A stretch of DNA of 64,000 bases, taken from positions 1 through 64,000 of the IMG/VR virus record IMGVR_UViG_3300009671_000009. The stretch is one strand, 5' to 3'. The position numbers were made by a program, and so were the translations under genes. The notes beneath the pieces are model-generated. The model worked only from the letters and a program-made list of their open reading frames with translations, did no database searches and was not told the DNA's origin. Positions within the stretch are counted from its first letter, which is position 1. Each line of letters starts with the position of its first letter. The DNA is from a virus (lineage: Duplodnaviria > Caudoviricetes). This document shows, piece after piece, positions 1 through 64,000 of this stretch.

Positions 1-55
1 TATGAACTGCCAATACAGCACATGTAAAACAATATAGAAAGGAGAAAGGAATAGC

Positions 56-268
56 ATGAGTACATTAAAGAAGATCGGTAGTAGGTTGGCCACAGCAGGC
101 AAGGCGGTAGGTACAGAGGTAAAGGGTATTGCCCAGGATATCGCAGCAGATCCCAAGGTGAAGAAAGTAACAGATAAGGTAGCTACTGGCGCAGCCAAAG
201 CATTACTTGTTACAGCAACGGTCTTAGCTAAAGGCGCAGACAAAATACTAGATAAGAAAAAGGAGTGA
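56..268 (+). CDS. hypothetical basic protein
   Basis: ORF with AGGA RBS; first of a co-directional run of small genes. Confidence 0.7.
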   Translation: MSTLKKIGSRLATAGKAVGTEVKGIAQDIAADPKVKKVTDKVATGAAKALLVTATVLAKGADKILDKKKE

Positions 269-273
269 GTTAA

Positions 274-507
274 ATGTTGATGTATTTAGACGGAACTTAT
301 TTTGCCATTCTTAATACCCACTTTGAAACTGTCCCGACATTCTTAGAAGCAATGGTTAAGAATCGACTTGTCAGGCTAGGCGCTTTTCCCTATTTCTTCT
401 TAGAGGAAAATGGCAACATCCGCATAACCGTTAGAGTACACGAAAATGCCACACATATGGAAATAGTCAAGAAAGAACTAGAACAAATTATAGAGGAGTG
501 GAGTTAA
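274..507 (+). CDS. hypothetical protein
   Basis: ORF with GGAG RBS, tightly packed. Confidence 0.6.
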   Translation: MLMYLDGTYFAILNTHFETVPTFLEAMVKNRLVRLGAFPYFFLEENGNIRITVRVHENATHMEIVKKELEQIIEEWS

Positions 508-845
508 TGAATAGTTTCTTCGAAAAAGGAATTGCAATCTCTGAAGATGTATACTTGCGCACTGGTGACGCAGCCCAAGCAATAGCAGTACTTGATCGTA
601 CCTGTTCTATGTGTAAGAGTCAATTGCCGTGCCGCTCATGTGTTATTGATCTGAAGCGCGGCGAATATGAGAATCCCAGAAAGGTAGTTATTAAAGAGTA
701 CGCTGTTACTGCCGAAACAAGAATGACATACCAAGCAGGGGAGGTGGTGCATATTCGCCGAAGAAGACCTGAGAGAAAAGAGAAGATTGTCGTCATAGAA
801 AGACATCCGACTATGCCTGGATTCATCAAATTTAAAAGAAAGTAA
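498..845 (+). CDS. hypothetical protein with CxxC pairs (start may be ATG 507)
   Basis: ORF; CSMC...CRSC. Confidence 0.6.
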   Translation: MELMNSFFEKGIAISEDVYLRTGDAAQAIAVLDRTCSMCKSQLPCRSCVIDLKRGEYENPRKVVIKEYAVTAETRMTYQAGEVVHIRRRRPERKEKIVVIERHPTMPGFIKFKRK

Positions 846-854
846 GGTGATACC

Positions 855-1052
855 ATGAAACCAACAGAAGTACAAGCCGAGCTTAACTACATAAGAGCTA
901 AGTTCGGTAGTGGTTCAGCAGTCCATGAGTTCAATAAAACAGTGATTGCCCTGGAACTTGCAGCCTCGTACTGTGACGAACAGGGCAATATTGTTTTAGA
1001 GGACAGAGTCAAACACCTGTTAGAGTGCTTACATAAACTATTAAGGAGGTAA
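855..1052 (+). CDS. hypothetical protein
   Basis: ORF with AAGGTGA RBS. Confidence 0.6.
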   Translation: MKPTEVQAELNYIRAKFGSGSAVHEFNKTVIALELAASYCDEQGNIVLEDRVKHLLECLHKLLRR

Positions 1053-1054
1053 AG

Positions 1055-1432
1055 ATGATGTCAAAAGGATGCGGACATTGCGATCCAGAACTATGTACCG
1101 AATGTGGTGGCTTTGACCCTACTCCATCTGATGAAGAATTAAGGGCGGAGTATGAAGAGCTGCTAAGAGAAGAAGTCATGGATGGTATCCCGTGTGAGAT
1201 GTGCGGATGCTCAGCTGCAGTAGTTTACAACATGTGCAAGGCATGTATTATGGAAACAACAGGTCTCACTGGCGAAGAGGTTGATTCATTGATACAACAA
1301 GATCGTAAGCAAGAATTAGATGAGTTCCAACACTTCGTAGAAAACTACAACCAGTGCGAAGTATGCACAAGCAAAAGAGATGATTGTCATGAGTGTCATC
1401 TCAGACCTGGCTTCTTTAATAAAAACAGGTAG
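1055..1432 (+). CDS. Cys-rich hypothetical protein
   Basis: AGGAGG RBS; several CxxC motifs. Confidence 0.7.
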   Translation: MMSKGCGHCDPELCTECGGFDPTPSDEELRAEYEELLREEVMDGIPCEMCGCSAAVVYNMCKACIMETTGLTGEEVDSLIQQDRKQELDEFQHFVENYNQCEVCTSKRDDCHECHLRPGFFNKNR

Positions 1433-1447
1433 AAAGGAGGCTTAATT

Positions 1448-1714
1448 ATGTTTAGAGATGAATCTAAGCATTGCAAAGATTGTAAGGTTACGAATGAACG
1501 AGAGAAAAAAGCGAGTGACTGTAACTTATGTTGTAACTGTGGTGGAATTGTCGTCAATCAAGGGTGCGCTTCATGTGGAGCTGGTTATGCTACAGAGGAT
1601 TATCCAGATGCATCTGCCTCCTGGATGGAAGATCCCTGTCAGGGATGTAATTCTACAGATTGTGAAGATTGCCCCCCATACGAAAGATACCTTGAATATT
1701 TAAAAAACAGGTAG
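1448..1714 (+). CDS. Cys-rich hypothetical protein
   Basis: AAGGAGG RBS; several CxxC motifs. Confidence 0.7.
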   Translation: MFRDESKHCKDCKVTNEREKKASDCNLCCNCGGIVVNQGCASCGAGYATEDYPDASASWMEDPCQGCNSTDCEDCPPYERYLEYLKNR

Positions 1715-1758
1715 ACACCCATTGTGGACTACAGAGCCTGTTCAAAGGAGAATGTATC

Positions 1759-2241
1759 ATGTTAGAAATTAAAATTAAAGTTCCACTGAGTCTTATAGGT
1801 AAGCTTACGTCGTTTGTTGCAAAGATAGCCTTACTTGCAGATCAAAAGGTCGATCTCAGCAAAAAAGAAAGCAAGACAGGAAAGATAGTATCGTATCGCT
1901 ACAATATTTTAACTGGTACTGCAACAATCTACATTAGTGAAGAGTTTGTATCTGATTATCTAGATCTTTACGGCAACATAATCCTCAGCGGTTTCATGTT
2001 CGGCAAGAGCCTGGCAGATGCAATTGATACCGAATCTAAATTAACACAGAAGTGGTTTTTAGATAGCAACACCGCCGATGTGATAATTCCTGAAGAGGAA
2101 GAAGAACCAGACGTTACTGTAGAAGACTCGCCAATTGTAAACAGGCCGTGTATTTGTTGCGGCAACGTTGATGTACCAATGACCCTTGAGGAAATAGAGA
2201 AGGGTTGTATTGCACTGTGTCCTGTCTGTAAACAAGCTTAA
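1759..2241 (+). CDS. hypothetical protein with C-terminal zinc ribbon
   Basis: AAGGAG RBS; CICC...CPVC. Confidence 0.7.
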   Translation: MLEIKIKVPLSLIGKLTSFVAKIALLADQKVDLSKKESKTGKIVSYRYNILTGTATIYISEEFVSDYLDLYGNIILSGFMFGKSLADAIDTESKLTQKWFLDSNTADVIIPEEEEEPDVTVEDSPIVNRPCICCGNVDVPMTLEEIEKGCIALCPVCKQA

Positions 2242-2740
2242 GGTCGAAACGGGGGGCAGCCCCCGTCCTAGCGTGAGGCGCTAGCTGATGATGACCATCA
2301 GATAATACAAGAAAGGAGGAATGTCCAATGTACATTATGGGGTTACTCATGGTAGCGGTATTTGGAATTAAGTTCCTTATCGTCTACCACTACAACTTTG
2401 CTTAAGCTTAATTAAAATCTAACCAGAAGGGGGTGAGACCACTATGCCTAAAAGAATGATTGTTATCCAATCAACAGAAGGCGAACGCGCATATGAAGTT
2501 GTAACGATCCCGACATGGCCACTTGTTCTTATCTTGGGAATATATTACAACGCTGTATTTGTGTGGCCTAAAGTAGCAGAGATCATCTTTGATTTAATGC
2601 CACTACAATGACACTTAGGAGGTGATTGTTTTGAAACGAAGAGGCTTCTGGTTCTGGCTAGGCGCAATATGCACGCTATTCGTTGGCTTGCTATTCGCGA
2701 TGTCCCTCGATTACATTAAGAAATAAAGGAGTAGTGTCTA

Positions 2741-3184
2741 ATGAACCTACTAAACACAAATCCTCTCACCATGAAAAGTGAAATGTCAGCAGAAAGACAG
2801 CTTAGAACTGCAAACGGTATCATTGCCGTGATGTTTCTCATCATAGTAGGCATTCTTATCTCTAACTGGATAGGCGCAGCAAATAAAGTACGCCATGATA
2901 AAGAAGTGCGCCTGCAGCAAGAACGAGATAAGGCCCAAATTGCTATACTGGAAGATGAGAACGAACTTCTACGAAAAGAACTCAAATCTCTGAATGCTCG
3001 TGTTGACCAATTGATCGCTATCAGTAAAAGATCAACCACAGTGAACCATTATTATTATTACTTCTATGAAGGCGAATTGGTTGAGCAAGAGACCGAGAAA
3101 GTAGAATGGACACAAGGTAGCCCTGACCCACATACTATGCAACTGCCTAGAACAAAACCATTTGAAAGGAGGGAAGAACAATGA
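2741..3184 (+). CDS. membrane-anchored coiled-coil hypothetical protein
   Basis: hydrophobic helix followed by heptad-rich segment; RBS. Confidence 0.65.
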   Translation: MNLLNTNPLTMKSEMSAERQLRTANGIIAVMFLIIVGILISNWIGAANKVRHDKEVRLQQERDKAQIAILEDENELLRKELKSLNARVDQLIAISKRSTTVNHYYYYFYEGELVEQETEKVEWTQGSPDPHTMQLPRTKPFERREEQ

Positions 3185-3444
3185 ATGCAGATTGCAAATA
3201 TCCAGGCATCAAAATTGCAGAAGGTATTATCGAGAAATTCGAAGACCAGATAGAACAGATTCGACTATATCTTCTAGCATGTACTACCATTGGATCCCGT
3301 CCATCTGTCAACGTTATGAAGTCTACCTACCCGTTGTTTGATTTCGATCTAGTTAACCAAAAACAACTAGGTAAGATATTCGTAGGCGGTGAATTGGTTG
3401 TATCTCACCAATGTAAAGAGATAGCTCGGTTCAAGCTTATATGA
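3181..3444 (+). CDS. hypothetical protein
   Basis: ORF, overlapping start/stop, RBS. Confidence 0.6.
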   Translation: MNADCKYPGIKIAEGIIEKFEDQIEQIRLYLLACTTIGSRPSVNVMKSTYPLFDFDLVNQKQLGKIFVGGELVVSHQCKEIARFKLI

Positions 3445-3485
3445 ACGACTTAGTGACCACTGACTAGGTAAACACCACCACAATA

Positions 3486-3926
3486 GTGGCAGAAAGGAGG
3501 GTTGGAGACTTTGTGCAACAAAAAATTATATATAAAAAGGGGGATGGTTGCAGCATGAAGTCTCCAAAGTTAGACTTGTTTGTGTTCAGTGGATGTGAGA
3601 ATTGTCCTCTGAATAAAAACGGCGGCCCTTGTGACCGCAAAACATTTGAGGTGGAAGTCCGCTTTCACACAGATCATTTCAAGGATGGTATCCACTTCAG
3701 GCTATGGCGTAAGACTGAAAAAGTACGTGGGGATGCCGTGATAGATAGCGGTATCATTTATTGCATCAAGGCTTTCTCCACTGAAGTGAAACACCTCTAT
3801 GATTACGTCTGGTTTAGTGAGCGGACTGTTAGTGTCAGGATGATGATGCCTAAGAAACCAAAGAAGAAAGCTATAACATCTTATGGGCAGCGTTTTCTAA
3901 GAAGCCAATCCTCAAGGAAGGAGTGA
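3486..3926 (+). CDS. hypothetical protein (start uncertain)
   Basis: 146-aa ORF; AGGAGG at about 3496 suggests a later GTG start. Confidence 0.55.
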   Translation: MAERRVGDFVQQKIIYKKGDGCSMKSPKLDLFVFSGCENCPLNKNGGPCDRKTFEVEVRFHTDHFKDGIHFRLWRKTEKVRGDAVIDSGIIYCIKAFSTEVKHLYDYVWFSERTVSVRMMMPKKPKKKAITSYGQRFLRSQSSRKE

Positions 3927-4398
3927 ACTGACAGTGAGGCTACACGATACGGCCCGTAAGTAGCCCACCACGTCCTGGGTAAGACGTTAAACTGCATCCT
4001 AGAATAAGGAGCGCCAGTGCGCAATGGGCTGGAGAGATCTATAGAGATCCGCGCCTAGAATAGGAGGATTACTACCATGCGACAGCACGAACTGGGCCAT
4101 TTAAACCACCCTATCGCAGGATGGAGAGGGGTGATGCCTGTCTAGCACGGAGGCTAGATGAACGGCAGGGCTTTGGGTGCGGCCCATCGCCACTAAATCG
4201 CACCCGAAACATCGACTTAGTTTTCACTAAAGGATTGGGCCAAATAAAAACAAAACAAGGAGTGTTGTTCAATGTTTAAAACTGTAGAGATATTCGGATA
4301 CCCTGTTTGTTGGAATGCAATTATCAGTACGATCAGCGTTGTTGGCGTAACATTATTATTCTTCATTGGTGCCTATCGTCTCGAGAGGAGGAATACCA

Positions 4399-4584
4399 AT
4401 GGCAGAAGTAATTAACTTAGAACAATACAAGCAACGCAAGGAAGCGAATCGCAAGAAACTAGAGGAGCTTTTATATAGTGCGGTCGCTAAGATGAACGCA
4501 GAAGCCAGTAAGTGTCCTGTTGAAGCAATAGATCGTTTGTTGTGGGACTTAGGCTACAGTCCTGAAGATTTGTTAGATCCATGA
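4399..4584 (+). CDS. hypothetical protein
   Basis: GAGGAGG RBS before ATG 4399. Confidence 0.65.
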   Translation: MAEVINLEQYKQRKEANRKKLEELLYSAVAKMNAEASKCPVEAIDRLLWDLGYSPEDLLDP

Positions 4585-4609
4585 ATAAAAATATTAGGAG
4601 GCGATTGCA

Positions 4610-4978
4610 ATGTCAAAAGTAGTAGAGTACAAAGGCAAGATCTATTTGTGGTACAAGACCAACAGCGCAGGGTTTGCTCAACTGATCAACGAGAATGGTA
4701 TCAAGTTTACTGGTACTCCTCTTCCTGACAAATTAACAGTACTTAAGGAAGTACCGACCATTGATTTCAATGGTAATAAGTATGCCATAACCAAGAAGGG
4801 AATCTTCTCTTGCACTACAGGAGAAAGAATCGTACATCCTGAGATACTTAGCCGTGCTAACAAACTGGTACAGGAATTGCAACAACACGAAAGATATTAC
4901 TGTGTGGTATGCCACAAGAACATTGTGGATGTAGACAATGGGTTCGACACATGCCCAGAATGTGCCAATAAAATATGA
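4610..4978 (+). CDS. hypothetical protein with C-terminal zinc ribbon
   Basis: AGGAGG RBS; CVVC...CPEC. Confidence 0.7.
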   Translation: MSKVVEYKGKIYLWYKTNSAGFAQLINENGIKFTGTPLPDKLTVLKEVPTIDFNGNKYAITKKGIFSCTTGERIVHPEILSRANKLVQELQQHERYYCVVCHKNIVDVDNGFDTCPECANKI

Positions 4979-4991
4979 GGAGGCGTTTATT

Positions 4992-5645
4992 ATGGCAATG
5001 ATTATCTTAGACCGTTTGAACCAAAAGCTTAATGTGGAGCAAGTACGTACTGCAATGCTTGAGAATCCTCTGGTCAAAACCAAGATTCGTCGTGAGATAC
5101 TTACTATCAAATTAGTGCCCGTTGGTACTGGATATCTCACCAAGAAATACATTACAGGTAATGCAACATGGAAAAGCGACAAGATCAACTTTAGCGTTGG
5201 GCTAATAGGCAATCTTTGTGAGCTCAAAGACGGCAGACAAGCCCTAACTCTACAGAAGATCAATGGCGTATACTTGAATGAAGCATGGTATAGACGCCTT
5301 GATGAAATCCTTGAGAAGATCTTAAGAAATCTTCTCCCTTGTATCCTCAAGATTAATCCTGAAGAGATGGAGTTTACTGAGCCTGTTGTGGGCGCAACTG
5401 GTAGAGAAATTGCCCTGATTAACCCTGGTAGTTGGGGCAAACAGTCATGTGGTAACTTCGAGTGGTCTGAGGAAGCCAAGGCAAGGATGCAACACGGCGC
5501 AACCCTACATAAGTGGTGTTCAAGATGCGCCCATCTCAAGGACGCTGAGGGTGAAACCCTATGTCCTGTTGCAGCCCAGATTGCAGCTAACAGAAGAGCA
5601 CCATTGGCACAAGATGAGCCCCAGTTAAAATTAGCAATGGTGTAG
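4992..5645 (+). CDS. hypothetical protein
   Basis: GAGGAGG RBS before ATG 4992; followed by terminator. Confidence 0.7.
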   Translation: MAMIILDRLNQKLNVEQVRTAMLENPLVKTKIRREILTIKLVPVGTGYLTKKYITGNATWKSDKINFSVGLIGNLCELKDGRQALTLQKINGVYLNEAWYRRLDEILEKILRNLLPCILKINPEEMEFTEPVVGATGREIALINPGSWGKQSCGNFEWSEEAKARMQHGATLHKWCSRCAHLKDAEGETLCPVAAQIAANRRAPLAQDEPQLKLAMV

Positions 5646-5647
5646 AG

Positions 5648-5681
5648 AGAGGCAGCTTTATTGGCTGCCTCTACTTTTTTT
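5648..5681 (+). terminator. intrinsic terminator
   Basis: AGAGGCAGC/GCTGCCTCT stem plus T-run. Confidence 0.75.
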
Positions 5682-5700
5682 AAAAAGGAGGCGCAAACAG

Positions 5701-6285
5701 ATGAGAAAGTATCTTGTATTATTATTAGTTCTTATTATCTCTGTATTCTATATTGTTCCTGTCATCTCAAGTGCCTATGAGAGACAGCTTGAGTTTGAAA
5801 GACAGAAACAACTAGAAGAGATAAGGAGACAAGCCGAGGAGGCAGAGAAAGCAAGACAACAACAGATCAGAAATACAGTACGTAGTATTATGAATCGATA
5901 CAACTGTGATGATGAGGAACTTCTCGAAATCATCATGGATCAACAGGAGGTGATGAACCCTGTAGTAACAGCTATAGTGATTGGTATTGAGTCTGGTTTC
6001 AGAAGGAATGCCCGCAATAGATATTCTGGCTGCGAAGGATTGATGCAGATTCATACAGTACATAAACTCAAGAATCCTTACGATGCACGCTCGAATATTG
6101 AGTTTGGCACCAGATACCTGAGAGAGTTACACTTAAGGTTTGGCTCGATAGACCTTGCTCTGGCTGGCTATAATGCTGGCCCTGGACATGTAGTCAGGTA
6201 TGGTGGCATTCCGAACTTCAGAGAGACCAAGAACTATGTTAAGAAGTTCAATCAAATGTATGAGGAGGTATCGCTGTATGTCTGA
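5701..6285 (+). CDS. membrane-anchored lytic transglycosylase (SLT domain)
   Basis: N-terminal hydrophobic helix; ESGF, GLMQ, ALAGYNAGPG, ETKNYV motifs. Confidence 0.9.
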   Translation: MRKYLVLLLVLIISVFYIVPVISSAYERQLEFERQKQLEEIRRQAEEAEKARQQQIRNTVRSIMNRYNCDDEELLEIIMDQQEVMNPVVTAIVIGIESGFRRNARNRYSGCEGLMQIHTVHKLKNPYDARSNIEFGTRYLRELHLRFGSIDLALAGYNAGPGHVVRYGGIPNFRETKNYVKKFNQMYEEVSLYV

Positions 6286-6421
6286 TGAACGTAATAGAGA
6301 ACTATGTGAGATTCAGGTTCTCTATCTGTTTGGCAAGATCCATGGTATGCATGATTATTCATATGATCAGATTGCTTACCGATGGTATTTTGGAGTATAA
6401 TAAAAAATAGGAGGTAGTATT

Positions 6422-7042
6422 ATGAAAAGAGAGAAATTACAAGTTCATGGAGAACCTACTTGCTCTAGTTGTGGAGGACATCTTGAAATCCTAGATGAGG
6501 TAACAAACCATTTATGCTGTGATACCTGTGGGTATGAGGAAGACTTACTTGGTGTTATCAATCCAGGTGCATACGTCGATGATGAGTTCGATCCCTTGGC
6601 TGATAACATCATGAAAGAACATGAATGTGGTAATGGTATTGATACCTCTATCTTAGAAGAATCCAAAGTTGAACCTTGTTCTCAAGACTGCAAGGAGTGC
6701 GATGAAACATGCTACGGCAAACTTGCAATATGCTTTGATGATTCTGCATGTATGGACGGACACACCGATTACAGTCATTGTGATAATTGTTTCAAACATC
6801 AAATGACGGAACATCCTGAGCTAAATTGCTGGGACGTTAATGATTGTACCAAATGTGACTCTGTTAAATGTGAAAGGAGTCCGCACTTTGAAAGTCCCAA
6901 GTGCAGTATCGATGGAAGGTTATGCAACAAAGAGTCCTGTGAAGGCTGTTCCCTTATCTGTAAGGGCTGTGGCTACCCAGAAGGCGATTGCAGATGTGGC
7001 AACACAGTCTACGAAACATCTCATGATTACTATAACAGATAA
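6422..7042 (+). CDS. very Cys-rich hypothetical protein
   Basis: AGGAGG RBS; many CxxC motifs. Confidence 0.7.
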   Translation: MKREKLQVHGEPTCSSCGGHLEILDEVTNHLCCDTCGYEEDLLGVINPGAYVDDEFDPLADNIMKEHECGNGIDTSILEESKVEPCSQDCKECDETCYGKLAICFDDSACMDGHTDYSHCDNCFKHQMTEHPELNCWDVNDCTKCDSVKCERSPHFESPKCSIDGRLCNKESCEGCSLICKGCGYPEGDCRCGNTVYETSHDYYNR

Positions 7043-7280
7043 GGCCTACGGCCTTTACCTCCTAGCTAGATTGTCTTTAACAAAGGGGCCTACGGCCCTT
7101 GGGTCACTGCCACAAGTCTCTTGAGGTTTGTGGTAATGGAGAGGCTTTCCACAGGAAGGCTTCTCCCCCAAATAATATGATATCAGGAGGATTATTATGG
7201 AAAGAAAATGTACGAAATGCGGGGAAATGCTGCCATTTGAGGCATTCTATAAACACAATTATGTAGCGATTGTCATAAAA

Positions 7281-7306
7281 AGATCCCTCCCCGAGGGGAG
7301 GGATCT
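7281..7306. repeat. near-perfect palindrome
   Basis: AGATCCCTCCCC-GA-GGGGAGGGATCT (12-bp arms). Confidence 0.85.
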
Positions 7307-8050
7307 GGGAGGGGGCTCAGGTAAGTTGAGGTTATCAATCTTACCTGAGTGGGTCAACCTCTTTGAGGTCTGACTAGGTAGTGTGTTAGTCTCTTTGAGG
7401 CTAACTACGATTTTGTATAATTATAACAGTAGTCTTCATGAATTGTTATTTTAGTGATATTACCCTCTAGGGAAAAATGTCACTTTGATGAAATAATATT
7501 CATGAAGAAAGTATAATTATTCGAAGGAGGTGAAGACATGAACTCACCGATAGAAGAAACAAACAAGAAGATACTCTGGGCTTGTTGTATCTTAACCGTG
7601 GTATTCTACATTATAGGTCAGTTAGTCTCCCGACCCTGATTCTGTCACAGCGAGAATTTTAATATCGAGCGGGGTGGGAGATAGCCGATTTGACCTAGTG
7701 GACTAATTCTGAGATATGAATTCTAATGAATCAACATCTTGAGTACCACTACTTGACCTTGTAGTTCAATCATCAGTTAGAGACCAACTATATCTGATGA
7801 GGAAATTCTCTCTATGTAAAACTCATAACTTCGTAGTTAGATACTATATCATGATAAATTATAAAAATGGAGGTTTGATAACTATGACACATCCTATCGT
7901 TGAAGCTAATCAAGATTTAGAGATGTATAATGTAGGTAAGGTTATTTCGAGAGAGACTCATACAGTTGGTGTATTAACCAGACCTAGTACTAGGCAGAAT
8001 ATGATTTCTGCCTCTTTTTATGCAAATAAATAAATAGGAGGAATGTACAT

Positions 8051-8455
8051 ATGGATAAAACTGTTTTCGCCTGCTTGTGTGAAGGTCTTAAAACTGCTAG
8101 TGAAACTATGGCCAAGGAAGGTAACCGTCCTCTTGATGTCGATTATATTATACGGCATGGAGACAAGGCAGTTACCGATGTTATTCTAGCCATAGCAAAC
8201 ATCGACCCAGCTTGGTTTCTTGTTGATGAGAAATCAATGACAGCCTTGTTGTGTGCGAAGTATCCTGAAAAAGCATACAAAGTTGTCGTTGAGAAAACCG
8301 AGCACTTTACTGATGAAGAAATCTGTTATACTTTCGATTTAAATCCGAGAAAGTTCAGATTAGCCAAGCAAGTAAACAGTTCAGGTAGAACTGACTTAGC
8401 CGAAATGGTTAAGAATAACTACCTGTCTGTTGAAGCTGCTGTTTCCTTCTTATAA
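8051..8455 (+). CDS. hypothetical protein
   Basis: AGGAGG RBS. Confidence 0.7.
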   Translation: MDKTVFACLCEGLKTASETMAKEGNRPLDVDYIIRHGDKAVTDVILAIANIDPAWFLVDEKSMTALLCAKYPEKAYKVVVEKTEHFTDEEICYTFDLNPRKFRLAKQVNSSGRTDLAEMVKNNYLSVEAAVSFL

Positions 8456-8694
8456 GCCTTGGAGTCAATATCCCAAGAAAGAAGATAAACATGATTCTAT
8501 ATGTGATTGAGTACGAAAACTACAAACTTATATTCTAATTAAGGAGACTCCATTTCTAATATGGATGTCTCCTTTTTAGTTGAGGTTAAAAACCTTTGAG
8601 GTTACTAGGAGAATCTTTTTCCAGTAGTTGGTGAACTGAATCAAAATCTATATTGGTTCAGTTAATCTTAAATCAAAGAAAGGATTGGTGCTAA

Positions 8695-10032
8695 ATGAAC
8701 GAATTGTTACAAAGACAACCGAAGTTCGAAAATCTAATGGCGGAATTCAAAGTAGTCGATATCCAGGAGATTATCGCTGGACGCAAAATTCAGGTGACCG
8801 TTGATTTAACGGACAAAAATGCCTGGATTAAGCACACCCACTTTGACCGCACCGACGGCACTCGGACGGAGCACATGATTCCTGTAGGACTTGTCAGAAT
8901 TACGTGTGAATACCTAAGCCCGACTGAAGCGCTGCTTCGGAGAAACGATTTCGGTGACTACCATGGTTGGTACGCGACCATTGACGACATCGAGTATGAA
9001 TTCGCACCTGAAGAAGATGAAGAACCTCAGAAGTTTACCAGACCTGGCATGAGTCGTCAACCGAATCGTGACCTCGGCTGCATGGCAGCTAAACTTAATC
9101 TTGGCTGGGACAACGAAGGCAAAGCCATTGAGTTGCCAGAAGAACTCCTAGCCGAACTTGGTAATGATGCGTACATCATTCACCGTGACGACGATTGCGG
9201 TATCAGAAAGCGCAGCCTGATTTTCAGTGAAAAGTTTATGGAGGATATTCTCGCAGCGACAACCATCGCTGGCTGGGAAGTAATCGAACATAGCTTCACC
9301 AAATCAGGCAGGATTAAAGTCCTGTTTACTGTGCCCGCTTGTCAGCACCATGCGGCTTGCAACCAAAAAATGAAGTACAAATACTTCCCGTCGTTGCATA
9401 TTCCGTATCTCGGTCAAGAAGTCGAGAAGGCGACGACAGGTGCAACTCGGTATTTGGCAGCGTCCGTGGCTGGCATGGTTGCTCTGATGAAAGACCCCGC
9501 GATGTTCAAACCTGGTGTGTATTCGGCTCGCGGAATTCAACCGAAATATCGGAACAAATCCGACCAAAGAGCCAAATGTACATCTTGTATCATGCGCAAA
9601 ATCGTTGGTCGTTCCAACGATGAAGAGGCCGAAATGGGTCAGAGCTCAATTGCTCAAATGAAGACCGACGGTCTTGACCCAGTATGCGGATGTGTGCTTA
9701 CTGGTGAATGGAACGAAGCCGCTTGGTTGGCTCAGAATGAATGTAACCAAGCTGGTTTAACTGGCGATATCGCTCGTTCAGTTATCTGGAAGGCTGAAGG
9801 TTCCCAAGCATGTGAACGCTACATGTGGGATATCAGATTCAGTGGTCGGAATAAGTTTGACGCTGACCGCAATCCTGAATCGGTTGGTTTCTTCAGAGCA
9901 TGGATTCCTGCTTCAAGAACCGCTGATTTCGTTGACAACACAATCGTAACCAGAATGCCTGGTGTCGTAGTTATCAATGATATTATGCCTGCCGAGTTCT
10001 TCGAATGGGCAAATCAGTATGTTTTGGTATAA
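8695..10032 (+). CDS. hypothetical protein (445 aa)
   Basis: long ORF, RBS, downstream terminator. Confidence 0.85.
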   Translation: MNELLQRQPKFENLMAEFKVVDIQEIIAGRKIQVTVDLTDKNAWIKHTHFDRTDGTRTEHMIPVGLVRITCEYLSPTEALLRRNDFGDYHGWYATIDDIEYEFAPEEDEEPQKFTRPGMSRQPNRDLGCMAAKLNLGWDNEGKAIELPEELLAELGNDAYIIHRDDDCGIRKRSLIFSEKFMEDILAATTIAGWEVIEHSFTKSGRIKVLFTVPACQHHAACNQKMKYKYFPSLHIPYLGQEVEKATTGATRYLAASVAGMVALMKDPAMFKPGVYSARGIQPKYRNKSDQRAKCTSCIMRKIVGRSNDEEAEMGQSSIAQMKTDGLDPVCGCVLTGEWNEAAWLAQNECNQAGLTGDIARSVIWKAEGSQACERYMWDIRFSGRNKFDADRNPESVGFFRAWIPASRTADFVDNTIVTRMPGVVVINDIMPAEFFEWANQYVLV

Positions 10033-10064
10033 CCAGTTGAGATGAGTTTGAGGTAAGTCAGAAG

Positions 10065-10099
10065 AAGGAGACAGCCTTTGCGGGTTGTCTCCTTTTTTT
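10065..10099 (+). terminator. intrinsic terminator
   Basis: AAGGAGACAGCC/GGTTGTCTCCTT plus T-run. Confidence 0.8.
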
Positions 10100-10130
10100 A
10101 TTCTAAAAAATAAATTGGAGGTCGATACTA

Positions 10131-11276
10131 ATGTCGGAACAAATCATGCTTGAGTACGGTACTTTTGTAGTAATCAGAGACAATCTGAAGTCTGCTAGAA
10201 CTGTGCTTGACTGCCTTGGTTCAATTGAGCAGATAATGGAAGTTAGAAAGCTTGACCAACTTCCACTCCGTGTTCGTACGCTCAAACAAGGCTTTACCTA
10301 CAGTTATGGTGAAGACCAGATTGTGCCGCTGACTCTTGAACAAGTTGCGGCAATTACCAAAGAGCATGAGGTAAATGCAAAGCATGCATTGAAAATGCTC
10401 AAGCAGATAGTTAAGGACTTTAAAGATGATGTCCTTATACCTGCTGAAAAACAAGGTATTTATCTCTCTGACGGAAAACTCTATACTGTTGACAATATCC
10501 CGTTCGAGAAAAGTACCTTTACAGAAGAGGAGCGTGAGTTATTGAAAAAGACTTACGAAGAAAGCCCCGAAAAGGCAGTTAAGCTCCTCGAAGAGCTTGA
10601 CAAGAAAGCCAATGAGGAAGTCAACCCAACCGCCTCTGAATGTATAGTAGTGGTAGCTGCTACCCCGAAGGCTGACCCTGCCCAGTGTGGAGTTAAATTT
10701 AACTGGGGAGACGATGAATCCTTCGAGCCGAAGAAGGCGGATATCGACTTCGAGAAACTGGCGAGAGAAGCTCGCGAACGTCGCGAGCGAGAAGCCGCTG
10801 CCGAACCAACGGAGAAACATCTTGGATTTACTGTGGAGGAGCAGAGCAAATCTTACCAACCACAGATTGCTCAGCGGACTCAGTCCACTGTTGTGGCTGA
10901 ACAACCGCCTATAGCTCCCGCTGACGACAATTTCGTCGAGCCGTACTTACGTGATGTTGGCGAAACTGGATACAAAATTATGTTGTATTCCAGGTTTGGG
11001 AATCAATCTCCCTCTGTGACTAAATGTAACTTCTTGGTGGTTCAACCCGACAAGAAAATTGTTACAAATAGTCATATCAACATTAGTAAGTATCCGCCGT
11101 ACAAAGATTACATCTCCGTAGTTAACGAGGACTCTTATCCGATAGCGGTTAAGATTGCCATTCGGAAAGCGGTTAGTGACCTTTACTACCAAAATGTTGG
11201 CTTGGTAAGGGTCGGAAATGGTGACGAGGCTAAGTTCCTCGCCCAAAGTCTTATCAAGGAGGCTGCCGTAAGGTAG
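10131..11276 (+). CDS. hypothetical protein (381 aa)
   Basis: long ORF, GGAGG RBS. Confidence 0.85.
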   Translation: MSEQIMLEYGTFVVIRDNLKSARTVLDCLGSIEQIMEVRKLDQLPLRVRTLKQGFTYSYGEDQIVPLTLEQVAAITKEHEVNAKHALKMLKQIVKDFKDDVLIPAEKQGIYLSDGKLYTVDNIPFEKSTFTEEERELLKKTYEESPEKAVKLLEELDKKANEEVNPTASECIVVVAATPKADPAQCGVKFNWGDDESFEPKKADIDFEKLAREARERREREAAAEPTEKHLGFTVEEQSKSYQPQIAQRTQSTVVAEQPPIAPADDNFVEPYLRDVGETGYKIMLYSRFGNQSPSVTKCNFLVVQPDKKIVTNSHINISKYPPYKDYISVVNEDSYPIAVKIAIRKAVSDLYYQNVGLVRVGNGDEAKFLAQSLIKEAAVR

Positions 11277-11895
11277 CCTCCCCCCTTCGGGGGTATAGCG
11301 TTGAAAGGTACTCTCCTTCTCGGATGAGGAGGAGATTTTATATAGAGGTGGAGCGATTTGCATGAGACATATGTTAAGTGCGATGTACTCTTTTTTTCCA
11401 CCAAATGTCACGAGACTTCAGTCTCGTTTTTTTGTATAAATAAGTTATCATTGAGGTGAGTGCTATGTCTGATGAACTAGAAGATATTATTGGACAAGGA
11501 TTTGTTACAGAGCGTTGTCCAGATGTTAAGCCTACTAAGGAGCACGATATCGCAGGCTGGCATGTTCCATCATGCCCTGAATGTTCAGGGAAGATAGCAT
11601 GTGACACTTGTCCAAAATTTACCTCTGGAGGTGCAAAGACATGAACTGTAAACGATGTGGTAACCCCATTCCTTTTGAAGCTCAAAAAAATAATCCTCGT
11701 CAGTGGTGCCCAGACTGCAACGGTTGCAGCGAATGTAATTACGAGCGTGTATGTCGTGAATATAATCAAAAGAACAACACCAACTTGTGTGTTGGACGCG
11801 CCATTGCCGAGGGCAACTCTGTTCTTGGCGACCATCTAATGCAAGAATGCACCTAAGATGAGTCCCACTTAATTTTAGAAGGGAGTGTATCGCCA

Positions 11896-12192
11896 TTGAG
11901 AATACGAAAATGGATAGCATGGCAAGTATTTAAGTTTATGTTATGGCTTGAATACCGACAGGAAATTCTGTTGATTGATAAAGCTTGGAAGAAAATCCGC
12001 AATCTAGGTGAATATAAGAACAACGAACTCAGGCAATCAACACTTAAAACAGTAGTAAGCGGTAAAAAAATTGCTGCTTTAATAATCTATTCCAAGCAAA
12101 AAACAGATGCTCGTAAACTACTTTATGAGCATGTTAATAAACTAGTTGCTAAAAAACAATCAGCGGAGGTAGATGCTCGTGTCGTGCACTAA
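11896..12192 (+). CDS. hypothetical protein
   Basis: ORF with GGGAG RBS. Confidence 0.55.
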   Translation: MRIRKWIAWQVFKFMLWLEYRQEILLIDKAWKKIRNLGEYKNNELRQSTLKTVVSGKKIAALIIYSKQKTDARKLLYEHVNKLVAKKQSAEVDARVVH

Positions 12193-12376
12193 CCAATTCA
12201 AAGCTACTTGCCCCGTTTGCGGAAAAGAGCACAACGTCAAATGTTTTAACAACATGTGTAAGCGCTGCATGGAATGTGAAACTGGTATTTCGCTTTGCAA
12301 GAAATGTAAAGCAGTCCAAGCCTCTAAGGTAAGCTAGAATAGCTTACCTTATTTTATGAGGAGGTGAAGTCATGAA

Positions 12377-12634
12377 ATGGACAAGATAGTTAATGTTGTT
12401 AAAGCCTATCTGCATGTCATTATTACATGGCTCAAAATCAATTTCACTTCAGACGGCGCACGAGATGCAATTATATTCTCTTCTCTTATTATCATAGTCG
12501 GCCTAATTTTGGGCGCAATATATTTTCTCCTGGCAGTACTAGGAGTAACCAAACCTGGGTTGTTATTAGTGATAATAATAGGCCTGTTTGTACTGATGTG
12601 GTATCGATTTAGCCAGCAGGACGGTGACCTATGA
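12377..12634 (+). CDS. small membrane protein
   Basis: two hydrophobic helices; GAGGAGG RBS. Confidence 0.65.
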   Translation: MDKIVNVVKAYLHVIITWLKINFTSDGARDAIIFSSLIIIVGLILGAIYFLLAVLGVTKPGLLLVIIIGLFVLMWYRFSQQDGDL

Positions 12635-13037
12635 TGAGTACCAAAGAAAAGTTTTTGGCTTCATAGGTGTATTACTGATAGTTACTTTGGCTTTCGCTAT
12701 AACACTCTTTATTGAAGGGCGTATCGAAGAAACCACAGTAGCTTCTGAACCCACCGCCGCCCAAGTGAATACACAAGAAGGTTGTATAATTATCCTTCTC
12801 GATGCATTCCACAAAACCGTTCATTGGTGGGATGTGCCCGCTTCAGTCTGTGAAGGCGATGAAACAGTAACCGCTAAGTGGAGCGACAGTTCGTCACCAT
12901 GGAGATATTGCAACTTCATTGCCAAAGGAGTCAACGATACTTTAATTGTTGACGATTATGAAACAGCGGGAGAGCGTGAACAAGTTATAACGGAGTTTGA
13001 ACTACACAATGTTCCCTTTTCGATTAGGAACAAATGA
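12624..13037 (+). CDS. membrane-anchored hypothetical protein
   Basis: N-terminal hydrophobic helix. Confidence 0.6.
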   Translation: MTYDEYQRKVFGFIGVLLIVTLAFAITLFIEGRIEETTVASEPTAAQVNTQEGCIIILLDAFHKTVHWWDVPASVCEGDETVTAKWSDSSSPWRYCNFIAKGVNDTLIVDDYETAGEREQVITEFELHNVPFSIRNK

Positions 13038-13099
13038 GGGGAGCTCAGTCTCCCCTTCTTCTACACAAATATTACCTGTTAAGGATAGGAGGAATTCTC

Positions 13100-13564
13100 A
13101 TGTTTAACAATAGCACAGCAGCAGGTCAGACTGTTGACCAAATGCGAGACGAAGTTAACAAGCAGATTAAGAATGTTGGTGAGAAGTTCCATGCCATGGT
13201 TACCAATGGCACATTACAGCGGGGAGTTAAGAATGCAGCCTATAAAACGACTCTAGGCCTTGGGGCCATAGGCGGAGCAGGATTAATATCCAGTGCCATA
13301 TCAACTGGCAGCGTAGGTGTTGTTATGGGTCTTACTGGCCTCGAAGCTTTACTTCACAAAGCATGGGAAAAATTCGCAACCAGGTATAGTCACAACAACA
13401 CTATACTATTCGTTCTCGAAGAGTTAGTACTAATAGAAAAAACTCTTCAAGAGAAAGGCCGTTCTCTTAAAGACCTCGAGCTAAACGAAGTCAGAGTACT
13501 CCATGATATGGTTGCTCCGATTGCGGAGGAAGCACAGCGCAAAAAGATTGACAGATATAAATAA
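13100..13564 (+). CDS. hypothetical protein with Gly-rich hydrophobic segment
   Basis: AGGAGG RBS before ATG 13100. Confidence 0.7.
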   Translation: MFNNSTAAGQTVDQMRDEVNKQIKNVGEKFHAMVTNGTLQRGVKNAAYKTTLGLGAIGGAGLISSAISTGSVGVVMGLTGLEALLHKAWEKFATRYSHNNTILFVLEELVLIEKTLQEKGRSLKDLELNEVRVLHDMVAPIAEEAQRKKIDRYK

Positions 13565-13849
13565 GGAGGCTTCTCTGATGTTCGAGAAATTAAAGAAATT
13601 ATTGAGGCGCAACTGGGATATTGCTATTATTCCAAATAGCACACTATTCTCATCTGAGATTGGAAATCCTGTCCGCATGAGAATTATTCGTCGAGGTTGG
13701 GTCATTATTAGAGTATTCAAAGACAAGAGTCTTCTTAATCTTGTTGACCCAAAACCGATACGCTTTATATTCGGACAATAACTGTAACGGGACGGGACAT
13801 TAAGTTCCCGTCTTTTTTATAGAACAAATCACTGAAGGAGTGAGCCATT

Positions 13850-14320
13850 ATGAAACATGTAGTTATCTACTGTGACGGTGCATGCCCAGGCAATCCTGGC
13901 CCTGGTGCTGTTGCTTACAGGATTAAAGTAGACGGTGAGATTAAGATTGAACAAGTTCATCCTTTTCCCGAGACTACTACCAATCAACGAATGGAGCTTA
14001 CAGCAGCAATTGAAAGTTTAATCGAAGCATCCAACATGGACGAGAAATCTGAATCCATAACTGTGTATTCCGATAGCCACTACTTGGTTGAGGGAATGAA
14101 CAGTTGGATTGCAACCTGGATGAAAAACGGGTGGAGAAATTCTAAAAAGAAACCCATTGAGAACCAGGATTTATGGCTTAAGCTTAAGCTGTTATCTTCT
14201 CAATTCAAGATCGACTGGATTGAAACCCGCGGTCATGCCGACGACAAAAATAATAACTTTGTCGATGAATTGGCGCGTGACACCGCACAAGGTCTCAAGC
14301 TAATTAATTCGCCAATTTAA
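13850..14320 (+). CDS. rnhA: ribonuclease HI
   Basis: YCDGACPGNPGPG, TTNQRMEL, YSDSHY, GHAD...NNFVDELA. Confidence 0.92.
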   Translation: MKHVVIYCDGACPGNPGPGAVAYRIKVDGEIKIEQVHPFPETTTNQRMELTAAIESLIEASNMDEKSESITVYSDSHYLVEGMNSWIATWMKNGWRNSKKKPIENQDLWLKLKLLSSQFKIDWIETRGHADDKNNNFVDELARDTAQGLKLINSPI

Positions 14321-15015
14321 ATTGCCTCCTTTCCTTTCTAGGCTGCGAGAAATCGCAGCCATTTTTATGAGGTGAATCAAATGGTTAAGAAAATAAGACG
14401 GCGTATCCGTAGATTCTTAAAACGCACTGGTCTCAAATATTACTTGTATTATATTGATGTTAAAATAAGAAGAGCCCTGTGGAGGATAAAAATGTTTATT
14501 AAAGGCTCCAAATAATATACTATCTATCGCCACAGTCGCAATATTATGTCAAAAATGATTATACTGATAACGAAGTACTAATTCTCGCTTAGCATCTAGT
14601 AAGGAAAAATATCAATTTTACGAGATAGGTTTCCTGCTATAGCAGGGCTTTTATAATTTTTGGACTCCTGAATGCCTCTTTATTTTAGACTAACAAATGG
14701 TCACTATTGAGGCATTTCTAAATACTTTGTACTCATTAGCATCTTATTTCAATGATTTGCACAATCAAATTAATAAAATTTTGGAGGTGCTACGTTGAGA
14801 CCAAGAAACTTATTGAAAAACTGGAGTATCATGAGTGCCTTACTGATACTATAATCATCCAGCTAGACTCTGCTACTGGTACTATGAGAGGCATTCTTGA
14901 TGAGCTTCAGACACAAGAACAACTTGTACGGATGAGGCGGAACCACTAGTATTCAGGCGAGTCCTTGCTCTGGTACTTGCCTTTTACATAGATAGTTTTC
15001 TCAAGGTGGTACAAC

Positions 15016-15213
15016 ATGAACTCAAATGTTATTTGGGCACTTTTTGGTTGTCTTGTAGGAAGTACATTGATAACCTATGTACCCGCAGGATACCAAAAGC
15101 TCGTATCAGTGTTAAGCGGATTAGTGATAGGGATGATTATTGTTATGATAGTAGTATTTGACTACCATTCCTATAATGAAACCACCCGCAACACAATACG
15201 AGGAATCAGGTAA
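15016..15213 (+). CDS. small membrane protein
   Basis: two hydrophobic segments; RBS. Confidence 0.55.
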   Translation: MNSNVIWALFGCLVGSTLITYVPAGYQKLVSVLSGLVIGMIIVMIVVFDYHSYNETTRNTIRGIR

Positions 15214-15287
15214 GGGAACTGTTGATGACAACGGTTCCCTTACTGTATTTGCAAATCGCGCAAGTAAATACAGAGGGAGTGACTTAA

Positions 15288-15596
15288 ATGGCTAAAAACA
15301 AGACACAAGCTAAAGACGTCCGTGTAGTAGAACATGTGTATAACGATCCGTTTACCATGGTTAGGGTTGAACACGACGTTGTTGTCGGCTTCAAAGCTGG
15401 CAAGGTGGATTTTCCGCCGCTGCAAGCCACGGTGACAGGCGTTGGTATGTCCAAGCGTAACGAAGATGATGGCGACATCCCGAATCGTAAAGAAGGATAC
15501 AAACGAGCTTATGCTCGCGCTATCAAGGACATGAAGAAAAATAAGCTTCATTTATTTATGGAAGTAGCCGACAAAGCTGAGCTTGTAATGTCATAA
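15288..15596 (+). CDS. hypothetical protein
   Basis: GAGGGAG RBS; downstream hairpin terminator. Confidence 0.7.
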   Translation: MAKNKTQAKDVRVVEHVYNDPFTMVRVEHDVVVGFKAGKVDFPPLQATVTGVGMSKRNEDDGDIPNRKEGYKRAYARAIKDMKKNKLHLFMEVADKAELVMS

Positions 15597-15770
15597 TAGC
15601 TTCATCTTAGTCGTACCAAAGGAAGGCTCCAGATAGGGCTTTCCTGTTTTTTTGGAGACACTGTCGGACATCAGTTTAGACGTTGTCGGACAAATATAAT
15701 CAATCTGTTGGTACTGTAAGGATTGTGACCATTTGTTAGACACTGGGCTACAATGTCACACAATTACCTT

Positions 15771-15900
15771 TATTGCTTGGTAGGGCTAGGCCGCAACCTA
15801 AGCTGAACGATCAAAGCCGACTATACACTTGCCCGAGAGGTTAAACAACTCTAGTGAGAGTTGGCGAGTTCTGAATCTGAGGGTCGGATTCTAAGCAATA
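15771..15900 (+). ncRNA. candidate structured ncRNA
   Basis: terminal stem TATTGCTTGG/CTAAGCAATA enclosing hairpins CAACTCT/AGAGTTG and GAATCTGA/TCGGATTC; no ORF. Confidence 0.45.
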
Positions 15901-15907
15901 CAAAATA

Positions 15908-16168
15908 ATGAGGAGGAACAACAGTATGATGTATTTGATTGATTGTCAACACAATCGAATCGAACCTGTAACAAAAGTATCAGTTGTAGACAACACATTG
16001 CATGTTAAGACAGAATCGCAAGAAGAAGCTATAGTGTATGATACCCATAGCAAAGCGCTTGATGACTTTGATAAAATCACCGACACCATAGTTTCCAACG
16101 GTACTGCTGCCTTTATTAAAGACCTTGGTATTATCAACATTCGTTGTACCAGGGGCTTTAGAGGATAA
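15908..16168 (+). CDS. hypothetical protein (start probably about 15926)
   Basis: GAGGAGG RBS. Confidence 0.6.
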   Translation: MRRNNSMMYLIDCQHNRIEPVTKVSVVDNTLHVKTESQEEAIVYDTHSKALDDFDKITDTIVSNGTAAFIKDLGIINIRCTRGFRG

Positions 16169-16354
16169 ACTTCCCCTCTCTAATTGGCTGTACTCAAGTA
16201 CAGCCTTTTTTAATGCTGCTAGGAGGTGATTGAGGTTGCACAAATATTCGAGGCTTTTAGACAAAGCAATTATTGCAGTAGATAATTTTATGATTGACTT
16301 AGAGTGTATTGTTAGATACATTATAAGTGCAATCTTTAGAAGGGAGCTGTAAAA

Positions 16355-16414
16355 ATGATTGTATTCTTTACAGGCCACAGACCAGACAAAATGAGCGGTT
16401 ATCATGTGTTATAA
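16355..16414 (+). pseudogene. truncated YspA/SLOG-like (DUF1273) N-terminus
   Basis: MIVFFTGHRPDKM then stop after 19 codons. Confidence 0.55.
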
Positions 16415-16433
16415 TCTGTGAGGAGGAATTGTT

Positions 16434-16778
16434 ATGCCGCTACAAGTATACACAACAGTTATCAGAAGAGGAAATCCTGCTTGTGAGAACATATATTTTA
16501 TGAACATTACAGTAAAGAGCGGAAATACAGCTTTTGCGCCAACTTGGCCCATGGTGATGGGCATTAAGAATGGCACTATGACTGAAGCCGAATACTCGCG
16601 CAGATATAGCAATATTATGCAGTTAAGCCAAGAACAAAACCCACAGTTATGGAAAGATCTGCTGAACAGAGAAAAAGCAATCCTTGCTTGCTTTTGTAAA
16701 CCTGGTGAGTTTTGCCATAGAATTTTACTTGCTAAAATTCTTGAGCAAATGGGAGCTCAATACGTCGGTGAAATATGA
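16434..16778 (+). CDS. DUF488-like protein
   Basis: FAPTW...CFC...FCHR motifs. Confidence 0.65.
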   Translation: MPLQVYTTVIRRGNPACENIYFMNITVKSGNTAFAPTWPMVMGIKNGTMTEAEYSRRYSNIMQLSQEQNPQLWKDLLNREKAILACFCKPGEFCHRILLAKILEQMGAQYVGEI

Positions 16779-16880
16779 ATATGGAAAGCTTTTGCAAGGC
16801 CACAGAAACTCATTTTAGTAAGAAATAGGCGGGTAATCCCCGCCTATTTTTGCTACAACAGAGAGAAGAGGAGGATTTTA

Positions 16881-17315
16881 ATGAAACTCACTCAAGGACT
16901 ATTGCCCGCTTCTAAAGTCAAAGATGGGCCTGACAATCCTATCACGAGTTCTCCTTACGACAACGGAGGAGCCGAATTTGGGACGTGGTGCTTCTGGCAT
17001 CCTTGGCATGCTCTAAATCTGAAGAAGTTCAATATCCGTCCAGTTAAAAAATGTAGTCATGGCGTACAATGTTGCCATAAGTTTACTCCAGATGAATGTA
17101 ACCGAATAGTAGATTATTTAAAAAGCTACACACCGATTAAGAAACCCGACAAACGATTCAAGAAAGGCTATCGGGAATACTTTAAAGACTCAATTCCTTG
17201 TAAAGATTTCACGGGACAAACCGATAGAGTTTTACTGACCCCGTATATTTACAATCGTCTGATCGAGTTATTCTCCAACACAGAAGATCCACCTATTTAT
17301 TATTGGGCAGACTAA
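16881..17315 (+). CDS. hypothetical protein
   Basis: GAGGAGG RBS. Confidence 0.7.
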   Translation: MKLTQGLLPASKVKDGPDNPITSSPYDNGGAEFGTWCFWHPWHALNLKKFNIRPVKKCSHGVQCCHKFTPDECNRIVDYLKSYTPIKKPDKRFKKGYREYFKDSIPCKDFTGQTDRVLLTPYIYNRLIELFSNTEDPPIYYWAD

Positions 17316-17360
17316 AAGAAGGTGAGAGACTTTGGATATAAAAGCGGTTTTGTAATTAAT

Positions 17361-17391
17361 AAAAAGCCAGGATTATTCGTCCTGGCTTTTT
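17361..17391 (+). terminator. intrinsic terminator (possibly bidirectional)
   Basis: AAAAAGCCAGGA/TCCTGGCTTTTT. Confidence 0.75.
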
Positions 17392-17425
17392 ATTTGATAC
17401 AAAACTACAGAGGAGGATAGTAATC

Positions 17426-17914
17426 GTGAAACAGATAATTGATAACTTTGAAGAGGAACCTTTTAAGTTCATGTCGAACTTCTTTTACAGTCCTTATCGG
17501 CATAACGACACTTGCTTTAACTACGTCGAAAACGGCTTTCAGTCTGAAAAGAACCCTGAAAAATTACGCAATCTTTTATCTGTCTATCCTGTAGACGAAA
17601 AAGGAAATCCTCTTACTCCGCTAGGGCCTGGAAAGGCTAAACGCGAAGGTCGCCGATGTAAACTATTCAGTAAAGCCGAATGGGATGCTAAAAAAGATGC
17701 CGTCATGCTTGAACATGTACGGCTAAAATTTCAGCATAATCCCGATTTAGCTAAGAAACTCATTGCCACAGGAGATGCCCTTCTTGTAGAAGGCAATACT
17801 TGGCATGATAATTACTGGGGCGACTGTCATTGCGAGGAATGCAAAAATATTCCTGGCCGTAACCAACTAGGCAAAATTTTGATGTTTGTCCGTGAGGAGC
17901 TGATGAAGAAATGA
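17426..17914 (+). CDS. NADAR family (YbiA-like) protein
   Basis: FMSNFF, KFQHNPDL..KLIATG..LVEGNTWHDNYWG, GRNQLGKILM. Confidence 0.9.
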   Translation: MKQIIDNFEEEPFKFMSNFFYSPYRHNDTCFNYVENGFQSEKNPEKLRNLLSVYPVDEKGNPLTPLGPGKAKREGRRCKLFSKAEWDAKKDAVMLEHVRLKFQHNPDLAKKLIATGDALLVEGNTWHDNYWGDCHCEECKNIPGRNQLGKILMFVREELMKK

Positions 17915-18067
17915 AAAAGATTGATATATGGCATCCATATACTTTTGCTATGACATTTATTATTCTTATGAAACAACACAATCCTGCAGCTGACCTCAAG
18001 GCATTAGGAATAAGCCTTGCAATAGCTGCTTTGCTTTGCACTATTATTTTTAAGGAGGAGTAAGAAA

Positions 18068-18790
18068 ATGCCTTTCATTACAGATTTATCTGATCCAGTA
18101 TTTCATCCAAAAAAAGTCGTGGATGCAATTAATTCTGGCGAAAAGGGGATTCTCATTACCAAAGACCCAAGCCAATTACATGAAATTCTGATGGACTCAG
18201 TCAAAGACAAATCTCTGCTTGACAACATACTGGTAGAGGCTACTATAACTGGGCTTGGTGGAACAATCTGGGAACCACATGTTCCCGATTATGAGGATGC
18301 CATGGGAGGTATTGGTGCTCTTCAGGTTGAAGGCATCAAAACCGTATTACGTTATGATCCAATAATTCCTGAAGTTAACTCATCAGCTACAGCGATAAAT
18401 AAAGTTTTGCAACTTGCCAGTTCTTTGGGTATACGTCAAGTTACAGCTTCTGTAATTGATATGTATCGTCATGCAGCTGAAAGAATTCAGGCCGAAGGGA
18501 TAACTCTTCCGTTCAAAAACTTTACCTACGAACGCTGTAATGAGTTAATCCAAGTATTTTGTGTGTTAGCTCAGAGAGCTAACATGGAAACTCGTATATG
18601 CTGTGAACATGGATGGTCTAATGGAAGCTTTGGCTGTGACTGGCCAGAGCTACTATTCACTAAAGAAGAGCTTCTTGCGCTTCCCAGGTCAGCTGCCCGT
18701 CAGGGGTGTAACTGTCCAAAATACAGACAACTACTTACTTATGCTGATAAGTGTTTCCACAACTGCCTCTACTGCTATAGGAAGACTTAA
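18068..18790 (+). CDS. DUF1848-like (radical-SAM-related) protein
   Basis: RYDPII; C-terminal CNC...CFHNCLYCY. Confidence 0.7.
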   Translation: MPFITDLSDPVFHPKKVVDAINSGEKGILITKDPSQLHEILMDSVKDKSLLDNILVEATITGLGGTIWEPHVPDYEDAMGGIGALQVEGIKTVLRYDPIIPEVNSSATAINKVLQLASSLGIRQVTASVIDMYRHAAERIQAEGITLPFKNFTYERCNELIQVFCVLAQRANMETRICCEHGWSNGSFGCDWPELLFTKEELLALPRSAARQGCNCPKYRQLLTYADKCFHNCLYCYRKT

Positions 18791-18837
18791 TGGGAAGCTC
18801 TCCCATGAGATTCAACAACAAAGGAAGGGGGACGAAC

Positions 18838-19277
18838 ATGGGAAAGTAACAATTTACTCAGACGGAGCTTGCAGCGGCAACCCTGGCCCTGGTGGCTGGG
18901 GTGCCGTTATATACTACAAAGGAACATACCGCGAAGCCAATGGATTTATCAGTTACACGACAAACCAGAAGGCTGAATTAACTGCAATAATCGAAGCATT
19001 CAAGCTCATTCCTCTTAGGTCTAAAGTTGAGGTGTATACTGATTCCTTGTATGTTATCAATGGAACTAATCGCCTTGATATATGGATTATGTTCAACTGG
19101 AGGAATTTTAACGCAAAACCTATACAGAACAAACTGATGTGGTCTGCTCTTTATGAGGTAATCAAAGATCACGAAGTAAAGTGGTTTCATGTTAAAGGTC
19201 ATGCCGACAACAACCTGAACAACAGGGCAGATGAGCTAGCTAGACTAGCAATATCTAGGGAGGTATCTGTGATATGA
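18838..19277 (+). CDS. rnhA: second ribonuclease HI; ATG is out of frame (candidate -1 frameshift at G GGA AAG, or a lesion)
   Basis: YSDGACSGNPGPGG, TTNQKAEL, YTDS, KGHADN..NNRADELA; RBS precedes ATG GGA AAG TAA. Confidence 0.8.
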
Positions 19278-19693
19278 AAATGAATTTTTCACTTAAAGTC
19301 ACAAGTTTTGGTATCAAGAACGGTGACAATGTCGCTACGGTACTTGCCGATACTGTCAAAGTTACATCCAATGGTGTCATTGTTTCTCACTTCAAAGGTG
19401 ACTGTACTTCAGTTTGTGAATACAATCCCAATACTGTGACGCTTAACCGAGATCAAATGACTGTCCATGATAAGAACGGCAAACCACTGACCTTTATTAT
19501 TAAGCCTGTTGATGGCAAATCACTCATTGAAGCTCTCTTTGAGATAGCTTTATTGACAGGCTTTAACATGGTTATGGAAAATGTTCCAAAATGTGAGTTC
19601 ATAATTATGGAAGACTGCTCAAGTCCATTTTCACTTGGTTCTGAAAAACTTGTGGATATCTTGGAAAAAATTTCTCAAAATTTTTCACAATGA
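19274..19693 (+). CDS. hypothetical protein
   Basis: GGAGG RBS, ATGA overlap. Confidence 0.65.
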   Translation: MKMNFSLKVTSFGIKNGDNVATVLADTVKVTSNGVIVSHFKGDCTSVCEYNPNTVTLNRDQMTVHDKNGKPLTFIIKPVDGKSLIEALFEIALLTGFNMVMENVPKCEFIIMEDCSSPFSLGSEKLVDILEKISQNFSQ

Positions 19694-19999
19694 CTCATAT
19701 GTTAGTCACATACTTCTATCTATAGAAGATAGATTCTTCTACGTAAGTTCAACAGAAGTTAAATGGTAAATATCATCATCTAACTAAAGTCTAGTAACTT
19801 GACTACGTAGTCATATATGTAGGTGGAGGTGTTACTTAATGAGTTACCAATCTCGTGCTGGCGATAAAACCCGTGACAAGGCTAGCCGCAGGAGTAAAAC
19901 TCAAAAGGAAGCTGGCAAACGTATGGCTAAGTCTTTTAAACGCGAAGCCGAACGCCAGGCACGAATGTACACTATGTTCTACCGTTAGGAGGTGCTGAC

Positions 20000-20299
20000 A
20001 TGTGCACCCAACTCAATGACCACTGTGCAGTATGTTTTAAAGGGTATAACCCCAATGTTCCAACGTCTAAGAGGTTTTATGGTAACCAATTAGATAGGAT
20101 CGCCGTGCGAGATCGCGAATGTTGCACTATGTGCGATCCATTGCCAAAGGAAAAGCTACCCGAGGGCTTGGAAGAAGGTACTACTGCTTTTCAAGTGAAG
20201 GAACACCTTTACACCCAAGGCTTAGATCTCCATAATCCTTGCGGTTTATGTGGCAAACGAGACCGCTGTGGACTTCAAGTTAAAAAAGGTTATACTTAA
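20000..20299 (+). CDS. Cys-rich hypothetical protein
   Basis: AGGAGG RBS. Confidence 0.65.
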   Translation: MCTQLNDHCAVCFKGYNPNVPTSKRFYGNQLDRIAVRDRECCTMCDPLPKEKLPEGLEEGTTAFQVKEHLYTQGLDLHNPCGLCGKRDRCGLQVKKGYT

Positions 20300-20328
20300 T
20301 TGACACGTATTGCATAATGTGGTATAAA
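20300..20328 (+). promoter_or_regulatory. sigma-A/70 promoter
   Basis: TTGACA-17-TATAAA with extended TG. Confidence 0.7.
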
Positions 20329-20399
20329 TCAAGCCTGTGTTGAAAAACAATGCAGGCTTTTTATTTTTGGTGAATTTACTAAAAAGGAGTGAGAGTAAG

Positions 20400-20909
20400 A
20401 TGAGGTTTATTAAAACCCTTTTTGTGGCTCTCGTTGTCCTAGGATTGTGGTACATAGCCAGCAGGCATACCAATCCATTGTTTTTGCCCAAACCTGAGAA
20501 AGTTTGGCAAGACCTGGTTGAGCTTACTCAAAACGGAATGCTTGCAAAGTCTGCATGGATTAGCTTCTATCGTATCACACTAGCCGTGTCGCTGGCATGT
20601 CTTGTCAGTATCCCGATAGGTCTTTTAACAGCTAACTACAAAGTCTGGGATCGATTGATCACTCCGTTTGTTGACTTTTTGCTGGCTTATGGAGTAGGAT
20701 GGACTTATGTTATCATCGTTGAAGTCATTAATTCCGTTTCAGGACTAGGCCATATTATTAATCTTGGCACATCCCGCGGACGTACGGACTTAGTATTTGC
20801 TGCCGTATTTGTAATCATCGCTATTAGCGTTGTATTCGATGTAATAGGCAGGAAAATCATTAGGAAAGCATTTCCTTGGAAATTTGCTCGTGAGATCAGC
20901 GGGGGGTGA
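20400..20909 (+). CDS. ABC transporter permease (SsuC/TauC-like), internally deleted
   Basis: LPKPEKVW...SFYRIT...IPIGL and GWTYVIIVE...GLGH; central EAA-loop region missing. Confidence 0.7.
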   Translation: MRFIKTLFVALVVLGLWYIASRHTNPLFLPKPEKVWQDLVELTQNGMLAKSAWISFYRITLAVSLACLVSIPIGLLTANYKVWDRLITPFVDFLLAYGVGWTYVIIVEVINSVSGLGHIINLGTSRGRTDLVFAAVFVIIAISVVFDVIGRKIIRKAFPWKFAREISGG

Positions 20910-21691
20910 ACAATGTGGCAGTTAATACTTGCCACAGAAGATCACCTAATTGGAAGCAACGTCCAGAGAAGGAGAAAAACAGGCTACGGATTTATGCCAA
21001 TGCCAAACGTCACAAGCGAAGATGTTTCAGATATGCATTTGAACTGCCAGGAACTAAGTATGAATATACAAAGTATCTTGAAAGGTTAATGCAAGGAGAA
21101 ACTAAAGAAGAAAGGCTCAGTAGAATACTAGGAGCTGAATCTGTTTACAAAGAAGAAGCCGAGAGAAATAACCCAGGTATTATGTTATGTACAACAGATG
21201 CCTATAAAGCTCTTAACTACTTCTTGTATGGACTACAGCGTACATACTTTGACTTCATGTGGCTTGACTTTGTTGGATGTTATGGCAAAGACAAAGAAAA
21301 GCTACTAGATCTTATATTTACTGTTAATGGGCCACTTATTAGACGCGACTCCTTACTGTACTTTACTTTTAATAGGAATTCTCGTGGCTGTGATAAGAAA
21401 ATGCTCGATAGAGTTCTGAAAACTCGGATATCATTAGACTCAAAGCTAGTGTGCAATGCTAAAGACGAATTGGTATTATCTATTCCTTATTATATATTAT
21501 TCAAAGCTTACCACAATAGCTATTCTTTGGTTCCGATATTCCAAGACTTCTATAAAGATAACAACAAGCACGTAATGTATGTATTTGGATTTAAAGTAGT
21601 TGACGCTTACGAATGTTCTTATAGTTTTTTACAAGAACAAGTTAATATTTTGGACACAATCAATAACTCAAAAGGTAAAATTCTGTATTAA
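20906..21691 (+). CDS. hypothetical protein (possible methyltransferase-like fold)
   Basis: 261-aa ORF; FDFMWLDFVG segment. Confidence 0.55.
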   Translation: MNNVAVNTCHRRSPNWKQRPEKEKNRLRIYANAKRHKRRCFRYAFELPGTKYEYTKYLERLMQGETKEERLSRILGAESVYKEEAERNNPGIMLCTTDAYKALNYFLYGLQRTYFDFMWLDFVGCYGKDKEKLLDLIFTVNGPLIRRDSLLYFTFNRNSRGCDKKMLDRVLKTRISLDSKLVCNAKDELVLSIPYYILFKAYHNSYSLVPIFQDFYKDNNKHVMYVFGFKVVDAYECSYSFLQEQVNILDTINNSKGKILY

Positions 21692-21741
21692 AGTTTTGAC
21701 AGTTAACTGTCAAAAAACACATATAAGGGAGTGGATTGTAT

Positions 21742-22035
21742 ATGTCCAAAACTGCAGGAAAGAAGTTCACAGTACCGACTGTCAGGATGAAAATCGGCAA
21801 TGTCCATTTTTCAGTCACTAAAAGTGGCGCGATCATGGGCAATAACCCGACTGCTCGTCAGTTGGTAGCCAACCTTGAGTCTCAAGGTATTAACTGGAAG
21901 CGCAGAGCGCGGATGGTTACTGTGGCTTCCACTCCGAAGAAGGCTTCCAAAGTGGTTGCTAAAGCTACTTCCAAAAAAGTTGCCAGCAAGAAAACCGCTT
22001 CGAAAAGCGCTTCCCGCAAGACCTCTCGGAAATAG
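21742..22035 (+). CDS. small basic protein with histone-H1-like Lys/Ala/Ser tail
   Basis: KKASKVVAKATSKKVASKKTASKSASRKTSRK. Confidence 0.7.
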   Translation: MSKTAGKKFTVPTVRMKIGNVHFSVTKSGAIMGNNPTARQLVANLESQGINWKRRARMVTVASTPKKASKVVAKATSKKVASKKTASKSASRKTSRK

Positions 22036-22288
22036 AGGACACGTCTTTATCCCGTAGGGGCAGGGGTTCTGCCCCTTTTGAAGGTAATACCGACAATGTT
22101 GGTGATTATAACATGAATAAAGCTCTGCACCGAAACAGGTCGGGCTCAAAACAGGCGCACCGACGTCTATTTCAAAGTAGTGCAGTAACAAGATAAGGGA
22201 AGCCCAAAGGCTTCCCTTCTCCTATTGTGATGATTTAGGTAGGAAATCATATATCAAATCTCTAAATCAAAAGGAGCGTGAAAAGATT

Positions 22289-23530
22289 TTGCATAAACTG
22301 TTCGTTGCAATTATCGTAGCACTCATCGCTATAATGATCGTACCAATGTCTGCAAGTGCAGATTTTCATTTTGGCCTTGGTTACCAAATCGAGGACAAAG
22401 AATTTACCGTTGAATCGGAAAACAACTTAGGTTTTACCTATGAAAGTGTTGCCGTGTTTAATTCTCCAATCGAAAGCGGCAGGATTGACTTTGGATTTGA
22501 CATAACCAAAAACCTGGGTATGGAATTTTCCCTATACAGGTCAGCTGAGTCAACCATATATAGTCAGTCCTTCTACGGTGCAATGACCCCCATCGGTTTA
22601 CCAATTGGTATTCCGTATGACGAAAGTCCATACTTTTCCATAAGTAGCTTTGGGTGGAGGGACAATCCTGTACTTGTGAGTGGCAACCTATCTGGGGCCA
22701 CCAAAGTGAAATACCGCACTAGTGGTGGAAGCACTGAGTTTGTTTACAATTTCCCATCTAGCTGGCCAAAAAAAGATGTTGTCCGATTCAAAGGGTTCTT
22801 GGGCTACATGAAATCCAATGGAATAATGACCACTGACTTTGAAGTCAAGGGATCTGGATCAGCAAGTGGCGGCGATATTATTATCGTTGGCGCTTATGAT
22901 AAGACAACCACTAAAAATGAATCACATCCATACACCGTAGAGGTAGAAGACGTTATAGTAGGTTATGATCCTAGTACACAAACACAAAAATACTATAAGA
23001 AAACTCCTTTTGCTTTTGGAGGTGGTTATGGAATAGGATTGTTCAAGGAAGTAGCGCTTACCGACATACTTAAACAGGAATTCGTTGATAAGTTATACAG
23101 TGGAGAAATATCCGATGAAGATATTTATATCGTGTCAGATTCTGGTATCTCAATCATAGTTCCTATGGATCCAACAGGTATTAGTGGTTCCCAAAACACC
23201 TCAATCCGTCAGGAGCAAGAGGTGGAAGGAACCTACCTAGGCTTGTCCATGACTTATGATGTAATTAAAAACTTGGACATGGAACTGGCCTGCCGACATG
23301 TTGTTTATGGAAGCGTTGAAAACACCGTCAGTGGCCCTGGATTCTCTTCGAGCCTCGAAGATGATCGTCCCGACATAACCATGGTTGATCTTATTTTCAC
23401 CGCTCACTTCGTCAAAGGTGTAGACCTTAAAGCTATCTACTCCAAAACCTTTGCTCGTTACGAGCTAAGCGGAGCAGACTTTGATGAAGAAACAGGTAAA
23501 ATTTCATTAGTTCTCGACTATCGGTTCTAA
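22289..23530 (+). CDS. secreted, probable outer-membrane beta-barrel protein
   Basis: signal peptide ending ASA; amphipathic beta strands; C-terminal LVLDYRF. Confidence 0.6.
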   Translation: MHKLFVAIIVALIAIMIVPMSASADFHFGLGYQIEDKEFTVESENNLGFTYESVAVFNSPIESGRIDFGFDITKNLGMEFSLYRSAESTIYSQSFYGAMTPIGLPIGIPYDESPYFSISSFGWRDNPVLVSGNLSGATKVKYRTSGGSTEFVYNFPSSWPKKDVVRFKGFLGYMKSNGIMTTDFEVKGSGSASGGDIIIVGAYDKTTTKNESHPYTVEVEDVIVGYDPSTQTQKYYKKTPFAFGGGYGIGLFKEVALTDILKQEFVDKLYSGEISDEDIYIVSDSGISIIVPMDPTGISGSQNTSIRQEQEVEGTYLGLSMTYDVIKNLDMELACRHVVYGSVENTVSGPGFSSSLEDDRPDITMVDLIFTAHFVKGVDLKAIYSKTFARYELSGADFDEETGKISLVLDYRF

Positions 23531-23567
23531 AAACGAGAGTGGGCACCTACCGTCCACTCTTTATTTT

Positions 23568-23777
23568 TTGCAGAGAGGAGTGAAAGCCATGGAATCTCTT
23601 AACAACGTCATGGCTACAATTTTTGTAGGGCTCACAGCTATTTCGATAATAGCAGCAGCAATCTTTATAATTGCTAAACTCTGGTGGTTTTTGCTTGGCT
23701 GTGTAGTGTTTCTACTATCTTGTCTTGTTTTATACGGAATCGGAACGATGATTCTTGTTCTATTTGGACACATATAG
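23568..23777 (+). CDS. small membrane protein (start probably 23589)
   Basis: hydrophobic ORF, GAGGAG RBS. Confidence 0.6.
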   Translation: MQRGVKAMESLNNVMATIFVGLTAISIIAAAIFIIAKLWWFLLGCVVFLLSCLVLYGIGTMILVLFGHI

Positions 23778-23895
23778 GAGGAGCACAATGAAAGAGTTCT
23801 TTGATTTTATCAATCGGTATTTGTGCATTAATAATTCTTCCATAACCCAATACAGGCCAGTAACTCAGTTGGTTTAGAGTACAGAGGTATTTAAA

Positions 23896-24411
23896 TTGAA
23901 ATTATGCTTAAATTGTAATAAACCTATTAAACCCAGAAATAAGTTTTGTAACAGTCATTGTGCTGCTTCCTATAACAATCGTATTAGGAGCATTCATAAA
24001 AAGATTAAATACTGCTTAAAGTGCGGGCTAGAACTAAAATCTGGGCAATACAAATTCTGTAGCAGTCAATGCAAAAGAGATTATGATTACGATACATATA
24101 TTTCCAGATGGAAACAGAGACTGGAGTCGGGGACTCAACCCAGTTTATGGGGAGGAGTCTCAAAATATGTGAGCCGATATTTGTTTGAAAAGCATGAAAA
24201 CAAATGTTCAAAATGTCAATGGGGAGAAATAAATATTTACACCAATAGTATACCATTAGAAATTGAACATATTGACGGCAATTATCAGAATAATTATGAG
24301 GAAAACCTGACTTTGTTATGCCCAAACTGCCATTCTTTGACTTCTACTTATAGAGGCGCAAACAGAGGAAAAGGTCGCCCTATTACATGGCATCCAAATG
24401 TAATGGGATAG
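23896..24411 (+). CDS. HNH endonuclease
   Basis: LEIEHIDGNYQNN..ENLTLLCPNCH; N-terminal zinc fingers. Confidence 0.9.
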   Translation: MKLCLNCNKPIKPRNKFCNSHCAASYNNRIRSIHKKIKYCLKCGLELKSGQYKFCSSQCKRDYDYDTYISRWKQRLESGTQPSLWGGVSKYVSRYLFEKHENKCSKCQWGEINIYTNSIPLEIEHIDGNYQNNYEENLTLLCPNCHSLTSTYRGANRGKGRPITWHPNVMG

Positions 24412-24480
24412 TAGCTCAGTCGGTAGAGCAAGGAGCTTTTAACTCCGAGGTCATAGGTTCAATTCCTATCTATCCCACCA
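24405..24480 (+). tRNA. tRNA-Lys(TTT)
   Basis: cloverleaf, loop CTTTTAA, encoded CCA. Confidence 0.93.
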
Positions 24481-24545
24481 AGTATAAAAGGAGTCGTGGG
24501 TTCGAGTCCCACCTGGCCTACCAAATATATAAAGGTGGAATCAGC

Positions 24546-24764
24546 ATGAAAGGATACCAAATAGCTTGTAGTGGTATCATGGCTCTATTTAACAATAAAC
24601 TCACTCATCACAGTAGAAAAATTTACTTAAACCCACCATCTCAAGAAGAGATCGACGGGTTTATTAAGCGTTGTTGTACTCCAATCAATGACCACGATAT
24701 GAAATATCTCGATGACTCCTCTGATATTGAAGTAAAAATAGTCGAGGTTGAAATTATAGAATAA
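24546..24764 (+). CDS. hypothetical protein
   Basis: AAGGTGG RBS before ATG 24546. Confidence 0.6.
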   Translation: MKGYQIACSGIMALFNNKLTHHSRKIYLNPPSQEEIDGFIKRCCTPINDHDMKYLDDSSDIEVKIVEVEIIE

Positions 24765-24767
24765 TTC

Positions 24768-24796
24768 TTGACATTTAAAATAATACTTAATATAAT
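24768..24796 (+). promoter_or_regulatory. sigma-A/70 promoter
   Basis: perfect TTGACA-17-TATAAT. Confidence 0.85.
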
Positions 24797-24804
24797 AGAA
24801 GGAA

Positions 24805-25170
24805 GTGGTAATTGTGGTTATCTTTACACTTCTGTGTACTCATTGTGTTTTTGACTGGCTACTCCAAGGAAGAGCAGCAGCAAGACTAAAACTAACCCAT
24901 GTATGGGTAAGACTTATGCATTGCCTGTGTTATACCTTCGGAGTCGGCTTTGTGATGTCATTTGTTGCCGTTAAAAACCAACAATATGTTGGTTGCATAT
25001 TGCCTTATATATTAGTAACTCACTTTATTTTCGATACGCCTGCTATTAAAAAGTGGTGGGTAGAGAACGTACTCATGTTAACTAGAGATGAACCAGACTG
25101 GTTCTGGGTCGGACTCGATCAATCATTCCACCTAGTTTCGTTATGGCCCGTAGTTTACTTTTTCTGTTAG
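24805..25170 (+). CDS. DUF3307-like membrane protein
   Basis: H..FDWLLQ, HCLCY, HFIFD, DQSFH motifs. Confidence 0.7.
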   Translation: MVIVVIFTLLCTHCVFDWLLQGRAAARLKLTHVWVRLMHCLCYTFGVGFVMSFVAVKNQQYVGCILPYILVTHFIFDTPAIKKWWVENVLMLTRDEPDWFWVGLDQSFHLVSLWPVVYFFC

Positions 25171-25183
25171 GAGGATTCCTCTT

Positions 25184-25468
25184 ATGGCTTACAAAGATAA
25201 AGAAATTTCTATATGTAGAAATTGTGGTACAGAAATTATATATAACGAAACATATCGTTATTGGGCACATGCCTCAAGTTTTGAAGAAACTAAATGTAGA
25301 AGCGCGCGACCTGAGATTAAAGCTCTTACCACTGATGAACTCCAACAAAAGTACCCAGGTAAAAAAATCTTTGTCTACGGTGCGCACTTTGACCAACTCT
25401 GGGAACTAACAGAAGAAGAATTATCGTTGTTTGATGAAGATAAACTCCGAATATATGTTGAAAACTAA
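25184..25468 (+). CDS. hypothetical protein
   Basis: AGGAGG RBS. Confidence 0.65.
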   Translation: MAYKDKEISICRNCGTEIIYNETYRYWAHASSFEETKCRSARPEIKALTTDELQQKYPGKKIFVYGAHFDQLWELTEEELSLFDEDKLRIYVEN

Positions 25469-25599
25469 GAGGTGTTTTAAATGTTTACACCTGAAAGAAT
25501 GAAAAAATTAGTGTATTCCTTCTTTAGCGATCTTTCTTGGAAATGTATTTTAGTTTGTGCCAACTGCCATCGAGAGATCGAGACAGGTTTAATCGATAT

Positions 25600-25674
25600 G
25601 GGCTTGTGGCGCAATGGTAGCTCACACGACTCTTAATCGTGGTGTTGAGAGTTCGAGCCTCTCCAAGCCCACCA
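25600..25674 (+). tRNA. tRNA-Lys(CTT)
   Basis: cloverleaf, loop CTCTTAA, CCA. Confidence 0.88.
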
Positions 25675-25693
25675 AATAAGTAGGAGATTTAAA

Positions 25694-26044
25694 ATGGAAG
25701 ATTTTTTAGGAATGTTCATGAGTATATTTATACCGTTGTTTACCTGTGTTGGTATTATATGGGCAATAATTTCTGCTTGTTCTCAAAAATCATTTGAGCA
25801 AATTAATGCTGAAGTTGTTCAACCAGGAATACAACTATGTAAGAAATTTATTTCTCTTGGGAATGTTAAAGGAAAAACTCTTGAAGAAATAGAAGAAGTT
25901 GTTGGGCCACCAAATAGTTGGGCTTTTGTAAGTGGAGACACAAAACTATTACAATGGATGGCATCAGGTTATCATATTTGCGTAATATTTTCTCTTGATG
26001 ATATATGCCAAGGTATAACGTCAGAATCACGCCATTTTAATTAA
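25694..26044 (+). CDS. membrane-anchored hypothetical protein
   Basis: N-terminal hydrophobic helix; AGGAG RBS. Confidence 0.65.
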   Translation: MEDFLGMFMSIFIPLFTCVGIIWAIISACSQKSFEQINAEVVQPGIQLCKKFISLGNVKGKTLEEIEEVVGPPNSWAFVSGDTKLLQWMASGYHICVIFSLDDICQGITSESRHFN

Positions 26045-26056
26045 ATTAGTTTACAT

Positions 26057-26124
26057 GGGAGTGCCCCTTTAAAAAGGGAATCGCGCATATGGGTAGTGTC
26101 CGAAAGGGCCGCCCGCTCCCACCA
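26057..26124 (+). ncRNA. small non-cloverleaf RNA with acceptor-like stem and CCA
   Basis: GGGAGT/GCTCCC-A-CCA closing two hairpins (one GAAA tetraloop). Confidence 0.45.
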
Positions 26125-26125
26125 C

Positions 26126-26201
26126 AGGGTTGTAGCCAAGCTGATAAGGCAGATGACTGTTAATCATCCATGCGCGGGTTCAACTCCCTCTAGGCCCACC
26201 A
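26126..26201 (+). tRNA. tRNA-Asn(GTT), mispaired acceptor stem (possibly pseudo or chimeric)
   Basis: GATGA-CTGTTAA-TCATC, T loop TTCAACT, CCA. Confidence 0.65.
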
Positions 26202-26226
26202 AATTACTTAAAAAGGACTGATACTG

Positions 26227-27654
26227 ATGATCAGAAGAGAGCCCTTACCTGAATCATGGGCACCCTTAATTCTTATGAAGGTGCCAGATGATGTTAAGTT
26301 TATAACACAAGAACTTAATAAAGCTGGATATGCGGCCTATCTTGTCGGAGGCGCAGTTCGAGACCTTCTGTTAGGCCTTGAGCCCAAAGACTGGGACGTG
26401 GCCACTAATGCCCCTGTTGATCTTATGTTAGAGATCTTTCTAGGATCTGAACTTGTAGGAGCCTCTTTTGGTGTAGTGTTATGGAAAGGTATCCAAATAG
26501 CCAAATTCCGTCAAGAAGAAGGCTATTCTGACAATAGACATCCTGATGAAGTTAGATTCGTAGGAACCCTTGAAGAAGATCTTGAACGTAGAGACTTCAC
26601 GATCAATGCTATTGCTATTGGACGAGATAGCTCTACAGATCCATTCTGTCAGGTTTTCCCAGAATCTGCACTTAAAGATCTTAATGCGGGTATAATCTCT
26701 GCTGTTGGGAATGCCAACGAAAGATTCAAAGAGGATGCCTTGAGGATGATGAGAGCAGCAAGGTTTACTGCTAAACTTAAAGGATTCGAGATTGACGATC
26801 GCACGTATTATGCAATGATATACAATGCAAAGCTTTTGCAGAATATATCCGCAGAACGAATCCAAGAAGAGCTAAATAAAACTCTTCTTTCACAGAATCC
26901 TGTGAAGGGTATTGATGTAATGAGGCATACGCATCTTTTAGAATATGTCATTCCTGAAATGCAGTCATGTTATGGTTTTCCTCAAAACGGATGGCACCGC
27001 TATGATGTGTTCACTCACATCTTAAAAGTATTGTCATATACCGCTGAAAGATCTGATTCTCTTACGATGAGACTAGCCGCTTTATTCCACGATATTGGAA
27101 AACCAGCAAGTCTTACTATTGATGAGGAAGGTAAGCGGCATTTCTATGGAAATCGATCTGATATCCCAACGCATTGGGATGCAGGAGCAAACATTACTTA
27201 TAAAAGGTTAAGCGAGCTTCGCTATGACAAACAAACTATTAAAGATGTTTGCACTCTTGTAAGAAATCATATGAATATAAATAAAGACGGCTTGTCACCA
27301 AAGGCTATTCGTAAACGACTTAACAAAGTTGGATATGATATGCTTATAAATCTTGTTGAACTCAAGCGAGCTGACTTTAAAGGAAGCGGAACTGAGAACG
27401 ATGCAGAAATCGATCAATTTATCGATAGTCTCTTAGCTAAAGTGAACCAAGTTACGGAATCAAATCCGCCAACCTCATTAAGACATTTGGCTGTCAATGG
27501 TGATGACATCATAGCAGCTATCGGTGTCAAACCTGGCAAGTGGATTGGTACTGTTCTATCAATAATGATGGATGAAGTATTAAACGATCCATCTAAAAAC
27601 ACAAGAGATTATCTGCTCCAACGAGCAGTTGAAATCTATAAATCAGGGGAGTAG
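26227..27654 (+). CDS. cca: CCA tRNA nucleotidyltransferase with HD domain
   Basis: VGGAVRD, DWDVAT, RRDFTINA, EDALRMMRA, ERI..EL, LFHDIGKP. Confidence 0.93.
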   Translation: MIRREPLPESWAPLILMKVPDDVKFITQELNKAGYAAYLVGGAVRDLLLGLEPKDWDVATNAPVDLMLEIFLGSELVGASFGVVLWKGIQIAKFRQEEGYSDNRHPDEVRFVGTLEEDLERRDFTINAIAIGRDSSTDPFCQVFPESALKDLNAGIISAVGNANERFKEDALRMMRAARFTAKLKGFEIDDRTYYAMIYNAKLLQNISAERIQEELNKTLLSQNPVKGIDVMRHTHLLEYVIPEMQSCYGFPQNGWHRYDVFTHILKVLSYTAERSDSLTMRLAALFHDIGKPASLTIDEEGKRHFYGNRSDIPTHWDAGANITYKRLSELRYDKQTIKDVCTLVRNHMNINKDGLSPKAIRKRLNKVGYDMLINLVELKRADFKGSGTENDAEIDQFIDSLLAKVNQVTESNPPTSLRHLAVNGDDIIAAIGVKPGKWIGTVLSIMMDEVLNDPSKNTRDYLLQRAVEIYKSGE

Positions 27655-27681
27655 ACAAGCTGGTAAGTCACTAGATTACAT

Positions 27682-27757
27682 TGACGGGTAGCTCAACAGG
27701 TGGAGCAATCGGCTGTTAACCGATAGGCTGGAGGTTAGATCCCTCTCATGTCAGCCA
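27682..27757 (+). tRNA. tRNA-Asn(GTT)
   Basis: ATCGG-CTGTTAA-CCGAT; G discriminator, CCA; atypical T loop TTAGATC. Confidence 0.8.
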
Positions 27758-27766
27758 ATTATAAAT

Positions 27767-27843
27767 AGCCGTGTGGCCAAGTCTGGTAAGGCTCCGTTCT
27801 GATACAACGGCAATCAGTGGTTCAAATCCACTCGCGGCTACCA
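27767..27843 (+). tRNA. tRNA-Ile(GAT)
   Basis: CCGTT-CTGATAC-AACGG; T arm; CCA. Confidence 0.88.
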
Positions 27844-28051
27844 AACTAAATATCAGGAGTAATACTATGAAAAAAATATATGTAAGAGGAATATATCAGC
27901 TTATCATGACAATCCTGTGTCTTATTGGGGTATCTATATTGATAGCCCAAATGGGAGCGCACGGTTTTAATTGGTGGAAACTATTTGCAATGGTATCTCT
28001 ATTTACAATATGGATTAAAGATTTTAAGTAGTCGAAATAGGAGGCTTTATT

Positions 28052-28552
28052 ATGAGACCGTCTGTCGAAAAATTTTTATCTAAAAGGTACGATAGGCTCT
28101 TTGCTAAAGCTTCAAAACTTATCAAGGAATATGATCCGTGCAGATTTGAAGGAAGCTTATGCAAACTCAAACGTGGCAGAGATTACTTTTATGAAGCAAA
28201 TATTTATAAATATAACGGATGTTGTGGCAAATGTTCACATTTGACTAAAAATGGTTGTTCTGTTCAATCTCTTGGATGCAAATTATTTCTATGTGAAACC
28301 GTTAGAAACGAAAACCCTATTTTGACTAGGAAGATCAACAAAATAACATGCGCAGCTCATTTATTTAGCATGGCTCGTGTGTTCATGTCAAAAGAAGAAC
28401 TTTTTAATGAATTTAAACATGAACACACGTTCGAATACTCACTCATATTTACTATTTGTAAGGCATATTATCGGCCTATCAGGCAGTTTCTTTGGAACCA
28501 AAAAATACGACTACGCGATTACTATGCTAGATTTAAATATTTGGTACATTAA
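28052..28552 (+). CDS. Cys-rich hypothetical protein
   Basis: GCC..C.HL...GC......CKLFLC; AGGAGG RBS. Confidence 0.65.
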   Translation: MRPSVEKFLSKRYDRLFAKASKLIKEYDPCRFEGSLCKLKRGRDYFYEANIYKYNGCCGKCSHLTKNGCSVQSLGCKLFLCETVRNENPILTRKINKITCAAHLFSMARVFMSKEELFNEFKHEHTFEYSLIFTICKAYYRPIRQFLWNQKIRLRDYYARFKYLVH

Positions 28553-28745
28553 TGTACCATATTTTCAATATAGGAGGGATATCTTAATGAAATGTCCAGA
28601 TTGCAACAAGGACACTAAATACCAAAAGGTATATTGTCCGCATTGCAGCGCCGATCTTTGCGTTGCGAAAAAACCACATGGGAACGAATAAACCCATGTG
28701 GTGCTGCGAAACTGAGACATAGATATCCAAAAACAGAGTTAAGTT

Positions 28746-29119
28746 TAGTACCAGACAGGTGAAAATTCTAGGCCAGAAGAAGTAATCCTTGCCGCACAAA
28801 ATCTGGTGGTGCGATTAGAAAGTGTTCCAACGGCTCCAGTAGTAGGCCATGGACAAACCTGGAGTGACGCAGTCTGGTACTATTAAAGAAGTTCTGTCGT
28901 TCAGCCCCAAGAAATCCTCGCATGCTATTGAGGATTTTAATTCTAGGAGGACGCGCTTGCCCTAGCATAAGGGCCATACGGCGTATGCAGATGCAAATCC
29001 TGCCAGAACTTCGTAGTAGAGAGACTTCTAGCTTAAAAAGTAAAGCGCCTGCTTTCAATAGCAGGAGATAGTGGTGGGGCCGCAGATGCTGCCGCAATCC
29101 ACTGTTGTCTCTCTATCTA
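28746..29119 (+). ncRNA. three tandem structured RNAs, the last two expanded tRNA-like folds
   Basis: closing stems 28746/28882, 28888/29012, 29014/29119; D-, anticodon- and T-arm-like elements with hairpin insertions. Confidence 0.55.
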
Positions 29120-29273
29120 TTATATTGCAAAAGATGAGTATATTAACTCTTAAAGATATGGTTAAAGATAACAAAAAAGCAAGGTGTAAAAAACTGCAAG
29201 AGAATACGGCGTTAGCCATGTAACAATTATAAGAATCAGAGACTATAAAGATTGGAAATATTTAAGTTAATAT

Positions 29274-29350
29274 GGCCCTATCGTCTAGTGGCTTAGGACA
29301 TATCTCTTCTCGGAGATAAGACTGAGATTCGAATTCTCATGGGGCTACCA
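29274..29350 (+). tRNA. tRNA-Glu(CTC)-like, 8-nt anticodon loop
   Basis: TATCT-CTTCTCGG-AGATA; Glu-type D arm; CCA. Confidence 0.75.
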
Positions 29351-29379
29351 AATATATCAAGAGGACAACATGGAGATTA

Positions 29380-29730
29380 ATGTTAATAATTGTCCTATCT
29401 ACCATTTATGTGACAAGTGTAACACCCGACCTTAGGGAAAACTATATGGGTATATATCCCCAAGGAGTGAATAATATGATATTTGTAATATTATATCAAA
29501 GTGGCGCTGTACTTGCTACAACCCTAGAGGTTCACCTTAATGAAGAAGACGAATTTGTATTATATGCCACTGATTCATCTACTGGCAATATTACTATAAT
29601 TAAATACCTTGGTAGCGACGAAAAAGAGGCTGAACAAATTGTATCAACTATTCACGAAAAAATAATAGAAAGATTCACCTGTTATACAGTAGACACATAT
29701 AATAAACCGATATTATTTGACTTCCGATAA
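29380..29730 (+). CDS. hypothetical protein (start probably about 29476)
   Basis: internal AAGGAG RBS. Confidence 0.55.
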   Translation: MLIIVLSTIYVTSVTPDLRENYMGIYPQGVNNMIFVILYQSGAVLATTLEVHLNEEDEFVLYATDSSTGNITIIKYLGSDEKEAEQIVSTIHEKIIERFTCYTVDTYNKPILFDFR

Positions 29731-29748
29731 AGAAAGGCAGACAATGCT

Positions 29749-30027
29749 ATGGATAAAAGTCTATATAACTTTTATATTAAAGTCGGCATGGCGAGTGGTA
29801 AGGAGAATGTCTGCGATGGAAAGAAACAGCTTACAAGTGAATCATATGCTAGAAAAGTGGCTCTAAAATCCACTTTACTATATAAGGCGCAAATGGTACA
29901 CTATCCATGCGTGTTCTGCGGAAATTGGCATGTTGGGCACAAAATGCCCTTCTCCAAAATGTTAATACTTGAGAAAAGAGGAGAAGAATTTCTAAAGCAG
30001 CACGGATTAAAACCTAAAACAAGTTAA
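29749..30027 (+). CDS. hypothetical zinc-binding protein
   Basis: YPCVFCGNWHVGH. Confidence 0.65.
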   Translation: MDKSLYNFYIKVGMASGKENVCDGKKQLTSESYARKVALKSTLLYKAQMVHYPCVFCGNWHVGHKMPFSKMLILEKRGEEFLKQHGLKPKTS

Positions 30028-30031
30028 TTAT

Positions 30032-30106
30032 GGCCCCATCGTCTAGTGGTTAGGACTCCTGGTTCTCAGTCAGGGTACGCGGGTTCGAATCCCACTGGGG
30101 CTACCA
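30032..30106 (+). tRNA. tRNA-Glu(CTC), canonical
   Basis: CCTGG-TTCTCAG-TCAGG; CCA. Confidence 0.92.
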
Positions 30107-30122
30107 AATAATTAGTTAATCT

Positions 30123-30199
30123 GGCCCCTTCGTCTAACAGAACTAAGGACGCCGCCCCTCAAGGCGGAGATGTGCGTTTGAGCCGTGCAGGGGCTACCA
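30123..30199 (+). tRNA. tRNA-Glu-like, 6-nt anticodon loop
   Basis: CCGCC-CCTCAA-GGCGG; CCA. Confidence 0.6.
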
Positions 30200-30221
30200 A
30201 TATACAAAAGGAGGCACAATA

Positions 30222-30851
30222 ATGGCAAAGCTAATTATGTTCAGTAGCTTAACACCTTTTGCAAGACAAGAAGCTAATAAAGTCATTAGGATGCTTCCTG
30301 AAATATCAGGGACAGGCTACTTGTCAATTGGTTATCTGCCATGTACAGATGAAGTCTACTTAGATCAATTAACAGAATCAGTTATGCTTAATTGTTACCT
30401 TGAGTCTCTAGGTATTGGAACAGTTAAACCTATCTTAGATATTGATGAAGACTTGGGCCTGTATGACGGTATCTTCCTTCCAGGAGGAAATACTTTCGAG
30501 ATACTAAGCTATCTTAAAAATAGCAAATTCTTTTTTAAATTGAAAACATTTGCTGATGATCAAAATAAAATACTTATTGGAAAATCAGCAGGTTCTATTA
30601 TTATGACTCCAACTATCAAAATAGCTCAGTTTGCTGACGACAACGAAAGCGAACTTGATGACCTTAGAGCTCTTGGTTTGGTTGACTTTGAAGTCAAACC
30701 TCATTGGAATCAGTGGAAAAATAAGAAACAAGTATTTCTCGACTATTCCTTACTTTCCAATTCATTAATTTACGGAATTCCAGAAGGTGAAGCAATTATT
30801 GTCAACAATGGCGATGTTCAGTTCACATCAGGAATAGTAAAAATAGCTTAG
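30222..30851 (+). CDS. peptidase S51 (dipeptidase E-like)
   Basis: GGNTF, GKSAGS, LGLVDF..PHW. Confidence 0.85.
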   Translation: MAKLIMFSSLTPFARQEANKVIRMLPEISGTGYLSIGYLPCTDEVYLDQLTESVMLNCYLESLGIGTVKPILDIDEDLGLYDGIFLPGGNTFEILSYLKNSKFFFKLKTFADDQNKILIGKSAGSIIMTPTIKIAQFADDNESELDDLRALGLVDFEVKPHWNQWKNKKQVFLDYSLLSNSLIYGIPEGEAIIVNNGDVQFTSGIVKIA

Positions 30852-30858
30852 CTAATAT

Positions 30859-30959
30859 GGGGGTTTCGTCTAGCGGAGACTATGTCTGCAGAGACAAGGT
30901 CATAGGACATTCACCTTCTCGGGTGAAAGATGTGAGTTCGAATCTTACAACCCCTACCA
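30859..30959 (+). tRNA. tRNA-Glu(CTC)-like with D-loop hairpin insertion and 8-nt loop
   Basis: TTCAC-CTTCTCGG-GTGAA; about 24-nt insert in the D loop; CCA. Confidence 0.7.
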
Positions 30960-30972
30960 ATATAATCAACAT

Positions 30973-31088
30973 GGCCCTTTCGTCTAGTGGTGAGTAAGCA
31001 TGTTACTGTAGTAGGTAACGCATTCTCTTTTAAGGACATCTCCTCTCTCAGGGAGAAGACGTTGGTTCGAATCCAGCAAGGGCTACCA
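30973..31088 (+). tRNA. tRNA-Glu(CTC)-like with D-loop hairpin insertion and 8-nt loop
   Basis: TCTCC-TCTCTCAG-GGAGA; about 36-nt insert in the D loop; CCA. Confidence 0.7.
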
Positions 31089-31224
31089 ATACAATATGAG
31101 GATAAGTTTGGCCACATCCCATGCATGATTGAAAAATGGGCTTTGGAACTAAACCATGCTGAAGAAAGAAATACCGTACTTGACCTATGTCAGCGCCAGC
31201 TCGACCGAATAATTCGTTAACACA

Positions 31225-31253
31225 TTGATATATGTTGCATCCTATGGTATAAT
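31225..31253 (+). promoter_or_regulatory. sigma-A/70 promoter
   Basis: TTGATA-17-TATAAT, extended TG. Confidence 0.7.
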
Positions 31254-31270
31254 AACCATGGTGATACAAC

Positions 31271-31753
31271 TTGAACAACGAAAAATCCAACCAATTAGGT
31301 ATATCCTTTTCAACTGCATGTGGGAGACTTCGTAAAGAAGTAATGTTTCATCTCGTACAAAAATGTGAGATGGATATATGCTGTAGATGTGGAACCAAAA
31401 TATTATGTTCTCAGGATCTAACAATCGATCATATAATGCCGTGGCTACATAGCGAAAATCCAGCAGAAAGTTTCTTTGACATAAACAATATTGCTTTTAG
31501 CCATTCAAAATGTAATTACGGCCTTAATCGCGGATCGTTTAAGCCAAAAAGCTCTACTGGCTACAAAGGGGTATACTATCAGAAAGATAGGAAGCGTAAT
31601 AAGAGATTTAAAGCAATGATCTCTATTAAAGACAAAATGAAAGTTATAGGATACTTCGATACACCAATAGAAGCAGCGAAAGCATATGACGAAGTAGCGG
31701 TAGCTACGTTCAACGAAAATGCAGTAACTAACAAGTCGCTAGGTTTAATTTAA
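31271..31753 (+). CDS. HNH endonuclease with AP2 DNA-binding domain
   Basis: TIDHI...NIAFSHSKCN; STGYKGVY...GYFDTPIEAAKAYD. Confidence 0.88.
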   Translation: MNNEKSNQLGISFSTACGRLRKEVMFHLVQKCEMDICCRCGTKILCSQDLTIDHIMPWLHSENPAESFFDINNIAFSHSKCNYGLNRGSFKPKSSTGYKGVYYQKDRKRNKRFKAMISIKDKMKVIGYFDTPIEAAKAYDEVAVATFNENAVTNKSLGLI

Positions 31754-31756
31754 TAC

Positions 31757-31845
31757 GGGCGTGTAGACCTCTAAGGAGGGGGCGCTGACTGTAAATCAGC
31801 TATCCGAAAGGATCCGAGTGGGTTCGATTCCCTCTATGCCCACCA
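31757..31845 (+). tRNA. tRNA-Tyr(GTA)
   Basis: GCTGA-CTGTAAA-TCAGC; long variable arm; CCA. Confidence 0.9.
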
Positions 31846-32288
31846 TATATTATCTACGGAGTGCAAGTACGTAGAGAACGCCCGAACAAGGGGCAACAGT
31901 AGGGCAAACGTTCCACGTCAGTGCCCCTGAGCCACATGTGGCAATAGTCGGCGGGTAATCGCGGATGAGACGCTGCTACGTGGGACACCAAAAAACCATC
32001 CACGTAAGGCAAATGAGTTTCTGGGATGAACCCAGAATTATTTCATTATATGTGGGGTGGCTTTATGATCACTAAGATCAGGCAAGAAGCCTATGTTCCT
32101 ATGCGTCGTGCATTTAATGACTTTAAAATAGTCGTTGATAAACACACTACTGCTAGGAACATCCAACTCTTCGCAGCCTATAAAGCAGTCAGAATTGATT
32201 GCTACGAAGGATCGAAGACTAGGAACAAGAAAAAAACGGCATAATACGAGGGGTATTATTTGCCCCTCGCCCCACACAAATTTATGTA

Positions 32289-32317
32289 TTGACAAAAGTA
32301 ACAAAGCATGGTAGAAT
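32289..32317 (+). promoter_or_regulatory. sigma-A/70 promoter driving the Y-RNA-like array
   Basis: TTGACA-17-TAGAAT with extended TG, 7 nt before unit 1. Confidence 0.85.
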
Positions 32318-32324
32318 AGGAAAT

Positions 32325-32390
32325 GTGAGGCGTTTAAGAAGAGCTACTTCGATTTGGACGAAACACGGCTTTTCTAGCAATTTTCCTCAC
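32325..32390 (+). ncRNA. Y-RNA-like unit 1 (cargo: anticodon-like stem-loop, TTG)
   Basis: GTGAGGCG..TACTTCG...TTTTCCTCAC. Confidence 0.75.
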
Positions 32391-32408
32391 GTATAATAAG
32401 TATATAAG

Positions 32409-32552
32409 ATCAAATGAGGCGTTTTGTGGCGATACTTCGACTTTTTTAGCTAAAGAGGGGTCTGGGTTCGAATCCCAGCTTACAGGGAAACCTGCATGTG
32501 GTGTAACGGGAGCACGTAAAAGGACGCGTCACTACCTTTTTCCTCATTTGAT
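32409..32552 (+). ncRNA. Y-RNA-like unit 2 (YrlA-like permuted tRNA domain)
   Basis: scaffold plus T arm CTGGG-TTCGAAT-CCCAG, GAAA-capped acceptor, D arm. Confidence 0.8.
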
Positions 32553-32566
32553 TTAAATAAGATTAC

Positions 32567-32709
32567 AACTGAGGCGTTAGAAAGAGTTACTTCGCATTAG
32601 GAGCGCGGCTGTGGAGGTTCAAGTCCTTCTCCCCTGACCAATTTTATATCAGGGGATAGCTTAACTGGCAGAGCACGTAAACGTTACTTTTTCGCTATTT
32701 TCCTCAGTT
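32567..32709 (+). ncRNA. Y-RNA-like unit 3 (complete permuted tRNA with internal CCA, TAG loop)
   Basis: scaffold plus T arm, TCCCCTG-A-CCA, linker, CAGGGGA-TA-D arm. Confidence 0.85.
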
Positions 32710-32718
32710 AAGTTTAAC

Positions 32719-32813
32719 AAATGGGGCGCTTGATTGGGATACTTCGAGGATTATCAAATCTTCACCAGGGCGGCAGCCGACATACATGCACCTAGCCTAT
32801 ATTTACCCCATTT
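32719..32813 (+). ncRNA. Y-RNA-like unit 4
   Basis: compensatory GGGG/CCCC outer stem; CG-N11-TACTTCG. Confidence 0.75.
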
Positions 32814-32827
32814 AAATAAGCTCAATA

Positions 32828-32969
32828 ACAGTGAGGCGTCAGATAGAGTTACTTCGTTGCAGCCAAAAATTGCGATATAGTTTAACACTGGTTAAAACAC
32901 CAGGGAAACCTGGAGAATTCGGTTCAAGTCCGTCTTAATAGGAACTTTGTCGCCCATTTACCTCACTGT
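32828..32969 (+). ncRNA. Y-RNA-like unit 5 (tRNA permuted at the T-arm/acceptor junction)
   Basis: scaffold plus GTTGCA-G-CCA, TGCGATA-TA-D arm, GAAA-capped anticodon stem, T arm. Confidence 0.8.
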
Positions 32970-32976
32970 AAATTTT

Positions 32977-33108
32977 AAACTTGGGTGTCGGTTACATACC
33001 GACAGGGAAACTAGATAGGGACGTGCCGCCCCTAATAACCTACCATTACCCGTTCTACTGCTTCTAGTGCTGTAGGTAGACGCTGTGAAAGTCAGCAAGC
33101 CCAAGTTT
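32977..33108 (+). ncRNA. structured RNA inside the array lacking the Y-like scaffold
   Basis: AAACTTGGG/CCCAAGTTT closing stem, several internal hairpins. Confidence 0.55.
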
Positions 33109-33124
33109 TTATAAAGTTTAATAG

Positions 33125-33340
33125 TAAGCGAAGCGCTTGAAGGGGTTACTTCTTAATTCTAAAAGATGAATTGGTTTAGAAGGAAACTTCTATCTCAAGC
33201 ACGACGGGCGGGTGCCACCCCGATATAACGGCATGGCTGCGTGAGCCAAGAGCGCTTTCACCCTAATGGCCTCCTTTCCCAAGTTAAGGCCCCTTTCGAG
33301 GATAATGGGTGGGTTCCCTCTTCACTAATTTCTTCGCTTA
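33125..33340 (+). ncRNA. Y-RNA-like unit 6 (large non-tRNA cargo)
   Basis: compensatory GAAG/CTTC outer stem; CG-N11-TACTTC. Confidence 0.75.
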
Positions 33341-33386
33341 TTTAAGTTTCCCTTGATGGGTTTCCATTATAAGCATCACTCCTTCA

Positions 33387-33485
33387 TAACTAAACGAGGC
33401 GACAGTAAGGGATACTTCGCACAAGAACCTGGCCTAGAGCTTGGTAAAAAAACGAGCCTTTACAGCCATTTCCCTCGTTTAGTTA
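33387..33485 (+). ncRNA. Y-RNA-like unit 7
   Basis: TAACTAAACGAGG/CCTCGTTTAGTTA; GTAAGGG/CCTTTAC. Confidence 0.8.
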
Positions 33486-33548
33486 CGTAATCAAAGTGAG
33501 ATTTTACCTCGCTTTAAAATAAAAGTTTGTCCACTAAATTATACAACT

Positions 33549-33623
33549 AGAGAGGCGTCAGTCAGGGATACTTCGATAACTGTTAATTATCTAAAAAGGG
33601 CCTTGGCAAACTTTTTCCTCTCT
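33549..33623 (+). ncRNA. Y-RNA-like unit 8 (cargo: bare Asn anticodon stem-loop)
   Basis: scaffold plus GATAA-CTGTTAA-TTATC. Confidence 0.8.
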
Positions 33624-33637
33624 CGATAAAGTTCAAC

Positions 33638-33780
33638 AATCGAGGCGACAGAGAGCGTTACTTCGCCTGTTAAGCCGTAGGTCGTAGGTTCGAATCCTCC
33701 CGCCCCCGTCAAATTATATGGGGGTGTAGCTCAGTGGATAGAGCAACGTAAACGTACGTTCTCGACCTTTTCCCTCGATT
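33638..33780 (+). ncRNA. Y-RNA-like unit 9 (complete permuted tRNA, GTT loop)
   Basis: scaffold plus CTGTTAA loop, T arm, CGCCCCC/GGGGGTG acceptor, D arm. Confidence 0.85.
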
Positions 33781-33790
33781 AAAAAAATTC

Positions 33791-33931
33791 AGATGAGGCG
33801 ACAGTAAGGGATACTTCAAAGGAAATCAGCGTGTCGTGGGTTCAAGTCCCACTCCCCTGACTAATCAGGGGGTAGCTCAGTTGGCAGAGCAACCGACAAT
33901 AAAGAGGCCTTTACAACCATTTTCCTCATCT
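33791..33931 (+). ncRNA. Y-RNA-like unit 10 (YrlA-like permuted tRNA domain)
   Basis: scaffold plus GTGGG-TTCAAGT-CCCAC, TCCCCTG/CAGGGGG, D arm. Confidence 0.85.
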
Positions 33932-33948
33932 AAATTTAAGCTAACTTT

Positions 33949-33990
33949 AACGGGAGTGGTCTATCTAAAGGTAGATTGCTCACGTTTTTT
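33949..33990 (+). terminator. hairpin plus T-run between the array and the Ro60 gene (terminator or attenuator)
   Basis: AACG..GAGTGGTCTATC/GGTAGATTGCTC..CGTT then TTTT. Confidence 0.5.
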
Positions 33991-34016
33991 ATTACTTCCA
34001 ATAAGGAGGCGTTCGA

Positions 34017-35519
34017 ATGGCAAGAGTAAAACAAATGTTTGGCACTCCGCAAATTCCTGTTGCGGACACCACGAATCGTGATGGGTATGATGCTTACACC
34101 CGAAGCATCTACGAGCAATTCGTTCAAACTCTGTTCTGCAATACACTGGGTAATACCTACTATGCAGACAGCAAAGAAATGCTCAAAGAAGCCAGCAAAG
34201 TGCACCAAGACATGCTGAAGGAAGACAAGTTCTTCTTTGCTGACGCGCTACCCGTAGCACGCCAAGAAGGGTGCATGAAACTTCAACCTGTCTATGCTCT
34301 GTCTTTGTTAGCTGCAACCGACCCAGGCTTGTTTGAAAAAACATTCCCTGGAGTGGTATTGATCCCATCCGATCTCCAAGACTTCATGACTATCCTTGAT
34401 AGTGCTGGTCGTGGACAAGGTGGCCGCGCTGTAAAGCGAACAGTTGCCAACTGGATGAATGAAAAGATGTCCGAATACTGGGCGATTAAATACGACGGTG
34501 ACGCTCGTGGCTATTCTCTCGGTGATTTGGTTCAGACCATTCATCCGAAACCTAAGAACAGCTTTGTCTCTGGTCTTTATGGTTACTTAATCGGCTCAGA
34601 AAAGGTTAATCTTGCAGAGTACAAGCAGTTAACTGCTTATCAGGCTCTGAAGAAGACGACCGATCCGAAGGAACAGATTCGTCTGGTGCGCGAAGGCAGA
34701 CTTCCCCACGAAGTCGTGACTGGCGTAACCAAAATGAGTCCCGACCTTTGGGACGCTCTTGTCCAAGATATGCCTGTCTTTGCTACCTTACGTAACCTGA
34801 ATGCCCTGGATAGGGTTGGTGTCCTCGACAAAAATCGTAAGATTATCGAAGAGAGACTCACCAATCCTGAAATACTGGCTAAGTCCAAGATTCTGCCGTT
34901 CAGGTTCCTAAATGCCTTCGACAACGTATCCAAGGCGTGGGTCAAAGATGCTCTACGGTCGGCGGTTGAAGCTACCTTCAATAACCTACCTGAGATCTCT
35001 GGCAAAACTGCGATCTTCTTGGACGTCTCTGGGTCGATGAGCGGAGAATATTTGAAGATCGGTTCGGTCTTCGCAATAGCTCTCTACAAAAAGACTCGTG
35101 GCAACGGTTTGTTCTGGTTGTTCGATACTCGTGTATTTGATGGACAACCTTCATTGCATGATTCGATCTTAACCCAAGCAAACAAAATCCACACCAGAGG
35201 CGGCACCAATACAGGTGCTCCGATGCGAAAATTATGGCAAGACCGTGAAAAAGTAGACAACATCATCATGATTACTGATGAACAGCAAAACACTGGGAAT
35301 CCGTTTTATGGTGAGTTAGCTGAATATCGGAGACACATTAACCCGAATGTAAAAACATTCATTATTGATATCTCTGGTTATCGGCAAGCCATGGTTCCTC
35401 AAGGCGATCCGAATACTTTCTACATCTACGGATGGTCGGATCAAGTCCTCAACTATATTTCAATGGCCTCCAAAGGCTTTGGAACTATCGTTGATGCGAT
35501 CAAAGCCAAAAGAAAGTAA
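34017..35519 (+). CDS. rsr: Ro60/TROVE domain RNA-binding protein (Rsr) with C-terminal vWA
   Basis: TNRDGYDAY, NTYY, MP..ATLRNLN, ILPFRFL.A, vWA DVSGSM and ITDEQ, GWSD. Confidence 0.93.
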   Translation: MARVKQMFGTPQIPVADTTNRDGYDAYTRSIYEQFVQTLFCNTLGNTYYADSKEMLKEASKVHQDMLKEDKFFFADALPVARQEGCMKLQPVYALSLLAATDPGLFEKTFPGVVLIPSDLQDFMTILDSAGRGQGGRAVKRTVANWMNEKMSEYWAIKYDGDARGYSLGDLVQTIHPKPKNSFVSGLYGYLIGSEKVNLAEYKQLTAYQALKKTTDPKEQIRLVREGRLPHEVVTGVTKMSPDLWDALVQDMPVFATLRNLNALDRVGVLDKNRKIIEERLTNPEILAKSKILPFRFLNAFDNVSKAWVKDALRSAVEATFNNLPEISGKTAIFLDVSGSMSGEYLKIGSVFAIALYKKTRGNGLFWLFDTRVFDGQPSLHDSILTQANKIHTRGGTNTGAPMRKLWQDREKVDNIIMITDEQQNTGNPFYGELAEYRRHINPNVKTFIIDISGYRQAMVPQGDPNTFYIYGWSDQVLNYISMASKGFGTIVDAIKAKRK

Positions 35520-35527
35520 CAATTAGG

Positions 35528-35555
35528 AGGCGATCAGAAATGATCGCCTTTTTTT
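35528..35555 (+). terminator. intrinsic terminator
   Basis: AGGCGATCA/TGATCGCCT plus T-run. Confidence 0.8.
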
Positions 35556-35564
35556 GTTCCCGAG

Positions 35565-35894
35565 GTGAGAACATTGGATAGTAATTGGATATATGAAATG
35601 CAAAACAATCTAGTTCACAAGTGCTATCATTGTTATGAACAGCATAAAAGTGAAACTAAAATGACACTAAAATCGCAACATAAAGATAAAGTTATAGCCC
35701 AATGCTGTTATCTTACTTATCTGTGTAAACATTTTTACCACATTGATAATATAACTGATCAAGCTTTCTATGATGATTGTTTAGATCACAACAGGCTAGG
35801 AACGTGCACTGCGTTTGTTAAAAAGAAACCTCCTGTACCGTTTAAGATAAAGTTACTTCGATGGTGGAAAAGGAAATTTGGCAATGTTCACTAA
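35565..35894 (+). CDS. hypothetical protein
   Basis: ORF rich in Cys and His. Confidence 0.5.
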   Translation: MRTLDSNWIYEMQNNLVHKCYHCYEQHKSETKMTLKSQHKDKVIAQCCYLTYLCKHFYHIDNITDQAFYDDCLDHNRLGTCTAFVKKKPPVPFKIKLLRWWKRKFGNVH

Positions 35895-36687
35895 ACTTAT
35901 AGATAAATATCTCAACGACATCTTTACTCCAGAGCAGCAGAAGATAGACCATGTGTCAAAATTTGTAGACTTTATCTATAGGCAACCTCAAGGAAACGCC
36001 GAGGTGTCTAGAAAGGTTAAAGGAAGCCAATATAACCAAGCGCGTCTATCTGTTGGATTCTGCCACAATACTTTAGAAAGTCTATTTAGAGTAATCAAGT
36101 TTCTCTCGGGTATCGAGGGAGTAAACTTAGATCCTATGTTGGAATTTTTACTTCAATCAGATCAATCACAAATCCAACTGATAGTTTTTGGTCTAGAGCT
36201 GGGAGCCTCTGCCAGCAAGACACGATATAAAGTTCACATTCAGTATTACAAACATCCTCGAATCGTGGATGTTATATTGAACAATCCCTGCTCTAATCCT
36301 AAATCGTTTAATTTCTTACCGTTTGGAGAAGCCACTGTGGGATTTGATTTATTTCTGGATGGAAGAACAGAATATCGGGTATATGTTTCATTCGATACTC
36401 CGCAACGGTATAAACTTTTATTCGGAAGATTCTTTGAGCCACATATTGTAGATGCCCTATATCGTTCGGAAAACGCATGGCTTGCCTGGAAAAACAGCAA
36501 CTCTGAAACATTTGTTTATTTCCTGGATGATAAGTTAGATCCAATAATTGATAGTTTACAATTTGAGGATCTAGACCAGAATATGTTGGACTTTAATGGA
36601 ATTCGTCCTTATATTTTTGGTACAACTCTTTCTGACTTACAAACTAGGAAACTTAACGAATATAATATTTATTTTTCATTAGCTTAA
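35884..36687 (+). CDS. possible LynF/TruF/PatF-like (ABBA-fold) prenyltransferase
   Basis: VFGLEL....SKTRYKVHI and VGFDLFLDGRTEYRVY resemble remembered family motifs. Confidence 0.45.
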   Translation: MFTKLIDKYLNDIFTPEQQKIDHVSKFVDFIYRQPQGNAEVSRKVKGSQYNQARLSVGFCHNTLESLFRVIKFLSGIEGVNLDPMLEFLLQSDQSQIQLIVFGLELGASASKTRYKVHIQYYKHPRIVDVILNNPCSNPKSFNFLPFGEATVGFDLFLDGRTEYRVYVSFDTPQRYKLLFGRFFEPHIVDALYRSENAWLAWKNSNSETFVYFLDDKLDPIIDSLQFEDLDQNMLDFNGIRPYIFGTTLSDLQTRKLNEYNIYFSLA

Positions 36688-36708
36688 AAATGGTGGCGAA
36701 ACTAATTA

Positions 36709-37065
36709 ATGGCATATACTAATGAACAAAAGAAAGAATGGGCATCACAAAAACGGGCAACAAGAAGGCAATTTGCCTATAGCTATCTTGGTGGAAAGTG
36801 TGCCGTTTGTGGACTAGCAGAAGACTTAGAATTTGACCATATAGATCCTGCTACCAAAATATGTAACATAAGTTGCCTGTGGACTGCATCTGAGGAGAAG
36901 TTCATAGCATAACTGGATAAGTGTCAGTTATTATGCCCGACTCACCACAAAGAAAAAACAGCCAGAGAATGCGGCTATGTTCCTATTGATTATATATGTG
37001 AATTTTGTCATAAAATATTCTCATTAATGAAACACGATGCTTCTCATGGTCGTCGTTTTTTGTAG
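36709..37065 (+). pseudogene. HNH endonuclease pseudogene
   Basis: LEFDHIDP...A*LDKCQLLCPTHH: in-frame TAA at 36910. Confidence 0.8.
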
Positions 37066-37096
37066 TAGGTATTGCTATCTAAAAAGTATAAAACAC

Positions 37097-37174
37097 GGTG
37101 ATGGTAGCTTAATTGGCTAGAGCCCCAGACTGTGAATCTGGAGAGTGCGAGTTCGAATCTCGTCCTTCACCCCA
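37097..37174 (+). tRNA. tRNA-His(GTG)
   Basis: G-1:C73, CCAGA-CTGTGAA-TCTGG, CCA. Confidence 0.92.
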
Positions 37175-37198
37175 ACTTTAAATATCAAAGGAAGAAAT

Positions 37199-37615
37199 AT
37201 GGCATATCCATACAAACGCCTCAAAATAAAAGGTAAATGCATTGATAGGCATAGGCTAGTGATGGAAGAAAAACTAGGTCGAAAATTAGAATCATGGGAA
37301 ATAGTCCATCACAAAGACGAAGATAAATCCAATGATGAAGCAAACAATTTGGAACTAAGAACAAGATCGACCCATATAATTGATCATCTACCAAAACCTA
37401 TAGTTATGACTGAAGAAGTAAAACAGAAAATAAGTATTTCCAAACAAGGTTCCAAAAATCCAAGAGCAATTCTCACCGAAGAACAAGTCATTAGAATTAA
37501 AAAAGATCTTGGAGAAGGAATGGGCGTTAGATCATTAGCAAGAACGTTAAACATAGACCATAAAATAATTTCCGATATTAAAACAGGCAAAACATGGAAA
37601 CATGTTGTATTATGA
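37199..37615 (+). CDS. HNH endonuclease with C-terminal HTH
   Basis: HRLVME..LGR.L...EIVHHKDEDKSND..NNLEL. Confidence 0.88.
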   Translation: MAYPYKRLKIKGKCIDRHRLVMEEKLGRKLESWEIVHHKDEDKSNDEANNLELRTRSTHIIDHLPKPIVMTEEVKQKISISKQGSKNPRAILTEEQVIRIKKDLGEGMGVRSLARTLNIDHKIISDIKTGKTWKHVVL

Positions 37616-37754
37616 TCTATTCAGAACGGGGAAACGTTTCGGGGTGGTGTCCGAAATAAGGTATAGACACACAGCCCTACAGTGACTCCCGCTGTGACAA
37701 GGGGCTAGAGGAGTGAGAGGACTACACCGCCTCTCTCCTCGCTCTGAGTGGATC
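37614..37754 (+). ncRNA. candidate structured ncRNA
   Basis: 12-bp closing stem GATCTATTCAGA/TCTGAGTGGATC and three internal hairpins. Confidence 0.5.
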
Positions 37755-37780
37755 GTGTTAAATAACATTTTCATCCAGTG

Positions 37781-37809
37781 TTGCATTTTATTTCTCTCTG
37801 TGATATAAT
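37781..37809 (+). promoter_or_regulatory. sigma-A/70 promoter
   Basis: TTGCAT-17-TATAAT, extended TG. Confidence 0.65.
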
Positions 37810-37892
37810 GAAATTGAGAGCAGGGAAGCTCCTGCTAAAACACTATATTATACAGAGGAAGTGTAGCAACATATGATTTTTTATTCAGATGG

Positions 37893-38399
37893 ATGTTAAC
37901 AGCAGAACAACTTTTTGAGAACAATGAGAAACTTGCTTATGATGTTGTACATAGAATGAAGATTTCAATACCAGGATTTGCACAAGAAGATTTATTTCAA
38001 ACGGCAAAGATGGGTCTCTGGCGAGCATGCCAGAAGTATGACGAAAAGCGAGGCAGGTTTTCTACATGGGCAGTAACATGCATTACAAATGAACTACTTA
38101 TGGCTTACCGAAAACATGCAGGCAAAGGCAGGAAAAAAGTAGAAGTTCTATCACTAGAAGGTTTGTGTGAGTCATGTGACGAAGGTCTCAACCCATACTA
38201 CTTCGCGCCACGCGTTGAATCTTTCGAAGATAGTCTGATAGGACTTATAGACACCGAAAACTTAGATCTTGAGACCGAAGAAAAAATAATTCTTGATATG
38301 AAGAAATATTTTACTGAATCCGAAGTCGAACAACTTCGTGATACTAGCAAGTGGAATCAACGAAAAATCCGTATGCGTGCCAGGGAACAAGCAGAATGA
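37893..38399 (+). CDS. sigma-70 family sigma factor (region 2)
   Basis: EDLFQ...GLWRA..KYD..RGRFSTWA..CITNEL. Confidence 0.85.
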   Translation: MLTAEQLFENNEKLAYDVVHRMKISIPGFAQEDLFQTAKMGLWRACQKYDEKRGRFSTWAVTCITNELLMAYRKHAGKGRKKVEVLSLEGLCESCDEGLNPYYFAPRVESFEDSLIGLIDTENLDLETEEKIILDMKKYFTESEVEQLRDTSKWNQRKIRMRAREQAE

Positions 38400-38515
38400 C
38401 AGGCATCTATTATATCAAAAACAAAAATACTGGGAAGATCTATATCGGCAGTACTATAGACATAGAACATAGATGGTATCGTAATAGACTTAACCTACAA
38501 ATATGCATCAATTAA
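38396..38515 (+). pseudogene. truncated GIY-YIG endonuclease
   Basis: MTGIYYIKN..TGKIYIGST.D...RW then stop at 39 codons. Confidence 0.75.
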
Positions 38516-38554
38516 TCACAGGAAAACGCAGAAGTCACAAAGGGTGGACTTATA

Positions 38555-38884
38555 ATGAATAGTGGCATTAAGATTATTATCAACAAAGGCTTTTTAGGCT
38601 TGGGAAAAAAAGAATTGGATATCTTAGAGCTGGACGATGTCCAGTTTCTTTCTGTTATAGTAAATTCATTAAAAAGTTTCAATTGGAACAATGAAGGCGT
38701 TGGTCTAACCCTAATGGAAAAAGTTGTTACAACGTATCTAAAATTCATTTTTCACAATCCAGAAAAGAAAAACCAATGTCGAATAAGTGCGATCCTAACA
38801 CTTGAAGAGATGGGTAAACGATTCGTTAAAAACGAACATCAGTGGGAGGCCTGTCTTAAAGAGCTAGGATTAGCAAAGGATTAA
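38555..38884 (+). CDS. hypothetical protein
   Basis: ORF, RBS, downstream hairpin. Confidence 0.6.
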   Translation: MNSGIKIIINKGFLGLGKKELDILELDDVQFLSVIVNSLKSFNWNNEGVGLTLMEKVVTTYLKFIFHNPEKKNQCRISAILTLEEMGKRFVKNEHQWEACLKELGLAKD

Positions 38885-38931
38885 AAACTTAAGAAAATTG
38901 AGGGCCAATAGTGGCCCTCTTTCACTTTGTT

Positions 38932-39112
38932 ATAAAGACTGACTGCCAACGACAGTGAGGCGGAAAGCGTTCAGCACTTTGGGCATAGCATTTATGATAA
39001 ACCTGTCTTTGCTATGACAAGTGACTAGTTAGTAGATGCTGAAACAGAGTCTGGGTAGCTCCTGGACAGGAATAGGGACTCGGAAGGGGTAAAACCGAGA
39101 GTCAGTCTTTAT
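38932..39112 (+). ncRNA. candidate multibranch ncRNA (about 180 nt)
   Basis: 13-bp closing stem ATAAAGACTGACT/AGTCAGTCTTTAT with nested helices. Confidence 0.55.
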
Positions 39113-39176
39113 CATATATAGGCTATTACGGCATGTGCCGTTAGCAATATAGTGTAAACTGTGAGGTGTAGTAGTA

Positions 39177-39632
39177 ATGAGTGACCAGAACTTGGCTGTT
39201 GAACGTCAAAAACAGGTCGATCCCCGATCTCTCGGATTGTGTAACATTGTGTTTGAACAACCGAGCAAAGATCAAAAAAGGGTTTTCCCGCACATCGCTG
39301 CCCAATTAAAATTCAGTCTCATTTTGAATGTGACTGATCCTGATGCCAAGACCGAAGACATGATCTTGGATGTTCAAGGATTCAAAATTACCCGCAGCAC
39401 CAAAGAAGAAACCTTTGGTCAGTTATTCTTGATTGGCCCAAACTTCCAATATGATAAAACTCGACCCCCGTTCTATCCGATCAACCGCCTTGGCGCACTT
39501 CAGACTGCATACTTACTTGAGAGATTTAAAGCTCAAGAGGCTTTGTGGAATGCGCAACCGACCTTGCCCGAAGACATGCCCTTAACTATTACTGTTAAGG
39601 ATAATGTTCCAGCGGGTGCTGCTTCTAATTAA
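39177..39632 (+). CDS. hypothetical protein (weak SpoVG-like resemblance)
   Basis: VQGFKI....GQLFLIGP...FYPIN; GAGG RBS. Confidence 0.6.
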   Translation: MSDQNLAVERQKQVDPRSLGLCNIVFEQPSKDQKRVFPHIAAQLKFSLILNVTDPDAKTEDMILDVQGFKITRSTKEETFGQLFLIGPNFQYDKTRPPFYPINRLGALQTAYLLERFKAQEALWNAQPTLPEDMPLTITVKDNVPAGAASN

Positions 39633-39647
39633 ATAGAAGCCCAACTC

Positions 39648-39679
39648 AAGGGACAAGTGAAATATCTTGTCCCTTTTTT
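39648..39679 (+). terminator. intrinsic terminator
   Basis: AAGGGACAAG/CTTGTCCCTT plus T-run. Confidence 0.8.
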
Positions 39680-39737
39680 AGTTGACAGAAGACTATCAAA
39701 GAAACAAGATAGCATAATATATTAAGGAGAGGATTAA

Positions 39738-39998
39738 ATGGATCCCATAACTCTATTGGTCATGGCAGGAGTTGCCTTTGGAGTCAACGTAGTATGTGAT
39801 AAGGTTGACTTTTTAAGGAATATTACTCACAGTCGAGTAATGAGTGCTTCCACCGAAGAGCTAATCAAACAACTCAAGGGAGTACAAACTAACCCCGAAT
39901 TATTTACAGCCATGGTAAGTAGCAAAGAAGGAAGAACACTAGATGAAACTACTTGTGGGTTTAACCCCCCAAAGGACAGCATTAACACTCAGCTTTGA
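39738..39998 (+). CDS. hypothetical protein
   Basis: AGGAGAGG RBS. Confidence 0.55.
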   Translation: MDPITLLVMAGVAFGVNVVCDKVDFLRNITHSRVMSASTEELIKQLKGVQTNPELFTAMVSSKEGRTLDETTCGFNPPKDSINTQL

Positions 39999-42900
39999 TT
40001 ACAATCCTGCCATCATTACTCGGCTCAAGAACCGAGTTTATGGGCGTGCATATGATGGAGATCTAAAATGCTGGGTGTTGCCATTAGCAAGCTTTGACGA
40101 TCTTGTTCAAGAGTTTGGAGCAATGATTGAATTAACTGTGCCATTTAAAGAAATAGTGGAGGCTATAGATAGTATTGCCCCAGTAGTTGGTACTGTTGAT
40201 ATGCAAGCAGCTCAAGTTTTAAAACTAAAACCCTATGACTATCAAATTATAGGAGGAGCGGCGTTTCTTCCTAATATTAAATGTGGAATACTGGCAGATG
40301 TGCCAGGGTTAGGTAAGTGCCTAACGCCTGACTCTCGCATTTACATGAATGGTGCTAATACTACACTTCAGCAAATATGGGATAGCTATGTACGAGAATT
40401 GTCTTTTGACGGAGAAGGATATTGGTCTTCTCCGTCAAAAGACCTGTATGTTCCATCGTTGGACAATGGCAAGTTAATATATTCTAAGGTTAAACGAATA
40501 TATCGACAATGGATAGATGCACCCATCAAAGTCATAAAACTCACAAATGGTTCTGTTTTGAGAGCAACATTAACTGAAAAATTATTCGATGGCTATAGCT
40601 GGAGCAATAATTTGCAACCTGGAGATTGTGTAGCTATTCCAAATGTATTGCCTGATTTCAAACACAATATTAATGCGCAGTCGCAAATCGTGAAACTAAT
40701 TGCATGGCAACTAGCTGAGGGACACGAAGCTTCCCATGGCCACAGTTTCAGGATATATCAAGATAATATTGATGTATTGAACCATATAGCAAGTTTATTA
40801 TCCTATTTGAATATTCAATTTGATATAAAGCATGAACCTGGGAAATGTCCATATATAAGAGGCCGTAGTAAAGAATATCATAATATAATGACTAGTTATG
40901 ACTACGCCTGGGGAGCCAAGTCTAAAGACAAAAGAATTCCTAGCTTTATTTTTAATTTGCCTGACAAACTGCTACGGACTTTTCTTTCGGTCTTTTTTGA
41001 CGCAGAATCAAATGTTAATGTGTCAACTAGCAACATGGAAATAACAAGTGCTTCTTCTGAAATAATATTTGGTATTAAACAACTCTTGCTTCGTTTTGGC
41101 ATTAAAATGAATACTGCAGAATACATGAAATGTGCCACTAACGGAACAAGAATTAAAAGAAAATATTACAGAGGATATGTCTCTGGAGAAGACCTTGTGA
41201 GATTTTATCATACTATAGGCTATTGCTACGAATATAAAATGTCTGCATTGTCAAAGGTAGCCAATAAAAAACATAATAGCAACATATATGTATATCCAAT
41301 TAAAAAAGCATTTGAGAACTTCACAGATTCTGTGAAGATTCCTCCAAGATATTTCAAGTACAGGAAAGATTACTTGACTACAAATAAACTACCTAGTATA
41401 GATGGCTTAAGAAAGATGTCAAAAGGTTTTGATTATGTATTGTCTGGAGAAGCTGAATCAGACTATAAGAAGCTAAAGCCTAGTAAATGGACAGTCAAGA
41501 CCTTGGAATCTTTCAAAAACGCAGATTACTTACAAATTGCCAACGTAAAAGATAAAATAAATCATTTTTTGCACAGTGACGTAGCATATGTACGAATAGA
41601 CTCAATAAGCTATGAACAATATTCTGGCTGGGTATATGATTTGGAAATAGAAAATACTCACAACTTTATTGCAGAAGGAATGTGTGTTCATAATACAATT
41701 CAGACATTTTTGGGCTTTGCTTCACTGTGTGAGCGAGGCTTAGCCCAAAAGTGCCTTGTCTTTTGCAAAGCAAACCTGAAATCGCAGTGGTTGTCAGAGT
41801 TAGAGAAATTTACTTCTTACAAAGGAATCAAAATCAAAGGAACACCAGAACAAAGGCTTGCTTTGTACGAGGAGGCAGCAAAACCTGAATATCAGTTTAT
41901 ATTTGTTAACTACGAATTCCTGATTCATGACAAAAAATATGTTAAAGAGTGCGAACGCAAGACCAAAGAAAATGAAAAGCTAAAAGCGGCAGGTAAGAAA
42001 ACTAAAAGAGCCGCGAAGGGCTTTGACGATTTCGAGAATCTAGAATATCTAATGAGGCAGTGTCAAGTCCTTGTAATGGACGAGGCCCAAAAAGTAAAGA
42101 ATGATTCATCTCAAATTCATAAGAATCTGTTTAAAATGGTATATGGCACGAAAACATATCCATCGATACCGCCAGAATACCGCTGGCTACTAACAGGAAC
42201 CCCAATTGAGAATGAACCTGAAGATATTTATAACTTATTTAAGTTTGTAAACCAGTCCGTACTTGGACATAATCCAAATACCTTCAAATACCGTTATTAT
42301 GAAGGAAGGTACCACGAAAAAGTAAGAAAAGACATGCTTAAAGACCTCAGTATGAGGATCGCACCGTATATGTTACGGAGAACCCAAGAAAATGTCAAAC
42401 GAGCGTTTCCTAAAGTCCGTATTGATGAAATGCTTCTAGACATGACAAATGATCAAATTATCTTACATGATATTCTTAAAGAAATTACTAGGGATCTTAT
42501 AGATGGTGTAAAACACCCTGAAATAGGAAACGATGATTATTCACCAATCGGGATATTTAGTTTGTTGCTAAGAGTTGCAGATAATCCTGATTTGCTATTT
42601 ACATCTGAAAGTGACCTGGCTAGAAGTCTAGCTAAGAAACATTTAAAAACTCCTGGGCATGAATGCCCTAAAATAGAATGGATATGCGATTACTTAGAAG
42701 CACGCAAACAATTTGAACCTGATGCAAAGACCATTATATTTACCAGAAGTGATGATATGGCACATCTTACACGCGAATCATTACTTCAAGGTACTTACAA
42801 AGACAACGATATCATCTTGTTTGTAGGAGGCATGTCCGAGAAACAGCGGGATACAGCAAAGGCAAGATTTTGGAAAGACGGAAAGATCTTTATATCAACT

Positions 42901-43182
42901 GATGCTGGTTCGGAAGGGCTTAACCTCCAATGTGCCAACGTGGAAATCAACATTGATCTTCCGCCTACTCCGTCAAGACTTGCACAGAGAATTGGCCGCA
43001 TTAAACGAGATCAATCTGAGTTTTCACATGTTAGGATTATTAATCTTATTTCAAAAGATTCTATAGATGAGCGAATCCTCAAAATAATCTATGATAAACA
43101 ATCTATTATTGACAGTGTCATTGAAGGTAATATTGCAGACATCAATCTTACGCAAAGCGTGCTTCTGGAACTACTGTCGTAA
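39943..43182 (+). CDS. SNF2-family helicase containing an intein
   Basis: LADVPGLGK|T, DEAQ, LLTGTP.EN, STDAGSEGLNLQ, QRIGRI.R. Confidence 0.92.
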   Translation: MKLLVGLTPQRTALTLSFDYNPAIITRLKNRVYGRAYDGDLKCWVLPLASFDDLVQEFGAMIELTVPFKEIVEAIDSIAPVVGTVDMQAAQVLKLKPYDYQIIGGAAFLPNIKCGILADVPGLGKCLTPDSRIYMNGANTTLQQIWDSYVRELSFDGEGYWSSPSKDLYVPSLDNGKLIYSKVKRIYRQWIDAPIKVIKLTNGSVLRATLTEKLFDGYSWSNNLQPGDCVAIPNVLPDFKHNINAQSQIVKLIAWQLAEGHEASHGHSFRIYQDNIDVLNHIASLLSYLNIQFDIKHEPGKCPYIRGRSKEYHNIMTSYDYAWGAKSKDKRIPSFIFNLPDKLLRTFLSVFFDAESNVNVSTSNMEITSASSEIIFGIKQLLLRFGIKMNTAEYMKCATNGTRIKRKYYRGYVSGEDLVRFYHTIGYCYEYKMSALSKVANKKHNSNIYVYPIKKAFENFTDSVKIPPRYFKYRKDYLTTNKLPSIDGLRKMSKGFDYVLSGEAESDYKKLKPSKWTVKTLESFKNADYLQIANVKDKINHFLHSDVAYVRIDSISYEQYSGWVYDLEIENTHNFIAEGMCVHNTIQTFLGFASLCERGLAQKCLVFCKANLKSQWLSELEKFTSYKGIKIKGTPEQRLALYEEAAKPEYQFIFVNYEFLIHDKKYVKECERKTKENEKLKAAGKKTKRAAKGFDDFENLEYLMRQCQVLVMDEAQKVKNDSSQIHKNLFKMVYGTKTYPSIPPEYRWLLTGTPIENEPEDIYNLFKFVNQSVLGHNPNTFKYRYYEGRYHEKVRKDMLKDLSMRIAPYMLRRTQENVKRAFPKVRIDEMLLDMTNDQIILHDILKEITRDLIDGVKHPEIGNDDYSPIGIFSLLLRVADNPDLLFTSESDLARSLAKKHLKTPGHECPKIEWICDYLEARKQFEPDAKTIIFTRSDDMAHLTRESLLQGTYKDNDIILFVGGMSEKQRDTAKARFWKDGKIFISTDAGSEGLNLQCANVEINIDLPPTPSRLAQRIGRIKRDQSEFSHVRIINLISKDSIDERILKIIYDKQSIIDSVIEGNIADINLTQSVLLELLS
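40318..41694 (+). mobile_element. intein with LAGLIDADG homing endonuclease (459 aa)
   Basis: CLTPDS...VYDLEI..THNFIAEG.CVHN|T inserted in Walker A. Confidence 0.92.
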
Positions 43183-43319
43183 AAAGAGGCCAAAATTTGA
43201 AAAATTTTTGTAACAGATTTTCCGATTTTACAATTTCATCTGGAAATGAGGCTGAGGGCGATTGCTTTCAGCCTTCTTTGTTTTTGAAATCATTTATATT
43301 TCATAAGGAGGCGATTTAC

Positions 43320-43970
43320 TTGTTTAAGAAAGTGTATACAGCTATTGCAGTATTTATGCTAACCTTGTTGTTATCTATAGTCAGTTTTCATGGAAGTAAA
43401 CAACTATTTGTATGGCTTGCAGAAACGAACTGGATAATAGTAGGTTCTGCATTTATCGGAACAATTTTGCTTGCAATCTTATCTAATCTATGTTATAATT
43501 ATTTTGTAAAACACCGTGAGACAGTGACCGACGCGCTTGAAGGTTTTAAAAACGACATCTTAGTCGTATGGAATATAATTTCCAAATACTTCATGCCGCC
43601 TCAACTTAAAGGAACCTTAACTCATTTGTTTGTCTTTATAATTTTAGTAAACTTCTCTGTGGGTTCCGTGGTTGTAACCAAAAGCATTATCAATACTTGC
43701 GACATAGTAGCTAACTTTGACGCCAAACTAAAGACCATCGAGGATAGATATATTTCTCGACTGGATCGGCAGGAAGACGAGATTGAGTCTTTAAAGCAAT
43801 CCGACCATGACAAGGACATGGTAATTAATCAGATGAAAAAAGATATGGAAATTCTTAAGAGTGACAATCTTTCTCTGCTTAATACCGTCAAGAGAGCATT
43901 CAGCTCTGGTGATACAAAAAACTCCCCAAGCCGCCCCTATTTGGGCAAAACTCCCGTGGTGCTACAGTAA
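43320..43970 (+). CDS. membrane protein with coiled coil (N-terminal part of a probable frameshifted 3D-domain protein)
   Basis: AAGGAGG RBS before TTG 43320; three hydrophobic helices plus coiled coil. Confidence 0.75.
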   Translation: MFKKVYTAIAVFMLTLLLSIVSFHGSKQLFVWLAETNWIIVGSAFIGTILLAILSNLCYNYFVKHRETVTDALEGFKNDILVVWNIISKYFMPPQLKGTLTHLFVFIILVNFSVGSVVVTKSIINTCDIVANFDAKLKTIEDRYISRLDRQEDEIESLKQSDHDKDMVINQMKKDMEILKSDNLSLLNTVKRAFSSGDTKNSPSRPYLGKTPVVLQ

Positions 43971-44323
43971 GGTGGCGGCGTCCTGAGAATCTAATTGGCA
44001 GTTGTCATATAACTGCATACACTGTATGTGTAGAAGAATGTGGCAAAGACGATGGTATCACCTGGTCAGGCCGTAAAGGCGTACTCGCTATTAGTGGAGC
44101 GTTTGATGATACCTTCTGGGGTCAACATATCAAGCGCGGAGACTGGGTATATGTCGATGGGTTTGGATACATCCGCATGGACGACACAGGAGTAAAAGCT
44201 CCTTGGGGTGTCCAAGGCAGAAACAGGATAGACATACTTGTTGCCACTAAGCAACAAGCGTATCTGTTAACATCGATCCTGAAGAATGCTAAAGTGTGGT
44301 ATGTAGGCCAGAGAAATACATAA
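43913..44323 (+). CDS. 3D (MltA-like) peptidoglycan hydrolase domain in the -1 frame, no start of its own
   Basis: SRG...ITAY...CGKDDGITWSG...DDTG...NRIDI; missed by the ORF track. Confidence 0.8.
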   Translation, partial: YKKLPKPPLFGQNSRGATVRWRRPENLIGSCHITAYTVCVEECGKDDGITWSGRKGVLAISGAFDDTFWGQHIKRGDWVYVDGFGYIRMDDTGVKAPWGVQGRNRIDILVATKQQAYLLTSILKNAKVWYVGQRNT

Positions 44324-44577
44324 AAAGGATGGTTATCATGGGTGCTCTAGTCGTTTTAGGTATTGTTTTACTTTTAGTTGCAAGGATAAGAGCCTGCAAC
44401 CATGGCGGTAGAGTAGCCAGGGCATTACATTCTTCTGATCCTGAGATCAAAGCTAAGGCGGAGAGATTTCTCACTTTTCTTGTAATTGTGGGAGCCCTCT
44501 GCCTAGTCTTCTATGTGTGGCCCCTGATACTTATCCTTGTGGCTGGCTATGTTATTTGGAAACTGTTAAGTGTGTAA
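44296..44577 (+). CDS. small membrane protein (start probably about 44329)
   Basis: hydrophobic helices. Confidence 0.55.
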   Translation: MVCRPEKYIKRMVIMGALVVLGIVLLLVARIRACNHGGRVARALHSSDPEIKAKAERFLTFLVIVGALCLVFYVWPLILILVAGYVIWKLLSV

Positions 44578-44603
44578 ACTATCATGAAAGGAAAGATTTT
44601 TAA

Positions 44604-45611
44604 TTGAGTCTAAACATAGGTATTGACGTCGGATTTGGCAACGTCAAAGGAGAATCAGATCTTTGTAAGATCGATTTCTGCTCACAAATCGGAGAATTCT
44701 CTCCAGTTAAGTTTTCATCAGGAATGGAGGAAGCCACGGATCCAACGCTAAATATGGTAATAGAATACAATGGTAAGCGCTGGTTCGTAGGCCCGTCTGC
44801 TGTAAGACAGGCAGTTCCTCAGAATACAATCGAACATACACGTACCGTAACCGAGGAAGGTCAAATCCTAATGCTTTCTGCGCTAGGGATCTTAGCTGGA
44901 AATGAAACGCAAACTAATCTCGTTGTAGGATTGCCAGTCAAACAATATTCCGATCTCAAAGATCGGTACATAGTACAGGCATCTGGCACTCATGTATTTA
45001 GCTATCTCACTATGACTGGAGAGGTTAAAAGCAAGAAAGTTATTACTGTAAAAAACTTGAAGGTGCTACCACAGCCATTTGGAACCGTGTTTGATATTAT
45101 CTTAGATGAAAATGGCAAAGTTAAAGATCCTAAAGCAGCCACTGGCAAGATAGGCGTTGTTGATATTGGATATAATACCTTAGATTTGTTACGTGCTGAT
45201 TCATTACAGTATATTAACAAACGAAGTACATCCTTCTCTGACTATGGAATGTTTGCAGTTTATCGTGAACTGTCTTCGTTAATCCAAGACAGATACCATG
45301 TAGAGATTCCTCCAGAGAAACTCGAACAAATTGTTCAGCGTGGTACAGTTAATATTGCTGGAAGAACACAGCCTATTAATGATTTAAAACAACAAGCTTT
45401 TGAAACTGTAGCAAATGTAATTGCAAGCCGCATTCAATCTTACTGGCCTGATAACTGGGAGCTGGATAAGATTATTATCACTGGTGGCGGAGCAGTTCAT
45501 CTTGGTAGTTTCATATGTCCGTCGTTTGCACAAAGTGAAATCTCCAATGATCCCCTTTACTCCAACGTGAATGGCTACTACAAGTGTGCTCGTTTCACTT
45601 GGAGGGATTAA
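44604..45611 (+). CDS. parM: ParM/StbA family actin-like ATPase
   Basis: GIDVGFGNVK, VVGLP, VLPQP, VVDIGYNT, ITGGGA. Confidence 0.9.
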   Translation: MSLNIGIDVGFGNVKGESDLCKIDFCSQIGEFSPVKFSSGMEEATDPTLNMVIEYNGKRWFVGPSAVRQAVPQNTIEHTRTVTEEGQILMLSALGILAGNETQTNLVVGLPVKQYSDLKDRYIVQASGTHVFSYLTMTGEVKSKKVITVKNLKVLPQPFGTVFDIILDENGKVKDPKAATGKIGVVDIGYNTLDLLRADSLQYINKRSTSFSDYGMFAVYRELSSLIQDRYHVEIPPEKLEQIVQRGTVNIAGRTQPINDLKQQAFETVANVIASRIQSYWPDNWELDKIIITGGGAVHLGSFICPSFAQSEISNDPLYSNVNGYYKCARFTWRD

Positions 45612-45612
45612 T

Positions 45613-45972
45613 GTGGCAAAGCGCAAATGGCGTGAATCAGATCTAAAAATAGGATGTCGTCTACTTCCAGGTAGGGATGACGACATCCTAGAATACTTCT
45701 CTGAGGTTGGAAGAAACGAAAAGAGCTACAAGATCAGAGAGGCTTTAAGAATGTATACTAAGGTACAAATGGGATTAATGCCAATGCCAGGAGCACCACT
45801 CATAAGAGAACGGTGGCTACCACCAGTTAGCGATCCAAACAAAATGATATCAGTTGCTAATAACATTGTAGCAGCTAAGAATACTCCTATGATCACTGCT
45901 AATGAGGGAGAAGAATTGACTCCCGAACAAGTAGAAGCTAACCTATTTGGACTACTTAATTCATTTGAATAA
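45613..45972 (+). CDS. ParR-like ribbon-helix-helix adaptor
   Basis: follows parM; RL....DDDI.......KS..IREALR; acidic tail. Confidence 0.7.
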   Translation: MAKRKWRESDLKIGCRLLPGRDDDILEYFSEVGRNEKSYKIREALRMYTKVQMGLMPMPGAPLIRERWLPPVSDPNKMISVANNIVAAKNTPMITANEGEELTPEQVEANLFGLLNSFE

Positions 45973-46127
45973 GAAAGGGTGCCTTGACATGATATCGCTA
46001 GTACAGTTGCGTTTTCGTAATTGTATAATTATGATTGGTGTACTAGTAACTATCATCATGGGCACTCTTTTATTTTGCAAGGCATATTTGGTAATAAAAG
46101 AATATAAACAGGAGGTTGAACGACACT

Positions 46128-46582
46128 ATGATTCACTATCTAATTGGTGATACTACCCAACCCATTGGAGCTGAGCATAAATACATAGTACATATTGTCA
46201 ATGACATCGGCGCATGAGGCAAAGGTTTTGTTCTCGCCCTTTCAAAAAGATGGGCTAACCCAGAACAAGCCTACCGACGTGACTGGAAGTCGTATAGTCT
46301 CGGTCAAGTACAGCCTGTTTCTATTCCTGGTACTGATATAATTGTATGGAATATGTTTGCTCAGCACGGTATTTATACATACAAAGACCTACCACCAATT
46401 AGATATGTTGCCTTAGAAGCATGCCTAAATGTGGTCGTTTTCCAGATACAACAGTACATATGCCTCGTATCGGATGTGGGTTGGCTGGCGACGACTGGAA
46501 ACGTGTTGAAGAGATTATCAATAGCACTTTAGTAGCTAAGTGTATCGAGGTGTATGTGTATGACCTACCAAAAAAATATTAG
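46128..46582 (+). pseudogene. macrodomain (Appr-1-p processing, TARG1/DarG-like) pseudogene
   Basis: HIVNDIGA*GKGFV...NMFAQ...PIRY; frameshift; MPRIGCGLAG.DW..VE.II. Confidence 0.85.
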
Positions 46583-46732
46583 TAGAATCCTATACAAGAT
46601 TGCTCGTGGTACTAGAGCTGCAGAAGTCATCTCCACAGGCGATCCTAAAAAGATAGGAAAATACATTAAGAATGTTGCTCTTAGCAGCATAATTTGGAAC
46701 ATCATCAGAAGACTTAAGTAGGAGGAGACCTA

Positions 46733-47104
46733 ATGTATATTTTTCAGCAGCTACAGAAGTATGTTGAAGAACACGGATTAGAATTTACCGTAAGCCCAAA
46801 AGTTGCAGAGAAAAAAATCTTCGAAGAGATTGTTGTCGGAGGAAAAATAACAGACATAGTTCCAGACTTTTTACATATGGAACTAGGCCATAACTTTATT
46901 CAGATTGACGACGACATTTCCACAACAAGTCTTTATGTCATAAAGAGAATTTGTGATGAATACAGTGACATATTAGTTAAAGGCAACATTATTTTAGCAA
47001 AAGGGTATGTAATTGAAAAAAGAATTGAGGGAACCAAAACTGTTTCACGTCATGTTGCGGTTAACTCTATAGATGTGGTACGTGTAGTAAGTTCAACACA
47101 ATAA
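46733..47104 (+). CDS. stand-alone OB-fold protein (resembles the DnaE OB domain)
   Basis: VGGKITDI...FIQIDD...ILVKGNIILAKG.V. Confidence 0.55.
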   Translation: MYIFQQLQKYVEEHGLEFTVSPKVAEKKIFEEIVVGGKITDIVPDFLHMELGHNFIQIDDDISTTSLYVIKRICDEYSDILVKGNIILAKGYVIEKRIEGTKTVSRHVAVNSIDVVRVVSSTQ

Positions 47105-47115
47105 CAGTAGGAGGT

Positions 47116-47397
47116 GTGCAAATGAGCAAAAAGAAAAATCAAGCTATAGTTACACTAGAACCTCATATAAGGTCTGCCGATGAGGTACTTGACGCTGCAA
47201 TTAAACGGTATAATATTGCTATTAATCATTTTAATTCTATTCCTAATGAACCTAAGCTAGTGGACTTGGCTTCATATGAACTTAATCAAGCCATTAATGA
47301 CATCCAGCTTGCTGTTGCCAAAGCAAAGGTCAGAGATGGTGACGAAGTAAAATCACGAATAATTAATTTCAATCAAAGCCATTTTCTGCCAACATAA
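47116..47397 (+). CDS. YaaL/DUF2508-like protein
   Basis: A.NHFN....EPKLVD.A.YEL..A. Confidence 0.55.
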   Translation: MQMSKKKNQAIVTLEPHIRSADEVLDAAIKRYNIAINHFNSIPNEPKLVDLASYELNQAINDIQLAVAKAKVRDGDEVKSRIINFNQSHFLPT

Positions 47398-47412
47398 AGG
47401 AGGGAATTACAC

Positions 47413-48138
47413 TTGGAAACTGAAAAAACTTTTCAAATAGTGGGCAAAGAATTTATCGTAGGTGGAGATATATTAAAAGTAAGGTTTTCGTTCTCCTATG
47501 GAGAAACGCCATATCTTAGAGTGCAAGTTATTAACATGGATGAAAACCTACGGGGAGCAGGAAGGTTACTTATGCACTCTGAACGTGATGAAACGTATTG
47601 TATTGCTTCTAATGCAAGTCCCGAGCTACGAGATAAAGAACTATTCTTGCCAGGTAGAAACAAAGAATGGGATGATAACTGTGTAAGCTTTACATATGCA
47701 AACATTGAAAAAAGGAATATTGCTCTCAATGCATTTGTTAATATGGTTAAAGCTATGAATGTCTGTGCGGCACCTATTGTTACTAAGATTAAAGACATGA
47801 CTACAGTTGAGGTCGGTGGCCCTAAACTAAGAGTTACATTTAGGTATTCCGACAACGACGAAATCTTAGTTGTTACTATCAATGAGCAAGATAATGATCT
47901 ACGGAATAATCTTGAAATAGAATACAATGGTTATCTATTAACTTCATGTAGCACTCCAGAAATTAATGGAGGAAATACACTATACGTCCGTGGTGACGAC
48001 AGAAGACGAGATCGAGATGAACCACGGTATCGTTATGGAAGTACGGAAAGAAGGCAAAACGCCGTTGACGCCTTCAAAAAATTAATTATGGAAGTCAATT
48101 ATCCATGGTTAAAGGCAGTTACCCTTGACAATCAATAA
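47413..48138 (+). CDS. hypothetical protein with a tandemly duplicated domain
   Basis: two copies of LRV.F.YS...SPEL/TPEI...L...G...R..A..AF. Confidence 0.7.
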   Translation: METEKTFQIVGKEFIVGGDILKVRFSFSYGETPYLRVQVINMDENLRGAGRLLMHSERDETYCIASNASPELRDKELFLPGRNKEWDDNCVSFTYANIEKRNIALNAFVNMVKAMNVCAAPIVTKIKDMTTVEVGGPKLRVTFRYSDNDEILVVTINEQDNDLRNNLEIEYNGYLLTSCSTPEINGGNTLYVRGDDRRRDRDEPRYRYGSTERRQNAVDAFKKLIMEVNYPWLKAVTLDNQ

Positions 48139-48189
48139 GAGAGCTTAAAAAGAGAGCTTAACTAGCTCTCTTTTTATTTTCATTAAGAT

Positions 48190-49752
48190 TTGGAGGTGTT
48201 GAATAGAATGGATAAAAAGTACTGGGAATATGCAGCAGAACTCATTAGAGCAGCAACAGGATTGAGGAGCGTTGACAAGGCAGTCGACGAACTGAAAAAG
48301 CGGTGGAAATTAAACAAAGGATATCTTGAACCATTCTTTGATGACAACGGACAAAGAGTTGTTATCATGGAGGAGGGAGAAATATCCCCTCACTGTCTTG
48401 AACAAGCTATTAATGAGATGCAAAGGATCGCTGCAGTTATCGCTAACAATAATCCCAAGTACCAAGGAAAGATCTACAGCGATGGTCGCTGTATAGCCAA
48501 CTATCTTGCTACACTGCTTACCACTAATCAGATAAGCCCAAAAGAGTTTATGAAAAATACTCTTGGCTGTGGACACAGGATACCTGGGCAACCAAAGTAT
48601 TTCCAAGAAGGTACAAAAGTTACAAAATTCATAGCTGCTGACCTTGCATATAACGATAGCAAATACAATGGCTATGGCAGGCTAAGCCAATACAGCGTCA
48701 CGGATGCTGAATTACTCACGAGCTTTGCACTAGATGTTAGTTCCCAGATCATGGGGATTCTTCGGGTTGGCAACGATAGGGTCATCTTATCGATCAATCC
48801 TGTAGATTTTCTCATGACTAGCTTGCATAGCAGCTGGTCGAGTTGCCACAACCTCTACGATGGCGATTGGAGAACTGCTTCGTTCTCTTTCATTTGTGAT
48901 TCAGTATCAGCTATTGCGTATGCTACACAACAAGAGCCTTCTAGAGTAGACGACGTGAATTTCTTATGGCCCAAAAAGAATTGGCGTCAAATGGTCTACT
49001 TTGACAAAGATTTCATGGCTGCCTTCCAAGGAAAAGAATACCCAAACCGCATATGGGGTTACTCGGAAGCCATTCGTCCTGAGATCGCAGATGTGTTAGC
49101 TAAGATCTGCGGTGCTACCTCATCTGATTTCCATTTTATTAGTTACGACACTAGAAGGGATGGAAGCGATGAATTTGCATCTTATGGTGCGGAGAAAGAT
49201 GTAGACCGTAGCTATATCCGTGGAGTCGAAGGAACCGAATGGATGTCTTGTGATTCGCCATGTCTTATTTTAAGACTTAAAGATGGTGGACGATATCCGA
49301 CAAGGTATCTTGAAGTATCATCTAATGAAATACCTTGTGCAAAATGTGGGCAATCAAGATATGACTACGAATCACCAACGTTGGTTTGTGATGATTGTGA
49401 GGGCTATCATTGTTGTTGCTGTGATGACCGCATCGAGGATTGGTGCTTAGTAGATGGCAGATACTATTGTTCGTGCTGCTACGAAGATAAGTTTGCATCA
49501 TGCGAAGTCTGCGACACCACAGATATTGCGATAGACGAGCTTGATGAACTAACTGTGTACGATTGTGGCAGACGGTTAGGACTGTTAGTTTGCGAACACT
49601 GCAAGAAGCACGAGCTAACTAGATGTAACGACTGCGGTGACTATATCTACAAAAGCGACGTTAAATGCCTTGAGGGTAATGAATATTGTCCTGATTGTTT
49701 CCACGAGAAAATGTCAGAGCTAGAAGAGGAAGAAGAAGAAATTCCATTCTAA
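48190..49752 (+). CDS. hypothetical protein with C-terminal CxxC repeats (paralog of 56364)
   Basis: shared NPVD..S..W.SCH...G..RT, WP.K.WRQM, EYPN. Confidence 0.8.
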   Translation: MEVLNRMDKKYWEYAAELIRAATGLRSVDKAVDELKKRWKLNKGYLEPFFDDNGQRVVIMEEGEISPHCLEQAINEMQRIAAVIANNNPKYQGKIYSDGRCIANYLATLLTTNQISPKEFMKNTLGCGHRIPGQPKYFQEGTKVTKFIAADLAYNDSKYNGYGRLSQYSVTDAELLTSFALDVSSQIMGILRVGNDRVILSINPVDFLMTSLHSSWSSCHNLYDGDWRTASFSFICDSVSAIAYATQQEPSRVDDVNFLWPKKNWRQMVYFDKDFMAAFQGKEYPNRIWGYSEAIRPEIADVLAKICGATSSDFHFISYDTRRDGSDEFASYGAEKDVDRSYIRGVEGTEWMSCDSPCLILRLKDGGRYPTRYLEVSSNEIPCAKCGQSRYDYESPTLVCDDCEGYHCCCCDDRIEDWCLVDGRYYCSCCYEDKFASCEVCDTTDIAIDELDELTVYDCGRRLGLLVCEHCKKHELTRCNDCGDYIYKSDVKCLEGNEYCPDCFHEKMSELEEEEEEIPF

Positions 49753-49834
49753 AAGTATAGGCCCCCGTTATGGGGGTCTATATTGTTGTTGCAAAATTAT
49801 ACTAAATATGCTACGATAAGGGAGGAGGACACAA

Positions 49835-50869
49835 ATGAAATCAGCTACTGAAATTCTGAAGATAACAGAACCAGGAGAACTGTTCTCAAATCCTGATGAT
49901 ATTCGTAGTGAATATAGAGATTTAGCTAGATCATATCACCCAGATCTAAACAGCGGATCTAAAGAAGCTCAGGAAGTGATGACTCACATAAATAAACTCT
50001 ATCAAAAAGGGTTAACAATGATAGATTCTGGCAACTGGGTCACTCCTAATCTTATCAGAGTCCGTTGTAAAGATGGTAAGGTACGGGAGATTCATTACCA
50101 AGCATGCTATCCATTTGAACTCGGTATGATGTATATCTCTAACAGAATCGTTGCTTATTTTGTCGAGTCTAAGCATAAAAGCCTTTTTGATAATGCTAAG
50201 AAAATTATCAGTAATTTTAGATATGCTAACGACAAAATGAAACAAGAAGTGTCCAAATACTTACCTAGCATAATTGATTCCTTCGAAACTAATGAAGGAA
50301 AACTAGTAATGGTCATTGGAAAGACGGCAGATGTCTTACTGCTTAAAGATGTACTAAAATGGCATAAAGGACAGCTATCGGATAGACATGTAGCGTGGAT
50401 CCAAAGTACTTTACACAATCTAGCATGCTATATAGACTATGTAAAGCTATCACACAATGCAATATCTGCTGATACTTATTTTATTTCGCCTGAGCACCAT
50501 AGTGGATTACTGCTAGGTGGATGGTGGTATTGCGTACCACAGGGCAACAAAATGATTTCTGTTCCTTCGGCCACTTATGCTGTGATGCCGCCAAGTATTA
50601 AACGCGATAAAATTGGCAGTATCCAAACCGATATGGAACTTATCCGCGCACTAGGACGCGAGCTCCTTGGCGACCGTAATGGGACTCGCCTTTCAGATAT
50701 AAAAGCAGCACCAGAGCCTATGATAAACTGGTTAAGAGGGGCTACTTCAGACAAAGCTGTATCTGATTATACTACATGGCGCAAAGTACTTGATGACAGT
50801 TTCGGATCAAGGAAATTCGTTGAGATGAAACTAACAGCCGACATGCTATATACGAAAGGAGGTTGTTAA
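49835..50869 (+). CDS. J-domain protein fused to a kinase-like domain
   Basis: YRDLARSYHPD; H..I....YFI.P..H...LLGGWWY. Confidence 0.75.
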   Translation: MKSATEILKITEPGELFSNPDDIRSEYRDLARSYHPDLNSGSKEAQEVMTHINKLYQKGLTMIDSGNWVTPNLIRVRCKDGKVREIHYQACYPFELGMMYISNRIVAYFVESKHKSLFDNAKKIISNFRYANDKMKQEVSKYLPSIIDSFETNEGKLVMVIGKTADVLLLKDVLKWHKGQLSDRHVAWIQSTLHNLACYIDYVKLSHNAISADTYFISPEHHSGLLLGGWWYCVPQGNKMISVPSATYAVMPPSIKRDKIGSIQTDMELIRALGRELLGDRNGTRLSDIKAAPEPMINWLRGATSDKAVSDYTTWRKVLDDSFGSRKFVEMKLTADMLYTKGGC

Positions 50870-50871
50870 GA

Positions 50872-51000
50872 ATGGGTTTAGGTGGAGATCAAGTTAATTG
50901 GGCTGATTACACAGCTGAGAACACTGCTACAAAGTCCGAGGAAGTTGTTGCTGAAGCTACTGAAACTGTTGAGGCAACTGAAGACAAAAAAGAAGGATAA
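50872..51000 (+). CDS. 42-aa acidic peptide
   Basis: AAAGGAGG RBS; MGLGGDQVNWADYTAEN...KKEG. Confidence 0.6.
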   Translation: MGLGGDQVNWADYTAENTATKSEEVVAEATETVEATEDKKEG

Positions 51001-51012
51001 GGAGGGATTACT

Positions 51013-51939
51013 TTGGGTTCAGGACGATGGTCAGATTCAGACTGGGCCAGCTATTCAACTACACACGTTAAAAGCGCTAGAACGGTTGACGACATTTATA
51101 AATCACGTGGCCTTGCGACAGAACTAGATCCATCAGGTGTCAAGATTCGTGAATCTTGCGATTCAGAAGACAATCCAAATTCGAACGCAATCATTGTAGC
51201 TCTTGATGTAACTGGATCAATGGGTATGGTATTGGATACTGTAGCCCGTGAAGGCCTGTCAACTCTAGCTACTGAGATCTATGATCGTAAACCGATTACG
51301 GATCCGCACATTATGTTTATGGGCATTGGCGACTGCCACGCACACGACAGAGCTCCGCTTCAGATAACCCAATTTGAAGCAGATATTCGTATCGCCGAGC
51401 AGTTAACAAAACTATACTTGGAACGGGGCGGCGGGGGCAATGACTATGAGTCTTATGCGCTTGCTTGGTACTTTGCTGCAATGCATACACGGATTGACTG
51501 CTTTGAGAAACGTCAAAAGAAAGGTTATTTATTCACCATTGGTGATGAGGAACCGACGCCGTATCTGTCAGCTGCCGACATCGAGAGAGTCCTTGGCTAT
51601 AAACCACAGCAAGACAGGTTTTCAACTCAAGATCTATATACAATGGCGTCTCGATACTACAATGTTTACCACTTAATGGTCGAAGAAGGCAGCCATTTCA
51701 GAACTGATCCAGACGGTGTTGTCCGTGCTTGGACAGACGTCTTAGGTCAAAACGCTATCAGGCTTGCCGATCATACAAAAGTGGCCGAGGTTATTGTATC
51801 AATTATCCAGGTCGCAGAAGGAGCCGACAATAAAGATGTATCGGCCAGCTGGGACGGAAGCACTGGCCTTGTAGTAGCGAAAGCTATCAATGGTCTTGCT
51901 AAAACAGCTGTTGATGACAACGGAATAGTTGTATTATAA
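51013..51939 (+). CDS. vWA-domain protein
   Basis: DVTGSM, GGGGN..ESY, FTIGDE (MIDAS). Confidence 0.85.
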   Translation: MGSGRWSDSDWASYSTTHVKSARTVDDIYKSRGLATELDPSGVKIRESCDSEDNPNSNAIIVALDVTGSMGMVLDTVAREGLSTLATEIYDRKPITDPHIMFMGIGDCHAHDRAPLQITQFEADIRIAEQLTKLYLERGGGGNDYESYALAWYFAAMHTRIDCFEKRQKKGYLFTIGDEEPTPYLSAADIERVLGYKPQQDRFSTQDLYTMASRYYNVYHLMVEEGSHFRTDPDGVVRAWTDVLGQNAIRLADHTKVAEVIVSIIQVAEGADNKDVSASWDGSTGLVVAKAINGLAKTAVDDNGIVVL

Positions 51940-51993
51940 TTTGAAGGGCGGCTAAACCCCGCCCTTATTTTGTGAAATAAAGGAGGGCACACC

Positions 51994-53202
51994 ATGAGTA
52001 TTAAAGTTGTAATCGGAGCAAACTTCGGTGACGAAGGAAAAGGTTTGATGACTGATTATTTTGCATCACGTACCAATAAAGGGATAGTCGTACGTTTCAA
52101 TGGTGGTGCCCAAGCAGGACACACTGTAGTATTGCCAGATGGACATCGACATGTCTTTGGACACTTTGGATCTGGAACCCTGCAGGGATTGCCTACCTAT
52201 CTTAGCAAACATTTTGTAGTTAATCCTATGATTTTTTGTAAGGAACTTGATAGGCTACAAACAAAGATGAGTGTGCTACCTAATGTCTATATTGATCTAA
52301 GGTCTGCAGTAACTACACCATATGACATAATGTTAAATCAAATGGTTGAAAAATTGCGCGGCAATAACAAACATGGTAGTTGTGGTCTCGGCTTTAATGA
52401 GACAATAGTCCGCCAGGACTGGGTTCCTTTAACAGTCAGAGATCTGTGCGACTTTAAAAATTTAGTACAAACACTGAACATAATAAGGAACCACTATTTA
52501 CCGATACGGCTACAACAATTAGGAATTAAGTCTATTCCGTCAGAGTTTGAAACACTTATCGGTAATGATAATGTAGCTATTCGCTACATTCAGGACATCG
52601 AAAGGATGTTTGAGTTCACCCAACTAGGAGACCAGGATATTCTTAAGAACTTTGACGATATAGTGTTCGAAGGAGCTCAAGGATTAATGCTTCATCAGAG
52701 ACATGGATTCTTCCCTTATGTTACAAGATCAAACACGGGAATTGAAAACGTAATAGAAGTTCTCGAAGAGGCAAGCTTAATCCAACCGATGGAGGTATGT
52801 TACGTTACACGTGCATATCTTACTCGGCATGGAGCTGGCCCATTTCTAACCGAAATTCCTGTCAAGCCATATAAAAGAATCATTGATCTAACCAATGTTC
52901 CAAATCCATATCAAGGCACTCTGAGATTCGGTCTATTAGATATTGATATCTTGGAACAAACAATTTCTAACGATTTGTTACTTGCAAGTGCATATAATAA
53001 TTTTATTAGTCCCAGTCTCGCAGTGACATGTGTAGATCAGCTTGATGATCGAGCTCATTTCTACTGGAATACTGAACTCAAGGACTATCATATTTATGAT
53101 TTTCTTGAAGTTTTATTCTCTATACCACGAATCAAAAATGGTTATATCAGTAAAGGTATGACCAGAGAAACTATCAGGTGCTCCAATTTACTATGGGGGT
53201 GA
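51994..53202 (+). CDS. purA: adenylosuccinate synthetase-like protein (divergent)
   Basis: GANFGDEGKG, GGAQAGHT, FEGAQG, PYVT.S, TRHGAGP. Confidence 0.85.
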   Translation: MSIKVVIGANFGDEGKGLMTDYFASRTNKGIVVRFNGGAQAGHTVVLPDGHRHVFGHFGSGTLQGLPTYLSKHFVVNPMIFCKELDRLQTKMSVLPNVYIDLRSAVTTPYDIMLNQMVEKLRGNNKHGSCGLGFNETIVRQDWVPLTVRDLCDFKNLVQTLNIIRNHYLPIRLQQLGIKSIPSEFETLIGNDNVAIRYIQDIERMFEFTQLGDQDILKNFDDIVFEGAQGLMLHQRHGFFPYVTRSNTGIENVIEVLEEASLIQPMEVCYVTRAYLTRHGAGPFLTEIPVKPYKRIIDLTNVPNPYQGTLRFGLLDIDILEQTISNDLLLASAYNNFISPSLAVTCVDQLDDRAHFYWNTELKDYHIYDFLEVLFSIPRIKNGYISKGMTRETIRCSNLLWG

Positions 53203-53567
53203 GACACATGACCAGAGAAGATTTTATTGGCAAGACTATCAAAGATATCAGAACCGACAATACTATAATTGGCGACAAATTTAGAGAGGGTTTTGATATA
53301 AACAAAGTGGATCTTTCTGATAACGAAAAAGGGCCATATGTGCGCTGGAAGCTAGAGGAAGAAGGAAGCTTTGCGATATTGTATAGTTGTGATACAGGAT
53401 TCGTTATTTGCTTCAAAGACGAAGAGCCAACTTTAATCTTCCATGTTTACGAGTTGCAATACATTAATTTGAATGCAAAACGTGGACGAGTAACAGCGTC
53501 AGGTCATGAAACTACACATGAATACTGGTTCGATGACAACGAATACTCACGGAGCTATACTAGGTAG
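53178..53567 (+). CDS. hypothetical protein (start probably 53208)
   Basis: ORF, RBS. Confidence 0.6.
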   Translation: MLQFTMGVRHMTREDFIGKTIKDIRTDNTIIGDKFREGFDINKVDLSDNEKGPYVRWKLEEEGSFAILYSCDTGFVICFKDEEPTLIFHVYELQYINLNAKRGRVTASGHETTHEYWFDDNEYSRSYTR

Positions 53568-53576
53568 GAGGAACAG

Positions 53577-53810
53577 ATGAAAATAGATACCCCACATACA
53601 TTTGAAGATGGCGATCTTCAAGGCAAATATTTAATCTGTATCTCCGACAAATACGGAAATTTCACCAAGGGACGCGAATATCCCGTGATGACTCCGTACA
53701 TACGTATCTCTGATAATAAACCTGCGGAGTATAGGATACCAGATAACGACTGGGATTACTATACTATAGGAAAATGGGATATAGGAACCCTGTTTGAATT
53801 GCGGGTGTAG
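53577..53810 (+). CDS. hypothetical protein
   Basis: AGGAGG RBS. Confidence 0.6.
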   Translation: MKIDTPHTFEDGDLQGKYLICISDKYGNFTKGREYPVMTPYIRISDNKPAEYRIPDNDWDYYTIGKWDIGTLFELRV

Positions 53811-53878
53811 CTCAACTGGACTAGAGTGCTGCCTTGCCAAGGCAGAAGTTGTGGGTTCAAGCCCCATTACCCGCTCCA
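53801..53878 (+). tRNA. tRNA-Gly(GCC)
   Basis: CTGCC-TTGCCAA-GGCAG; T discriminator, CCA. Confidence 0.93.
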
Positions 53879-53904
53879 AAATATATAATAATGAGGTGAC
53901 TCAG

Positions 53905-54366
53905 GTGCCAACAATATTACTTGAGAAATTAAAATCTGATTGGATTGAGGCCAGGAAAGCTGGCGCAGCAGGCTGTTCTCTTTCTCTGCGCAAGGGAATT
54001 ATTTTAGGTGGAATTATTTCTGATATTAACTTATCTGCAAAAAATTCAAAACAGGAAGCCTCTGATGAAGACGTACTTAAAGTAGTCAAACAAAGCTACC
54101 GAGGAGTCACAGAAGCTAAGGAGAAAGCAACTCAAGCCAATGCAACGCCCGAGCAGATTGATAGTTATGACTTTACTTTATCTTGCCTAAAACCATACAT
54201 GCCTGCTGAGATCTCCAGGGAAACTACAGAGAGTTCTGTTATGGCAGCTATCAACGGAGGAGCAAAGAACGTTGGAGACATAATGAAATACATCAAGGCC
54301 AACAATCTTCCTGCTGATATGAAAACGGCTAGTCAGATAGCTAAAGAAGTTCTAACATATTTATAA
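53905..54366 (+). CDS. GatB/YqeY domain protein
   Basis: L.SD...ARKA...DEDVLKVV...L.PYMP...GDIMK. Confidence 0.75.
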   Translation: MPTILLEKLKSDWIEARKAGAAGCSLSLRKGIILGGIISDINLSAKNSKQEASDEDVLKVVKQSYRGVTEAKEKATQANATPEQIDSYDFTLSCLKPYMPAEISRETTESSVMAAINGGAKNVGDIMKYIKANNLPADMKTASQIAKEVLTYL

Positions 54367-54382
54367 ATAAGGGCGTGAGAAA

Positions 54383-54667
54383 ATGGGCTGGTTGACATTT
54401 TGTCTCAACTTAATAATTATGTATCTCGGTATTGCAACCACCAGCCTTCTCAACACCAAGCCTTTTGTTAGTACAATTATAGGTTTTCTCTACGGAGTAG
54501 TTTTTTGTCTTACGGATAATTTAATAACCAAACATATCCAAAGAACAGGAAGACCTATACTGAGACGGAAGAGCTGTGCCAATTGTAAGTTATTATGGAA
54601 GCCTTGCAAAGGTTGCACTGCTAGATTTGAGAACTGGAAAATGAATAAGGATAAGTATTACGCTTAG
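54383..54667 (+). CDS. membrane protein with Cys cluster
   Basis: two hydrophobic helices; CANC...CKGC. Confidence 0.55.
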   Translation: MGWLTFCLNLIIMYLGIATTSLLNTKPFVSTIIGFLYGVVFCLTDNLITKHIQRTGRPILRRKSCANCKLLWKPCKGCTARFENWKMNKDKYYA

Positions 54668-54678
54668 CTCCATCTTAA

Positions 54679-54754
54679 GCTGGTGTAGCTCAACAGGCAG
54701 AGCAGCGGTATTGTAAACCGACGGTTGAGGGTTCGATTCCTTTCACCAGCTCCA
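54679..54754 (+). tRNA. tRNA-Thr(TGT)
   Basis: loop ATTGTAA; cloverleaf; CCA. Confidence 0.9.
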
Positions 54755-54776
54755 CTATATTTCTGGAGGGATAATA

Positions 54777-54971
54777 ATGGGACAAACCAGGATCGCACAC
54801 GATAAATGTAATGCATGCCATTTGTGCTCATTAATGTTTCCGAAAACATTCAAGTGGGAAAACGATACTCTAATATTAGCTAAGCCTGAAGAACAGCTTA
54901 CAAGGGAAGACGACGACGCCATTGGATATATGATAGAGTATTGCCCTCGCGGAGCACTTTCTTGGAATTAA
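54777..54971 (+). CDS. ferredoxin
   Basis: CNACHLC...CPRGAL. Confidence 0.75.
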   Translation: MGQTRIAHDKCNACHLCSLMFPKTFKWENDTLILAKPEEQLTREDDDAIGYMIEYCPRGALSWN

Positions 54972-54977
54972 ATTAAC

Positions 54978-55071
54978 TGGGGAGTCGCCAAGCTGGCAAG
55001 GCATCGGACTTTGACCCCGACAAGTGTTGCGATAAGCTTCCACGGAGGTTCGAATCCTCCCTCCCCAGCCA
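54978..55071 (+). tRNA. tRNA-Gln(TTG) with long variable arm
   Basis: T1-A72, loop CTTTGAC, 23-nt variable region, G-CCA. Confidence 0.85.
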
Positions 55072-55089
55072 ATAAATAAGGAGTTTGAC

Positions 55090-55308
55090 ATGTTTGTACA
55101 ATGCAATCTGCAGAAAGGGAATGTTACAGAAGTAAGCTGGATTCCCGAACGATACGCAGTAATAGGAAAATTTCTTAAAATTAAAAATAGCAAAGATGAG
55201 TGGGAAGATGGATGGCAAGTAACAGCAACATTCGGTAAAAGATTAGAGACGGAAGTTATAGCTGCCAGCCAATTCTATCGCCATCATAGAGAAGCAACTG
55301 ATATTTAA
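55090..55308 (+). CDS. hypothetical protein
   Basis: AAGGAG RBS. Confidence 0.65.
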   Translation: MFVQCNLQKGNVTEVSWIPERYAVIGKFLKIKNSKDEWEDGWQVTATFGKRLETEVIAASQFYRHHREATDI

Positions 55309-55322
55309 GGAGAATTAAATTA

Positions 55323-55532
55323 ATGACATACATCTACGATTGTGAAAAGTGTGGCAAGTTTGAAGCTCATCAAAGCATTAAAGATCCAGCTTTCTCTGTG
55401 TGTCCAGTGTGCGGATCACCAGTCAGGCGCATTATCACAGGTGGAACAGGAGTAATCTATAAGTGCGGAGGATTCTATAGCAAGCCTTTACACTTTAATA
55501 CTGACAACGTAAGTGAACCCAAGAGTATTTAA
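55323..55532 (+). CDS. FmdB-family zinc ribbon protein
   Basis: Y.YDCEKCG.FE..QSI....CPVCG...RII...YK.GGFY. Confidence 0.8.
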   Translation: MTYIYDCEKCGKFEAHQSIKDPAFSVCPVCGSPVRRIITGGTGVIYKCGGFYSKPLHFNTDNVSEPKSI

Positions 55533-55777
55533 ATTTACCCTCCCCATGGAGGGTTTTAAATTTATAGGAGGTGTTGACATGAAAACTATGGAAGTGTTAC
55601 AGAAAGAAGCAGCAGACGCTCACAAACTACTCGACAATCTAGGAATATCAAAAAAAGATAAAGCTGACCAAGAGTATGCTTTAAGTTTTCGCATACATCT
55701 TCTGATACACAAAATTAAACAAAGCTCACTGAGCTGATCTACGGCCAAGATAAATTCTTGGCTGTTTTTGTGATCTT

Positions 55778-56290
55778 ATGGAGGTGATTATGATGGCTGA
55801 AACCAAAGAAATGGAAGACGGAGTTTTACAGACATTAGGCGAAACAGATATCGACTCAGCTATCCATGTCAAGATGGATCTTAGTCTTATATTCGACGGC
55901 ATAGGCCCAATCGGTCTTCGCCATATCGCTAACAAGATAGCGGAACTAATATTAAAGCATGCCGACGATCATCTAATACCAAAGTATAATCGGTCTGAAA
56001 TCATAGGAGTTAAGGTATGTTTTAATAAGAACGATGCTTACGGCGAGGAACCAAAAGATACCCCCGTTGTACCATCAAAATACTCTATTAGTTTTGATAC
56101 TGTTAATTGGGATCAATACACCGCCAACCATACTACCTATGTTCCGAATCCTGATATAAGACGCGTGTTCGAGGCTTATTTCGGAGATCATTTGATCGGA
56201 AGAGCCGCAGCACCAGTATTCAATCATCTAGATATAGCAGAAGTAGTACCGCCAAACGTTCTTGAAACAGAGGATGAAAATTCATTTTAA
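55778..56290 (+). CDS. hypothetical protein
   Basis: GGAGGTG RBS. Confidence 0.65.
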   Translation: MEVIMMAETKEMEDGVLQTLGETDIDSAIHVKMDLSLIFDGIGPIGLRHIANKIAELILKHADDHLIPKYNRSEIIGVKVCFNKNDAYGEEPKDTPVVPSKYSISFDTVNWDQYTANHTTYVPNPDIRRVFEAYFGDHLIGRAAAPVFNHLDIAEVVPPNVLETEDENSF

Positions 56291-56291
56291 G

Positions 56292-56320
56292 TTGCAATTA
56301 CTTTCTAGTTATGATATAAT
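56292..56320 (+). promoter_or_regulatory. sigma-A/70 promoter
   Basis: TTGCAA-17-TATAAT, extended TG. Confidence 0.7.
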
Positions 56321-56363
56321 ATTCAATGTTATACAATGTTTTCTAAAGGGGGTTTAAAGCATT

Positions 56364-58055
56364 ATGGAACAAATTTGGGATCTTGCAACCAAAATTCTTC
56401 GCAAGGCAGAGCCCAATATACGCAACACTGACAAAGGAATACAAGCATTGCGAGACCTCTGGTTTAATAACAAGAACTGGATGTTTCCATATCTCGATAG
56501 CAATTATCGAATGACTATTGATATTCAGGGCAGCTTCAATAAAGAAGATTTAGAATCTGCAATGTCAGAAGCAATGCGCATGGCCTACAGATTGTCACAA
56601 AAAGAGCGGTATTATACTGTATTATTACAAGACCATGGCGAGAACGCAGTAAGATTTTTAAGACACTTCTTAAATGAAAGGCTTAGTCAAGACGAAGTGC
56701 TTGATAACAAGCTCATCGATAAGAAAGACGATCCCAATCGCGAAGGCAAGTTCTTACCAGCTGGCACCAAAGTATCGAAGTATCTTGCTTCGTACATAGT
56801 TAATACTCCCAAACTGTTTAATCGAGGAGAAATACTCTCGATATATGGAATCGCCAATGCTGGAATAGTGATCGATTTTATGGTAGATCTTTATTCCCAG
56901 GTTATTTCTATCCTGCGCAAGGGCAATGACACTGTGGCTATTTCAGCTAACCCTGTAGATATTATTCTTGCTAGCAGTCATACTCACAACTGGAGAAGTT
57001 GCCATAGAATATTCGGCGGTGAGTATCGTACAGGCCCGCTTGCATATCTTTGTGACGAGGTATCGCTTATTGCTTTTGCGTATCGCACAATTGATAAAAT
57101 AGATTGTCTTGATGCTGTATGGCCACGCAAATTGTGGAGACAAATGATATTCCTAGACAAGATAGGACTTAGTGCCTTCTTTAGCAGAGAATATCCTAAC
57201 GCTAGTGGAGCCTATGCCCGCGCCGTTAGAGGCCTTGGTGCAATGTTGCTATCCAAACATGGCAACACCGAATATAAATGGAAATACAAATGTATAGGAA
57301 GAGACGATTGTGATTTTGATGATCCTAACGATAGCGGTATGCACGACATGTGGCTTGGAGAAAGCCCATGGCACTATCGAGATAGACCCACAAGCGCTAT
57401 TAGGATGTTGCCAGATGGAAAATACCCCAGAGTACAGCCAGGCATAGAAGAACTGCCCTGCTGTGCTTGTGGATTGATCCGCGATGAAACAGTTACAAGC
57501 GAATTAGTTTGTGAAGATTGTAATCCAAGATTACATTGCTATTACTGCGGAGAGCCAGTTGACGAATCAGATTGTCGCTCCGATAACGAAGGTCTATACT
57601 ACTGCATGGACTGTTGGGATAGACATTTTTTCCAATGTAGCTGTTGCGGTCAGTACCGTCGCAAAGACGAATCAATTCACATCACAGATAGATCAGAAAA
57701 TGTATGTCTATCTTGTGTTGCCAAGTTCTTCACACAATGTGACTGTTGCGGAGATTACTATCGGAATTCCGACGTAGCAACATTAGTAAACGGATACAAG
57801 TATTGTGAGCATTGTATTGATAAACATGCGTTCTACTGTGAAGTCTGTAACGAATATTATCCTGAGACTGAACAGAAAAATGTTACATCCGATTGCTACA
57901 CCTACTGCTCATCTTGTGAATCGAGAATTTCCAAATGTAGTGAGTGCAACCTGGCATTCCGTTATGACTATGCAATGATTGACGGAATGTGTGGGGTGTG
58001 TATCACAGAGAAAGCAAATAAAGAAGAGATAGGTGTGATTACAATTGAAGTTTAG
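56364..58055 (+). CDS. hypothetical protein with C-terminal CxxC repeats (paralog of 48190)
   Basis: motifs shared with 48190; many CxxC repeats. Confidence 0.8.
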   Translation: MEQIWDLATKILRKAEPNIRNTDKGIQALRDLWFNNKNWMFPYLDSNYRMTIDIQGSFNKEDLESAMSEAMRMAYRLSQKERYYTVLLQDHGENAVRFLRHFLNERLSQDEVLDNKLIDKKDDPNREGKFLPAGTKVSKYLASYIVNTPKLFNRGEILSIYGIANAGIVIDFMVDLYSQVISILRKGNDTVAISANPVDIILASSHTHNWRSCHRIFGGEYRTGPLAYLCDEVSLIAFAYRTIDKIDCLDAVWPRKLWRQMIFLDKIGLSAFFSREYPNASGAYARAVRGLGAMLLSKHGNTEYKWKYKCIGRDDCDFDDPNDSGMHDMWLGESPWHYRDRPTSAIRMLPDGKYPRVQPGIEELPCCACGLIRDETVTSELVCEDCNPRLHCYYCGEPVDESDCRSDNEGLYYCMDCWDRHFFQCSCCGQYRRKDESIHITDRSENVCLSCVAKFFTQCDCCGDYYRNSDVATLVNGYKYCEHCIDKHAFYCEVCNEYYPETEQKNVTSDCYTYCSSCESRISKCSECNLAFRYDYAMIDGMCGVCITEKANKEEIGVITIEV

Positions 58056-59388
58056 GTATATGAATATTTTCCGCGAGACAGCAGAGAATCTTCTATACTT
58101 GACACTACCACTACATCTGATGGAGCTGGGATATAAGATACACGAGGGGCAGACATATTTGTATGCCCCTGGTGAAATTCCAGTATGTCTACTAGCTCAT
58201 GTCGATGTAGTGCATAAACGTGTCGAGCCAGAGATTTTCTTTGATAGTAAGAAAGGAGTTCTATGGAGCCCTGACGGCATAGGAGGAGACGACCGAGCAG
58301 GAGTAGCAGGGATTATGGAGCTACTTAATCGAGGCTATAAACCTCACGTACTGTTCTTGGACTATGAGGAAACTGGTTGCGTCGGAGCTATGGACGCAGC
58401 TAAAGAACTAAAGGCTCCCGAAGTAAACTGCTTAATTGAACTTGACAGAAAAGGTCATGTTGATGCTTGCTTCTACGATCTCGATAATAAAAAATTTGAA
58501 AAGTATGTTGAGAGTTTTGGATTCAAGTACGAATGGGGCATCTACACGGACATTTGCGAGATCTGTCCGACCTGGGGTATTGCAGGTGTTAATCTATCTA
58601 TTGGATATTACAACCCTCATACTAATGAGGAGTTTGTGCGACTCAATGAATGGTTGGATACTGTAAACAAGGTAGAAAAAATCTTAAAGAGACCACCGCA
58701 GCATGTTTATAAGTATACTGCAAAACGCTGGGGCAAATACGATTACGACTATGGTTATAACAACTATGGTTACTGGCAGAATGGTCAGTTTCATAGATAT
58801 AACGATTACTATGATGATCACTATAGTCATTGCCAACCAATTACTACTGCCAATACTCAGTTCAATAAGTCTAACCCACAAACGTATGGATCTTCTGGGT
58901 TAAGCAGTGCAGACCGAGAGAAGCTCTTGAGAGCGTGTGGTGAATACGCAGTAAAGCCTAAGACCGAGGCAACAGCAAGTGGAGGAAAATCTACTGCTCT
59001 TGCGAAGGCTGGGCCAGTGCCGAAGTACAAGTATAACAACGATCCAGACAGTCCCCACTACGGCTGTAGAGAATACTATGAAGACAATTTCATTGATCTA
59101 CCAGAAGAACCCGAATTAGAAGTTGAAGGTTCTAGAGTATATAGCGGATCTGTTTCTAAGTACGGACACAATGGATATGTTGAAAAAGAATTTACACTCA
59201 TAGTAACCCTTGCTGCTTCTCATCTAACATCAATATATGGTGGATCAACACTGAAGTGGGCTGAGTGGCTTACTAACAGAATAAGAAGAATTGAAACCAC
59301 AACCCAAGACAAAGTGTTTTCGATCATAGATGAAATGATCATGGAAGATTACAACTACGTATTTACAAATATAATTACAGTGAAATAA
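58045..59388 (+). CDS. M28/M20-like zinc peptidase with low-complexity tail
   Basis: AHVDVVH, GGDDRAG, EETG..GA, ELDRKG, NLSIGYYNPHT. Confidence 0.8.
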   Translation: MKFRYMNIFRETAENLLYLTLPLHLMELGYKIHEGQTYLYAPGEIPVCLLAHVDVVHKRVEPEIFFDSKKGVLWSPDGIGGDDRAGVAGIMELLNRGYKPHVLFLDYEETGCVGAMDAAKELKAPEVNCLIELDRKGHVDACFYDLDNKKFEKYVESFGFKYEWGIYTDICEICPTWGIAGVNLSIGYYNPHTNEEFVRLNEWLDTVNKVEKILKRPPQHVYKYTAKRWGKYDYDYGYNNYGYWQNGQFHRYNDYYDDHYSHCQPITTANTQFNKSNPQTYGSSGLSSADREKLLRACGEYAVKPKTEATASGGKSTALAKAGPVPKYKYNNDPDSPHYGCREYYEDNFIDLPEEPELEVEGSRVYSGSVSKYGHNGYVEKEFTLIVTLAASHLTSIYGGSTLKWAEWLTNRIRRIETTTQDKVFSIIDEMIMEDYNYVFTNIITVK

Positions 59389-59398
59389 ATCCACGGAG

Positions 59399-59878
59399 GT
59401 GGCCTTGGTGCCTAAGCCAAAGAAATTCAGATACGAACGCAAAGAAATATACACCGTTGAAGCTGTATTGAGTAAAGTTTTATTTAAATCTAAGCTTCCC
59501 AAGGGTGCAAGCACCAAGGTTAACTTCGATGGCGACCTTGTAAGAATGACATCGACGATGTACCAGAACTTTCTTGTTCATGGTACTAAATGTGTTCGAT
59601 GTGGAGTAGAAGGAAAATTCTTTGCCAAAGAGCGTAGTCCTAGAGACAAATCATATCACTTCAACCTCTACGGCTTTGACGAAAATGGCAGAGAATTAAT
59701 GATGACTCGGGATCACATAATTCCAAGATCCCGAGGCGGCAGCGATCATCTTTCAAACCTACAACCTATGTGCGAAAGATGTAACTCCGCCAAAGGAAAT
59801 GTGTTGGAGGAGGAGATACTAAGTGTCACAGCTTATTGTGGAGATCTGCAAGATTCAGAATCTCTCGAAGCATCCTAA
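59399..59878 (+). CDS. HNH endonuclease
   Basis: TRDHIIPRSRGGSD.LSNLQPMCERCN. Confidence 0.88.
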   Translation: MALVPKPKKFRYERKEIYTVEAVLSKVLFKSKLPKGASTKVNFDGDLVRMTSTMYQNFLVHGTKCVRCGVEGKFFAKERSPRDKSYHFNLYGFDENGRELMMTRDHIIPRSRGGSDHLSNLQPMCERCNSAKGNVLEEEILSVTAYCGDLQDSESLEAS

Positions 59879-59943
59879 TTTCTTTTAACTAGTCTGCAAT
59901 CGGTTGTTGTGTACCTAATATAATAGTATTAGGTGATACAACA

Positions 59944-60468
59944 ATGTATGATAAAGATGATTTTATTATTAGAGAATTCCCAGGTAGCAAAAGAAAACTC
60001 TACAGAGTTATATGTGATATATGTGGAGAAAAACAAGGATATTCATATCCAAGTTCAAAATTTAACTATTGCAAGAAGTGTCAATATGCAAAACTTTCTC
60101 AACAGTTTTCACGAGAAAAAATAGTAGGATTCTGTGAAGTATGCGGCACTAAAATAGAAAGATCTAAAAGCCAATGGGATCGTGCCAAACACCATGTATG
60201 TAGTAACAGTTGTCTAGGTATTTTTAGGCGAAAAGACATAACACAAGTTTCTAGAAGTCATTTAAGAATAAAAATGCTCCAATCAGGAATCCAACCTGCA
60301 TGTGTTATTTGCGGACATGATCATATATGGAATCTACAAGTACACCATAAGCAATTTGTTTGCATGGAAGGTGCTAATAAATTAGATAACCTTCAGTGGA
60401 TGTGTAAAAATTGCCACGGGGATTTGCATTATATGGAAGGAGAAGATACTGAAGAATGTCAAAACTAA
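59944..60468 (+). CDS. HNH endonuclease with zinc fingers
   Basis: LQVHHK....G.N.LDNLQWMCKNCH. Confidence 0.85.
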   Translation: MYDKDDFIIREFPGSKRKLYRVICDICGEKQGYSYPSSKFNYCKKCQYAKLSQQFSREKIVGFCEVCGTKIERSKSQWDRAKHHVCSNSCLGIFRRKDITQVSRSHLRIKMLQSGIQPACVICGHDHIWNLQVHHKQFVCMEGANKLDNLQWMCKNCHGDLHYMEGEDTEECQN

Positions 60469-61577
60469 TTGTTGAAATTGTCAGAATGAAATCTATGGAA
60501 AAGATTCCTACTGCTGATACTCTTTTAATTACTCAAGTAAAAGGCTGGTATTGTATCCTCAAAGATGATGGTACAATTAAGGATGGGGATCTTGCAGTAT
60601 ACATACCTATCGATTCAATCGTCCCTAACGAATTAGCTGACAAGTACAATCTCGAATACCTTAAAAATGGCAGTCGAGTTCGTACAGTCAAGCTCAGAGG
60701 CTACATAAGTCAGGGACTTGTTCTTCCTATTGATTGTCTCCCCGATGGAGACTGGAAAGAGGGCGACGATGTAGCTGAAGTTCTTGGTATTAAGAAATGG
60801 GAACCACCCAGTGCTGCTTGGCAACAGCCAGCAGCTAAGGGTAAGCGCACACGGAGCATGAAGAACAATCCCAATCCAGACTTTCGTAAATACACAGATA
60901 TTGACAATATCAAAAACTATCCAGGTATTTTCAATGAAGGTGACGAAGTTGTAGTCACAGAAAAGATACACGGTACGAATTTCAGAGTAGCGTACATAAA
61001 AAGATATACCAAAGGGGTATGGAGCAAGATTATATCTTGGCTCCTAGGAAAATACCAATTCCTAGTAGGTTCACACAATGTTCAGATCGGAGAAGGTCGT
61101 GAATGTGCATTTTATGGCGCTGACGTGTATAGCAAAATTGCTAAGCGGTATAAGCTGTACGACGTCATGAAAGAAAACCCTGGCTGTGAACTCTTCGGTG
61201 AAATCTACGGAGTTGACAGCGATACAGGGGCTAAGATCCAAGACCTTACATACGGAAAACCCGAACTTGACGTTGTATTTTTTGATCTTATCAAGGATGG
61301 ACAGTATGTGCCATTCGATGAGTTCATGAACTTCTGCAATCGATACAGCTTACCCACTGTGCCACTGCTATTCAGAGGGATTTTGACCCAAGGTATCATA
61401 GAAGCCTGTACTGCAGGCGAATCAGTGCTGGCCAACATTAATGGCGCTAAACAAATTCGTGAGGGAGCTGTTGTTAAGGATCCACTGGAGACCAGTCATC
61501 CAAGACTGGGTCGTAAGATACTTAAATCAATTAGCGAAGATTACCTATTACGTAAAGACGGTACTGAAAATCACTGA
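60456..61577 (+). CDS. RNA ligase, DRB0094/Rnl2-like family
   Basis: N-terminal OB fold (IP.AD, LRG.ISQGL); EKIHGTN, GEIYG, FFD, REGAVVK, KSISEDYL. Confidence 0.9.
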   Translation: MSKLIVEIVRMKSMEKIPTADTLLITQVKGWYCILKDDGTIKDGDLAVYIPIDSIVPNELADKYNLEYLKNGSRVRTVKLRGYISQGLVLPIDCLPDGDWKEGDDVAEVLGIKKWEPPSAAWQQPAAKGKRTRSMKNNPNPDFRKYTDIDNIKNYPGIFNEGDEVVVTEKIHGTNFRVAYIKRYTKGVWSKIISWLLGKYQFLVGSHNVQIGEGRECAFYGADVYSKIAKRYKLYDVMKENPGCELFGEIYGVDSDTGAKIQDLTYGKPELDVVFFDLIKDGQYVPFDEFMNFCNRYSLPTVPLLFRGILTQGIIEACTAGESVLANINGAKQIREGAVVKDPLETSHPRLGRKILKSISEDYLLRKDGTENH

Positions 61578-61588
61578 GGTGTTTATAG

Positions 61589-62482
61589 TTGGAATCAATT
61601 TTAAAGCCGATGTTGGCTGATAAACTAACCAAGGATGGCGTTATCTTATGGAACGCCATCCGTTATCCTTTACTGGCAACTCCAAAACTTGACGGCATTA
61701 GATGTTTAAAAATTAACGGACGATGTGTATCGCGTAAGTTTAAACCTATTCCTAATGTCTATGTAAGAAAGTTCATAGAACAATACTACCCAGATAATGT
61801 AGATGGCGAGCTAATGGTGCATGGTGCAACATTTAGCCAAACTTCATCTGCCATCATGAGTCGTGATGGTCAACCAGATTTCTATTTCTGTGTGTTTGAT
61901 TGGGTTAGAGACTCTCTAAAAAAGCCCTATAGCCAACGTATGGAAGATCTACAGACTTTATCAGAGTTGCCAAAAATAAGCTTGCTCTTGCCAACGTTGA
62001 TCGAAAACGAAACTCAGCTTCTTGAATACGAAGAGCGTTGTTTGGATGTGGGATATGAAGGAGTTATGCTTCGTGATCCATATGGGCCATACAAATGCGG
62101 GCGTAGCACAGTAAAACAATTCTATCTTGTTAAACTCAAAAGATTTGAAGACAGCGAAGCAGAAATCATCGGCTTTGAAGAAAAGATGCACAATCTAAAC
62201 GAAGCTAAAGTCGATGAACTTGGTCATACCAAACGAAGCTCCCACAAAGAAAACTTGGTTCCTGCTGGTACATTAGGCAAACTAATAGTCCGCGATATAC
62301 ACCATCCAGAATGGGTACTAGGCATTGGAACAGGTTTTGATGCAAAGCTTGCCAAAGAAATTTGGGATCATCGAGATGAGTGGTCACATCAGATAATCAA
62401 ATATTCATATCAGCTGGCAGGGATGAAAGACCTGCCAAGATTCCCTTCATTTGAAGGAAAGAGAAGTAAGGATGATATGTAA
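61589..62482 (+). CDS. ATP-dependent DNA ligase
   Basis: PKLDGIRC, DGEL, GYEGVMLR, KLK.FED.E, PRFP. Confidence 0.92.
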   Translation: MESILKPMLADKLTKDGVILWNAIRYPLLATPKLDGIRCLKINGRCVSRKFKPIPNVYVRKFIEQYYPDNVDGELMVHGATFSQTSSAIMSRDGQPDFYFCVFDWVRDSLKKPYSQRMEDLQTLSELPKISLLLPTLIENETQLLEYEERCLDVGYEGVMLRDPYGPYKCGRSTVKQFYLVKLKRFEDSEAEIIGFEEKMHNLNEAKVDELGHTKRSSHKENLVPAGTLGKLIVRDIHHPEWVLGIGTGFDAKLAKEIWDHRDEWSHQIIKYSYQLAGMKDLPRFPSFEGKRSKDDM

Positions 62483-62685
62483 TGGATAAAACATTAGTTA
62501 AGTTTTTAAAAATGTTATTTAACATTTCCATAGCCATATTTGTACTATTCGCTACACCCCTGGCCTTCGAATCAATTATATGTATATTATCGGATAATGT
62601 ACTGACTGGAATCGGAGCAGCGTTAGGAATATTAGCTGACGCACTTGCCTTAGTTTGGTTTGTTACAATGGGTCAAACCCATTGA
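62482..62685 (+). CDS. small membrane protein
   Basis: two hydrophobic helices. Confidence 0.5.
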   Translation: MDKTLVKFLKMLFNISIAIFVLFATPLAFESIICILSDNVLTGIGAALGILADALALVWFVTMGQTH

Positions 62686-62710
62686 CATTTTCACCATGAT
62701 TTGTTATAAT
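62682..62710 (+). promoter_or_regulatory. sigma-A/70 promoter
   Basis: TTGACA-17-TATAAT, extended TG. Confidence 0.85.
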
Positions 62711-62734
62711 GTATAATACATGGAGGAAGTAAAC

Positions 62735-62809
62735 AGGAGGGTCGTCTAGCGGCTAGGATAAGGGTCTCCAAAGCCTTTGACTTCGGTTCGAGTCCGAACT
62801 CTCCTGCCA
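62735..62809 (+). tRNA. tRNA-Trp(CCA)
   Basis: AGGGT-CTCCAAA-GCCTT; G-CCA. Confidence 0.9.
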
Positions 62810-63034
62810 TATAGAAAGAAAGAAGGATCCAATATTCAGTACATATTATACATCCTAAGATGGGCACTGTTGGCATATCCTGGAGCTAAGCTTATTGAGT
62901 TCCTAGATACCAAATGGAAATGGCTTAGTAAACAGTCATTCAAAGTTAAGATGATTGTAACACAGGCAATACTTGGTGCTCTTGTGTATTGGGTAGACCT
63001 AGTTATATTTTCATATATCTAGAGGTGATCTTCA

Positions 63035-63634
63035 ATGAAAGTAGTAGCCATAGCAGGCGGGATATCCTCTGGCAAATCCATGGTGTGCAGCACTATCGAA
63101 CAACTAGGCGGCTATTTCGTTGGTGTTGATGGGTTGTCCAAAAATCTTATGGATCCCCATTCGAGTCCTTCTTGTTTTGATCAAGTGGTCAAAGAATTCG
63201 GCAAAGAGATTCTAAATAATAACAAGATAGACAAATGCCGATTAGGCCAAGTGCTTTTTAAAACAAACGGCTTTAATAGAATTAAGAGGATAATAATGCC
63301 GAGTTTGTTTGAGATCGTATCCAATGAAATAGAACAATGCCGTTCACGCAATTATCAATACGTGTTTGTGGAAGTTCCACTTACGTATCTGACAGAACTC
63401 AGTTCACTATTTGACGAGATAGTACTGGTTGTAACAACAAGACAGGTCGAGAGAGTTATGAAAGACGAGAAGATATCAGAGAAAGAAGCAATCGCGATAG
63501 TTAACTCTCTAGGAGTTGCTGAAGATTATTTAAACCTTGCAACAAGGACTATAACCAACGAAAATGGGATAGACGATCTCAAGGATCAAGTCAATGAATT
63601 ACTTAAACAATTAGGGTGGTCAGATGTTTATTAA
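63035..63634 (+). CDS. coaE: dephospho-CoA kinase
   Basis: IAGGISSGKS, EFG..IL....ID...LG..LF, EVPL. Confidence 0.8.
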   Translation: MKVVAIAGGISSGKSMVCSTIEQLGGYFVGVDGLSKNLMDPHSSPSCFDQVVKEFGKEILNNNKIDKCRLGQVLFKTNGFNRIKRIIMPSLFEIVSNEIEQCRSRNYQYVFVEVPLTYLTELSSLFDEIVLVVTTRQVERVMKDEKISEKEAIAIVNSLGVAEDYLNLATRTITNENGIDDLKDQVNELLKQLGWSDVY

Positions 63635-64000
63635 CCTGCATAACCACAGTGCCCAAGGAAGTTTATTAGATGGATTAAGCCGTGTTAAAGAACTGGCAAG
63701 CCGAGCTAAAGAGCTTGGTCAACCAGCTGTCGCGCTGACAGAACATGGAAGTTTATATAGCATGCTTAAGTTTTACAAGGCATGCAAAGAAACAGAAATC
63801 AAACCTATCCTGGGTTGTGAAGTATATGTCTGTGAAGACAGAACATATAAAGAAAGAGATGTTCTTAACCAGTACTTTCATTTGGTACTACTGGCCAAGA
63901 ACGAAAAAGGATTAGAGAACTTAATAAAAATCGTATCAGATGCAAGTCTGACAGGGTTCTACCAGAAACCTAGAACTGATTTCGCTTTCATGAAACAGCA
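63624..64000 (+). CDS. dnaE: DNA polymerase III alpha subunit, PHP domain (runs off the window)
   Basis: LHNHS..SLLDG, A.ALTEHG, IKPILGCEVY, HLVLLAKNEKG..NL. Confidence 0.92.
   Translation, partial: MFINLHNHSAQGSLLDGLSRVKELASRAKELGQPAVALTEHGSLYSMLKFYKACKETEIKPILGCEVYVCEDRTYKERDVLNQYFHLVLLAKNEKGLENLIKIVSDASLTGFYQKPRTDFAFMKQ

Follow-up and report, generated by a model that had tools for sequence, protein, structure and literature searches.

The 224-kb genome of the phage contains ten small RNA units in tandem on the plus strand (positions 32323–33931 of the 64,000-nt stretch analyzed here, in the following termed the window), which share one handle, carry different cargoes, and precede a Ro60 gene. 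The locus is most probably a polycistronic operon of ten Y RNAs, which would act as partners of the phage's own Ro60 (Rsr). Among the loci sampled, it is the largest handle-sharing set found beside a true Ro60 gene.

Organization of the array and the Ro60 gene

The coordinates of all features are given in Table 1. All ten units for which the earlier note had described a shared 5′ motif were recovered. In the window, matches to this motif are confined to the plus strand, and elsewhere in the 224-kb genome only a single isolated match on the reverse strand was detected. A stricter form of the motif gave nine matches, compared to 0.12 expected from shuffled sequences. The promoter assigned previously to the region ahead of the array is indeed close to the consensus, and the predicted transcription start coincides with the first base pairs of unit 1. 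The spacers between the units are AU-rich and 9–14 nt long. They matched no Rfam family at E-values up to 10, nor did any of the fetched loci contain a relative.

Three elements had been missed by the earlier note: a structured RNA that separates unit 5 from unit 6, a small hairpin in the spacer between units 7 and 8, and a terminator-like hairpin ahead of the Ro60 ribosome-binding site. For the structured RNA, no relative was found in Rfam or in the fetched loci. Its relationship to a spacer element of a viral locus (L090) was considered and rejected due to the poor alignment and a fold z-score of +0.7 for the L090 element. The terminator-like hairpin may represent an attenuator setting the ratio of RNA to protein; because it lies between the array and the Ro60 gene, co-transcription of the two is not assured. 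As judged from the sequence, the promoter, the spacers, and the terminators are consistent with an operon. The neighborhood of the array includes tRNA genes and genes for a CCA-adding enzyme and an RNA ligase.

Table 1. Features of the Y RNA array and the Ro60 gene (positions in the window; R1, covariance model built from bacterial sequences, see text)
Feature	Position	Strand	Position of 5′ motif	Description	Score
Promoter	32289..32317	+		Sigma-70 type, TTGACA, 17 nt, TAGAAT, TG extension	11/12 consensus positions
Unit 1	32323..32392	+	32327	Minimal Y RNA: handle and 4-bp hairpin, 7-nt loop	
Unit 2	32407..32554	+	32416	Degenerate YrlA type: T arm, GAAA-capped hairpin in acceptor position, weak D arm; 13-bp closing helix	R1 53.4 bits, E 1e-11
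Unit 3	32567..32709	+	32571	YrlA-type permuted tRNA-like: V hairpin, T arm, acceptor-like hairpin, D arm	R1 77.9 bits; Rfam YrlA 18.6 bits
Unit 4	32719..32813	+	32723	GGGG/CCCC handle variant; non-tRNA cargo of two hairpins	R1 31.3 bits
Unit 5	32828..32969	+	32833	Handle and reordered tRNA-like domain: closed acceptor-like hairpin, D arm, GAAA-capped arm, T arm	R1 33.6 bits; Rfam tRNA 21.4 bits (32877–32935)
Structured RNA between units 5 and 6	32977..33108	+		130 nt, without handle; 10-bp closing helix, then U-run	Fold z-score −2.9
Unit 6	33123..33342	+	33130	GAAG/CUUC handle variant; 11-bp closing helix; unique 157-nt multi-helix cargo	
Unit 7	33387..33485	+	33396	Handle nearly identical to that of unit 10, unrelated short cargo; 13-bp closing helix	R1 39.9 bits
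Hairpin between units 7 and 8	33493..33515	+		Small, 8 bp	z-score −1.8 (weak)
Unit 8	33549..33623	+	33552	Minimal Y RNA: handle and 5-bp hairpin, 7-nt loop CUGUUAA	
Unit 9	33638..33780	+	33642	YrlA type, 7-bp acceptor-like helix; best match to the bacterial family	R1 101.7 bits, E 2.9e-24; Rfam YrlA 32.6 bits
Unit 10	33791..33931	+	33795	YrlA type	R1 95.7 bits; Rfam YrlA 34.1 bits (full model)
Terminator-like hairpin	33949..33992	+		Hairpin and U-run between array and Ro60 ribosome-binding site	z-score −2.8
Ro60/Rsr gene	34017..35519	+		500 aa, TROVE ring and vWA, intact D-x-S-x-S metal site	
Intrinsic terminator	35525..35560	+		3′ of Ro60	

The last unit ends 86–90 nt before the Ro60 open reading frame, close to the previous estimate of about 85 nt. 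The array thus covers the region from 86 to 1694 nt upstream of the gene, which is in accordance with the location of YrlA genes (within 4 kb of Ro60, same strand). The open reading frame had been assigned to Ro60 before, and its domains agree with this: the TROVE domain, a ring of HEAT repeats, was recognized with a Pfam E-value of 9.8e-17 and the Ro60-type vWA domain with 25.1 bits, just below the cut-off of 27.7. The D-x-S-x-S site is invariant across the Ro60 alignment. Sequence matches in the PDB include the Ro60 proteins of Xenopus, human, Deinococcus, and phage phiLo (E 5e-21 to 6e-17), and the closest relatives share 83%, 66%, and 64% identity. The gene product is, as predicted from these features, a canonical Ro60. 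Genes for PNPase and RtcB were looked for in the phage, but neither is encoded, so that an effector of either kind would have to come from the host.

Architecture and covariation of the handle

Each unit comprises a closing helix, a conserved internal loop, an inner helix of variable sequence, a UACUUC(G) element, and a distinct cargo. The closing helix (7–13 bp) ends in GRRG/CYYC and is followed by an asymmetric internal loop with CG and about four nucleotides on the 5′ side and about four to five nucleotides and UUU on the 3′ side. The inner helix measures 5–8 bp and leads into the UACUUC(G) element. The handle sequence of the phage reads GAGGCG ... UUUUCCUC. All ten units display the layout of a Y RNA, in which the paired ends form a helix with a conserved bulge or internal loop and the variable module is located distally. 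The published Ro60-contact motif is half present. All units contain G-N-C-G, either as GGCG or as AGCG, followed by UU, UC, AC, or CU and never by AA, and the YrlA motif GNCGAA(N0-1)G was not found near the 5′ end. The handle is presumed to be the docking site on the Ro60 ring.

The outer stems extend 3–9 bp past GRRG/CYYC with sequences that are unrelated between the units, and in the phage array the best pairing partner of each 5′ flank is the 3′ flank of the same unit rather than that of any of the nine others. For 175 distinct units, the outer extension formed on average 5.1 bp with its own partner, but 1.35 bp with a swapped one; for the inner helix, the values were 8.1 and 5.9 bp, respectively. 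Double changes were detected by RNAalifold in 17 of 30 pairs of the YrlA type and in 11 of 17 pairs of the minimal type. Both approaches thus revealed the compensatory changes that the earlier note had proposed to look for. The G/C and A/U exchanges described for the outer stems of units 4 and 6 are present, and the four inner stems quoted as differing in sequence do pair.

Cargoes of the ten units

Permuted tRNA look-alikes account for five cargoes, four of the YrlA type and one with a different permutation; the remaining five comprise two short hairpins and three unique folds. A different cargo in every unit had been reported before and was found here as well, whereas the length range has to be revised from about 15–165 nt to 12–157 nt with the partition used here. 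The YrlA order (T arm, closed acceptor-like hairpin, D arm, with conserved loop nucleotides of the tRNA type) was identified in units 3, 9, and 10 and in degenerate form in unit 2. The arms of unit 5 are arranged in another order, and the YrlA arm order is absent from units 1, 4, 6, 7, and 8. The cargo of unit 6 had neither an Rfam match (E up to 10) nor a relative in any fetched locus. Homology of unit 4 to an 85-nt class of bacterial RNAs was rejected, because the common feature is a short G-rich word only.

The description of the array as a repertoire of tRNA mimics does not apply to the whole set. That just five of the ten cargoes (units 2, 3, 5, 9, and 10) contain tRNA-like parts had escaped notice, and none of them copies a particular phage tRNA; the similarity to the 24 phage tRNAs is limited to generic features of the T arm and the D arm. 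Exclusively in units 8 and 9, a 7-nt loop (CUGUUAA) is identical to the anticodon loop of the two tRNA-Asn genes of the phage. The scaffolds of units 7 and 10 are 95% identical but carry unrelated cargoes, which supports the modular design put forward earlier and suggests an exchange of cargoes on a constant handle.

Bacterial and viral relatives of the handle

About 120 other Ro60 loci (122) from Paenibacillus, Cohnella, Brevibacillus, Thermoanaerobacterium, metagenomes, and viruses, with zero to six copies each, were compared. Most of them contain the identical type of handle directly upstream of Ro60 and on the same strand, which confirms the expected association of the scaffold with TROVE genes in other genomes. 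With at most six copies in these loci compared to ten in the phage, the array exceeds every other locus sampled. The bacterial loci contain one to five units in three recurring classes (about 122, 100–105, and 85 nt). In five whole bacterial genomes, every match of at least 78 bits is located within approximately 7 kb of Ro60, mostly directly upstream; a few weak full-length matches (35–37 bits) away from Ro60 occurred in one of the five.

A covariance model, as suggested in the earlier note, was built from 38 bacterial sequences only (R1). It detected seven of the ten phage units (9, 10, 3, 2, 7, 5, and 4) over their full length with E-values from 2.9e-24 to 5.7e-6, while the next match in the window had an E-value of 0.01. 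Units 1, 6, and 8 were recognized by the handle motif and pairing, but not by R1 under default filters. The comparison with the Rfam YrlA model, also proposed there, left all units below the gathering threshold of 69 bits (maximum 34.1 bits, unit 10), and neither the window nor 12 related loci contained a match reaching this threshold. Since a model derived from bacteria alone finds seven phage units, the array belongs to a Bacillota lineage of Y RNAs that scores below the threshold of the Rfam YrlA model.

A megablast search of the locus against GenBank phages gave no match, and a scan of viral contigs with a single protein revealed no close relative. When viral contigs were scanned for DNA patterns of the handle and of the unit junctions, the matches listed were mostly due to chance and included no further arrays. 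In phages Mx1 and csAssE-Sib, the space ahead of Ro60 is too small to accommodate an array of this kind.

Proposed function and alternative explanations

We infer from the layout that the array is transcribed as one unit and processed into separate RNAs. The one strong promoter would direct transcription initiation to the very start of unit 1, and the AU-rich spacers would be likely cleavage sites for host single-strand RNases. The constant handle would dock on the Ro60 ring and the variable cargo would function as the effector module. By analogy with the Y RNAs studied so far, the RNAs might gate the RNA-binding surfaces of Ro60 and tether the protein to different partners, with host PNPase as a candidate. 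RNA decay and RNA quality control would thereby be reshaped during infection. The cassette probably originated from a Bacillota host and was subsequently enlarged by duplication and cargo exchange. The previous reading as a modular library is reasonable and matches the published tether model, and tethers for different effectors, which correspond to the published Y RNA model, are plausible. A more far-reaching version is tentative and rather unlikely in our opinion: one Ro60 ring might be re-addressed to up to ten partners or targets by exchanging cargoes on the constant handle, and some cargoes (such as those of units 8 and 9, whose loops resemble an anticodon loop) might counteract host defense systems aimed at tRNA or RNA. 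If this were true, Ro60 and its Y RNAs would form a programmable RNP platform of the phage rather than a single-purpose quality-control particle.

The defense aspect could also stand alone, with the RNAs serving as decoys or sponges for host enzymes directed against tRNA (anticodon nucleases, tRNA-modifying toxins) and Ro60 merely stabilizing or presenting them. The loop shared by units 8 and 9 with the tRNA-Asn genes would fit, as would the tRNA-related genes around the array and the finding that a Ro60-like protein of phage Bas63 counters the Ppl defense system (PMC11482910). A hairpin with a C-U-N-N-U-A-A loop was present in 54 of 73 YrlA-type units sampled, compared to 0.1% in shuffled sequences; however, it occurs chiefly in chromosomal copies of bacteria, which do not need a defense decoy. 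In addition, YrlA-type domains lack an anticodon loop, because the Ro60 handle replaces the anticodon arm, and their acceptor ends are closed (bioRxiv 10.1101/312249). Half of the cargoes are not tRNA-like and none of the others copies a specific phage tRNA. The anticodon nuclease decoys envisaged in the earlier note are therefore unlikely.

The units might instead form a long structured 5′ leader, through which Ro60 controls its own expression by binding its transcript. In nearly all loci the units immediately precede Ro60 in the same orientation; this position and the absence of a visible separate promoter between array and gene are compatible with such a leader. Nevertheless, in Salmonella, M. 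smegmatis, and D. radiodurans the RNAs encoded at this position accumulate in stable form, bound to Ro60 (PMC4201824), and in the viral locus L090 a tmRNA gene, tRNA genes, and approximately 3 kb lie between the array and Ro60. A length of 1.6 kb, ten different cargoes, nucleotides for tertiary contacts of tRNA grade, and a terminator-like hairpin before the gene are also hard to explain, which makes a leader very unlikely. It is also very unlikely that the region is a functionless, decaying repeat made of pseudogenes derived from tRNA, even though some tRNA-like parts are degenerate (for instance, the D arm in unit 2 and the T stem of only 3 bp in unit 5), since the handle is kept in all ten units, its helices change by compensatory substitution, and it is conserved beside Ro60 across orders of Bacillota.

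The reading as an operon of Ro60-associated Y RNAs bears on the more general issue of which partners the effector modules of Y RNAs in bacteria bind and for what reason they resemble tRNA. The systems studied contain one or two RNAs per Ro60. The locus described here offers ten natural RNAs with one handle and one cognate protein, two of them with near-identical handles and unrelated cargoes. The set is suited to pull-downs, binding assays, and structures that map each cargo to its partner. Furthermore, a Y RNA lineage that is widespread in Bacillota is defined, and phages can enlarge this lineage well past the bacterial copy number.

Comparison with known Y RNA systems

Y RNAs near Ro60 have been reported for 254 bacteria and 22 phages, including a polycistronic Yrn2-tRNA-Yrn1 precursor, and are of modular design with a Ro60-binding and an effector part (PMC4201824; bioRxiv 10.1101/312249). 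Like YrlA and YrlB, which accompany Rsr in Salmonella Typhimurium and Mycobacterium smegmatis (PMC4201824; RF02553; bioRxiv 10.1101/312249), the phage units share the strand of Ro60, lie no more than 4 kb from it, and contain a YUAY-like conserved element (UUAC/AUAC) after the inner helix. Both ends of the RNA form the Ro60-binding helix, which is known for YrlA and predicted for the phage units. The permuted module of YrlA (V region, T arm, closed acceptor-like hairpin, D arm) recurs in units 3, 9, and 10, degenerate in unit 2, and the short hairpin-type partners of the YrlB kind resemble units 1 and 8. The phage differs in having ten genes instead of two and in its handle (GAGGCG ... UUUUCCUC), in which the AA of GNCGAA is not conserved, and the Rfam scores of its units reach half the threshold. 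Three of its cargoes are without known counterpart, and the array is phage-borne and not accompanied by an rtcBA operon.

In Deinococcus radiodurans, multiple Y RNAs are likewise encoded upstream of rsr, and the polycistronic precursor of Yrn1 and Yrn2 has a presumed equivalent in the phage. The capped arm of unit 5 between the D and T arms is similar to Yrn1, but there is no sequence similarity between the Deinococcus RNAs and the phage units. Within the complex of Rsr, Y RNA, and PNPase (RYPER), the effector module tethers Ro60 to the exoribonuclease, a role that is proposed by analogy for the phage array.

The Ro60 of Thermus phage phiLo binds two Y-like RNAs encoded upstream (Yrl1 and Yrl2; PDB 9KOP, 9L5Y) and host PNPase, whose use by the phage has been proposed (PMC12135203). 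This phage and mycobacteriophages with YrlA genes share with the locus described here a phage Ro60 and Y-like RNAs just upstream, but they contain one or two RNAs instead of ten, and the handle motifs differ. The phiLo protein is only distantly related (E 6e-17, 24% identity). A further related system is found in Bacillota, where the Ro60-adjacent RNAs represented by R1 agree with the phage units in handle, helices, and position relative to Ro60, and the Ro60 proteins are 55–62% identical to that of the phage. They comprise one to five units in three classes compared to ten, and half of the phage cargoes fall outside these classes. The array is an expansion of the known Ro60/Y RNA system and not a new system; its novelty is the tenfold, predicted polycistronic arrangement of mixed cargoes.

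Anatomy of the array and the phage Ro60 protein

The ten 5' motifs reported in the earlier note were all found at their positions, and within the window they occur on the plus strand only. Genome-wide, the motif matched once more, at an isolated site on the opposite strand. A stricter motif with fixed spacing gave nine matches, whereas 0.12 were expected from shuffled sequences. Each unit consists of a handle, i.e., the constant part with closing helix, internal loop, inner helix, and UACUUC(G), and of a variable cargo carried by it. The GRRG/CYYC pairing extends outward by 3–9 bp more in the folded units, and the extension differs in sequence in every unit. Each 5' flank forms these 3–9 bp with its own 3' flank, but usually only 0–2 bp with a flank from any of the nine other units; the inner helices likewise pair best with their own partners. 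Six of the nine spacers measure 9–14 nt at 7–36% G+C (units: 41–52%). The consensus promoter described before was recovered, and the transcription start predicted from it coincides with the foot of unit 1. The array also contains, between units 5 and 6, a structured RNA of approximately 130 nt that does not carry a Y-RNA handle. It has a 10-bp closing helix, a GAAA-capped element, and a U-run behind it (fold z-score −2.9); neither a match in Rfam nor a relative among the fetched Ro60 loci was found.

The open reading frame following the array, previously assigned to Ro60/vWA, does encode a Ro60 protein: its domains are TROVE (E 9.8e-17) and a vWA domain of the Ro60 type, in which the metal site is intact. 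Matches were obtained to the Ro60 structures solved for Xenopus, human, Deinococcus, and the Thermus phage phiLo. The phage protein shares 55–62% identity with Ro60 of Bacillota (Thermoanaerobacterium, Thermoanaerobacter, Paenibacillus, Cohnella, Brevibacillus, and Moorella) and only 22–26% with Ro60 of known phages.

Features of the array and its surroundings (positions in the window; unit boundaries include the closing helices; YrlA-type, arm order T arm, acceptor-like hairpin, D arm)
Feature	Position	Strand	Description
CCA-adding enzyme gene	26227–27654		
Five free-standing HNH endonuclease genes	23896–24411, 31271–31753, 37145–37615, 59399–59878, 59944–60468		
Rfam tRNA match	29022–29111		30.5 bits, 90 nt; no ARAGORN call
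tRNA-Glu-like gene (ARAGORN)	29274–29350		abnormal anticodon loop, two-base "anticodon"
Rfam tRNA match	30859–30956		40.1 bits, 98 nt; no ARAGORN call
Promoter	32289–32317	+	11 of 12 consensus positions, TG extension
Unit 1	32323–32392	+	minimal hairpin type
Unit 2	32407–32554	+	YrlA-type order; imperfect GAAA-capped hairpin, weak D arm
Unit 3	32567–32709	+	YrlA-type: variable region, T arm, closed acceptor-like helix, U-A, D arm, handle again
Unit 4	32719–32813	+	unique cargo
Unit 5	32828–32969	+	other tRNA-like permutation: closed acceptor-like hairpin, D arm, 5-bp GAAA-capped arm, T arm
Structured RNA	32977–33108		
Unit 6	33123–33342	+	unique cargo, 157 nt
Unit 7	33387–33485	+	unique cargo
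Unit 8	33549–33623	+	minimal hairpin type
Unit 9	33638–33780	+	YrlA-type, as unit 3
Unit 10	33791–33931	+	YrlA-type, as unit 3
12-bp hairpin, then U-run	~33949–33992	+	between unit 10 and the Ro60 ribosome-binding site
Ro60 gene	34017–35519	+	
Sigma-factor-like gene	37893–38399		
SNF2-family helicase gene	39943–43182		split by intein
RNA ligase gene	60456–61577		Rnl2-type

Comparison of related Ro60 loci

The comparison with the Rfam model of YrlA (RF02553), the known bacterial Y RNA with a permuted tRNA-like domain, left the array below the threshold of 69 bits (unit 10, 34; unit 9, 33; unit 3, 19), and no match to the array beyond YrlA was obtained from Rfam. Decisive for the identity of the units, as judged from sequence, is the comparison of related Ro60 loci, of which 80 bacterial, 8 viral, and 34 metagenomic ones were fetched. 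In most of these 122 loci, the same 5' motif and a matching 3' strand precede Ro60 at a short distance on its own strand, which bears out the proposed linkage of the scaffold to TROVE genes elsewhere. Complete units per locus numbered 0 (34 loci), 1 (36), 2 (32), 3 (15), 4 (3), 5 (1), and 6 (1), compared with ten in the phage window, although the finder relies on the handle motif and therefore undercounts units in loci with divergent handles. The largest other sets in the sample were those of L090, another large viral contig (128.9 kb) with six units, and of L013, a truncated contig with at least five. Neither the window nor any of 12 related loci had this Bacillota Y-RNA lineage annotated by Rfam at its threshold.

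The covariation of the stems claimed in the earlier note was also seen across loci. Averaged over 175 distinct units (88 loci), the extension of the closing helix was 5.1 bp with the own partner versus 1.35 bp with swapped partners, and the inner helix 8.1 versus 5.9 bp. The bacterial units fall into three classes: approximately 122 nt with T arm, acceptor-like hairpin, and D arm; approximately 100–105 nt with the T arm as the only tRNA part; and approximately 85 nt without any tRNA part. When 38 bacterial units of the 122-nt class were aligned, 30 consensus pairs resulted, 17 of which are retained via two-sided changes. The covariance model built from this alignment (R1), from which the phage sequence was excluded, recovered seven of the ten phage units as full-length matches (unit 9, 101.7 bits; unit 10, 95.7; unit 3, 77.9; unit 2, 53.4; more weakly, unit 7, 39.9; unit 5, 33.6; unit 4, 31.3); the next match in the window had an E-value of 0.01. 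In five whole bacterial genomes, every R1 match of at least 78 bits was located within approximately 7 kb of Ro60, and most of these matches lay directly upstream. On other contigs of one of these genomes, a few weak full-length matches (35–37 bits) occurred, and the partial matches elsewhere look like adjacent tRNA genes. Ten minimal units, among them units 1 and 8, were aligned as well; this alignment corresponds to the handle alone and comprises 17 pairs, 11 of them with two-sided changes. The locus comparison, the covariation, the R1 matches, their genome-wide specificity, and the minimal-unit alignment together indicate that the ten units are members of a Y-RNA lineage travelling with Ro60 in Bacillota.

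Genes for other RNAs are found at some of these loci. In L090 (segments 1630–1935 and 3014–3383), the array is followed, ahead of Ro60, by tRNA genes and a tmRNA gene of full length (159 bits), and the stretch between its units 1 and 2 contains two tRNA halves. The halves could form one acceptor stem, and the approximately 230 nt between them may be an intron. In three Cohnella loci (L017, L038, and L041), the Y-RNA units and Ro60 are preceded, at a distance of about 0.1–1.5 kb, by a same-strand cluster of 4–10 tRNA genes; beyond the cluster, L017 has an extra complete unit and L041 a further 5' motif only.

Handles and cargoes

For published Y RNAs, GNCGAA(N)G near the 5' end was described as the probable Ro60 contact, together with a conserved YUAY element and a gene position on the Ro60 strand, at most 4 kb away from Ro60 (Chen et al., 2014; PMC4201824). 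In the phage units, G-N-C-G is invariant (GGCG or AGCG), whereas the adjoining AA is not conserved. With regard to YUAY, UUAC or AUAC follows the inner helix, and the array lies within the distance and on the strand described. Conservation across all cargo classes is highest in the 5' GAGGCG, the 3' UUUUCCUC, and UACUUC(G), a pattern that would be expected of a shared protein-binding surface.

The handles of units 7 and 10 are 95% identical, whereas their cargoes share 36% identity and are as dissimilar as a random pair. The pair provides direct evidence of separate evolution of the handle and cargo modules, either by cargo exchange or by handle homogenisation. The arrangement of unit 5 resembles that described for Deinococcus Yrn1, whose anticodon-arm position is occupied by a stem-loop flanked by the D and T arms (Chen et al., PMC4201824). 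None of the tRNA-like cargoes is a copy of any of the 24 phage tRNAs.

The earlier note considered the tRNA mimics as decoys for host anticodon nucleases. The YrlA-type domains would be poor decoys of this kind, since they possess neither an anticodon loop nor a free CCA end (bioRxiv 10.1101/312249). A weaker form of the proposal is kept alive by one observation, which concerns a small hairpin with UACUUCG as its 5' strand. A 7-nt loop C-U-N-N-U-A-A caps this hairpin in 54 of 73 YrlA-type units sampled versus 0.1% in shuffles, a count that overstates the independent support because many of the units stem from closely related species. In the Bacillota YrlA-type RNAs (L009–L130), the hairpin occupies the variable-arm position and reaches up to 5 bp, with the loops CUUUUAA (24 times), CUUCUAA (14 times), and CUCUUAA (9 times). 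It is a look-alike of the anticodon stem-loop of tRNAs reading codons starting with A, and the loop of units 8 and 9 (CUGUUAA) is the anticodon loop of the two tRNA-Asn genes of the phage. In the paper by Chen et al. (PMC4201824), no discussion of this hairpin was found in the main text. An origin as an anti-defence decoy is unlikely, since the hairpin belongs mainly to copies on bacterial chromosomes.

Genome setting

The virus record is complete (224,466 bp, direct terminal repeats), and the window represents its first 64 kb. All tRNA genes, 13 in the window and 24 across the genome, are located on the plus strand. The region is rich in RNA-related genes; RtcB and a PNPase-type domain are not encoded anywhere in the genome. 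A normal tRNA-Glu gene with a very similar acceptor and D arm follows approximately 700 nt downstream of the tRNA-Glu-like gene, which may encode a frameshift-type or defective tRNA. The two Rfam tRNA matches may be tRNAs with insertions or long arms. The intein in the helicase gene carries a LAGLIDADG homing endonuclease domain. The HNH genes are scattered between tRNA and RNA-related genes, with one shortly before the array region and another shortly after Ro60.

Working model and comparison with known systems

The best-supported account of the array is the published Y-RNA model, repeated tenfold. The array would be transcribed as a single RNA, for which the polycistronic Yrn2-tRNA-Yrn1 precursor of Deinococcus is a precedent (PMC4201824), and cut within the AU-rich spacers. 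Each RNA would dock on Ro60 via its handle, and the cargo would serve as a gate on Ro60 or as its tether to a partner. The leading candidate is host PNPase. This enzyme binds Deinococcus Y RNAs, co-purifies with Salmonella YrlA and Rsr (bioRxiv 10.1101/312249), and also binds the Y-like RNAs of phage phiLo (PMC12135203); the genome of the present phage encodes no PNPase. The hairpin and U-run ahead of Ro60 could hold the RNAs in excess over the Ro60 message.

No paper describing a Y-RNA array this large was found in the literature; in pattern scans of viral contigs, chance matches dominate among the matches listed. Phage Ro60 with Y RNAs has been known since 2014 from 22 phages (PMC4201824), and the phiLo Ro60 system with its two RNAs has been characterised biochemically (PMC12135203). 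The locus, with its canonical Ro60 and Bacillota Y-RNA handle, is an expanded version of this known system.

What the first reader, a model, noticed from the sequence alone, without database searches (positions are those of the whole stretch)
32325..33623. Minimal units display only an anticodon stem-loop (Asn GTT, possibly Gln TTG)
Seen: the unit 8 cargo is exactly GATAA-CTGTTAA-TTATC. The same 7-nt loop occurs in both Asn tRNA genes (26126, 27682) and in unit 9, so the CTGTTAA loop appears four times. Unit 1 can form TTCG-ATTTGGA-CGAA. Known: anticodon nucleases such as PrrC, colicin E5 and VapC recognise anticodon stem-loops. Inference: these are decoy substrates, and the Asn enrichment points to a specific host anticodon nuclease or modification enzyme.
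Basis: partly seen in the sequence, partly recalled or inferred. Interest (0 to 1): 0.7.

Follow-up and report, generated by a model that had tools for sequence, protein, structure and literature searches.

The report
Anticodon-arm Y RNAs beside phage Ro60
Two short RNA genes in a jumbo phage are stripped-down partner RNAs (Y RNAs) of the ring protein Ro60, and one displays a near-copy of the phage's own tRNA-Asn anticodon arm, tying this RNA family to the phage-host fight over tRNA cleavage and repair.

Summary
Unit 8 (33549-33623) carries GATAA-CTGTTAA-TTATC at its tip. Unit 1 (32325-32390) carries TTCG-ATTTGGA-CGAA. CTGTTAA is also the loop of both tRNA-Asn genes and of unit 9.

Both units belong to a ten-unit tandem array of Y-RNA-like genes with its own promoter and terminator, directly upstream of a phage Ro60/TROVE gene.

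Unit 8's hairpin matches the anticodon arm of tRNA-Asn 26126 at 15 of 17 bases, differing by one compensatory pair. It is the best non-tRNA match among about 4,000 such hairpins in the genome.

In 25 related full-size units, covariation shows a complete anticodon arm: a 5-bp composite stem and a 7-nt loop with Y32 24/25, U33 25/25 and R37 25/25. The triplet varies. Published YrlA is said to lack an anticodon loop.

Short units with exactly CTGTTAA recur in two other, distant viral contigs. Unit 1's "Gln" reading fails, because its relatives have 6-7-nt loops.

The decoy idea is untested. Related bacterial loci sit in RlaP-Hen1-Pnkp repair operons, and the phage encodes RlaP, an RNA ligase, a kinase and a CCA-adding enzyme.

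The loop is a clade-wide feature, not specific to this phage. Earlier notes of this scan describe similar anticodon-displaying RNA arrays beside Ro60-like genes in other phages.

The parts
32289..32317 (+). sigma-70-like promoter of the array (TTGACA, 17 nt, TAGAAT, with TG before the second hexamer)
   Evidence: 11 of 12 consensus matches, the best in the region
32325..32390 (+). unit 1: short Y-RNA-like gene; apical hairpin TTCG-ATTTGGA-CGAA at 32348-32362
   Evidence: whole-unit fold z -2.75; relatives
32414..32547 (+). unit 2: YrlA-type unit (T arm, GAAA-capped acceptor, D arm); no clear anticodon hairpin
32569..32707 (+). unit 3: full permuted tRNA mimic with anticodon arm CGC-ATTAGGA-GCG plus pairs 27-28:42-43 (CG/CG)
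32721..32811 (+). unit 4: scaffold with non-tRNA cargo
32831..32966 (+). unit 5: scaffold with a tRNA-like cargo in natural order; anticodon stem capped by GAAA
   Evidence: (tRNA model 21.4 bits)
32978..33108 (+). element X: structured RNA-like stretch inside the array, without the handle
   Evidence: z -2.45
33125..33340 (+). unit 6: divergent handle (AGCG) with a long non-tRNA cargo
33394..33478 (+). unit 7: scaffold with a short non-tRNA cargo
33549..33623 (+). unit 8: short Y-RNA-like gene whose only cargo is the hairpin GATAA-CTGTTAA-TTATC (33575-33591)
33640..33778 (+). unit 9: full permuted tRNA mimic; anticodon arm CGC-CTGTTAA-GCC plus pairs 27-28:42-43 (AC/GT)
   Evidence: (YrlA 32.6 bits)
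33793..33929 (+). unit 10: classical YrlA-type unit without an anticodon hairpin
   Evidence: YrlA 34.1 bits, E 4.6e-5; resembles unit 1 of phage BRock
33954..33990 (+). terminator-like hairpin plus T run, between the array and the Ro60 gene
34017..35519 (+). Ro60/Rsr ortholog (TROVE domain plus vWA domain), 500 aa
   Evidence: PF05731 E 1e-16; PF25045; 55-66% identical to Bacillota TROVE proteins
26126..26201 (+). tRNA-Asn(GTT) whose anticodon arm GATGA-CTGTTAA-TCATC (26152-26168) is copied by unit 8 apart from one compensatory pair
27682..27757 (+). second, divergent tRNA-Asn(GTT); anticodon arm ATCGG-CTGTTAA-CCGAT
26227..27654 (+). CCA-adding enzyme (context: tRNA maintenance)
60942..61529 (+). 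RNA ligase domain (PF09414) inside a 374-aa frame (context: RNA repair)

Best explanation
Units 1 and 8 are short Y RNAs, partner RNAs of the phage Ro60 protein. Each keeps the shared Ro60-binding handle: a terminal stem, the GGCG motif, a second covarying stem and the conserved YUAY. In place of the tRNA-like body of the full-size units, each carries only the hairpin that forms the anticodon arm in those units. Shown here: the scaffold, its link to Ro60, the covariation, the tRNA-Asn identity of unit 8's hairpin, and the recurrence of the same loop in distant phages. Inferred: the array is transcribed from its own promoter and cut into separate RNAs, Ro60 binds and stabilises them, and the tip is presented as a protein-binding surface. 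For unit 8 the most likely role is as a competitive mimic (decoy) of the tRNA-Asn anticodon loop. It would bind an enzyme that needs only an anticodon stem-loop, such as an anticodon nuclease or an anticodon-loop modification enzyme, as part of the phage's tRNA protection and repair equipment. My odds: it is a Y RNA displaying an anticodon arm, about 0.85. The loop is read by a protein, about 0.65. It is specifically a decoy, about 0.4 (the confidence given for this explanation as a whole). Unit 1 is a short Y RNA of another recurrent loop type (ATTT(T)GG) and is not a credible Gln mimic.
For: The array lies directly upstream of Ro60, on the same strand. Units 9 and 10 give sub-threshold YrlA matches. 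The handle motif occurs nowhere else in the 224-kb genome. My structure counted on 25 related full-size units gives 94.8% of cells paired, against 42-47% with slid partners, and 20 pairs change on both sides. RNAalifold finds the same helices on its own. For the anticodon arm, pair 31:39 is A-U in 13 units and C-G in 12. Pairs 27:43 and 28:42 use seven different dinucleotide combinations. The loop is always 7 nt, with Y32 24/25, U33 25/25 and R37 25/25. Unit 8 matches the tRNA-Asn arm at 15/17 and is the top non-tRNA hit among about 4,000 hairpins. Short units with exactly CTGTTAA, on different stems, occur in G406 (Ro60 57% identical) and in L130 (GC 67%, Ro60 about 32% identical). Context: related bacterial loci read WYL regulator, Y RNA, Ro60, RlaP, Hen1, Pnkp. 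The phage encodes RlaP, an RNA ligase, an AAA_33 kinase, a CCA-adding enzyme and 24 tRNAs. The competitive-inhibitor idea is in the literature (PMC7790460). From memory, not checked here: colicin E5, PrrC and tRNA-guanine transglycosylase accept bare anticodon stem-loops, whereas most other tRNA enzymes need the tRNA body.
Against: There are no expression, binding or cleavage data. Unit 8's stem has four A-U pairs and is marginally stable alone. The only mechanism shown for bacterial and phage Y RNAs is tethering of PNPase, not decoying (PMC4201824, PMC12135203). Salmonella YrlA was not cleaved by the SOS-induced anticodon nuclease (PMC7790460). Summed over close pairs, positions 34-36 change at roughly the rate of 4-fold sites: 11 changes observed against about 6.6 expected. 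That is also what a shape-only reader would leave. Short units in other loci mostly have loops that do not look like anticodon loops. The two extra CTGTTAA short units were found with a pattern that required CTGTTAA, so their frequency is not measured. The host, and any nuclease it carries, are unknown.
Confidence: 0.4

Rival explanations
1. Tether rather than decoy. The anticodon arm is a docking site that brings an RNA-repair or tRNA-processing enzyme (RlaP, Pnkp/Hen1-type ligase, PNPase) next to Ro60, which holds the damaged RNA. This would parallel the Ro60-Y RNA-PNPase machine.
For: Tethering is the only experimentally shown Y RNA mechanism (PMC4201824; phage phiLo, PMC12135203). Related loci are operons with RlaP, Hen1 and Pnkp. 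The geometry is conserved while the triplet is free, which fits recognition of shape rather than sequence.
Against: It does not explain why exactly CTGTTAA is kept in short units across very distant phages. It does not explain why unit 8 also copies the stem of one particular tRNA. A bare stem-loop offers little for enzymes that read the tRNA body.
Confidence: 0.2
2. Generic short Y RNA. The tip only caps the stem. Units 1 and 8 act like YrlB/Yrn2-type RNAs that occupy or gate Ro60, and the anticodon likeness is inherited from the tRNA-derived ancestor, for example by deletion of the T, acceptor and D arms from a unit 9-like or unit 3-like gene.
For: Every characterised bacterium has such a short hairpin Y RNA (PMC4201824). 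Unit 1's loop resembles unit 3's (ATTTGGA against ATTAGGA) and unit 8's equals unit 9's, as a deletion origin would predict. Short units elsewhere have many loop types and sizes. Unit 1-type loops vary between 6 and 7 nt.
Against: Unit 8's stem matches tRNA-Asn 26126 and not unit 9. The CTGTTAA loop is unchanged where Ro60 has diverged to 32-57% identity and the stems have been replaced. That argues for selection on the loop sequence itself.
Confidence: 0.25
3. Bait or sentinel. The displayed anticodon loop is meant to be cut by an incoming anticodon nuclease, and the cut Y RNA (with a 2',3'-cyclic phosphate end) signals damage or releases Ro60, much as nicked tRNAs activate RtcR.
For: Bacterial loci carry a divergent WYL-domain regulator next to the Y RNA-Ro60-repair operon. 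Nicked or permuted tRNAs are ligands of the RtcR regulator (PMC10159003). In two close pairs all three anticodon positions are replaced although 4-fold sites differ by only 19-27% (probability about 0.007 and 0.02 from those rates).
Against: No regulator lies next to the phage array. No cleavage data exist. Salmonella YrlA fragments were not seen (PMC7790460).
Confidence: 0.1
4. Chance resemblance: the hairpins are accidental and the short units are decayed pseudogenes.
For: CTGTTAA is a common 7-mer in this A+T-rich genome (48 copies). Unit 8's hairpin alone has almost no folding energy.
Against: The handles of both units are intact and fold. The 15/17 match is rank 1 of about 4,000 hairpins. 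The same loop sits at the same place in independent phages.
Confidence: 0.03

Closest known systems
YrlB (Salmonella Typhimurium, Mycobacterium smegmatis) and Yrn2 (Deinococcus radiodurans): the short second Y RNAs of bacteria
   Same: They are encoded next to Rsr/Ro60 together with a tRNA-like Y RNA. They form a long hairpin with the Ro-binding motif near the 5' end and a small loop at the tip, and they lack the T and D arms (PMC4201824).
   Different: No anticodon-arm likeness has been described for them. Here the tip is a 5-bp/7-nt copy of a tRNA-Asn arm (unit 8). Two such units sit in a ten-unit array in a phage. I could not test sequence homology to those RNAs because their sequences were not at hand.
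YrlA, Rfam RF02553 (Chen et al. 2014, PMC4201824; Salmonella structure, bioRxiv 10.1101/312249)
   Same: Units 2, 3, 9 and 10 share the handle, the YUAY motif, the T arm, the closed acceptor stem and the D arm. The hairpin under study occupies the place of the 'V' stem-loop that Chen et al. read as a variable arm.
   Different: Salmonella YrlA 'lacks the anticodon loop'. In this clade, covariation shows a full anticodon arm, with the Ro60-binding stem branching off between nucleotides 28 and 29. Rfam scores are about half the gathering score. Units 1 and 8 lack the tRNA body altogether.
Thermus phage phiLo Ro60 with Yrl1 and Yrl2 (PMC12135203)
   Same: A phage Ro60 with phage-encoded Y-like RNAs just upstream, proposed to act against host defence.
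   Different: There are two RNAs rather than ten. The paper reports no tRNA or anticodon mimicry, and its proposed action is capture of host PNPase.
Anticodon-arm mimics that bind proteins, e.g. the thrS mRNA operator bound by ThrRS (from memory, not checked here)
   Same: A bare hairpin imitates one tRNA's anticodon arm and competes with the tRNA for a protein.
   Different: That mimic is a cis-regulatory mRNA element, not a trans-acting RNA held by a Ro60 ring.
Phage answers to anticodon nucleases: T4 Pnkp plus Rnl1 repair of PrrC-cut tRNA-Lys, phage-encoded tRNAs, and RlaP/Hen1/Pnkp repair (PMC7824862, PMC4411300, PMC12776372)
   Same: The same conflict and the same gene company: tRNAs, a CCA-adding enzyme, an RNA ligase, a kinase, RlaP and Ro60.
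   Different: Those systems replace or mend cut tRNAs. An RNA decoy displayed on Ro60 has only been hypothesised (PMC7790460).

Membership tests
Y RNA of the bacterial/phage YrlA-YrlB class | Encoded within about 4 kb of a Ro60/Rsr gene, on the same strand | tested here: met
   The array at 32325-33929 ends 88 nt before the Ro60 ATG at 34017.
Y RNA of the bacterial/phage YrlA-YrlB class | 5' and 3' ends pair into a long stem that carries the 5'-strand motif GNCGAAN0-1G | tested here: inconclusive
   The stems are present and covary. The motif is a variant, GGCG(A/T)(C/T)AG, which matches 6-7 of the 8 positions.
Y RNA of the bacterial/phage YrlA-YrlB class | Conserved YUAY at the top of the stem | tested here: met
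   TTAC, ATAC or CTAC in all ten units. TAC pairs with GTA/GTG on the 3' strand.
Y RNA of the bacterial/phage YrlA-YrlB class | Bound and stabilised by Ro60 | not testable with these tools
   Needs immunoprecipitation or gel-shift assays.
YrlA (Rfam RF02553) | Reaches the Rfam gathering score (69 bits) | tested here: not met
   Unit 10 scores 34.1 bits and unit 9 scores 32.6 bits. Units 1 and 8 give no match.
YrlA (Rfam RF02553) | T arm, closed acceptor stem and D arm | tested here: not met
   Absent from units 1 and 8. Present in units 2, 3, 9 and 10.
YrlB/Yrn2-type short Y RNA | Long hairpin without a tRNA-like domain, ending in a small pyrimidine-rich loop | tested here: inconclusive
   The hairpin form is met. 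The loops are CUGUUAA (4 of 7 pyrimidines) and AUUUGGA (3 of 7).
tRNA anticodon stem-loop mimic | 5-bp stem and 7-nt loop | tested here: met
   Unit 8: 5 bp and 7 nt. Unit 1 has only 4 bp, all from the conserved TTCG handle.
tRNA anticodon stem-loop mimic | Y32, U33 and R37 | tested here: met
   Unit 8 has C, U and A. Unit 1 fails at position 32 (A). The 25 full-size relatives give 24/25, 25/25 and 25/25.
tRNA anticodon stem-loop mimic | Loop size and signature kept in homologous short units | tested here: inconclusive
   The CTGTTAA type is kept in G406 and L130. The unit 1 type has 6-7-nt loops. Other short units have 5-9-nt loops without U33.
tRNA anticodon stem-loop mimic | Near-identity to a real tRNA arm of the same genome | tested here: met
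   Unit 8 matches tRNA-Asn 26126 at 15/17, and the two differences form a compensatory pair. Unit 1 has no such match.
Decoy or substrate of an anticodon nuclease (PrrC, colicin E5/D, VapC type) | Bound or cut by the nuclease, and protects the cognate tRNA | not testable with these tools
   The host and its nuclease are unknown. Only the context is available.

The most novel reading that the evidence does not exclude
Ro60-Y RNA systems of Bacillota and their phages carry a programmable anticodon display: either a complete tRNA mimic opened at nucleotides 28/29, or the anticodon arm alone. Its triplet is exchanged as a block between close relatives while the loop frame stays fixed. It would serve as bait or decoy for anticodon-specific ribotoxins inside an RNA-repair module. 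This jumbo phage has expanded it into a ten-RNA panel that includes arm-only decoys for tRNA-Asn.
Probability: 0.25. Interest if true: 0.85.

Novelty: new variant of a known kind. Interest (0 to 1): 0.65.

Why it matters
What the tRNA-like part of bacterial Y RNAs is for remains an open question. Here the mimicry extends to a true anticodon arm, contrary to the published YrlA model. In the short units it is reduced to that arm alone. This narrows the candidate partners to enzymes that read anticodon stem-loops. It also gives a 75-nt RNA that can be tested directly for binding, cleavage, modification and phage fitness. If the decoy or bait reading holds, Ro60-Y RNA particles would join tRNA repair and phage-encoded tRNAs as a third way of handling anticodon nucleases. 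That would also explain why Ro60 so often travels with RNA-repair genes and with phage tRNA clusters.

Tried and rejected
- A near-identity DNA search of the array plus Ro60 in 50,697 phage records found nothing. Known phage Ro60 proteins are at most 26% identical.
- A single-protein locus search in IMG/VR found nothing. An alignment query and handle patterns were needed.
The closest Ro60 relatives (83%, 66% and 64% identical) could therefore not be inspected upstream.
- The 13-base handle pattern run over 401 Bacillota genomes gave mostly chance hits, at about the level of its control.
- A naive 'best hairpin' caller was noisy. I replaced it with a fixed-register count, explicit extraction of the pairs and a structure count.
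- I rejected unit 1 as a tRNA-Gln mimic. Its loop differs from the phage tRNA-Gln loop (CTTTGAC) at three positions, it has A at position 32, and its homologs have 6-7-nt loops.
- I rejected the idea that unit 8 copies unit 9, because their stems are unrelated.
- The short unit in G406 does not copy the stem of that phage's own tRNA-Asn. Only the loop is shared.
- The phage has no RtcB and no TGT.
- I considered the full-size units as working split tRNAs. A large stem branching from the anticodon stem makes a role in translation unlikely, and this reading is irrelevant to the short units.
- A simple claim of positive selection on the triplet is not justified. The summed changes (11) are only modestly above the 4-fold-site expectation of about 6.6.
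Full report
**What is there.** The window is the first 64 kb of a 224,466-bp IMG/VR virus record with direct terminal repeats, a jumbo phage. Positions 32325-33929 hold ten tandem units on the + strand. Each unit has a conserved 5' part (GAGGCG, about ten bases, then TACTTCG) and a conserved 3' part ending in a T-rich run and CCTC. The middle is variable.
- A strong sigma-70-like promoter precedes unit 1: TTGACA, 17 nt, TAGAAT, at 32289-32317.
- A hairpin with a T run follows unit 10 at 33954-33990.
- A 500-aa TROVE plus vWA protein, a Ro60/Rsr ortholog, starts at 34017.
- Rfam gives sub-threshold YrlA (Y RNA-like) matches to units 10 and 9: 34.1 and 32.6 bits against a gathering score of 69, with E-values of 4.6e-5 and 1.2e-4.
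- The handle motif occurs nowhere else in the genome.

The array is therefore a set of Y-RNA-like genes, the class of small RNAs that bind Ro60 (Chen et al. 2014, PMC4201824).

**The observation.** Every statement of the finding is in the sequence.
- Unit 8 (33549-33623) has GATAA-CTGTTAA-TTATC at 33575-33591.
- Unit 1 (32325-32390) has TTCG-ATTTGGA-CGAA at 32348-32362.
- CTGTTAA is the anticodon loop of both tRNA-Asn genes (at 26157 and 27713) and occurs in unit 9 (at 33667).

The anticodon arm of tRNA-Asn 26126 is GATGA-CTGTTAA-TCATC, so unit 8 differs from it only by one compensatory base pair (15 of 17 bases). Among 4,003 hairpins with a 5-bp stem and a 7-nt loop on both strands of the genome, unit 8 is the best match to any of the 23 phage tRNA arms once the tRNA genes themselves are excluded. 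The next best score 14/17. The 7-mer alone is common, with 48 copies in the genome. The hairpin, its position at the tip of a unit and the match of the stem carry the weight.

**Relatives.**
- No close DNA relative is in the phage collection.
- The Ro60 protein is 55-66% identical to TROVE proteins of Bacillota such as Thermoanaerobacter, Thermoanaerobacterium, Paenibacillus and Cohnella.
- Handle patterns and Ro60 alignments brought in two viral contigs, four bacterial loci, 78 metagenome loci and one further viral contig.
- A unit finder gave 80 units, 65 of them distinct. I found no more than four units in any other locus, against ten here.

**The hairpin is an anticodon arm.** In full-size units of this clade, TACTTCG is followed by one base, seven bases, the complement of that first base and CG or CC. 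Then come a tRNA-type variable loop, a T arm, a closed acceptor stem and a D arm.
- With a 7-nt loop, 35 of the 65 distinct units pair in this register. With loops of 4-10 nt other than 7, only 2-17 units do.
- In 25 aligned units, pair 31:39 is A-U 13 times and C-G 12 times.
- The two bases after the hairpin (42-43) pair with the two bases after the D arm and nucleotide 26 (27-28). These pairs use seven different Watson-Crick combinations.
- On the whole structure, 94.8% of cells are paired, against 42-47% when partners are slid. Twenty pairs change on both sides.
- RNAalifold finds the same helices independently.

These RNAs are thus complete, circularly permuted tRNA mimics. The acceptor end is closed. 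The chain is opened in the 5' strand of the anticodon stem between nucleotides 28 and 29, and the Ro60-binding stem branches off there. The loop is always 7 nt, with Y32 24/25, U33 25/25 and R37 25/25. Positions 34-36 read GTT, TTT, TCT, CTT, CCT, GAT, TCC, GTC, ATC, TGT, TTG, ACG or TAG.

The literature calls this hairpin 'V' and reads it as a variable arm (PMC4201824). It states that Salmonella YrlA 'lacks the anticodon loop' (bioRxiv 10.1101/312249). My searches found no description of an anticodon-arm Y RNA. Streptomyces phage BRock has four Y-like units with the same TACTTC motif but no such arm, so the feature appears limited to this clade.

**How the triplet evolves.** In eight independent closest pairs, positions 34-36 differ at 11 of 24 sites. 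The rest of the RNA differs at 64 of 1,009 sites (Fisher p = 1.7e-7). Positions 32, 33, 37 and 38 differ at 2 of 32.

Four-fold degenerate sites of the adjacent Ro60 genes differ by 3-57% in the same pairs. The summed excess is therefore modest, about 6.6 changes expected against 11 observed. The pattern is uneven. Two pairs with 19% and 27% synonymous divergence have all three positions replaced (probability about 0.007 and 0.02). Pairs at 44-57% divergence keep the triplet unchanged. I read this as a free or episodically switched triplet in a fixed frame. It is not proven positive selection.

**The short units.** Units 1 and 8 keep the handle and only the arm.
- Unit 8's type recurs. G406 is a 58.8-kb viral contig estimated complete whose Ro60 is 57% identical and whose only true tRNAs are Tyr and Asn. 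It has TTCGA-CTGTTAA-CCGAT.
- L130 has 67% GC and a Ro60 about 32% identical to the window's. It has TTCGC-CTGTTAA-GCGGA as the last of four units.
- The loop is identical in all three while the stems differ. That argues for constraint on the loop sequence. L130 was found with a pattern that required CTGTTAA, so it shows existence only and not frequency.
- Unit 1's type recurs in Thermoanaerobacterium loci as ATTTTGG or ATTTGG, so the loop is 7 or 6 nt. With A at position 32 and a stem made of the conserved TTCG, a Gln anticodon reading is not supported. Its loop is one base away from that of full-size unit 3 (ATTAGGA).
- Other short units in related loci have 5-9-nt loops without U33.

It is passed for unit 8 and for the full-size units, and failed for unit 1.

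**Context.**
- In related bacterial loci the order is a divergent WYL regulator, the Y RNA(s), Ro60, RlaP, Hen1 and Pnkp. At least 23 of 83 loci, many of them truncated, show parts of this order.
- RlaP, Hen1 and Pnkp repair tRNAs cut in the anticodon loop by ribotoxins (PMC4411300, PMC12776372).
- The phage has 24 tRNAs by ARAGORN, a CCA-adding enzyme between its two tRNA-Asn genes, an RNA ligase, RlaP and an AAA_33 kinase. It has no RtcB and no TGT.
- Comparative work already places phage Ro60 among RNA-repair functions (PMC7824862). Hughes et al. suggested that YrlA may competitively inhibit an anticodon nuclease (PMC7790460).

**Mechanism and verdict.** Shown here: the RNA family, its structure, the identity of unit 8's tip, its recurrence and the gene company. 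Inferred: transcription from the array's promoter, processing into separate RNAs, binding by Ro60 and recognition of the tip by a protein.

A bare stem-loop is enough for anticodon nucleases and for tRNA-guanine transglycosylase (from memory, not checked here), but not for most enzymes that need the tRNA body. For that reason I rank a competitive mimic or decoy first, at about 0.4. A generic short Y RNA follows at 0.25, a tether for repair enzymes at 0.2 and a cleavable sentinel at 0.1.

'Asn enrichment' does not point to one host nuclease, because CTGTTAA is a recurrent loop of the whole clade. This is a new variant of a known kind. Earlier notes of this scan report similar anticodon-displaying RNA arrays beside Ro60-like genes in other phages. 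I did not check those notes.

Noticed in passing
window 32978-33108: A 131-nt element inside the array closes with a 9-bp terminal stem and folds better than shuffles (z -2.45). It lacks the GGCG...TAC handle and has no Rfam match.
   Followed up: partly
window 33125-33340: Unit 6 has a divergent handle (AGCG in place of GGCG) and a non-tRNA cargo of about 175 nt of unknown kind. Units 4 and 7 also carry non-tRNA cargos.
   Followed up: no
window 31852-31995: A G+C-rich structured stretch directly after tRNA-Tyr (z -2.3). No Rfam family reaches threshold.
   Followed up: partly
window 26227-27654; 60942-61529; genome 91695-92129 and 99298-99990: The phage carries a CCA-adding enzyme (between the two tRNA-Asn genes), an RNA ligase domain, an AAA_33 kinase and an RlaP nucleotidyltransferase. 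Together these make a tRNA repair toolkit. RtcB and TGT were not found.
   Followed up: partly
window 39943-43182: An SNF2-family helicase gene is interrupted by an intein with a LAGLIDADG endonuclease domain.
   Followed up: no
genome 87599-87673 (outside the window): ARAGORN calls a tRNA with anticodon CTA (labelled Pyl), a possible amber suppressor. Several odd tRNA-Glu-like genes lie at 29022-30956.
   Followed up: no
genome 159849 (outside the window): A fourth 5-bp/7-nt hairpin with the loop CTGTTAA (CATCG...TGATG). It is not in a tRNA or a Y unit and is possibly chance.
   Followed up: no
L129 1880-2360 (Streptomyces phage BRock, KX925554): Four tandem Y-like units (GATGCG...TTACTTC), unannotated in the record, lie between a tRNA cluster and the Ro-like gene. 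Two give sub-threshold YrlA matches and none has an anticodon arm.
   Followed up: partly
L123 reverse strand, about 3250-3900 (IMGVR_UViG_3300017991_000122): tRNA genes and Y-like units alternate: tRNA-Phe, Y, tRNA-His, Y, tRNA-Asn, Y, then Ro60. This suggests that the Y RNAs are released by tRNA-processing enzymes.
   Followed up: partly
L004 3814-3884 (G406 37277-37347): ARAGORN calls the full-size Y unit a tRNA-Arg(acg), reading its hairpin as the anticodon arm. Its loop TTACGGA equals that of the window phage's real tRNA-Arg(ACG). Gene finders may be mis-annotating such units as tRNAs.
   Followed up: partly
L071 1129-7479 and 22 other loci: The operon reads WYL regulator (divergent), Y RNA, Ro60, RlaP, Hen1, Pnkp. 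This ties this Ro60 clade to ribotoxin-damage repair.
   Followed up: partly
window 35878-36687: The ORF after Ro60 matches DUF5838 (E 4e-10). An earlier first-reader note calls it a cyanobactin-type prenyltransferase homolog. I did not check that.
   Followed up: no

What the first reader, a model, noticed from the sequence alone, without database searches (positions are those of the whole stretch)
32567..33780. Units 3 and 9 carry complete circularly permuted tRNAs that keep the anticodon arm
Seen: rejoining the halves of unit 3 gives CAGGGGA TA GCTT AACTGGCA GAGC A CG|CGC ATTAGGA GCGCG GCTGT GGAGG TTCAAGT CCTTC TCCCCTG A CCA. Unit 9 gives GGGGGTG TA GCTC AGTGGATA GAGC A ACG|GC CTGTTAA GCCGT AGGTC GTAGG TTCGAAT CCTCC CGCCCCC G TCA. 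Both have a perfect 5-bp anticodon stem made from the two ends, with the scaffold inserted in the 5' strand of that stem. The breakpoints differ by one position, and an AT-rich linker joins the 3' end to the 5' end. Unit 3 pairs a Pro-like acceptor (C1-G72, A73) and short variable loop with a TAG (Leu) anticodon. Known: canonical YrlA has no anticodon arm. Inference: RNase P plus 3' trimming could give an aminoacylatable two-piece tRNA, or cleavage and ligation could release a mature tRNA.
Basis: partly seen in the sequence, partly recalled or inferred. Interest (0 to 1): 0.85.

Follow-up and report, generated by a model that had tools for sequence, protein, structure and literature searches.

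The report
Phage Y RNAs carrying whole rearranged tRNAs
Two small RNA genes in front of a jumbo phage's Ro60 gene are Y RNAs whose cargo is a complete, back-to-front tRNA copy, anticodon hairpin included; the same design occurs in hundreds of phages and bacteria, but published descriptions of this RNA family say it has no anticodon loop.

Summary
Each is a Ro60-type Y-RNA handle carrying a circularly permuted tRNA with T arm, 7-bp acceptor stem, D arm and a 5-bp anticodon stem interrupted in its 5' strand (after position 28 in unit 3, after 29 in unit 9).

The split stem is not chance. In 196 distinct related units from phage contigs and bacterial genomes, pairs 27:43, 28:42 and 31:39 are kept in 95-98% through many compensatory changes. 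The loop is 7 nt with U33, R37 and A38. Two thirds of the loops are identical to real tRNA anticodon loops carrying the same triplet.

These are YrlA-type Y RNAs. They lie upstream of rsr on the same strand, here and in 161 of 161 related units where an rsr match was held. Chen et al. 2014 saw this hairpin and called it a variable ("V") arm; later work says YrlA lacks an anticodon loop.

RNase P cleavage plus CCA addition has a precedent in M. smegmatis YrlA, and units 3 and 9 show the matching features. Nothing supports charging or release of a mature tRNA: most relatives have closed acceptor stems and the triplet is hypervariable.

This scan found the same design earlier on other DNA.

The parts
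32289..32317 (+). Promoter-like site heading the whole Y-RNA array
   Evidence: It matches 11 of 12 consensus positions with an extended -10 TG, and is the only strong site in the region.
32568..32708 (+). Unit 3: complete Y-RNA unit (handle plus permuted tRNA)
   Evidence: Sequence. Scores 69 bits with family model R1 (the unit was in the training set) and 18.6 bits with Rfam YrlA.
32568..32592 (+). Unit 3, 5' strand of the Ro60-type handle, ending in the conserved junction motif
   Evidence: One of 9 copies of the scaffold motif in the window. It pairs with 32678-32708.
32593..32607 (+). Unit 3 anticodon hairpin: positions 29-31, 7-nt loop with triplet UAG, positions 39-41, then 42-43, which pair with 27-28
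   Evidence: homologous columns covary.
32608..32640 (+). Unit 3 variable loop, T arm, acceptor 3' strand, A73 and encoded CCA
   Evidence: CCA is enriched at this place in the family.
32641..32649 (+). Unit 3 AT-rich linker ending in U at -1; candidate RNase P and 3'-trimming site
   Evidence: U at -1 in 18 of 31 long-linker relatives. That it is processed is inference.
32650..32677 (+). Unit 3 acceptor 5' strand, U8-A9, D arm, position 26, positions 27-28
32678..32708 (+). Unit 3, 3' strand of the handle
   Evidence: Forms an 8-bp helix and a 6-bp terminal helix with 32568-32592.
33640..33778 (+). Unit 9: complete Y-RNA unit (handle plus permuted tRNA)
   Evidence: Sequence. Scores 76.5 bits with R1 (the unit was in the training set) and 32.6 bits with Rfam YrlA.
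33665..33678 (+). Unit 9 anticodon hairpin: positions 30-31, 7-nt loop with triplet GUU, positions 39-43
   Evidence: The loop is identical to the commonest real tRNA-Asn loop in the same data.
33679..33711 (+). Unit 9 variable loop, T arm, acceptor 3' strand, G73, then TCA (no encoded CCA)
33712..33719 (+). Unit 9 AT-rich linker ending in U at -1
33720..33748 (+). Unit 9 acceptor 5' strand, D arm, position 26, positions 27-29 (break one position later than in unit 3)
   Evidence: The same register is seen in relatives where position 41 is C: the third D-side base is G in 7 of 9.
33954..33981 (+). Terminator-like hairpin between the array and rsr
34017..35519 (+). Ro60/Rsr orthologue (TROVE and Ro60 vWA domains), the presumed protein partner
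   Evidence: Pfam TROVE at E 9.8e-17; Ro-like proteins matched in 416 phage records.
26227..27654 (+). Phage CCA-adding enzyme (context: could complete the 3' end of unit 9)
   Evidence: Pfam PolyA_pol head, RNA-binding, tRNA_NucTran2_2 and HD domains.

Best explanation
Units 3 and 9 are YrlA-type Y RNAs. They are transcribed as part of one array from the promoter at 32289, and their conserved handle is expected to bind the phage Ro60/Rsr protein encoded just downstream. The cargo of each is a full tRNA mimic in circularly permuted order. The handle joins at a three-way junction inside the anticodon stem. A local 2-3 bp hairpin with a 7-nt anticodon-type loop follows, with no unpaired base between, on the 2-3 bp formed with the bases after the D arm. 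Together they make a tRNA-like 5-bp anticodon arm. Unlike most relatives, these two units have an open acceptor end: a 7-bp stem, a discriminator base, CCA or TCA, and an AT-rich linker ending in U. They are therefore probably cut by RNase P, trimmed, and (unit 9) CCA-tailed, like M. smegmatis YrlA. That would give a two-piece RNA held together by base pairing and still attached to the handle. The likely role is Ro60-tethered mimicry of particular tRNAs, presented to some factor that reads tRNA shape and anticodon loop. It is not decoding. Shown here: the sequence anatomy, helix covariation, Ro60 linkage and tRNA-like loop rules. Inferred: transcription, Rsr binding, coaxial stacking, processing and function.
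For: Anatomy. The same 21-nt spacing class is the commonest in an unbiased phage scan (37 of about 140 units). Covariation: 27:43 paired in 186/196 (CG 147, GC 23, AU 8, UA 5); 28:42 in 188/196 (UA 100, CG 62, GC 21); 31:39 in 193/196 (AU 99, CG 64, UA 20, GC 10). Both split pairs form in 183/196 units against a shuffled mean of 76. The tool count on 110 sequences gave 98.2% paired for the split helix, with changes on both sides, and 0 of 500 shuffles reached the observed values. Loop rules in the unbiased sample: U33 31/37, R37 35/37, A38 33/37. 163 of 240 loops are identical to a loop used by real tRNAs with that anticodon; after permuting positions 32 and 37 the mean was 130 and the maximum 145. 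Ro60 linkage: an rsr match lies in 155/238 held loci, always on the same strand (161/161 units), and the unit is upstream in 135. In the window the array ends about 90 nt before rsr. Processing precedent: M. smegmatis YrlA is cleaved by RNase P and receives CCA in vivo. CCA sits at 74-76 in 25/188 relatives against about 2% expected, and U is at -1 in 18/31 long linkers. The phage encodes a CCA-adding enzyme. Against decoding: the bodies are only 65-72% identical to any tRNA of the phage, and the triplet changes 5-10 times faster than the body in close pairs.
Against: There are no expression, binding or processing data for this phage. The proposed fold is 10-12 kcal/mol above the predicted minimum-energy fold for both units. 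The Rfam YrlA scores (18.6 and 32.6 bits) are far below the family cut-off of 69, as they are for all 16 related loci tested. ARAGORN still of 196 rejoined relatives after the hairpin is shuffled, so its tRNA call says little about the anticodon arm. The loops are not a faithful sample of tRNAs: A36 and C36 are nearly absent and G37 follows G36 almost always, unlike real tRNAs in the same DNA. That pattern could reflect a binding motif rather than anticodon mimicry. Whether the hairpin stacks as an anticodon arm or sticks out like a variable arm cannot be told from sequence.
Confidence: 0.7

Rival explanations
1. Two-piece working tRNAs. After RNase P cleavage and CCA completion, units 3 and 9 are aminoacylated (unit 9 by AsnRS) and act in translation or another aminoacyl-transfer reaction while still carrying the handle.
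For: Unit 9 combines a GUU triplet with G73, the two elements I recall as tRNA-Asn identity elements in E. coli (my own knowledge). Unit 3 encodes ACCA. Both have 7-bp acceptor stems with U at -1. Chen et al. raise possible aminoacylation of cleaved M. smegmatis YrlA.
Against: Among GUU-loop relatives with long linkers, the discriminator is G in only a minority, and among UAG loops A73 occurs in 3 of 6. 122 of 196 relatives have closed acceptor loops. A bulky handle in the anticodon stem would probably clash with the ribosome (inference). The phage already has ordinary tRNAs for both anticodons.
Confidence: 0.08
2. True permuted tRNA genes. The handle is only a processing helix, and cleavage plus ligation releases standard tRNA-Leu(UAG) and tRNA-Asn(GUU), as for the permuted tRNA genes of the red alga Cyanidioschyzon merolae.
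For: The gene order is 3' half, linker, 5' half, and the rejoined sequences are called tRNAs.
Against: The phage genome has no RtcB-type ligase. Bacteria are not known to have a splicing endonuclease, and no bulge-helix-bulge motif is evident (inference). The handle is conserved, Ro60-linked, and shared with units that carry no tRNA. Most relatives have closed acceptor stems. The triplets are hypervariable.
Confidence: 0.03
3. The hairpin is a variable-arm-like structural element or protein-binding loop, as labelled 'V' in 2014. Its likeness to anticodon loops is partly coincidental. The meaningful signal is the 36-38 motif (UAA, GGA or AGA), not a triplet.
For: Chen et al. modelled it as the V arm. 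A36 and C36 are nearly absent, and A36 is followed by G37, unlike real tRNAs. Positions 34-35 vary as if unconstrained.
Against: The hairpin lies 5' of the 42-43 strand, and a normal 5-nt variable loop of the RGGUC type follows. The loop is 7 nt with U33. Positions 32 and 37 match the triplet as in real tRNAs beyond permutation controls. A34 is depleted, as in real tRNAs.
Confidence: 0.12
4. Functional sub-hypothesis: the anticodon loops are decoys or sentinels for anticodon-loop-specific enzymes, such as host anticodon nucleases or modification enzymes, displayed on Ro60.
For: The triplet is hypervariable on a conserved body. Handle-only units display just an anticodon hairpin in the same array (units at 32324-32391 and 33550-33622) and in relatives L007 and L008. 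The context is tRNA-rich and includes a CCA-adding enzyme.
Against: No nuclease, target or phenotype is known. The same design is common next to chromosomal rsr genes of many bacteria, not only in phages.
Confidence: 0.2

Closest known systems
YrlA (Y RNA-like A; Rfam RF02553; Chen et al. 2014, PMC4201824; Salmonella structure, bioRxiv 10.1101/312249)
   Same: Encoded beside rsr on the same strand. Has a Ro60-binding handle plus a circularly permuted tRNA-like domain with conserved T and D arms, an acceptor-like stem between them, and a Levitt-pair swap (A15:U48 in unit 3, G15:C48 in unit 9).
   Different: The published model and structure have no anticodon loop, and the hairpin upstream of the T arm was labelled a variable arm. 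Here it completes a 5-bp anticodon stem with a tRNA-type 7-nt loop. The units score far below the Rfam cut-off. Ten or so units form one array.
M. smegmatis YrlA (Chen et al. 2014)
   Same: Has a 7-bp acceptor stem that is opened: RNase P cleaves it in vitro, and cleavage plus CCA addition occur in vivo, giving two fragments.
   Different: From the primer sequence quoted in the paper, it appears to lack the full anticodon hairpin; I could not verify this. Unit 3 encodes its CCA.
Mycobacteriophage and Streptomyces phage Y RNAs next to Ro-like genes (Phabba, BRock)
   Same: The family model finds units with an anticodon-type hairpin just upstream of the Ro gene. Phabba also has ACCA after a 7-bp acceptor stem.
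   Different: The Ro proteins are only about 23% identical to the window's, and these phages have single or double units rather than a ten-unit array.
Circularly permuted tRNA genes of Cyanidioschyzon merolae (Soma et al. 2007; from my own knowledge)
   Same: The 3' half precedes the 5' half, joined by a short linker that must be removed to free the acceptor ends.
   Different: Those are matured through a circular intermediate into ordinary tRNAs. Here the outer ends are a conserved Ro60 handle, and no ligation machinery is evident.
Two-piece tmRNA from permuted ssrA genes (alpha-proteobacteria, some cyanobacteria; from my own knowledge)
   Same: A permuted tRNA-like gene is processed into two base-paired pieces with a chargeable CCA end.
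   Different: tmRNA has no anticodon arm (SmpB replaces it) and is known to be charged. Charging is untested here.

Membership tests
YrlA-type Y RNA | Encoded within a few kb of a Ro60/Rsr (TROVE) gene, on the same strand | tested here: met
   The array at 32324-33930 lies directly upstream of the TROVE ORF at 34017-35519. Relatives are on the same strand in 161 of 161 units.
YrlA-type Y RNA | 5' motif GNCGAAN0-1G thought to contact Rsr | tested here: inconclusive
   The units carry a related but not identical GGCG-N3-G motif at the equivalent place. Binding was not tested.
YrlA-type Y RNA | Permuted tRNA-like domain: T arm, acceptor-like stem, then D arm, with tRNA-invariant bases | tested here: met
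YrlA-type Y RNA | Score at or above the Rfam RF02553 gathering cut-off (69 bits) | tested here: not met
   18.6 bits (unit 3) and 32.6 bits (unit 9). None of the 16 related loci reached it either.
YrlA-type Y RNA | Physical association with Rsr | not testable with these tools
   Needs co-immunoprecipitation.
Functional tRNA | Cloverleaf with 7-bp acceptor, 4-bp D, 5-bp anticodon and 5-bp T stems and a 7-nt anticodon loop with U33 | tested here: met
   Met only after rejoining the halves. ARAGORN's call is not sensitive to the anticodon arm.
Functional tRNA | Contiguous gene giving one chain with free 5' and 3'-CCA ends | tested here: not met
   The halves are in reversed order and the outer ends continue into the handle.
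Functional tRNA | Identity elements consistent with the anticodon | tested here: inconclusive
   Unit 9 has GUU with G73. Unit 3 has UAG with A73 but a short variable loop. Across relatives there is no consistent coupling.
Permuted tRNA gene (C. merolae type) | 3' half upstream of 5' half, joined by a removable linker | tested here: met
Permuted tRNA gene (C. merolae type) | Termini form a processing motif that is cut and ligated to give a circular intermediate and then a standard tRNA | not tested
   The termini are the conserved Ro60 handle, and the phage has no RtcB. I did not search formally for a bulge-helix-bulge motif. RNA data are needed.

The most novel reading that the evidence does not exclude
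The anticodon hairpin of this large Y-RNA class is a swappable 'address'. A conserved Ro60-bound tRNA body displays a fast-evolving triplet, flanked by the correct 32, 33, 37 and 38 context, to mimic chosen tRNAs (mostly those reading ANN and CNN codons). It would act as a decoy or tripwire for anticodon-loop-specific nucleases or modification enzymes in phage-host conflict and bacterial RNA-damage responses. Units 3 and 9 would be the variants that also expose a tRNA-like CCA end.
Probability: 0.2. Interest if true: 0.85.

Novelty: new variant of a known kind. Interest (0 to 1): 0.6.

Why it matters
The effector that the tRNA-like domain of bacterial Y RNAs recruits is unknown a decade after YrlA was described, and the structural literature says the domain has no anticodon loop. 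In a large subclass of phage and bacterial units, the 'V' hairpin turns out to be a faithful anticodon-arm mimic on a split stem. Its triplets change much faster than the body. This points the search for the partner toward factors that read anticodon loops: modification enzymes, synthetases and anticodon nucleases. It also gives testable predictions in tractable systems such as M. smegmatis cluster-C phages and Streptomyces phage BRock. For units 3 and 9, the open CCA-type end makes it possible to test directly whether a Y RNA can be charged.

Tried and rejected
1. Rfam on the window gave only sub-threshold YrlA hits. It also gave a chimeric 26-bit tRNA hit at 33720-33859 that joins the unit 9 5' half to the unit 10 3' half; this is an artefact of tandem permuted units.
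2. Single-sequence folding does not recover the cloverleaf. The proposed fold is 10-12 kcal/mol above the minimum, so I relied on comparative evidence.
3. ARAGORN on rejoined relatives called 188 of 196. I rejected this as a test of the anticodon arm, because 159 of 196 are still called after the hairpin is shuffled.
4. Recent origin from the phage's own tRNAs is rejected: best identities are 65-72%, and not to the cognate tRNAs.
5. A protein-pattern search for close Rsr relatives in viral contigs found nothing. DNA pattern scans worked instead.
6. A nucleotide search of cultured phages found only tRNA-like fragments.
7. Coupling between anticodon and discriminator, as a sign of charging, is not consistent.
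8. The supplementary alignments of Chen et al. 2014 are not held. The equation 'V arm = this hairpin' therefore rests on the paper's text and on finding the hairpin in a mycobacteriophage of the kind they analysed.
9. The family-model hit at genome 87626-87709 is two adjacent ordinary tRNA-like genes, not a Y RNA.
Full report
WHAT IS THERE

The window is the first 64 kb of a 224,466-bp phage record with terminal repeats. Between 32324 and 33930 on the + strand lie about eleven small units. They share a 5' handle motif (9 copies against 0.01 expected by chance) and a T-rich 3' partner strand. One strong promoter-like site precedes them (32289-32317). A terminator-like hairpin follows (33954-33981). 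A 500-residue ORF with TROVE and Ro60 vWA domains then starts at 34017. This is the layout of Y RNAs beside Ro60/Rsr.

The order in each is:
- handle 5' strand
- a short hairpin with a 7-nt loop
- a 5-nt variable loop
- T arm
- 7-nt acceptor 3' strand and discriminator base
- CCA (unit 3) or TCA (unit 9)
- an AT-rich linker of 9 or 8 nt
- acceptor 5' strand, U8-A9, D arm, position 26
- two (unit 3) or three (unit 9) bases that pair with the bases just after the hairpin
- handle 3' strand

Rejoined, the two units are called tRNA-Leu(tag) and tRNA-Asn(gtt).

IS IT MORE THAN CHANCE?

Single-sequence evidence is weak. The proposed fold is 10-12 kcal/mol above the predicted minimum. ARAGORN also tolerates a shuffled anticodon hairpin in 159 of 196 rejoined relatives. 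The decisive evidence is comparative.

A scan of viral contigs that required only the junction motif and a T loop showed that a 21-nt spacing, the one in units 3 and 9, is by far the commonest class. Two more specific scans found the class in at least 89 further viral contigs and at least 115 bacterial contigs. The bacteria include Streptomyces, Rhodococcus, Paenibacillus, Cohnella, Bradyrhizobium, Bacteroidota, Verrucomicrobiota and Acidobacteriota.

In 196 distinct parsed units:
- Pair 27:43 forms in 186.
- Pair 28:42 forms in 188.
- Pair 31:39 forms in 193.
- Each pair shows three or four different Watson-Crick types.
- Both split pairs form together in 183 units, against a mean of 76 after shuffling partners.

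These three pairs were not used to select or parse the units. The tool count on a 110-sequence alignment gives 98.2% pairing for the split helix, with changes on both sides in both pairs. Sliding the partners drops pairing to about 40%.

The one-position-later break of unit 9 is also a recurrent register. Where position 41 is C rather than G, the third base after position 26 is G in 7 of 9 units. L008, the locus whose Rsr is closest to the window's (57% identity), has that register with two compensatory pairs relative to unit 9.

IS THE HAIRPIN AN ANTICODON ARM?

- Topology: it lies 5' of the strand that pairs with positions 27-28. A normal 5-nt variable loop of the RGGUC type follows. No base separates positions 41 and 42, so coaxial stacking into a 5-bp stem is the natural reading; this is inference.
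- Loop rules: in the unbiased sample, U33 occurs in 31/37, a purine at 37 in 35/37 and A38 in 33/37, while A34 is rare.
- Match to real tRNAs: I compared the loops with 1,235 tRNAs called in the same DNA. 163 of 240 Y-RNA loops are identical in all seven bases to a loop used by at least 10% of real tRNAs with that triplet. Permuting positions 32 and 37 gives a mean of 130 and never more than 145. The unit 9 loop is the commonest real Asn loop.

The mimicry is selective. Positions 36-37 are UA (121) or GG (50) in 171 of 196 units. A36 and C36, which make up 38% of real tRNAs, are nearly absent. G37 follows G36 far more regularly than in real tRNAs. I have no explanation for this selectivity.

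WHAT KIND OF RNA IS IT?

It is a Y RNA of the YrlA kind. An Rsr homologue is found in 155 of 238 held loci using one distant query. It is always on the same strand (161 of 161 units), with the unit upstream in 135.

Chen et al. 2014 (PMC4201824) described YrlA as a Ro60 handle plus a permuted tRNA-like domain. [quoted passage not shown] The structure paper states that YrlA 'lacks the anticodon loop' and a free CCA end. None of the 37 papers in the library that mention YrlA describes an anticodon mimic.

The Rfam model gives units 3 and 9 only 18.6 and 32.6 bits against a cut-off of 69. It misses all 16 related loci tested. A model built here (R1) finds the same design next to the Ro genes of cultured phages: Streptomyces phage BRock, and mycobacteriophage Phabba, which also has ACCA after a 7-bp acceptor stem. 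Phabba belongs to the group of Ro-encoding mycobacteriophages that Chen et al. analysed. The hairpin has therefore been in published sequences but was read as a variable arm.

HOW IT PROBABLY WORKS

The array is probably one transcript that is cut into units; this is inference from the single promoter.

Most relatives close the acceptor stem with a loop of 6 nt or fewer (122 of 196). For them the tRNA copy, anticodon arm included, must act as a shape and not as an amino-acid carrier.

Units 3 and 9 belong to the minority with long linkers. In that group:
- CCA at 74-76 occurs in 7 of 31 units, and in 25 of 188 overall, against about 2% expected.
- U at -1 occurs in 18 of 31.

M. smegmatis YrlA, which has a 7-bp acceptor stem, is cleaved by RNase P in vitro and is cleaved and CCA-tailed in vivo. 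The phage encodes its own CCA-adding enzyme. I therefore expect units 3 and 9 to become two-piece RNAs with a tRNA-like end.

I do not expect them to decode, for these reasons:
- The handle sits in the anticodon stem.
- The bodies follow the family consensus and are not copies of cognate tRNAs.
- The discriminator does not track the triplet across relatives.
- The phage has ordinary Leu(tag) and Asn(gtt) tRNAs.
- No RtcB ligase is encoded that could release a mature tRNA.

A POINTER TO FUNCTION

In close pairs (body divergence under 10%; 13 pairs, some sharing sequences), the triplet differs at 0.29-0.39 per site against 0.04-0.08 for the body. Some Bradyrhizobium units with almost identical bodies show GCU, GUU, GCG, GUG or CAU.

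The same array also holds handle-only units that display just an anticodon-type hairpin: 33550-33622 with the Asn loop and 32324-32391 with a UUG loop. L007 and L008 do the same. The anticodon hairpin thus behaves as an exchangeable module. This fits a decoy, sentinel or recruiting role toward something that reads anticodon loops, but no partner is known.

EARLIER WORK IN THIS SCAN

Follow-ups on other genomes reached matching conclusions:
- A bacterial YrlA with a Lys-like anticodon hairpin whose triplet is not conserved.
- A mycobacteriophage Y RNA interrupted inside the anticodon stem.
- A planctomycete Ro60-RtcB array keeping anticodon loops.
- A soil-phage Y RNA with an encoded CCA and a long spacer.

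My tests here agree with them independently. They add the 36-37 rule, the match of positions 32 and 37 to the triplet, the CCA and U(-1) statistics, and the triplet hypervariability.

VERDICT

The structural interpretation is supported. The processing idea is plausible and has a published precedent. Charging and tRNA release are unsupported. The units are a new variant of a known kind (YrlA-type Y RNAs).

Noticed in passing
window 32324-32391 and 33550-33622; L008:1305-1375; L007:2705-2780: Handle-only Y-RNA units whose whole cargo is an anticodon-type hairpin. The loops read UUG (32324-32391) and GUU (33550-33622, L008 and L007). A rough scan suggests more such units in bacterial loci, some with A36 loops such as GAA, GUA and CCA.
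   Followed up: partly
family-wide (alignment A1): Positions 36-38 of the Y-RNA loops are almost always UAA or GGA, or AGA when 36 is A. Loops with A36 or C36, 38% of real tRNAs in the same DNA, are nearly absent. The mimics therefore copy mainly tRNAs that read ANN and CNN codons. I have no explanation.
   Followed up: partly
L334, L295, L301, L277, L245, L253 (Bradyrhizobium contigs): The Y-RNA bodies are nearly identical (2.5-7% divergence) but carry different triplets (GCU, GUU, GCG, GUG, CAU). Position 37 switches A/G in step with position 36 in the first three.
   Followed up: partly
window 33792-33930 (unit 10) and 32413-32548 (unit 2): Permuted tRNA-like units in the same array without a clean anticodon hairpin. 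Unit 10 has the best Rfam YrlA score (34 bits). Unit 2 has an acceptor stem capped by GAAA.
   Followed up: partly
same genome, C1:82337-82412 and C1:83630-83706 (outside the window): The phage's ordinary tRNAs with Leu anticodons (taa, tag) are only 76-77 nt long and have short variable loops. This is unusual, since bacterial-type tRNA-Leu has a long variable arm. The taa copy has C1-G72 and A73, like unit 3.
   Followed up: no
same genome, C1:87599-87740: A tRNA with a CTA (amber-reading) anticodon, followed after 6 nt by what looks like the 5' part of another tRNA-like gene. It gave sub-threshold hits to both the YrlA model and my family model.
   Followed up: no
window 29274-29350: ARAGORN calls a tRNA with a two-base 'anticodon' (ct). 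Together with weak Rfam tRNA hits at 29022-29111 and 30859-30956, this points to odd tRNA paralogues in the cluster.
   Followed up: no
window 39943-43182: A SNF2-family helicase ORF interrupted by an intein with a LAGLIDADG homing-endonuclease domain.
   Followed up: no
window 35878-36687: An ORF just downstream of rsr matching DUF5838 (E 3.8e-10). Another first-stage note reads it as a cyanobactin-type prenyltransferase.
   Followed up: no
window 33720-33859: Rfam's tRNA model gives a 26-bit hit that pairs the 5' half of unit 9 with the 3' half of unit 10 across 82 inserted bases. Tandem permuted units can fool tRNA finders in this way.
   Followed up: yes
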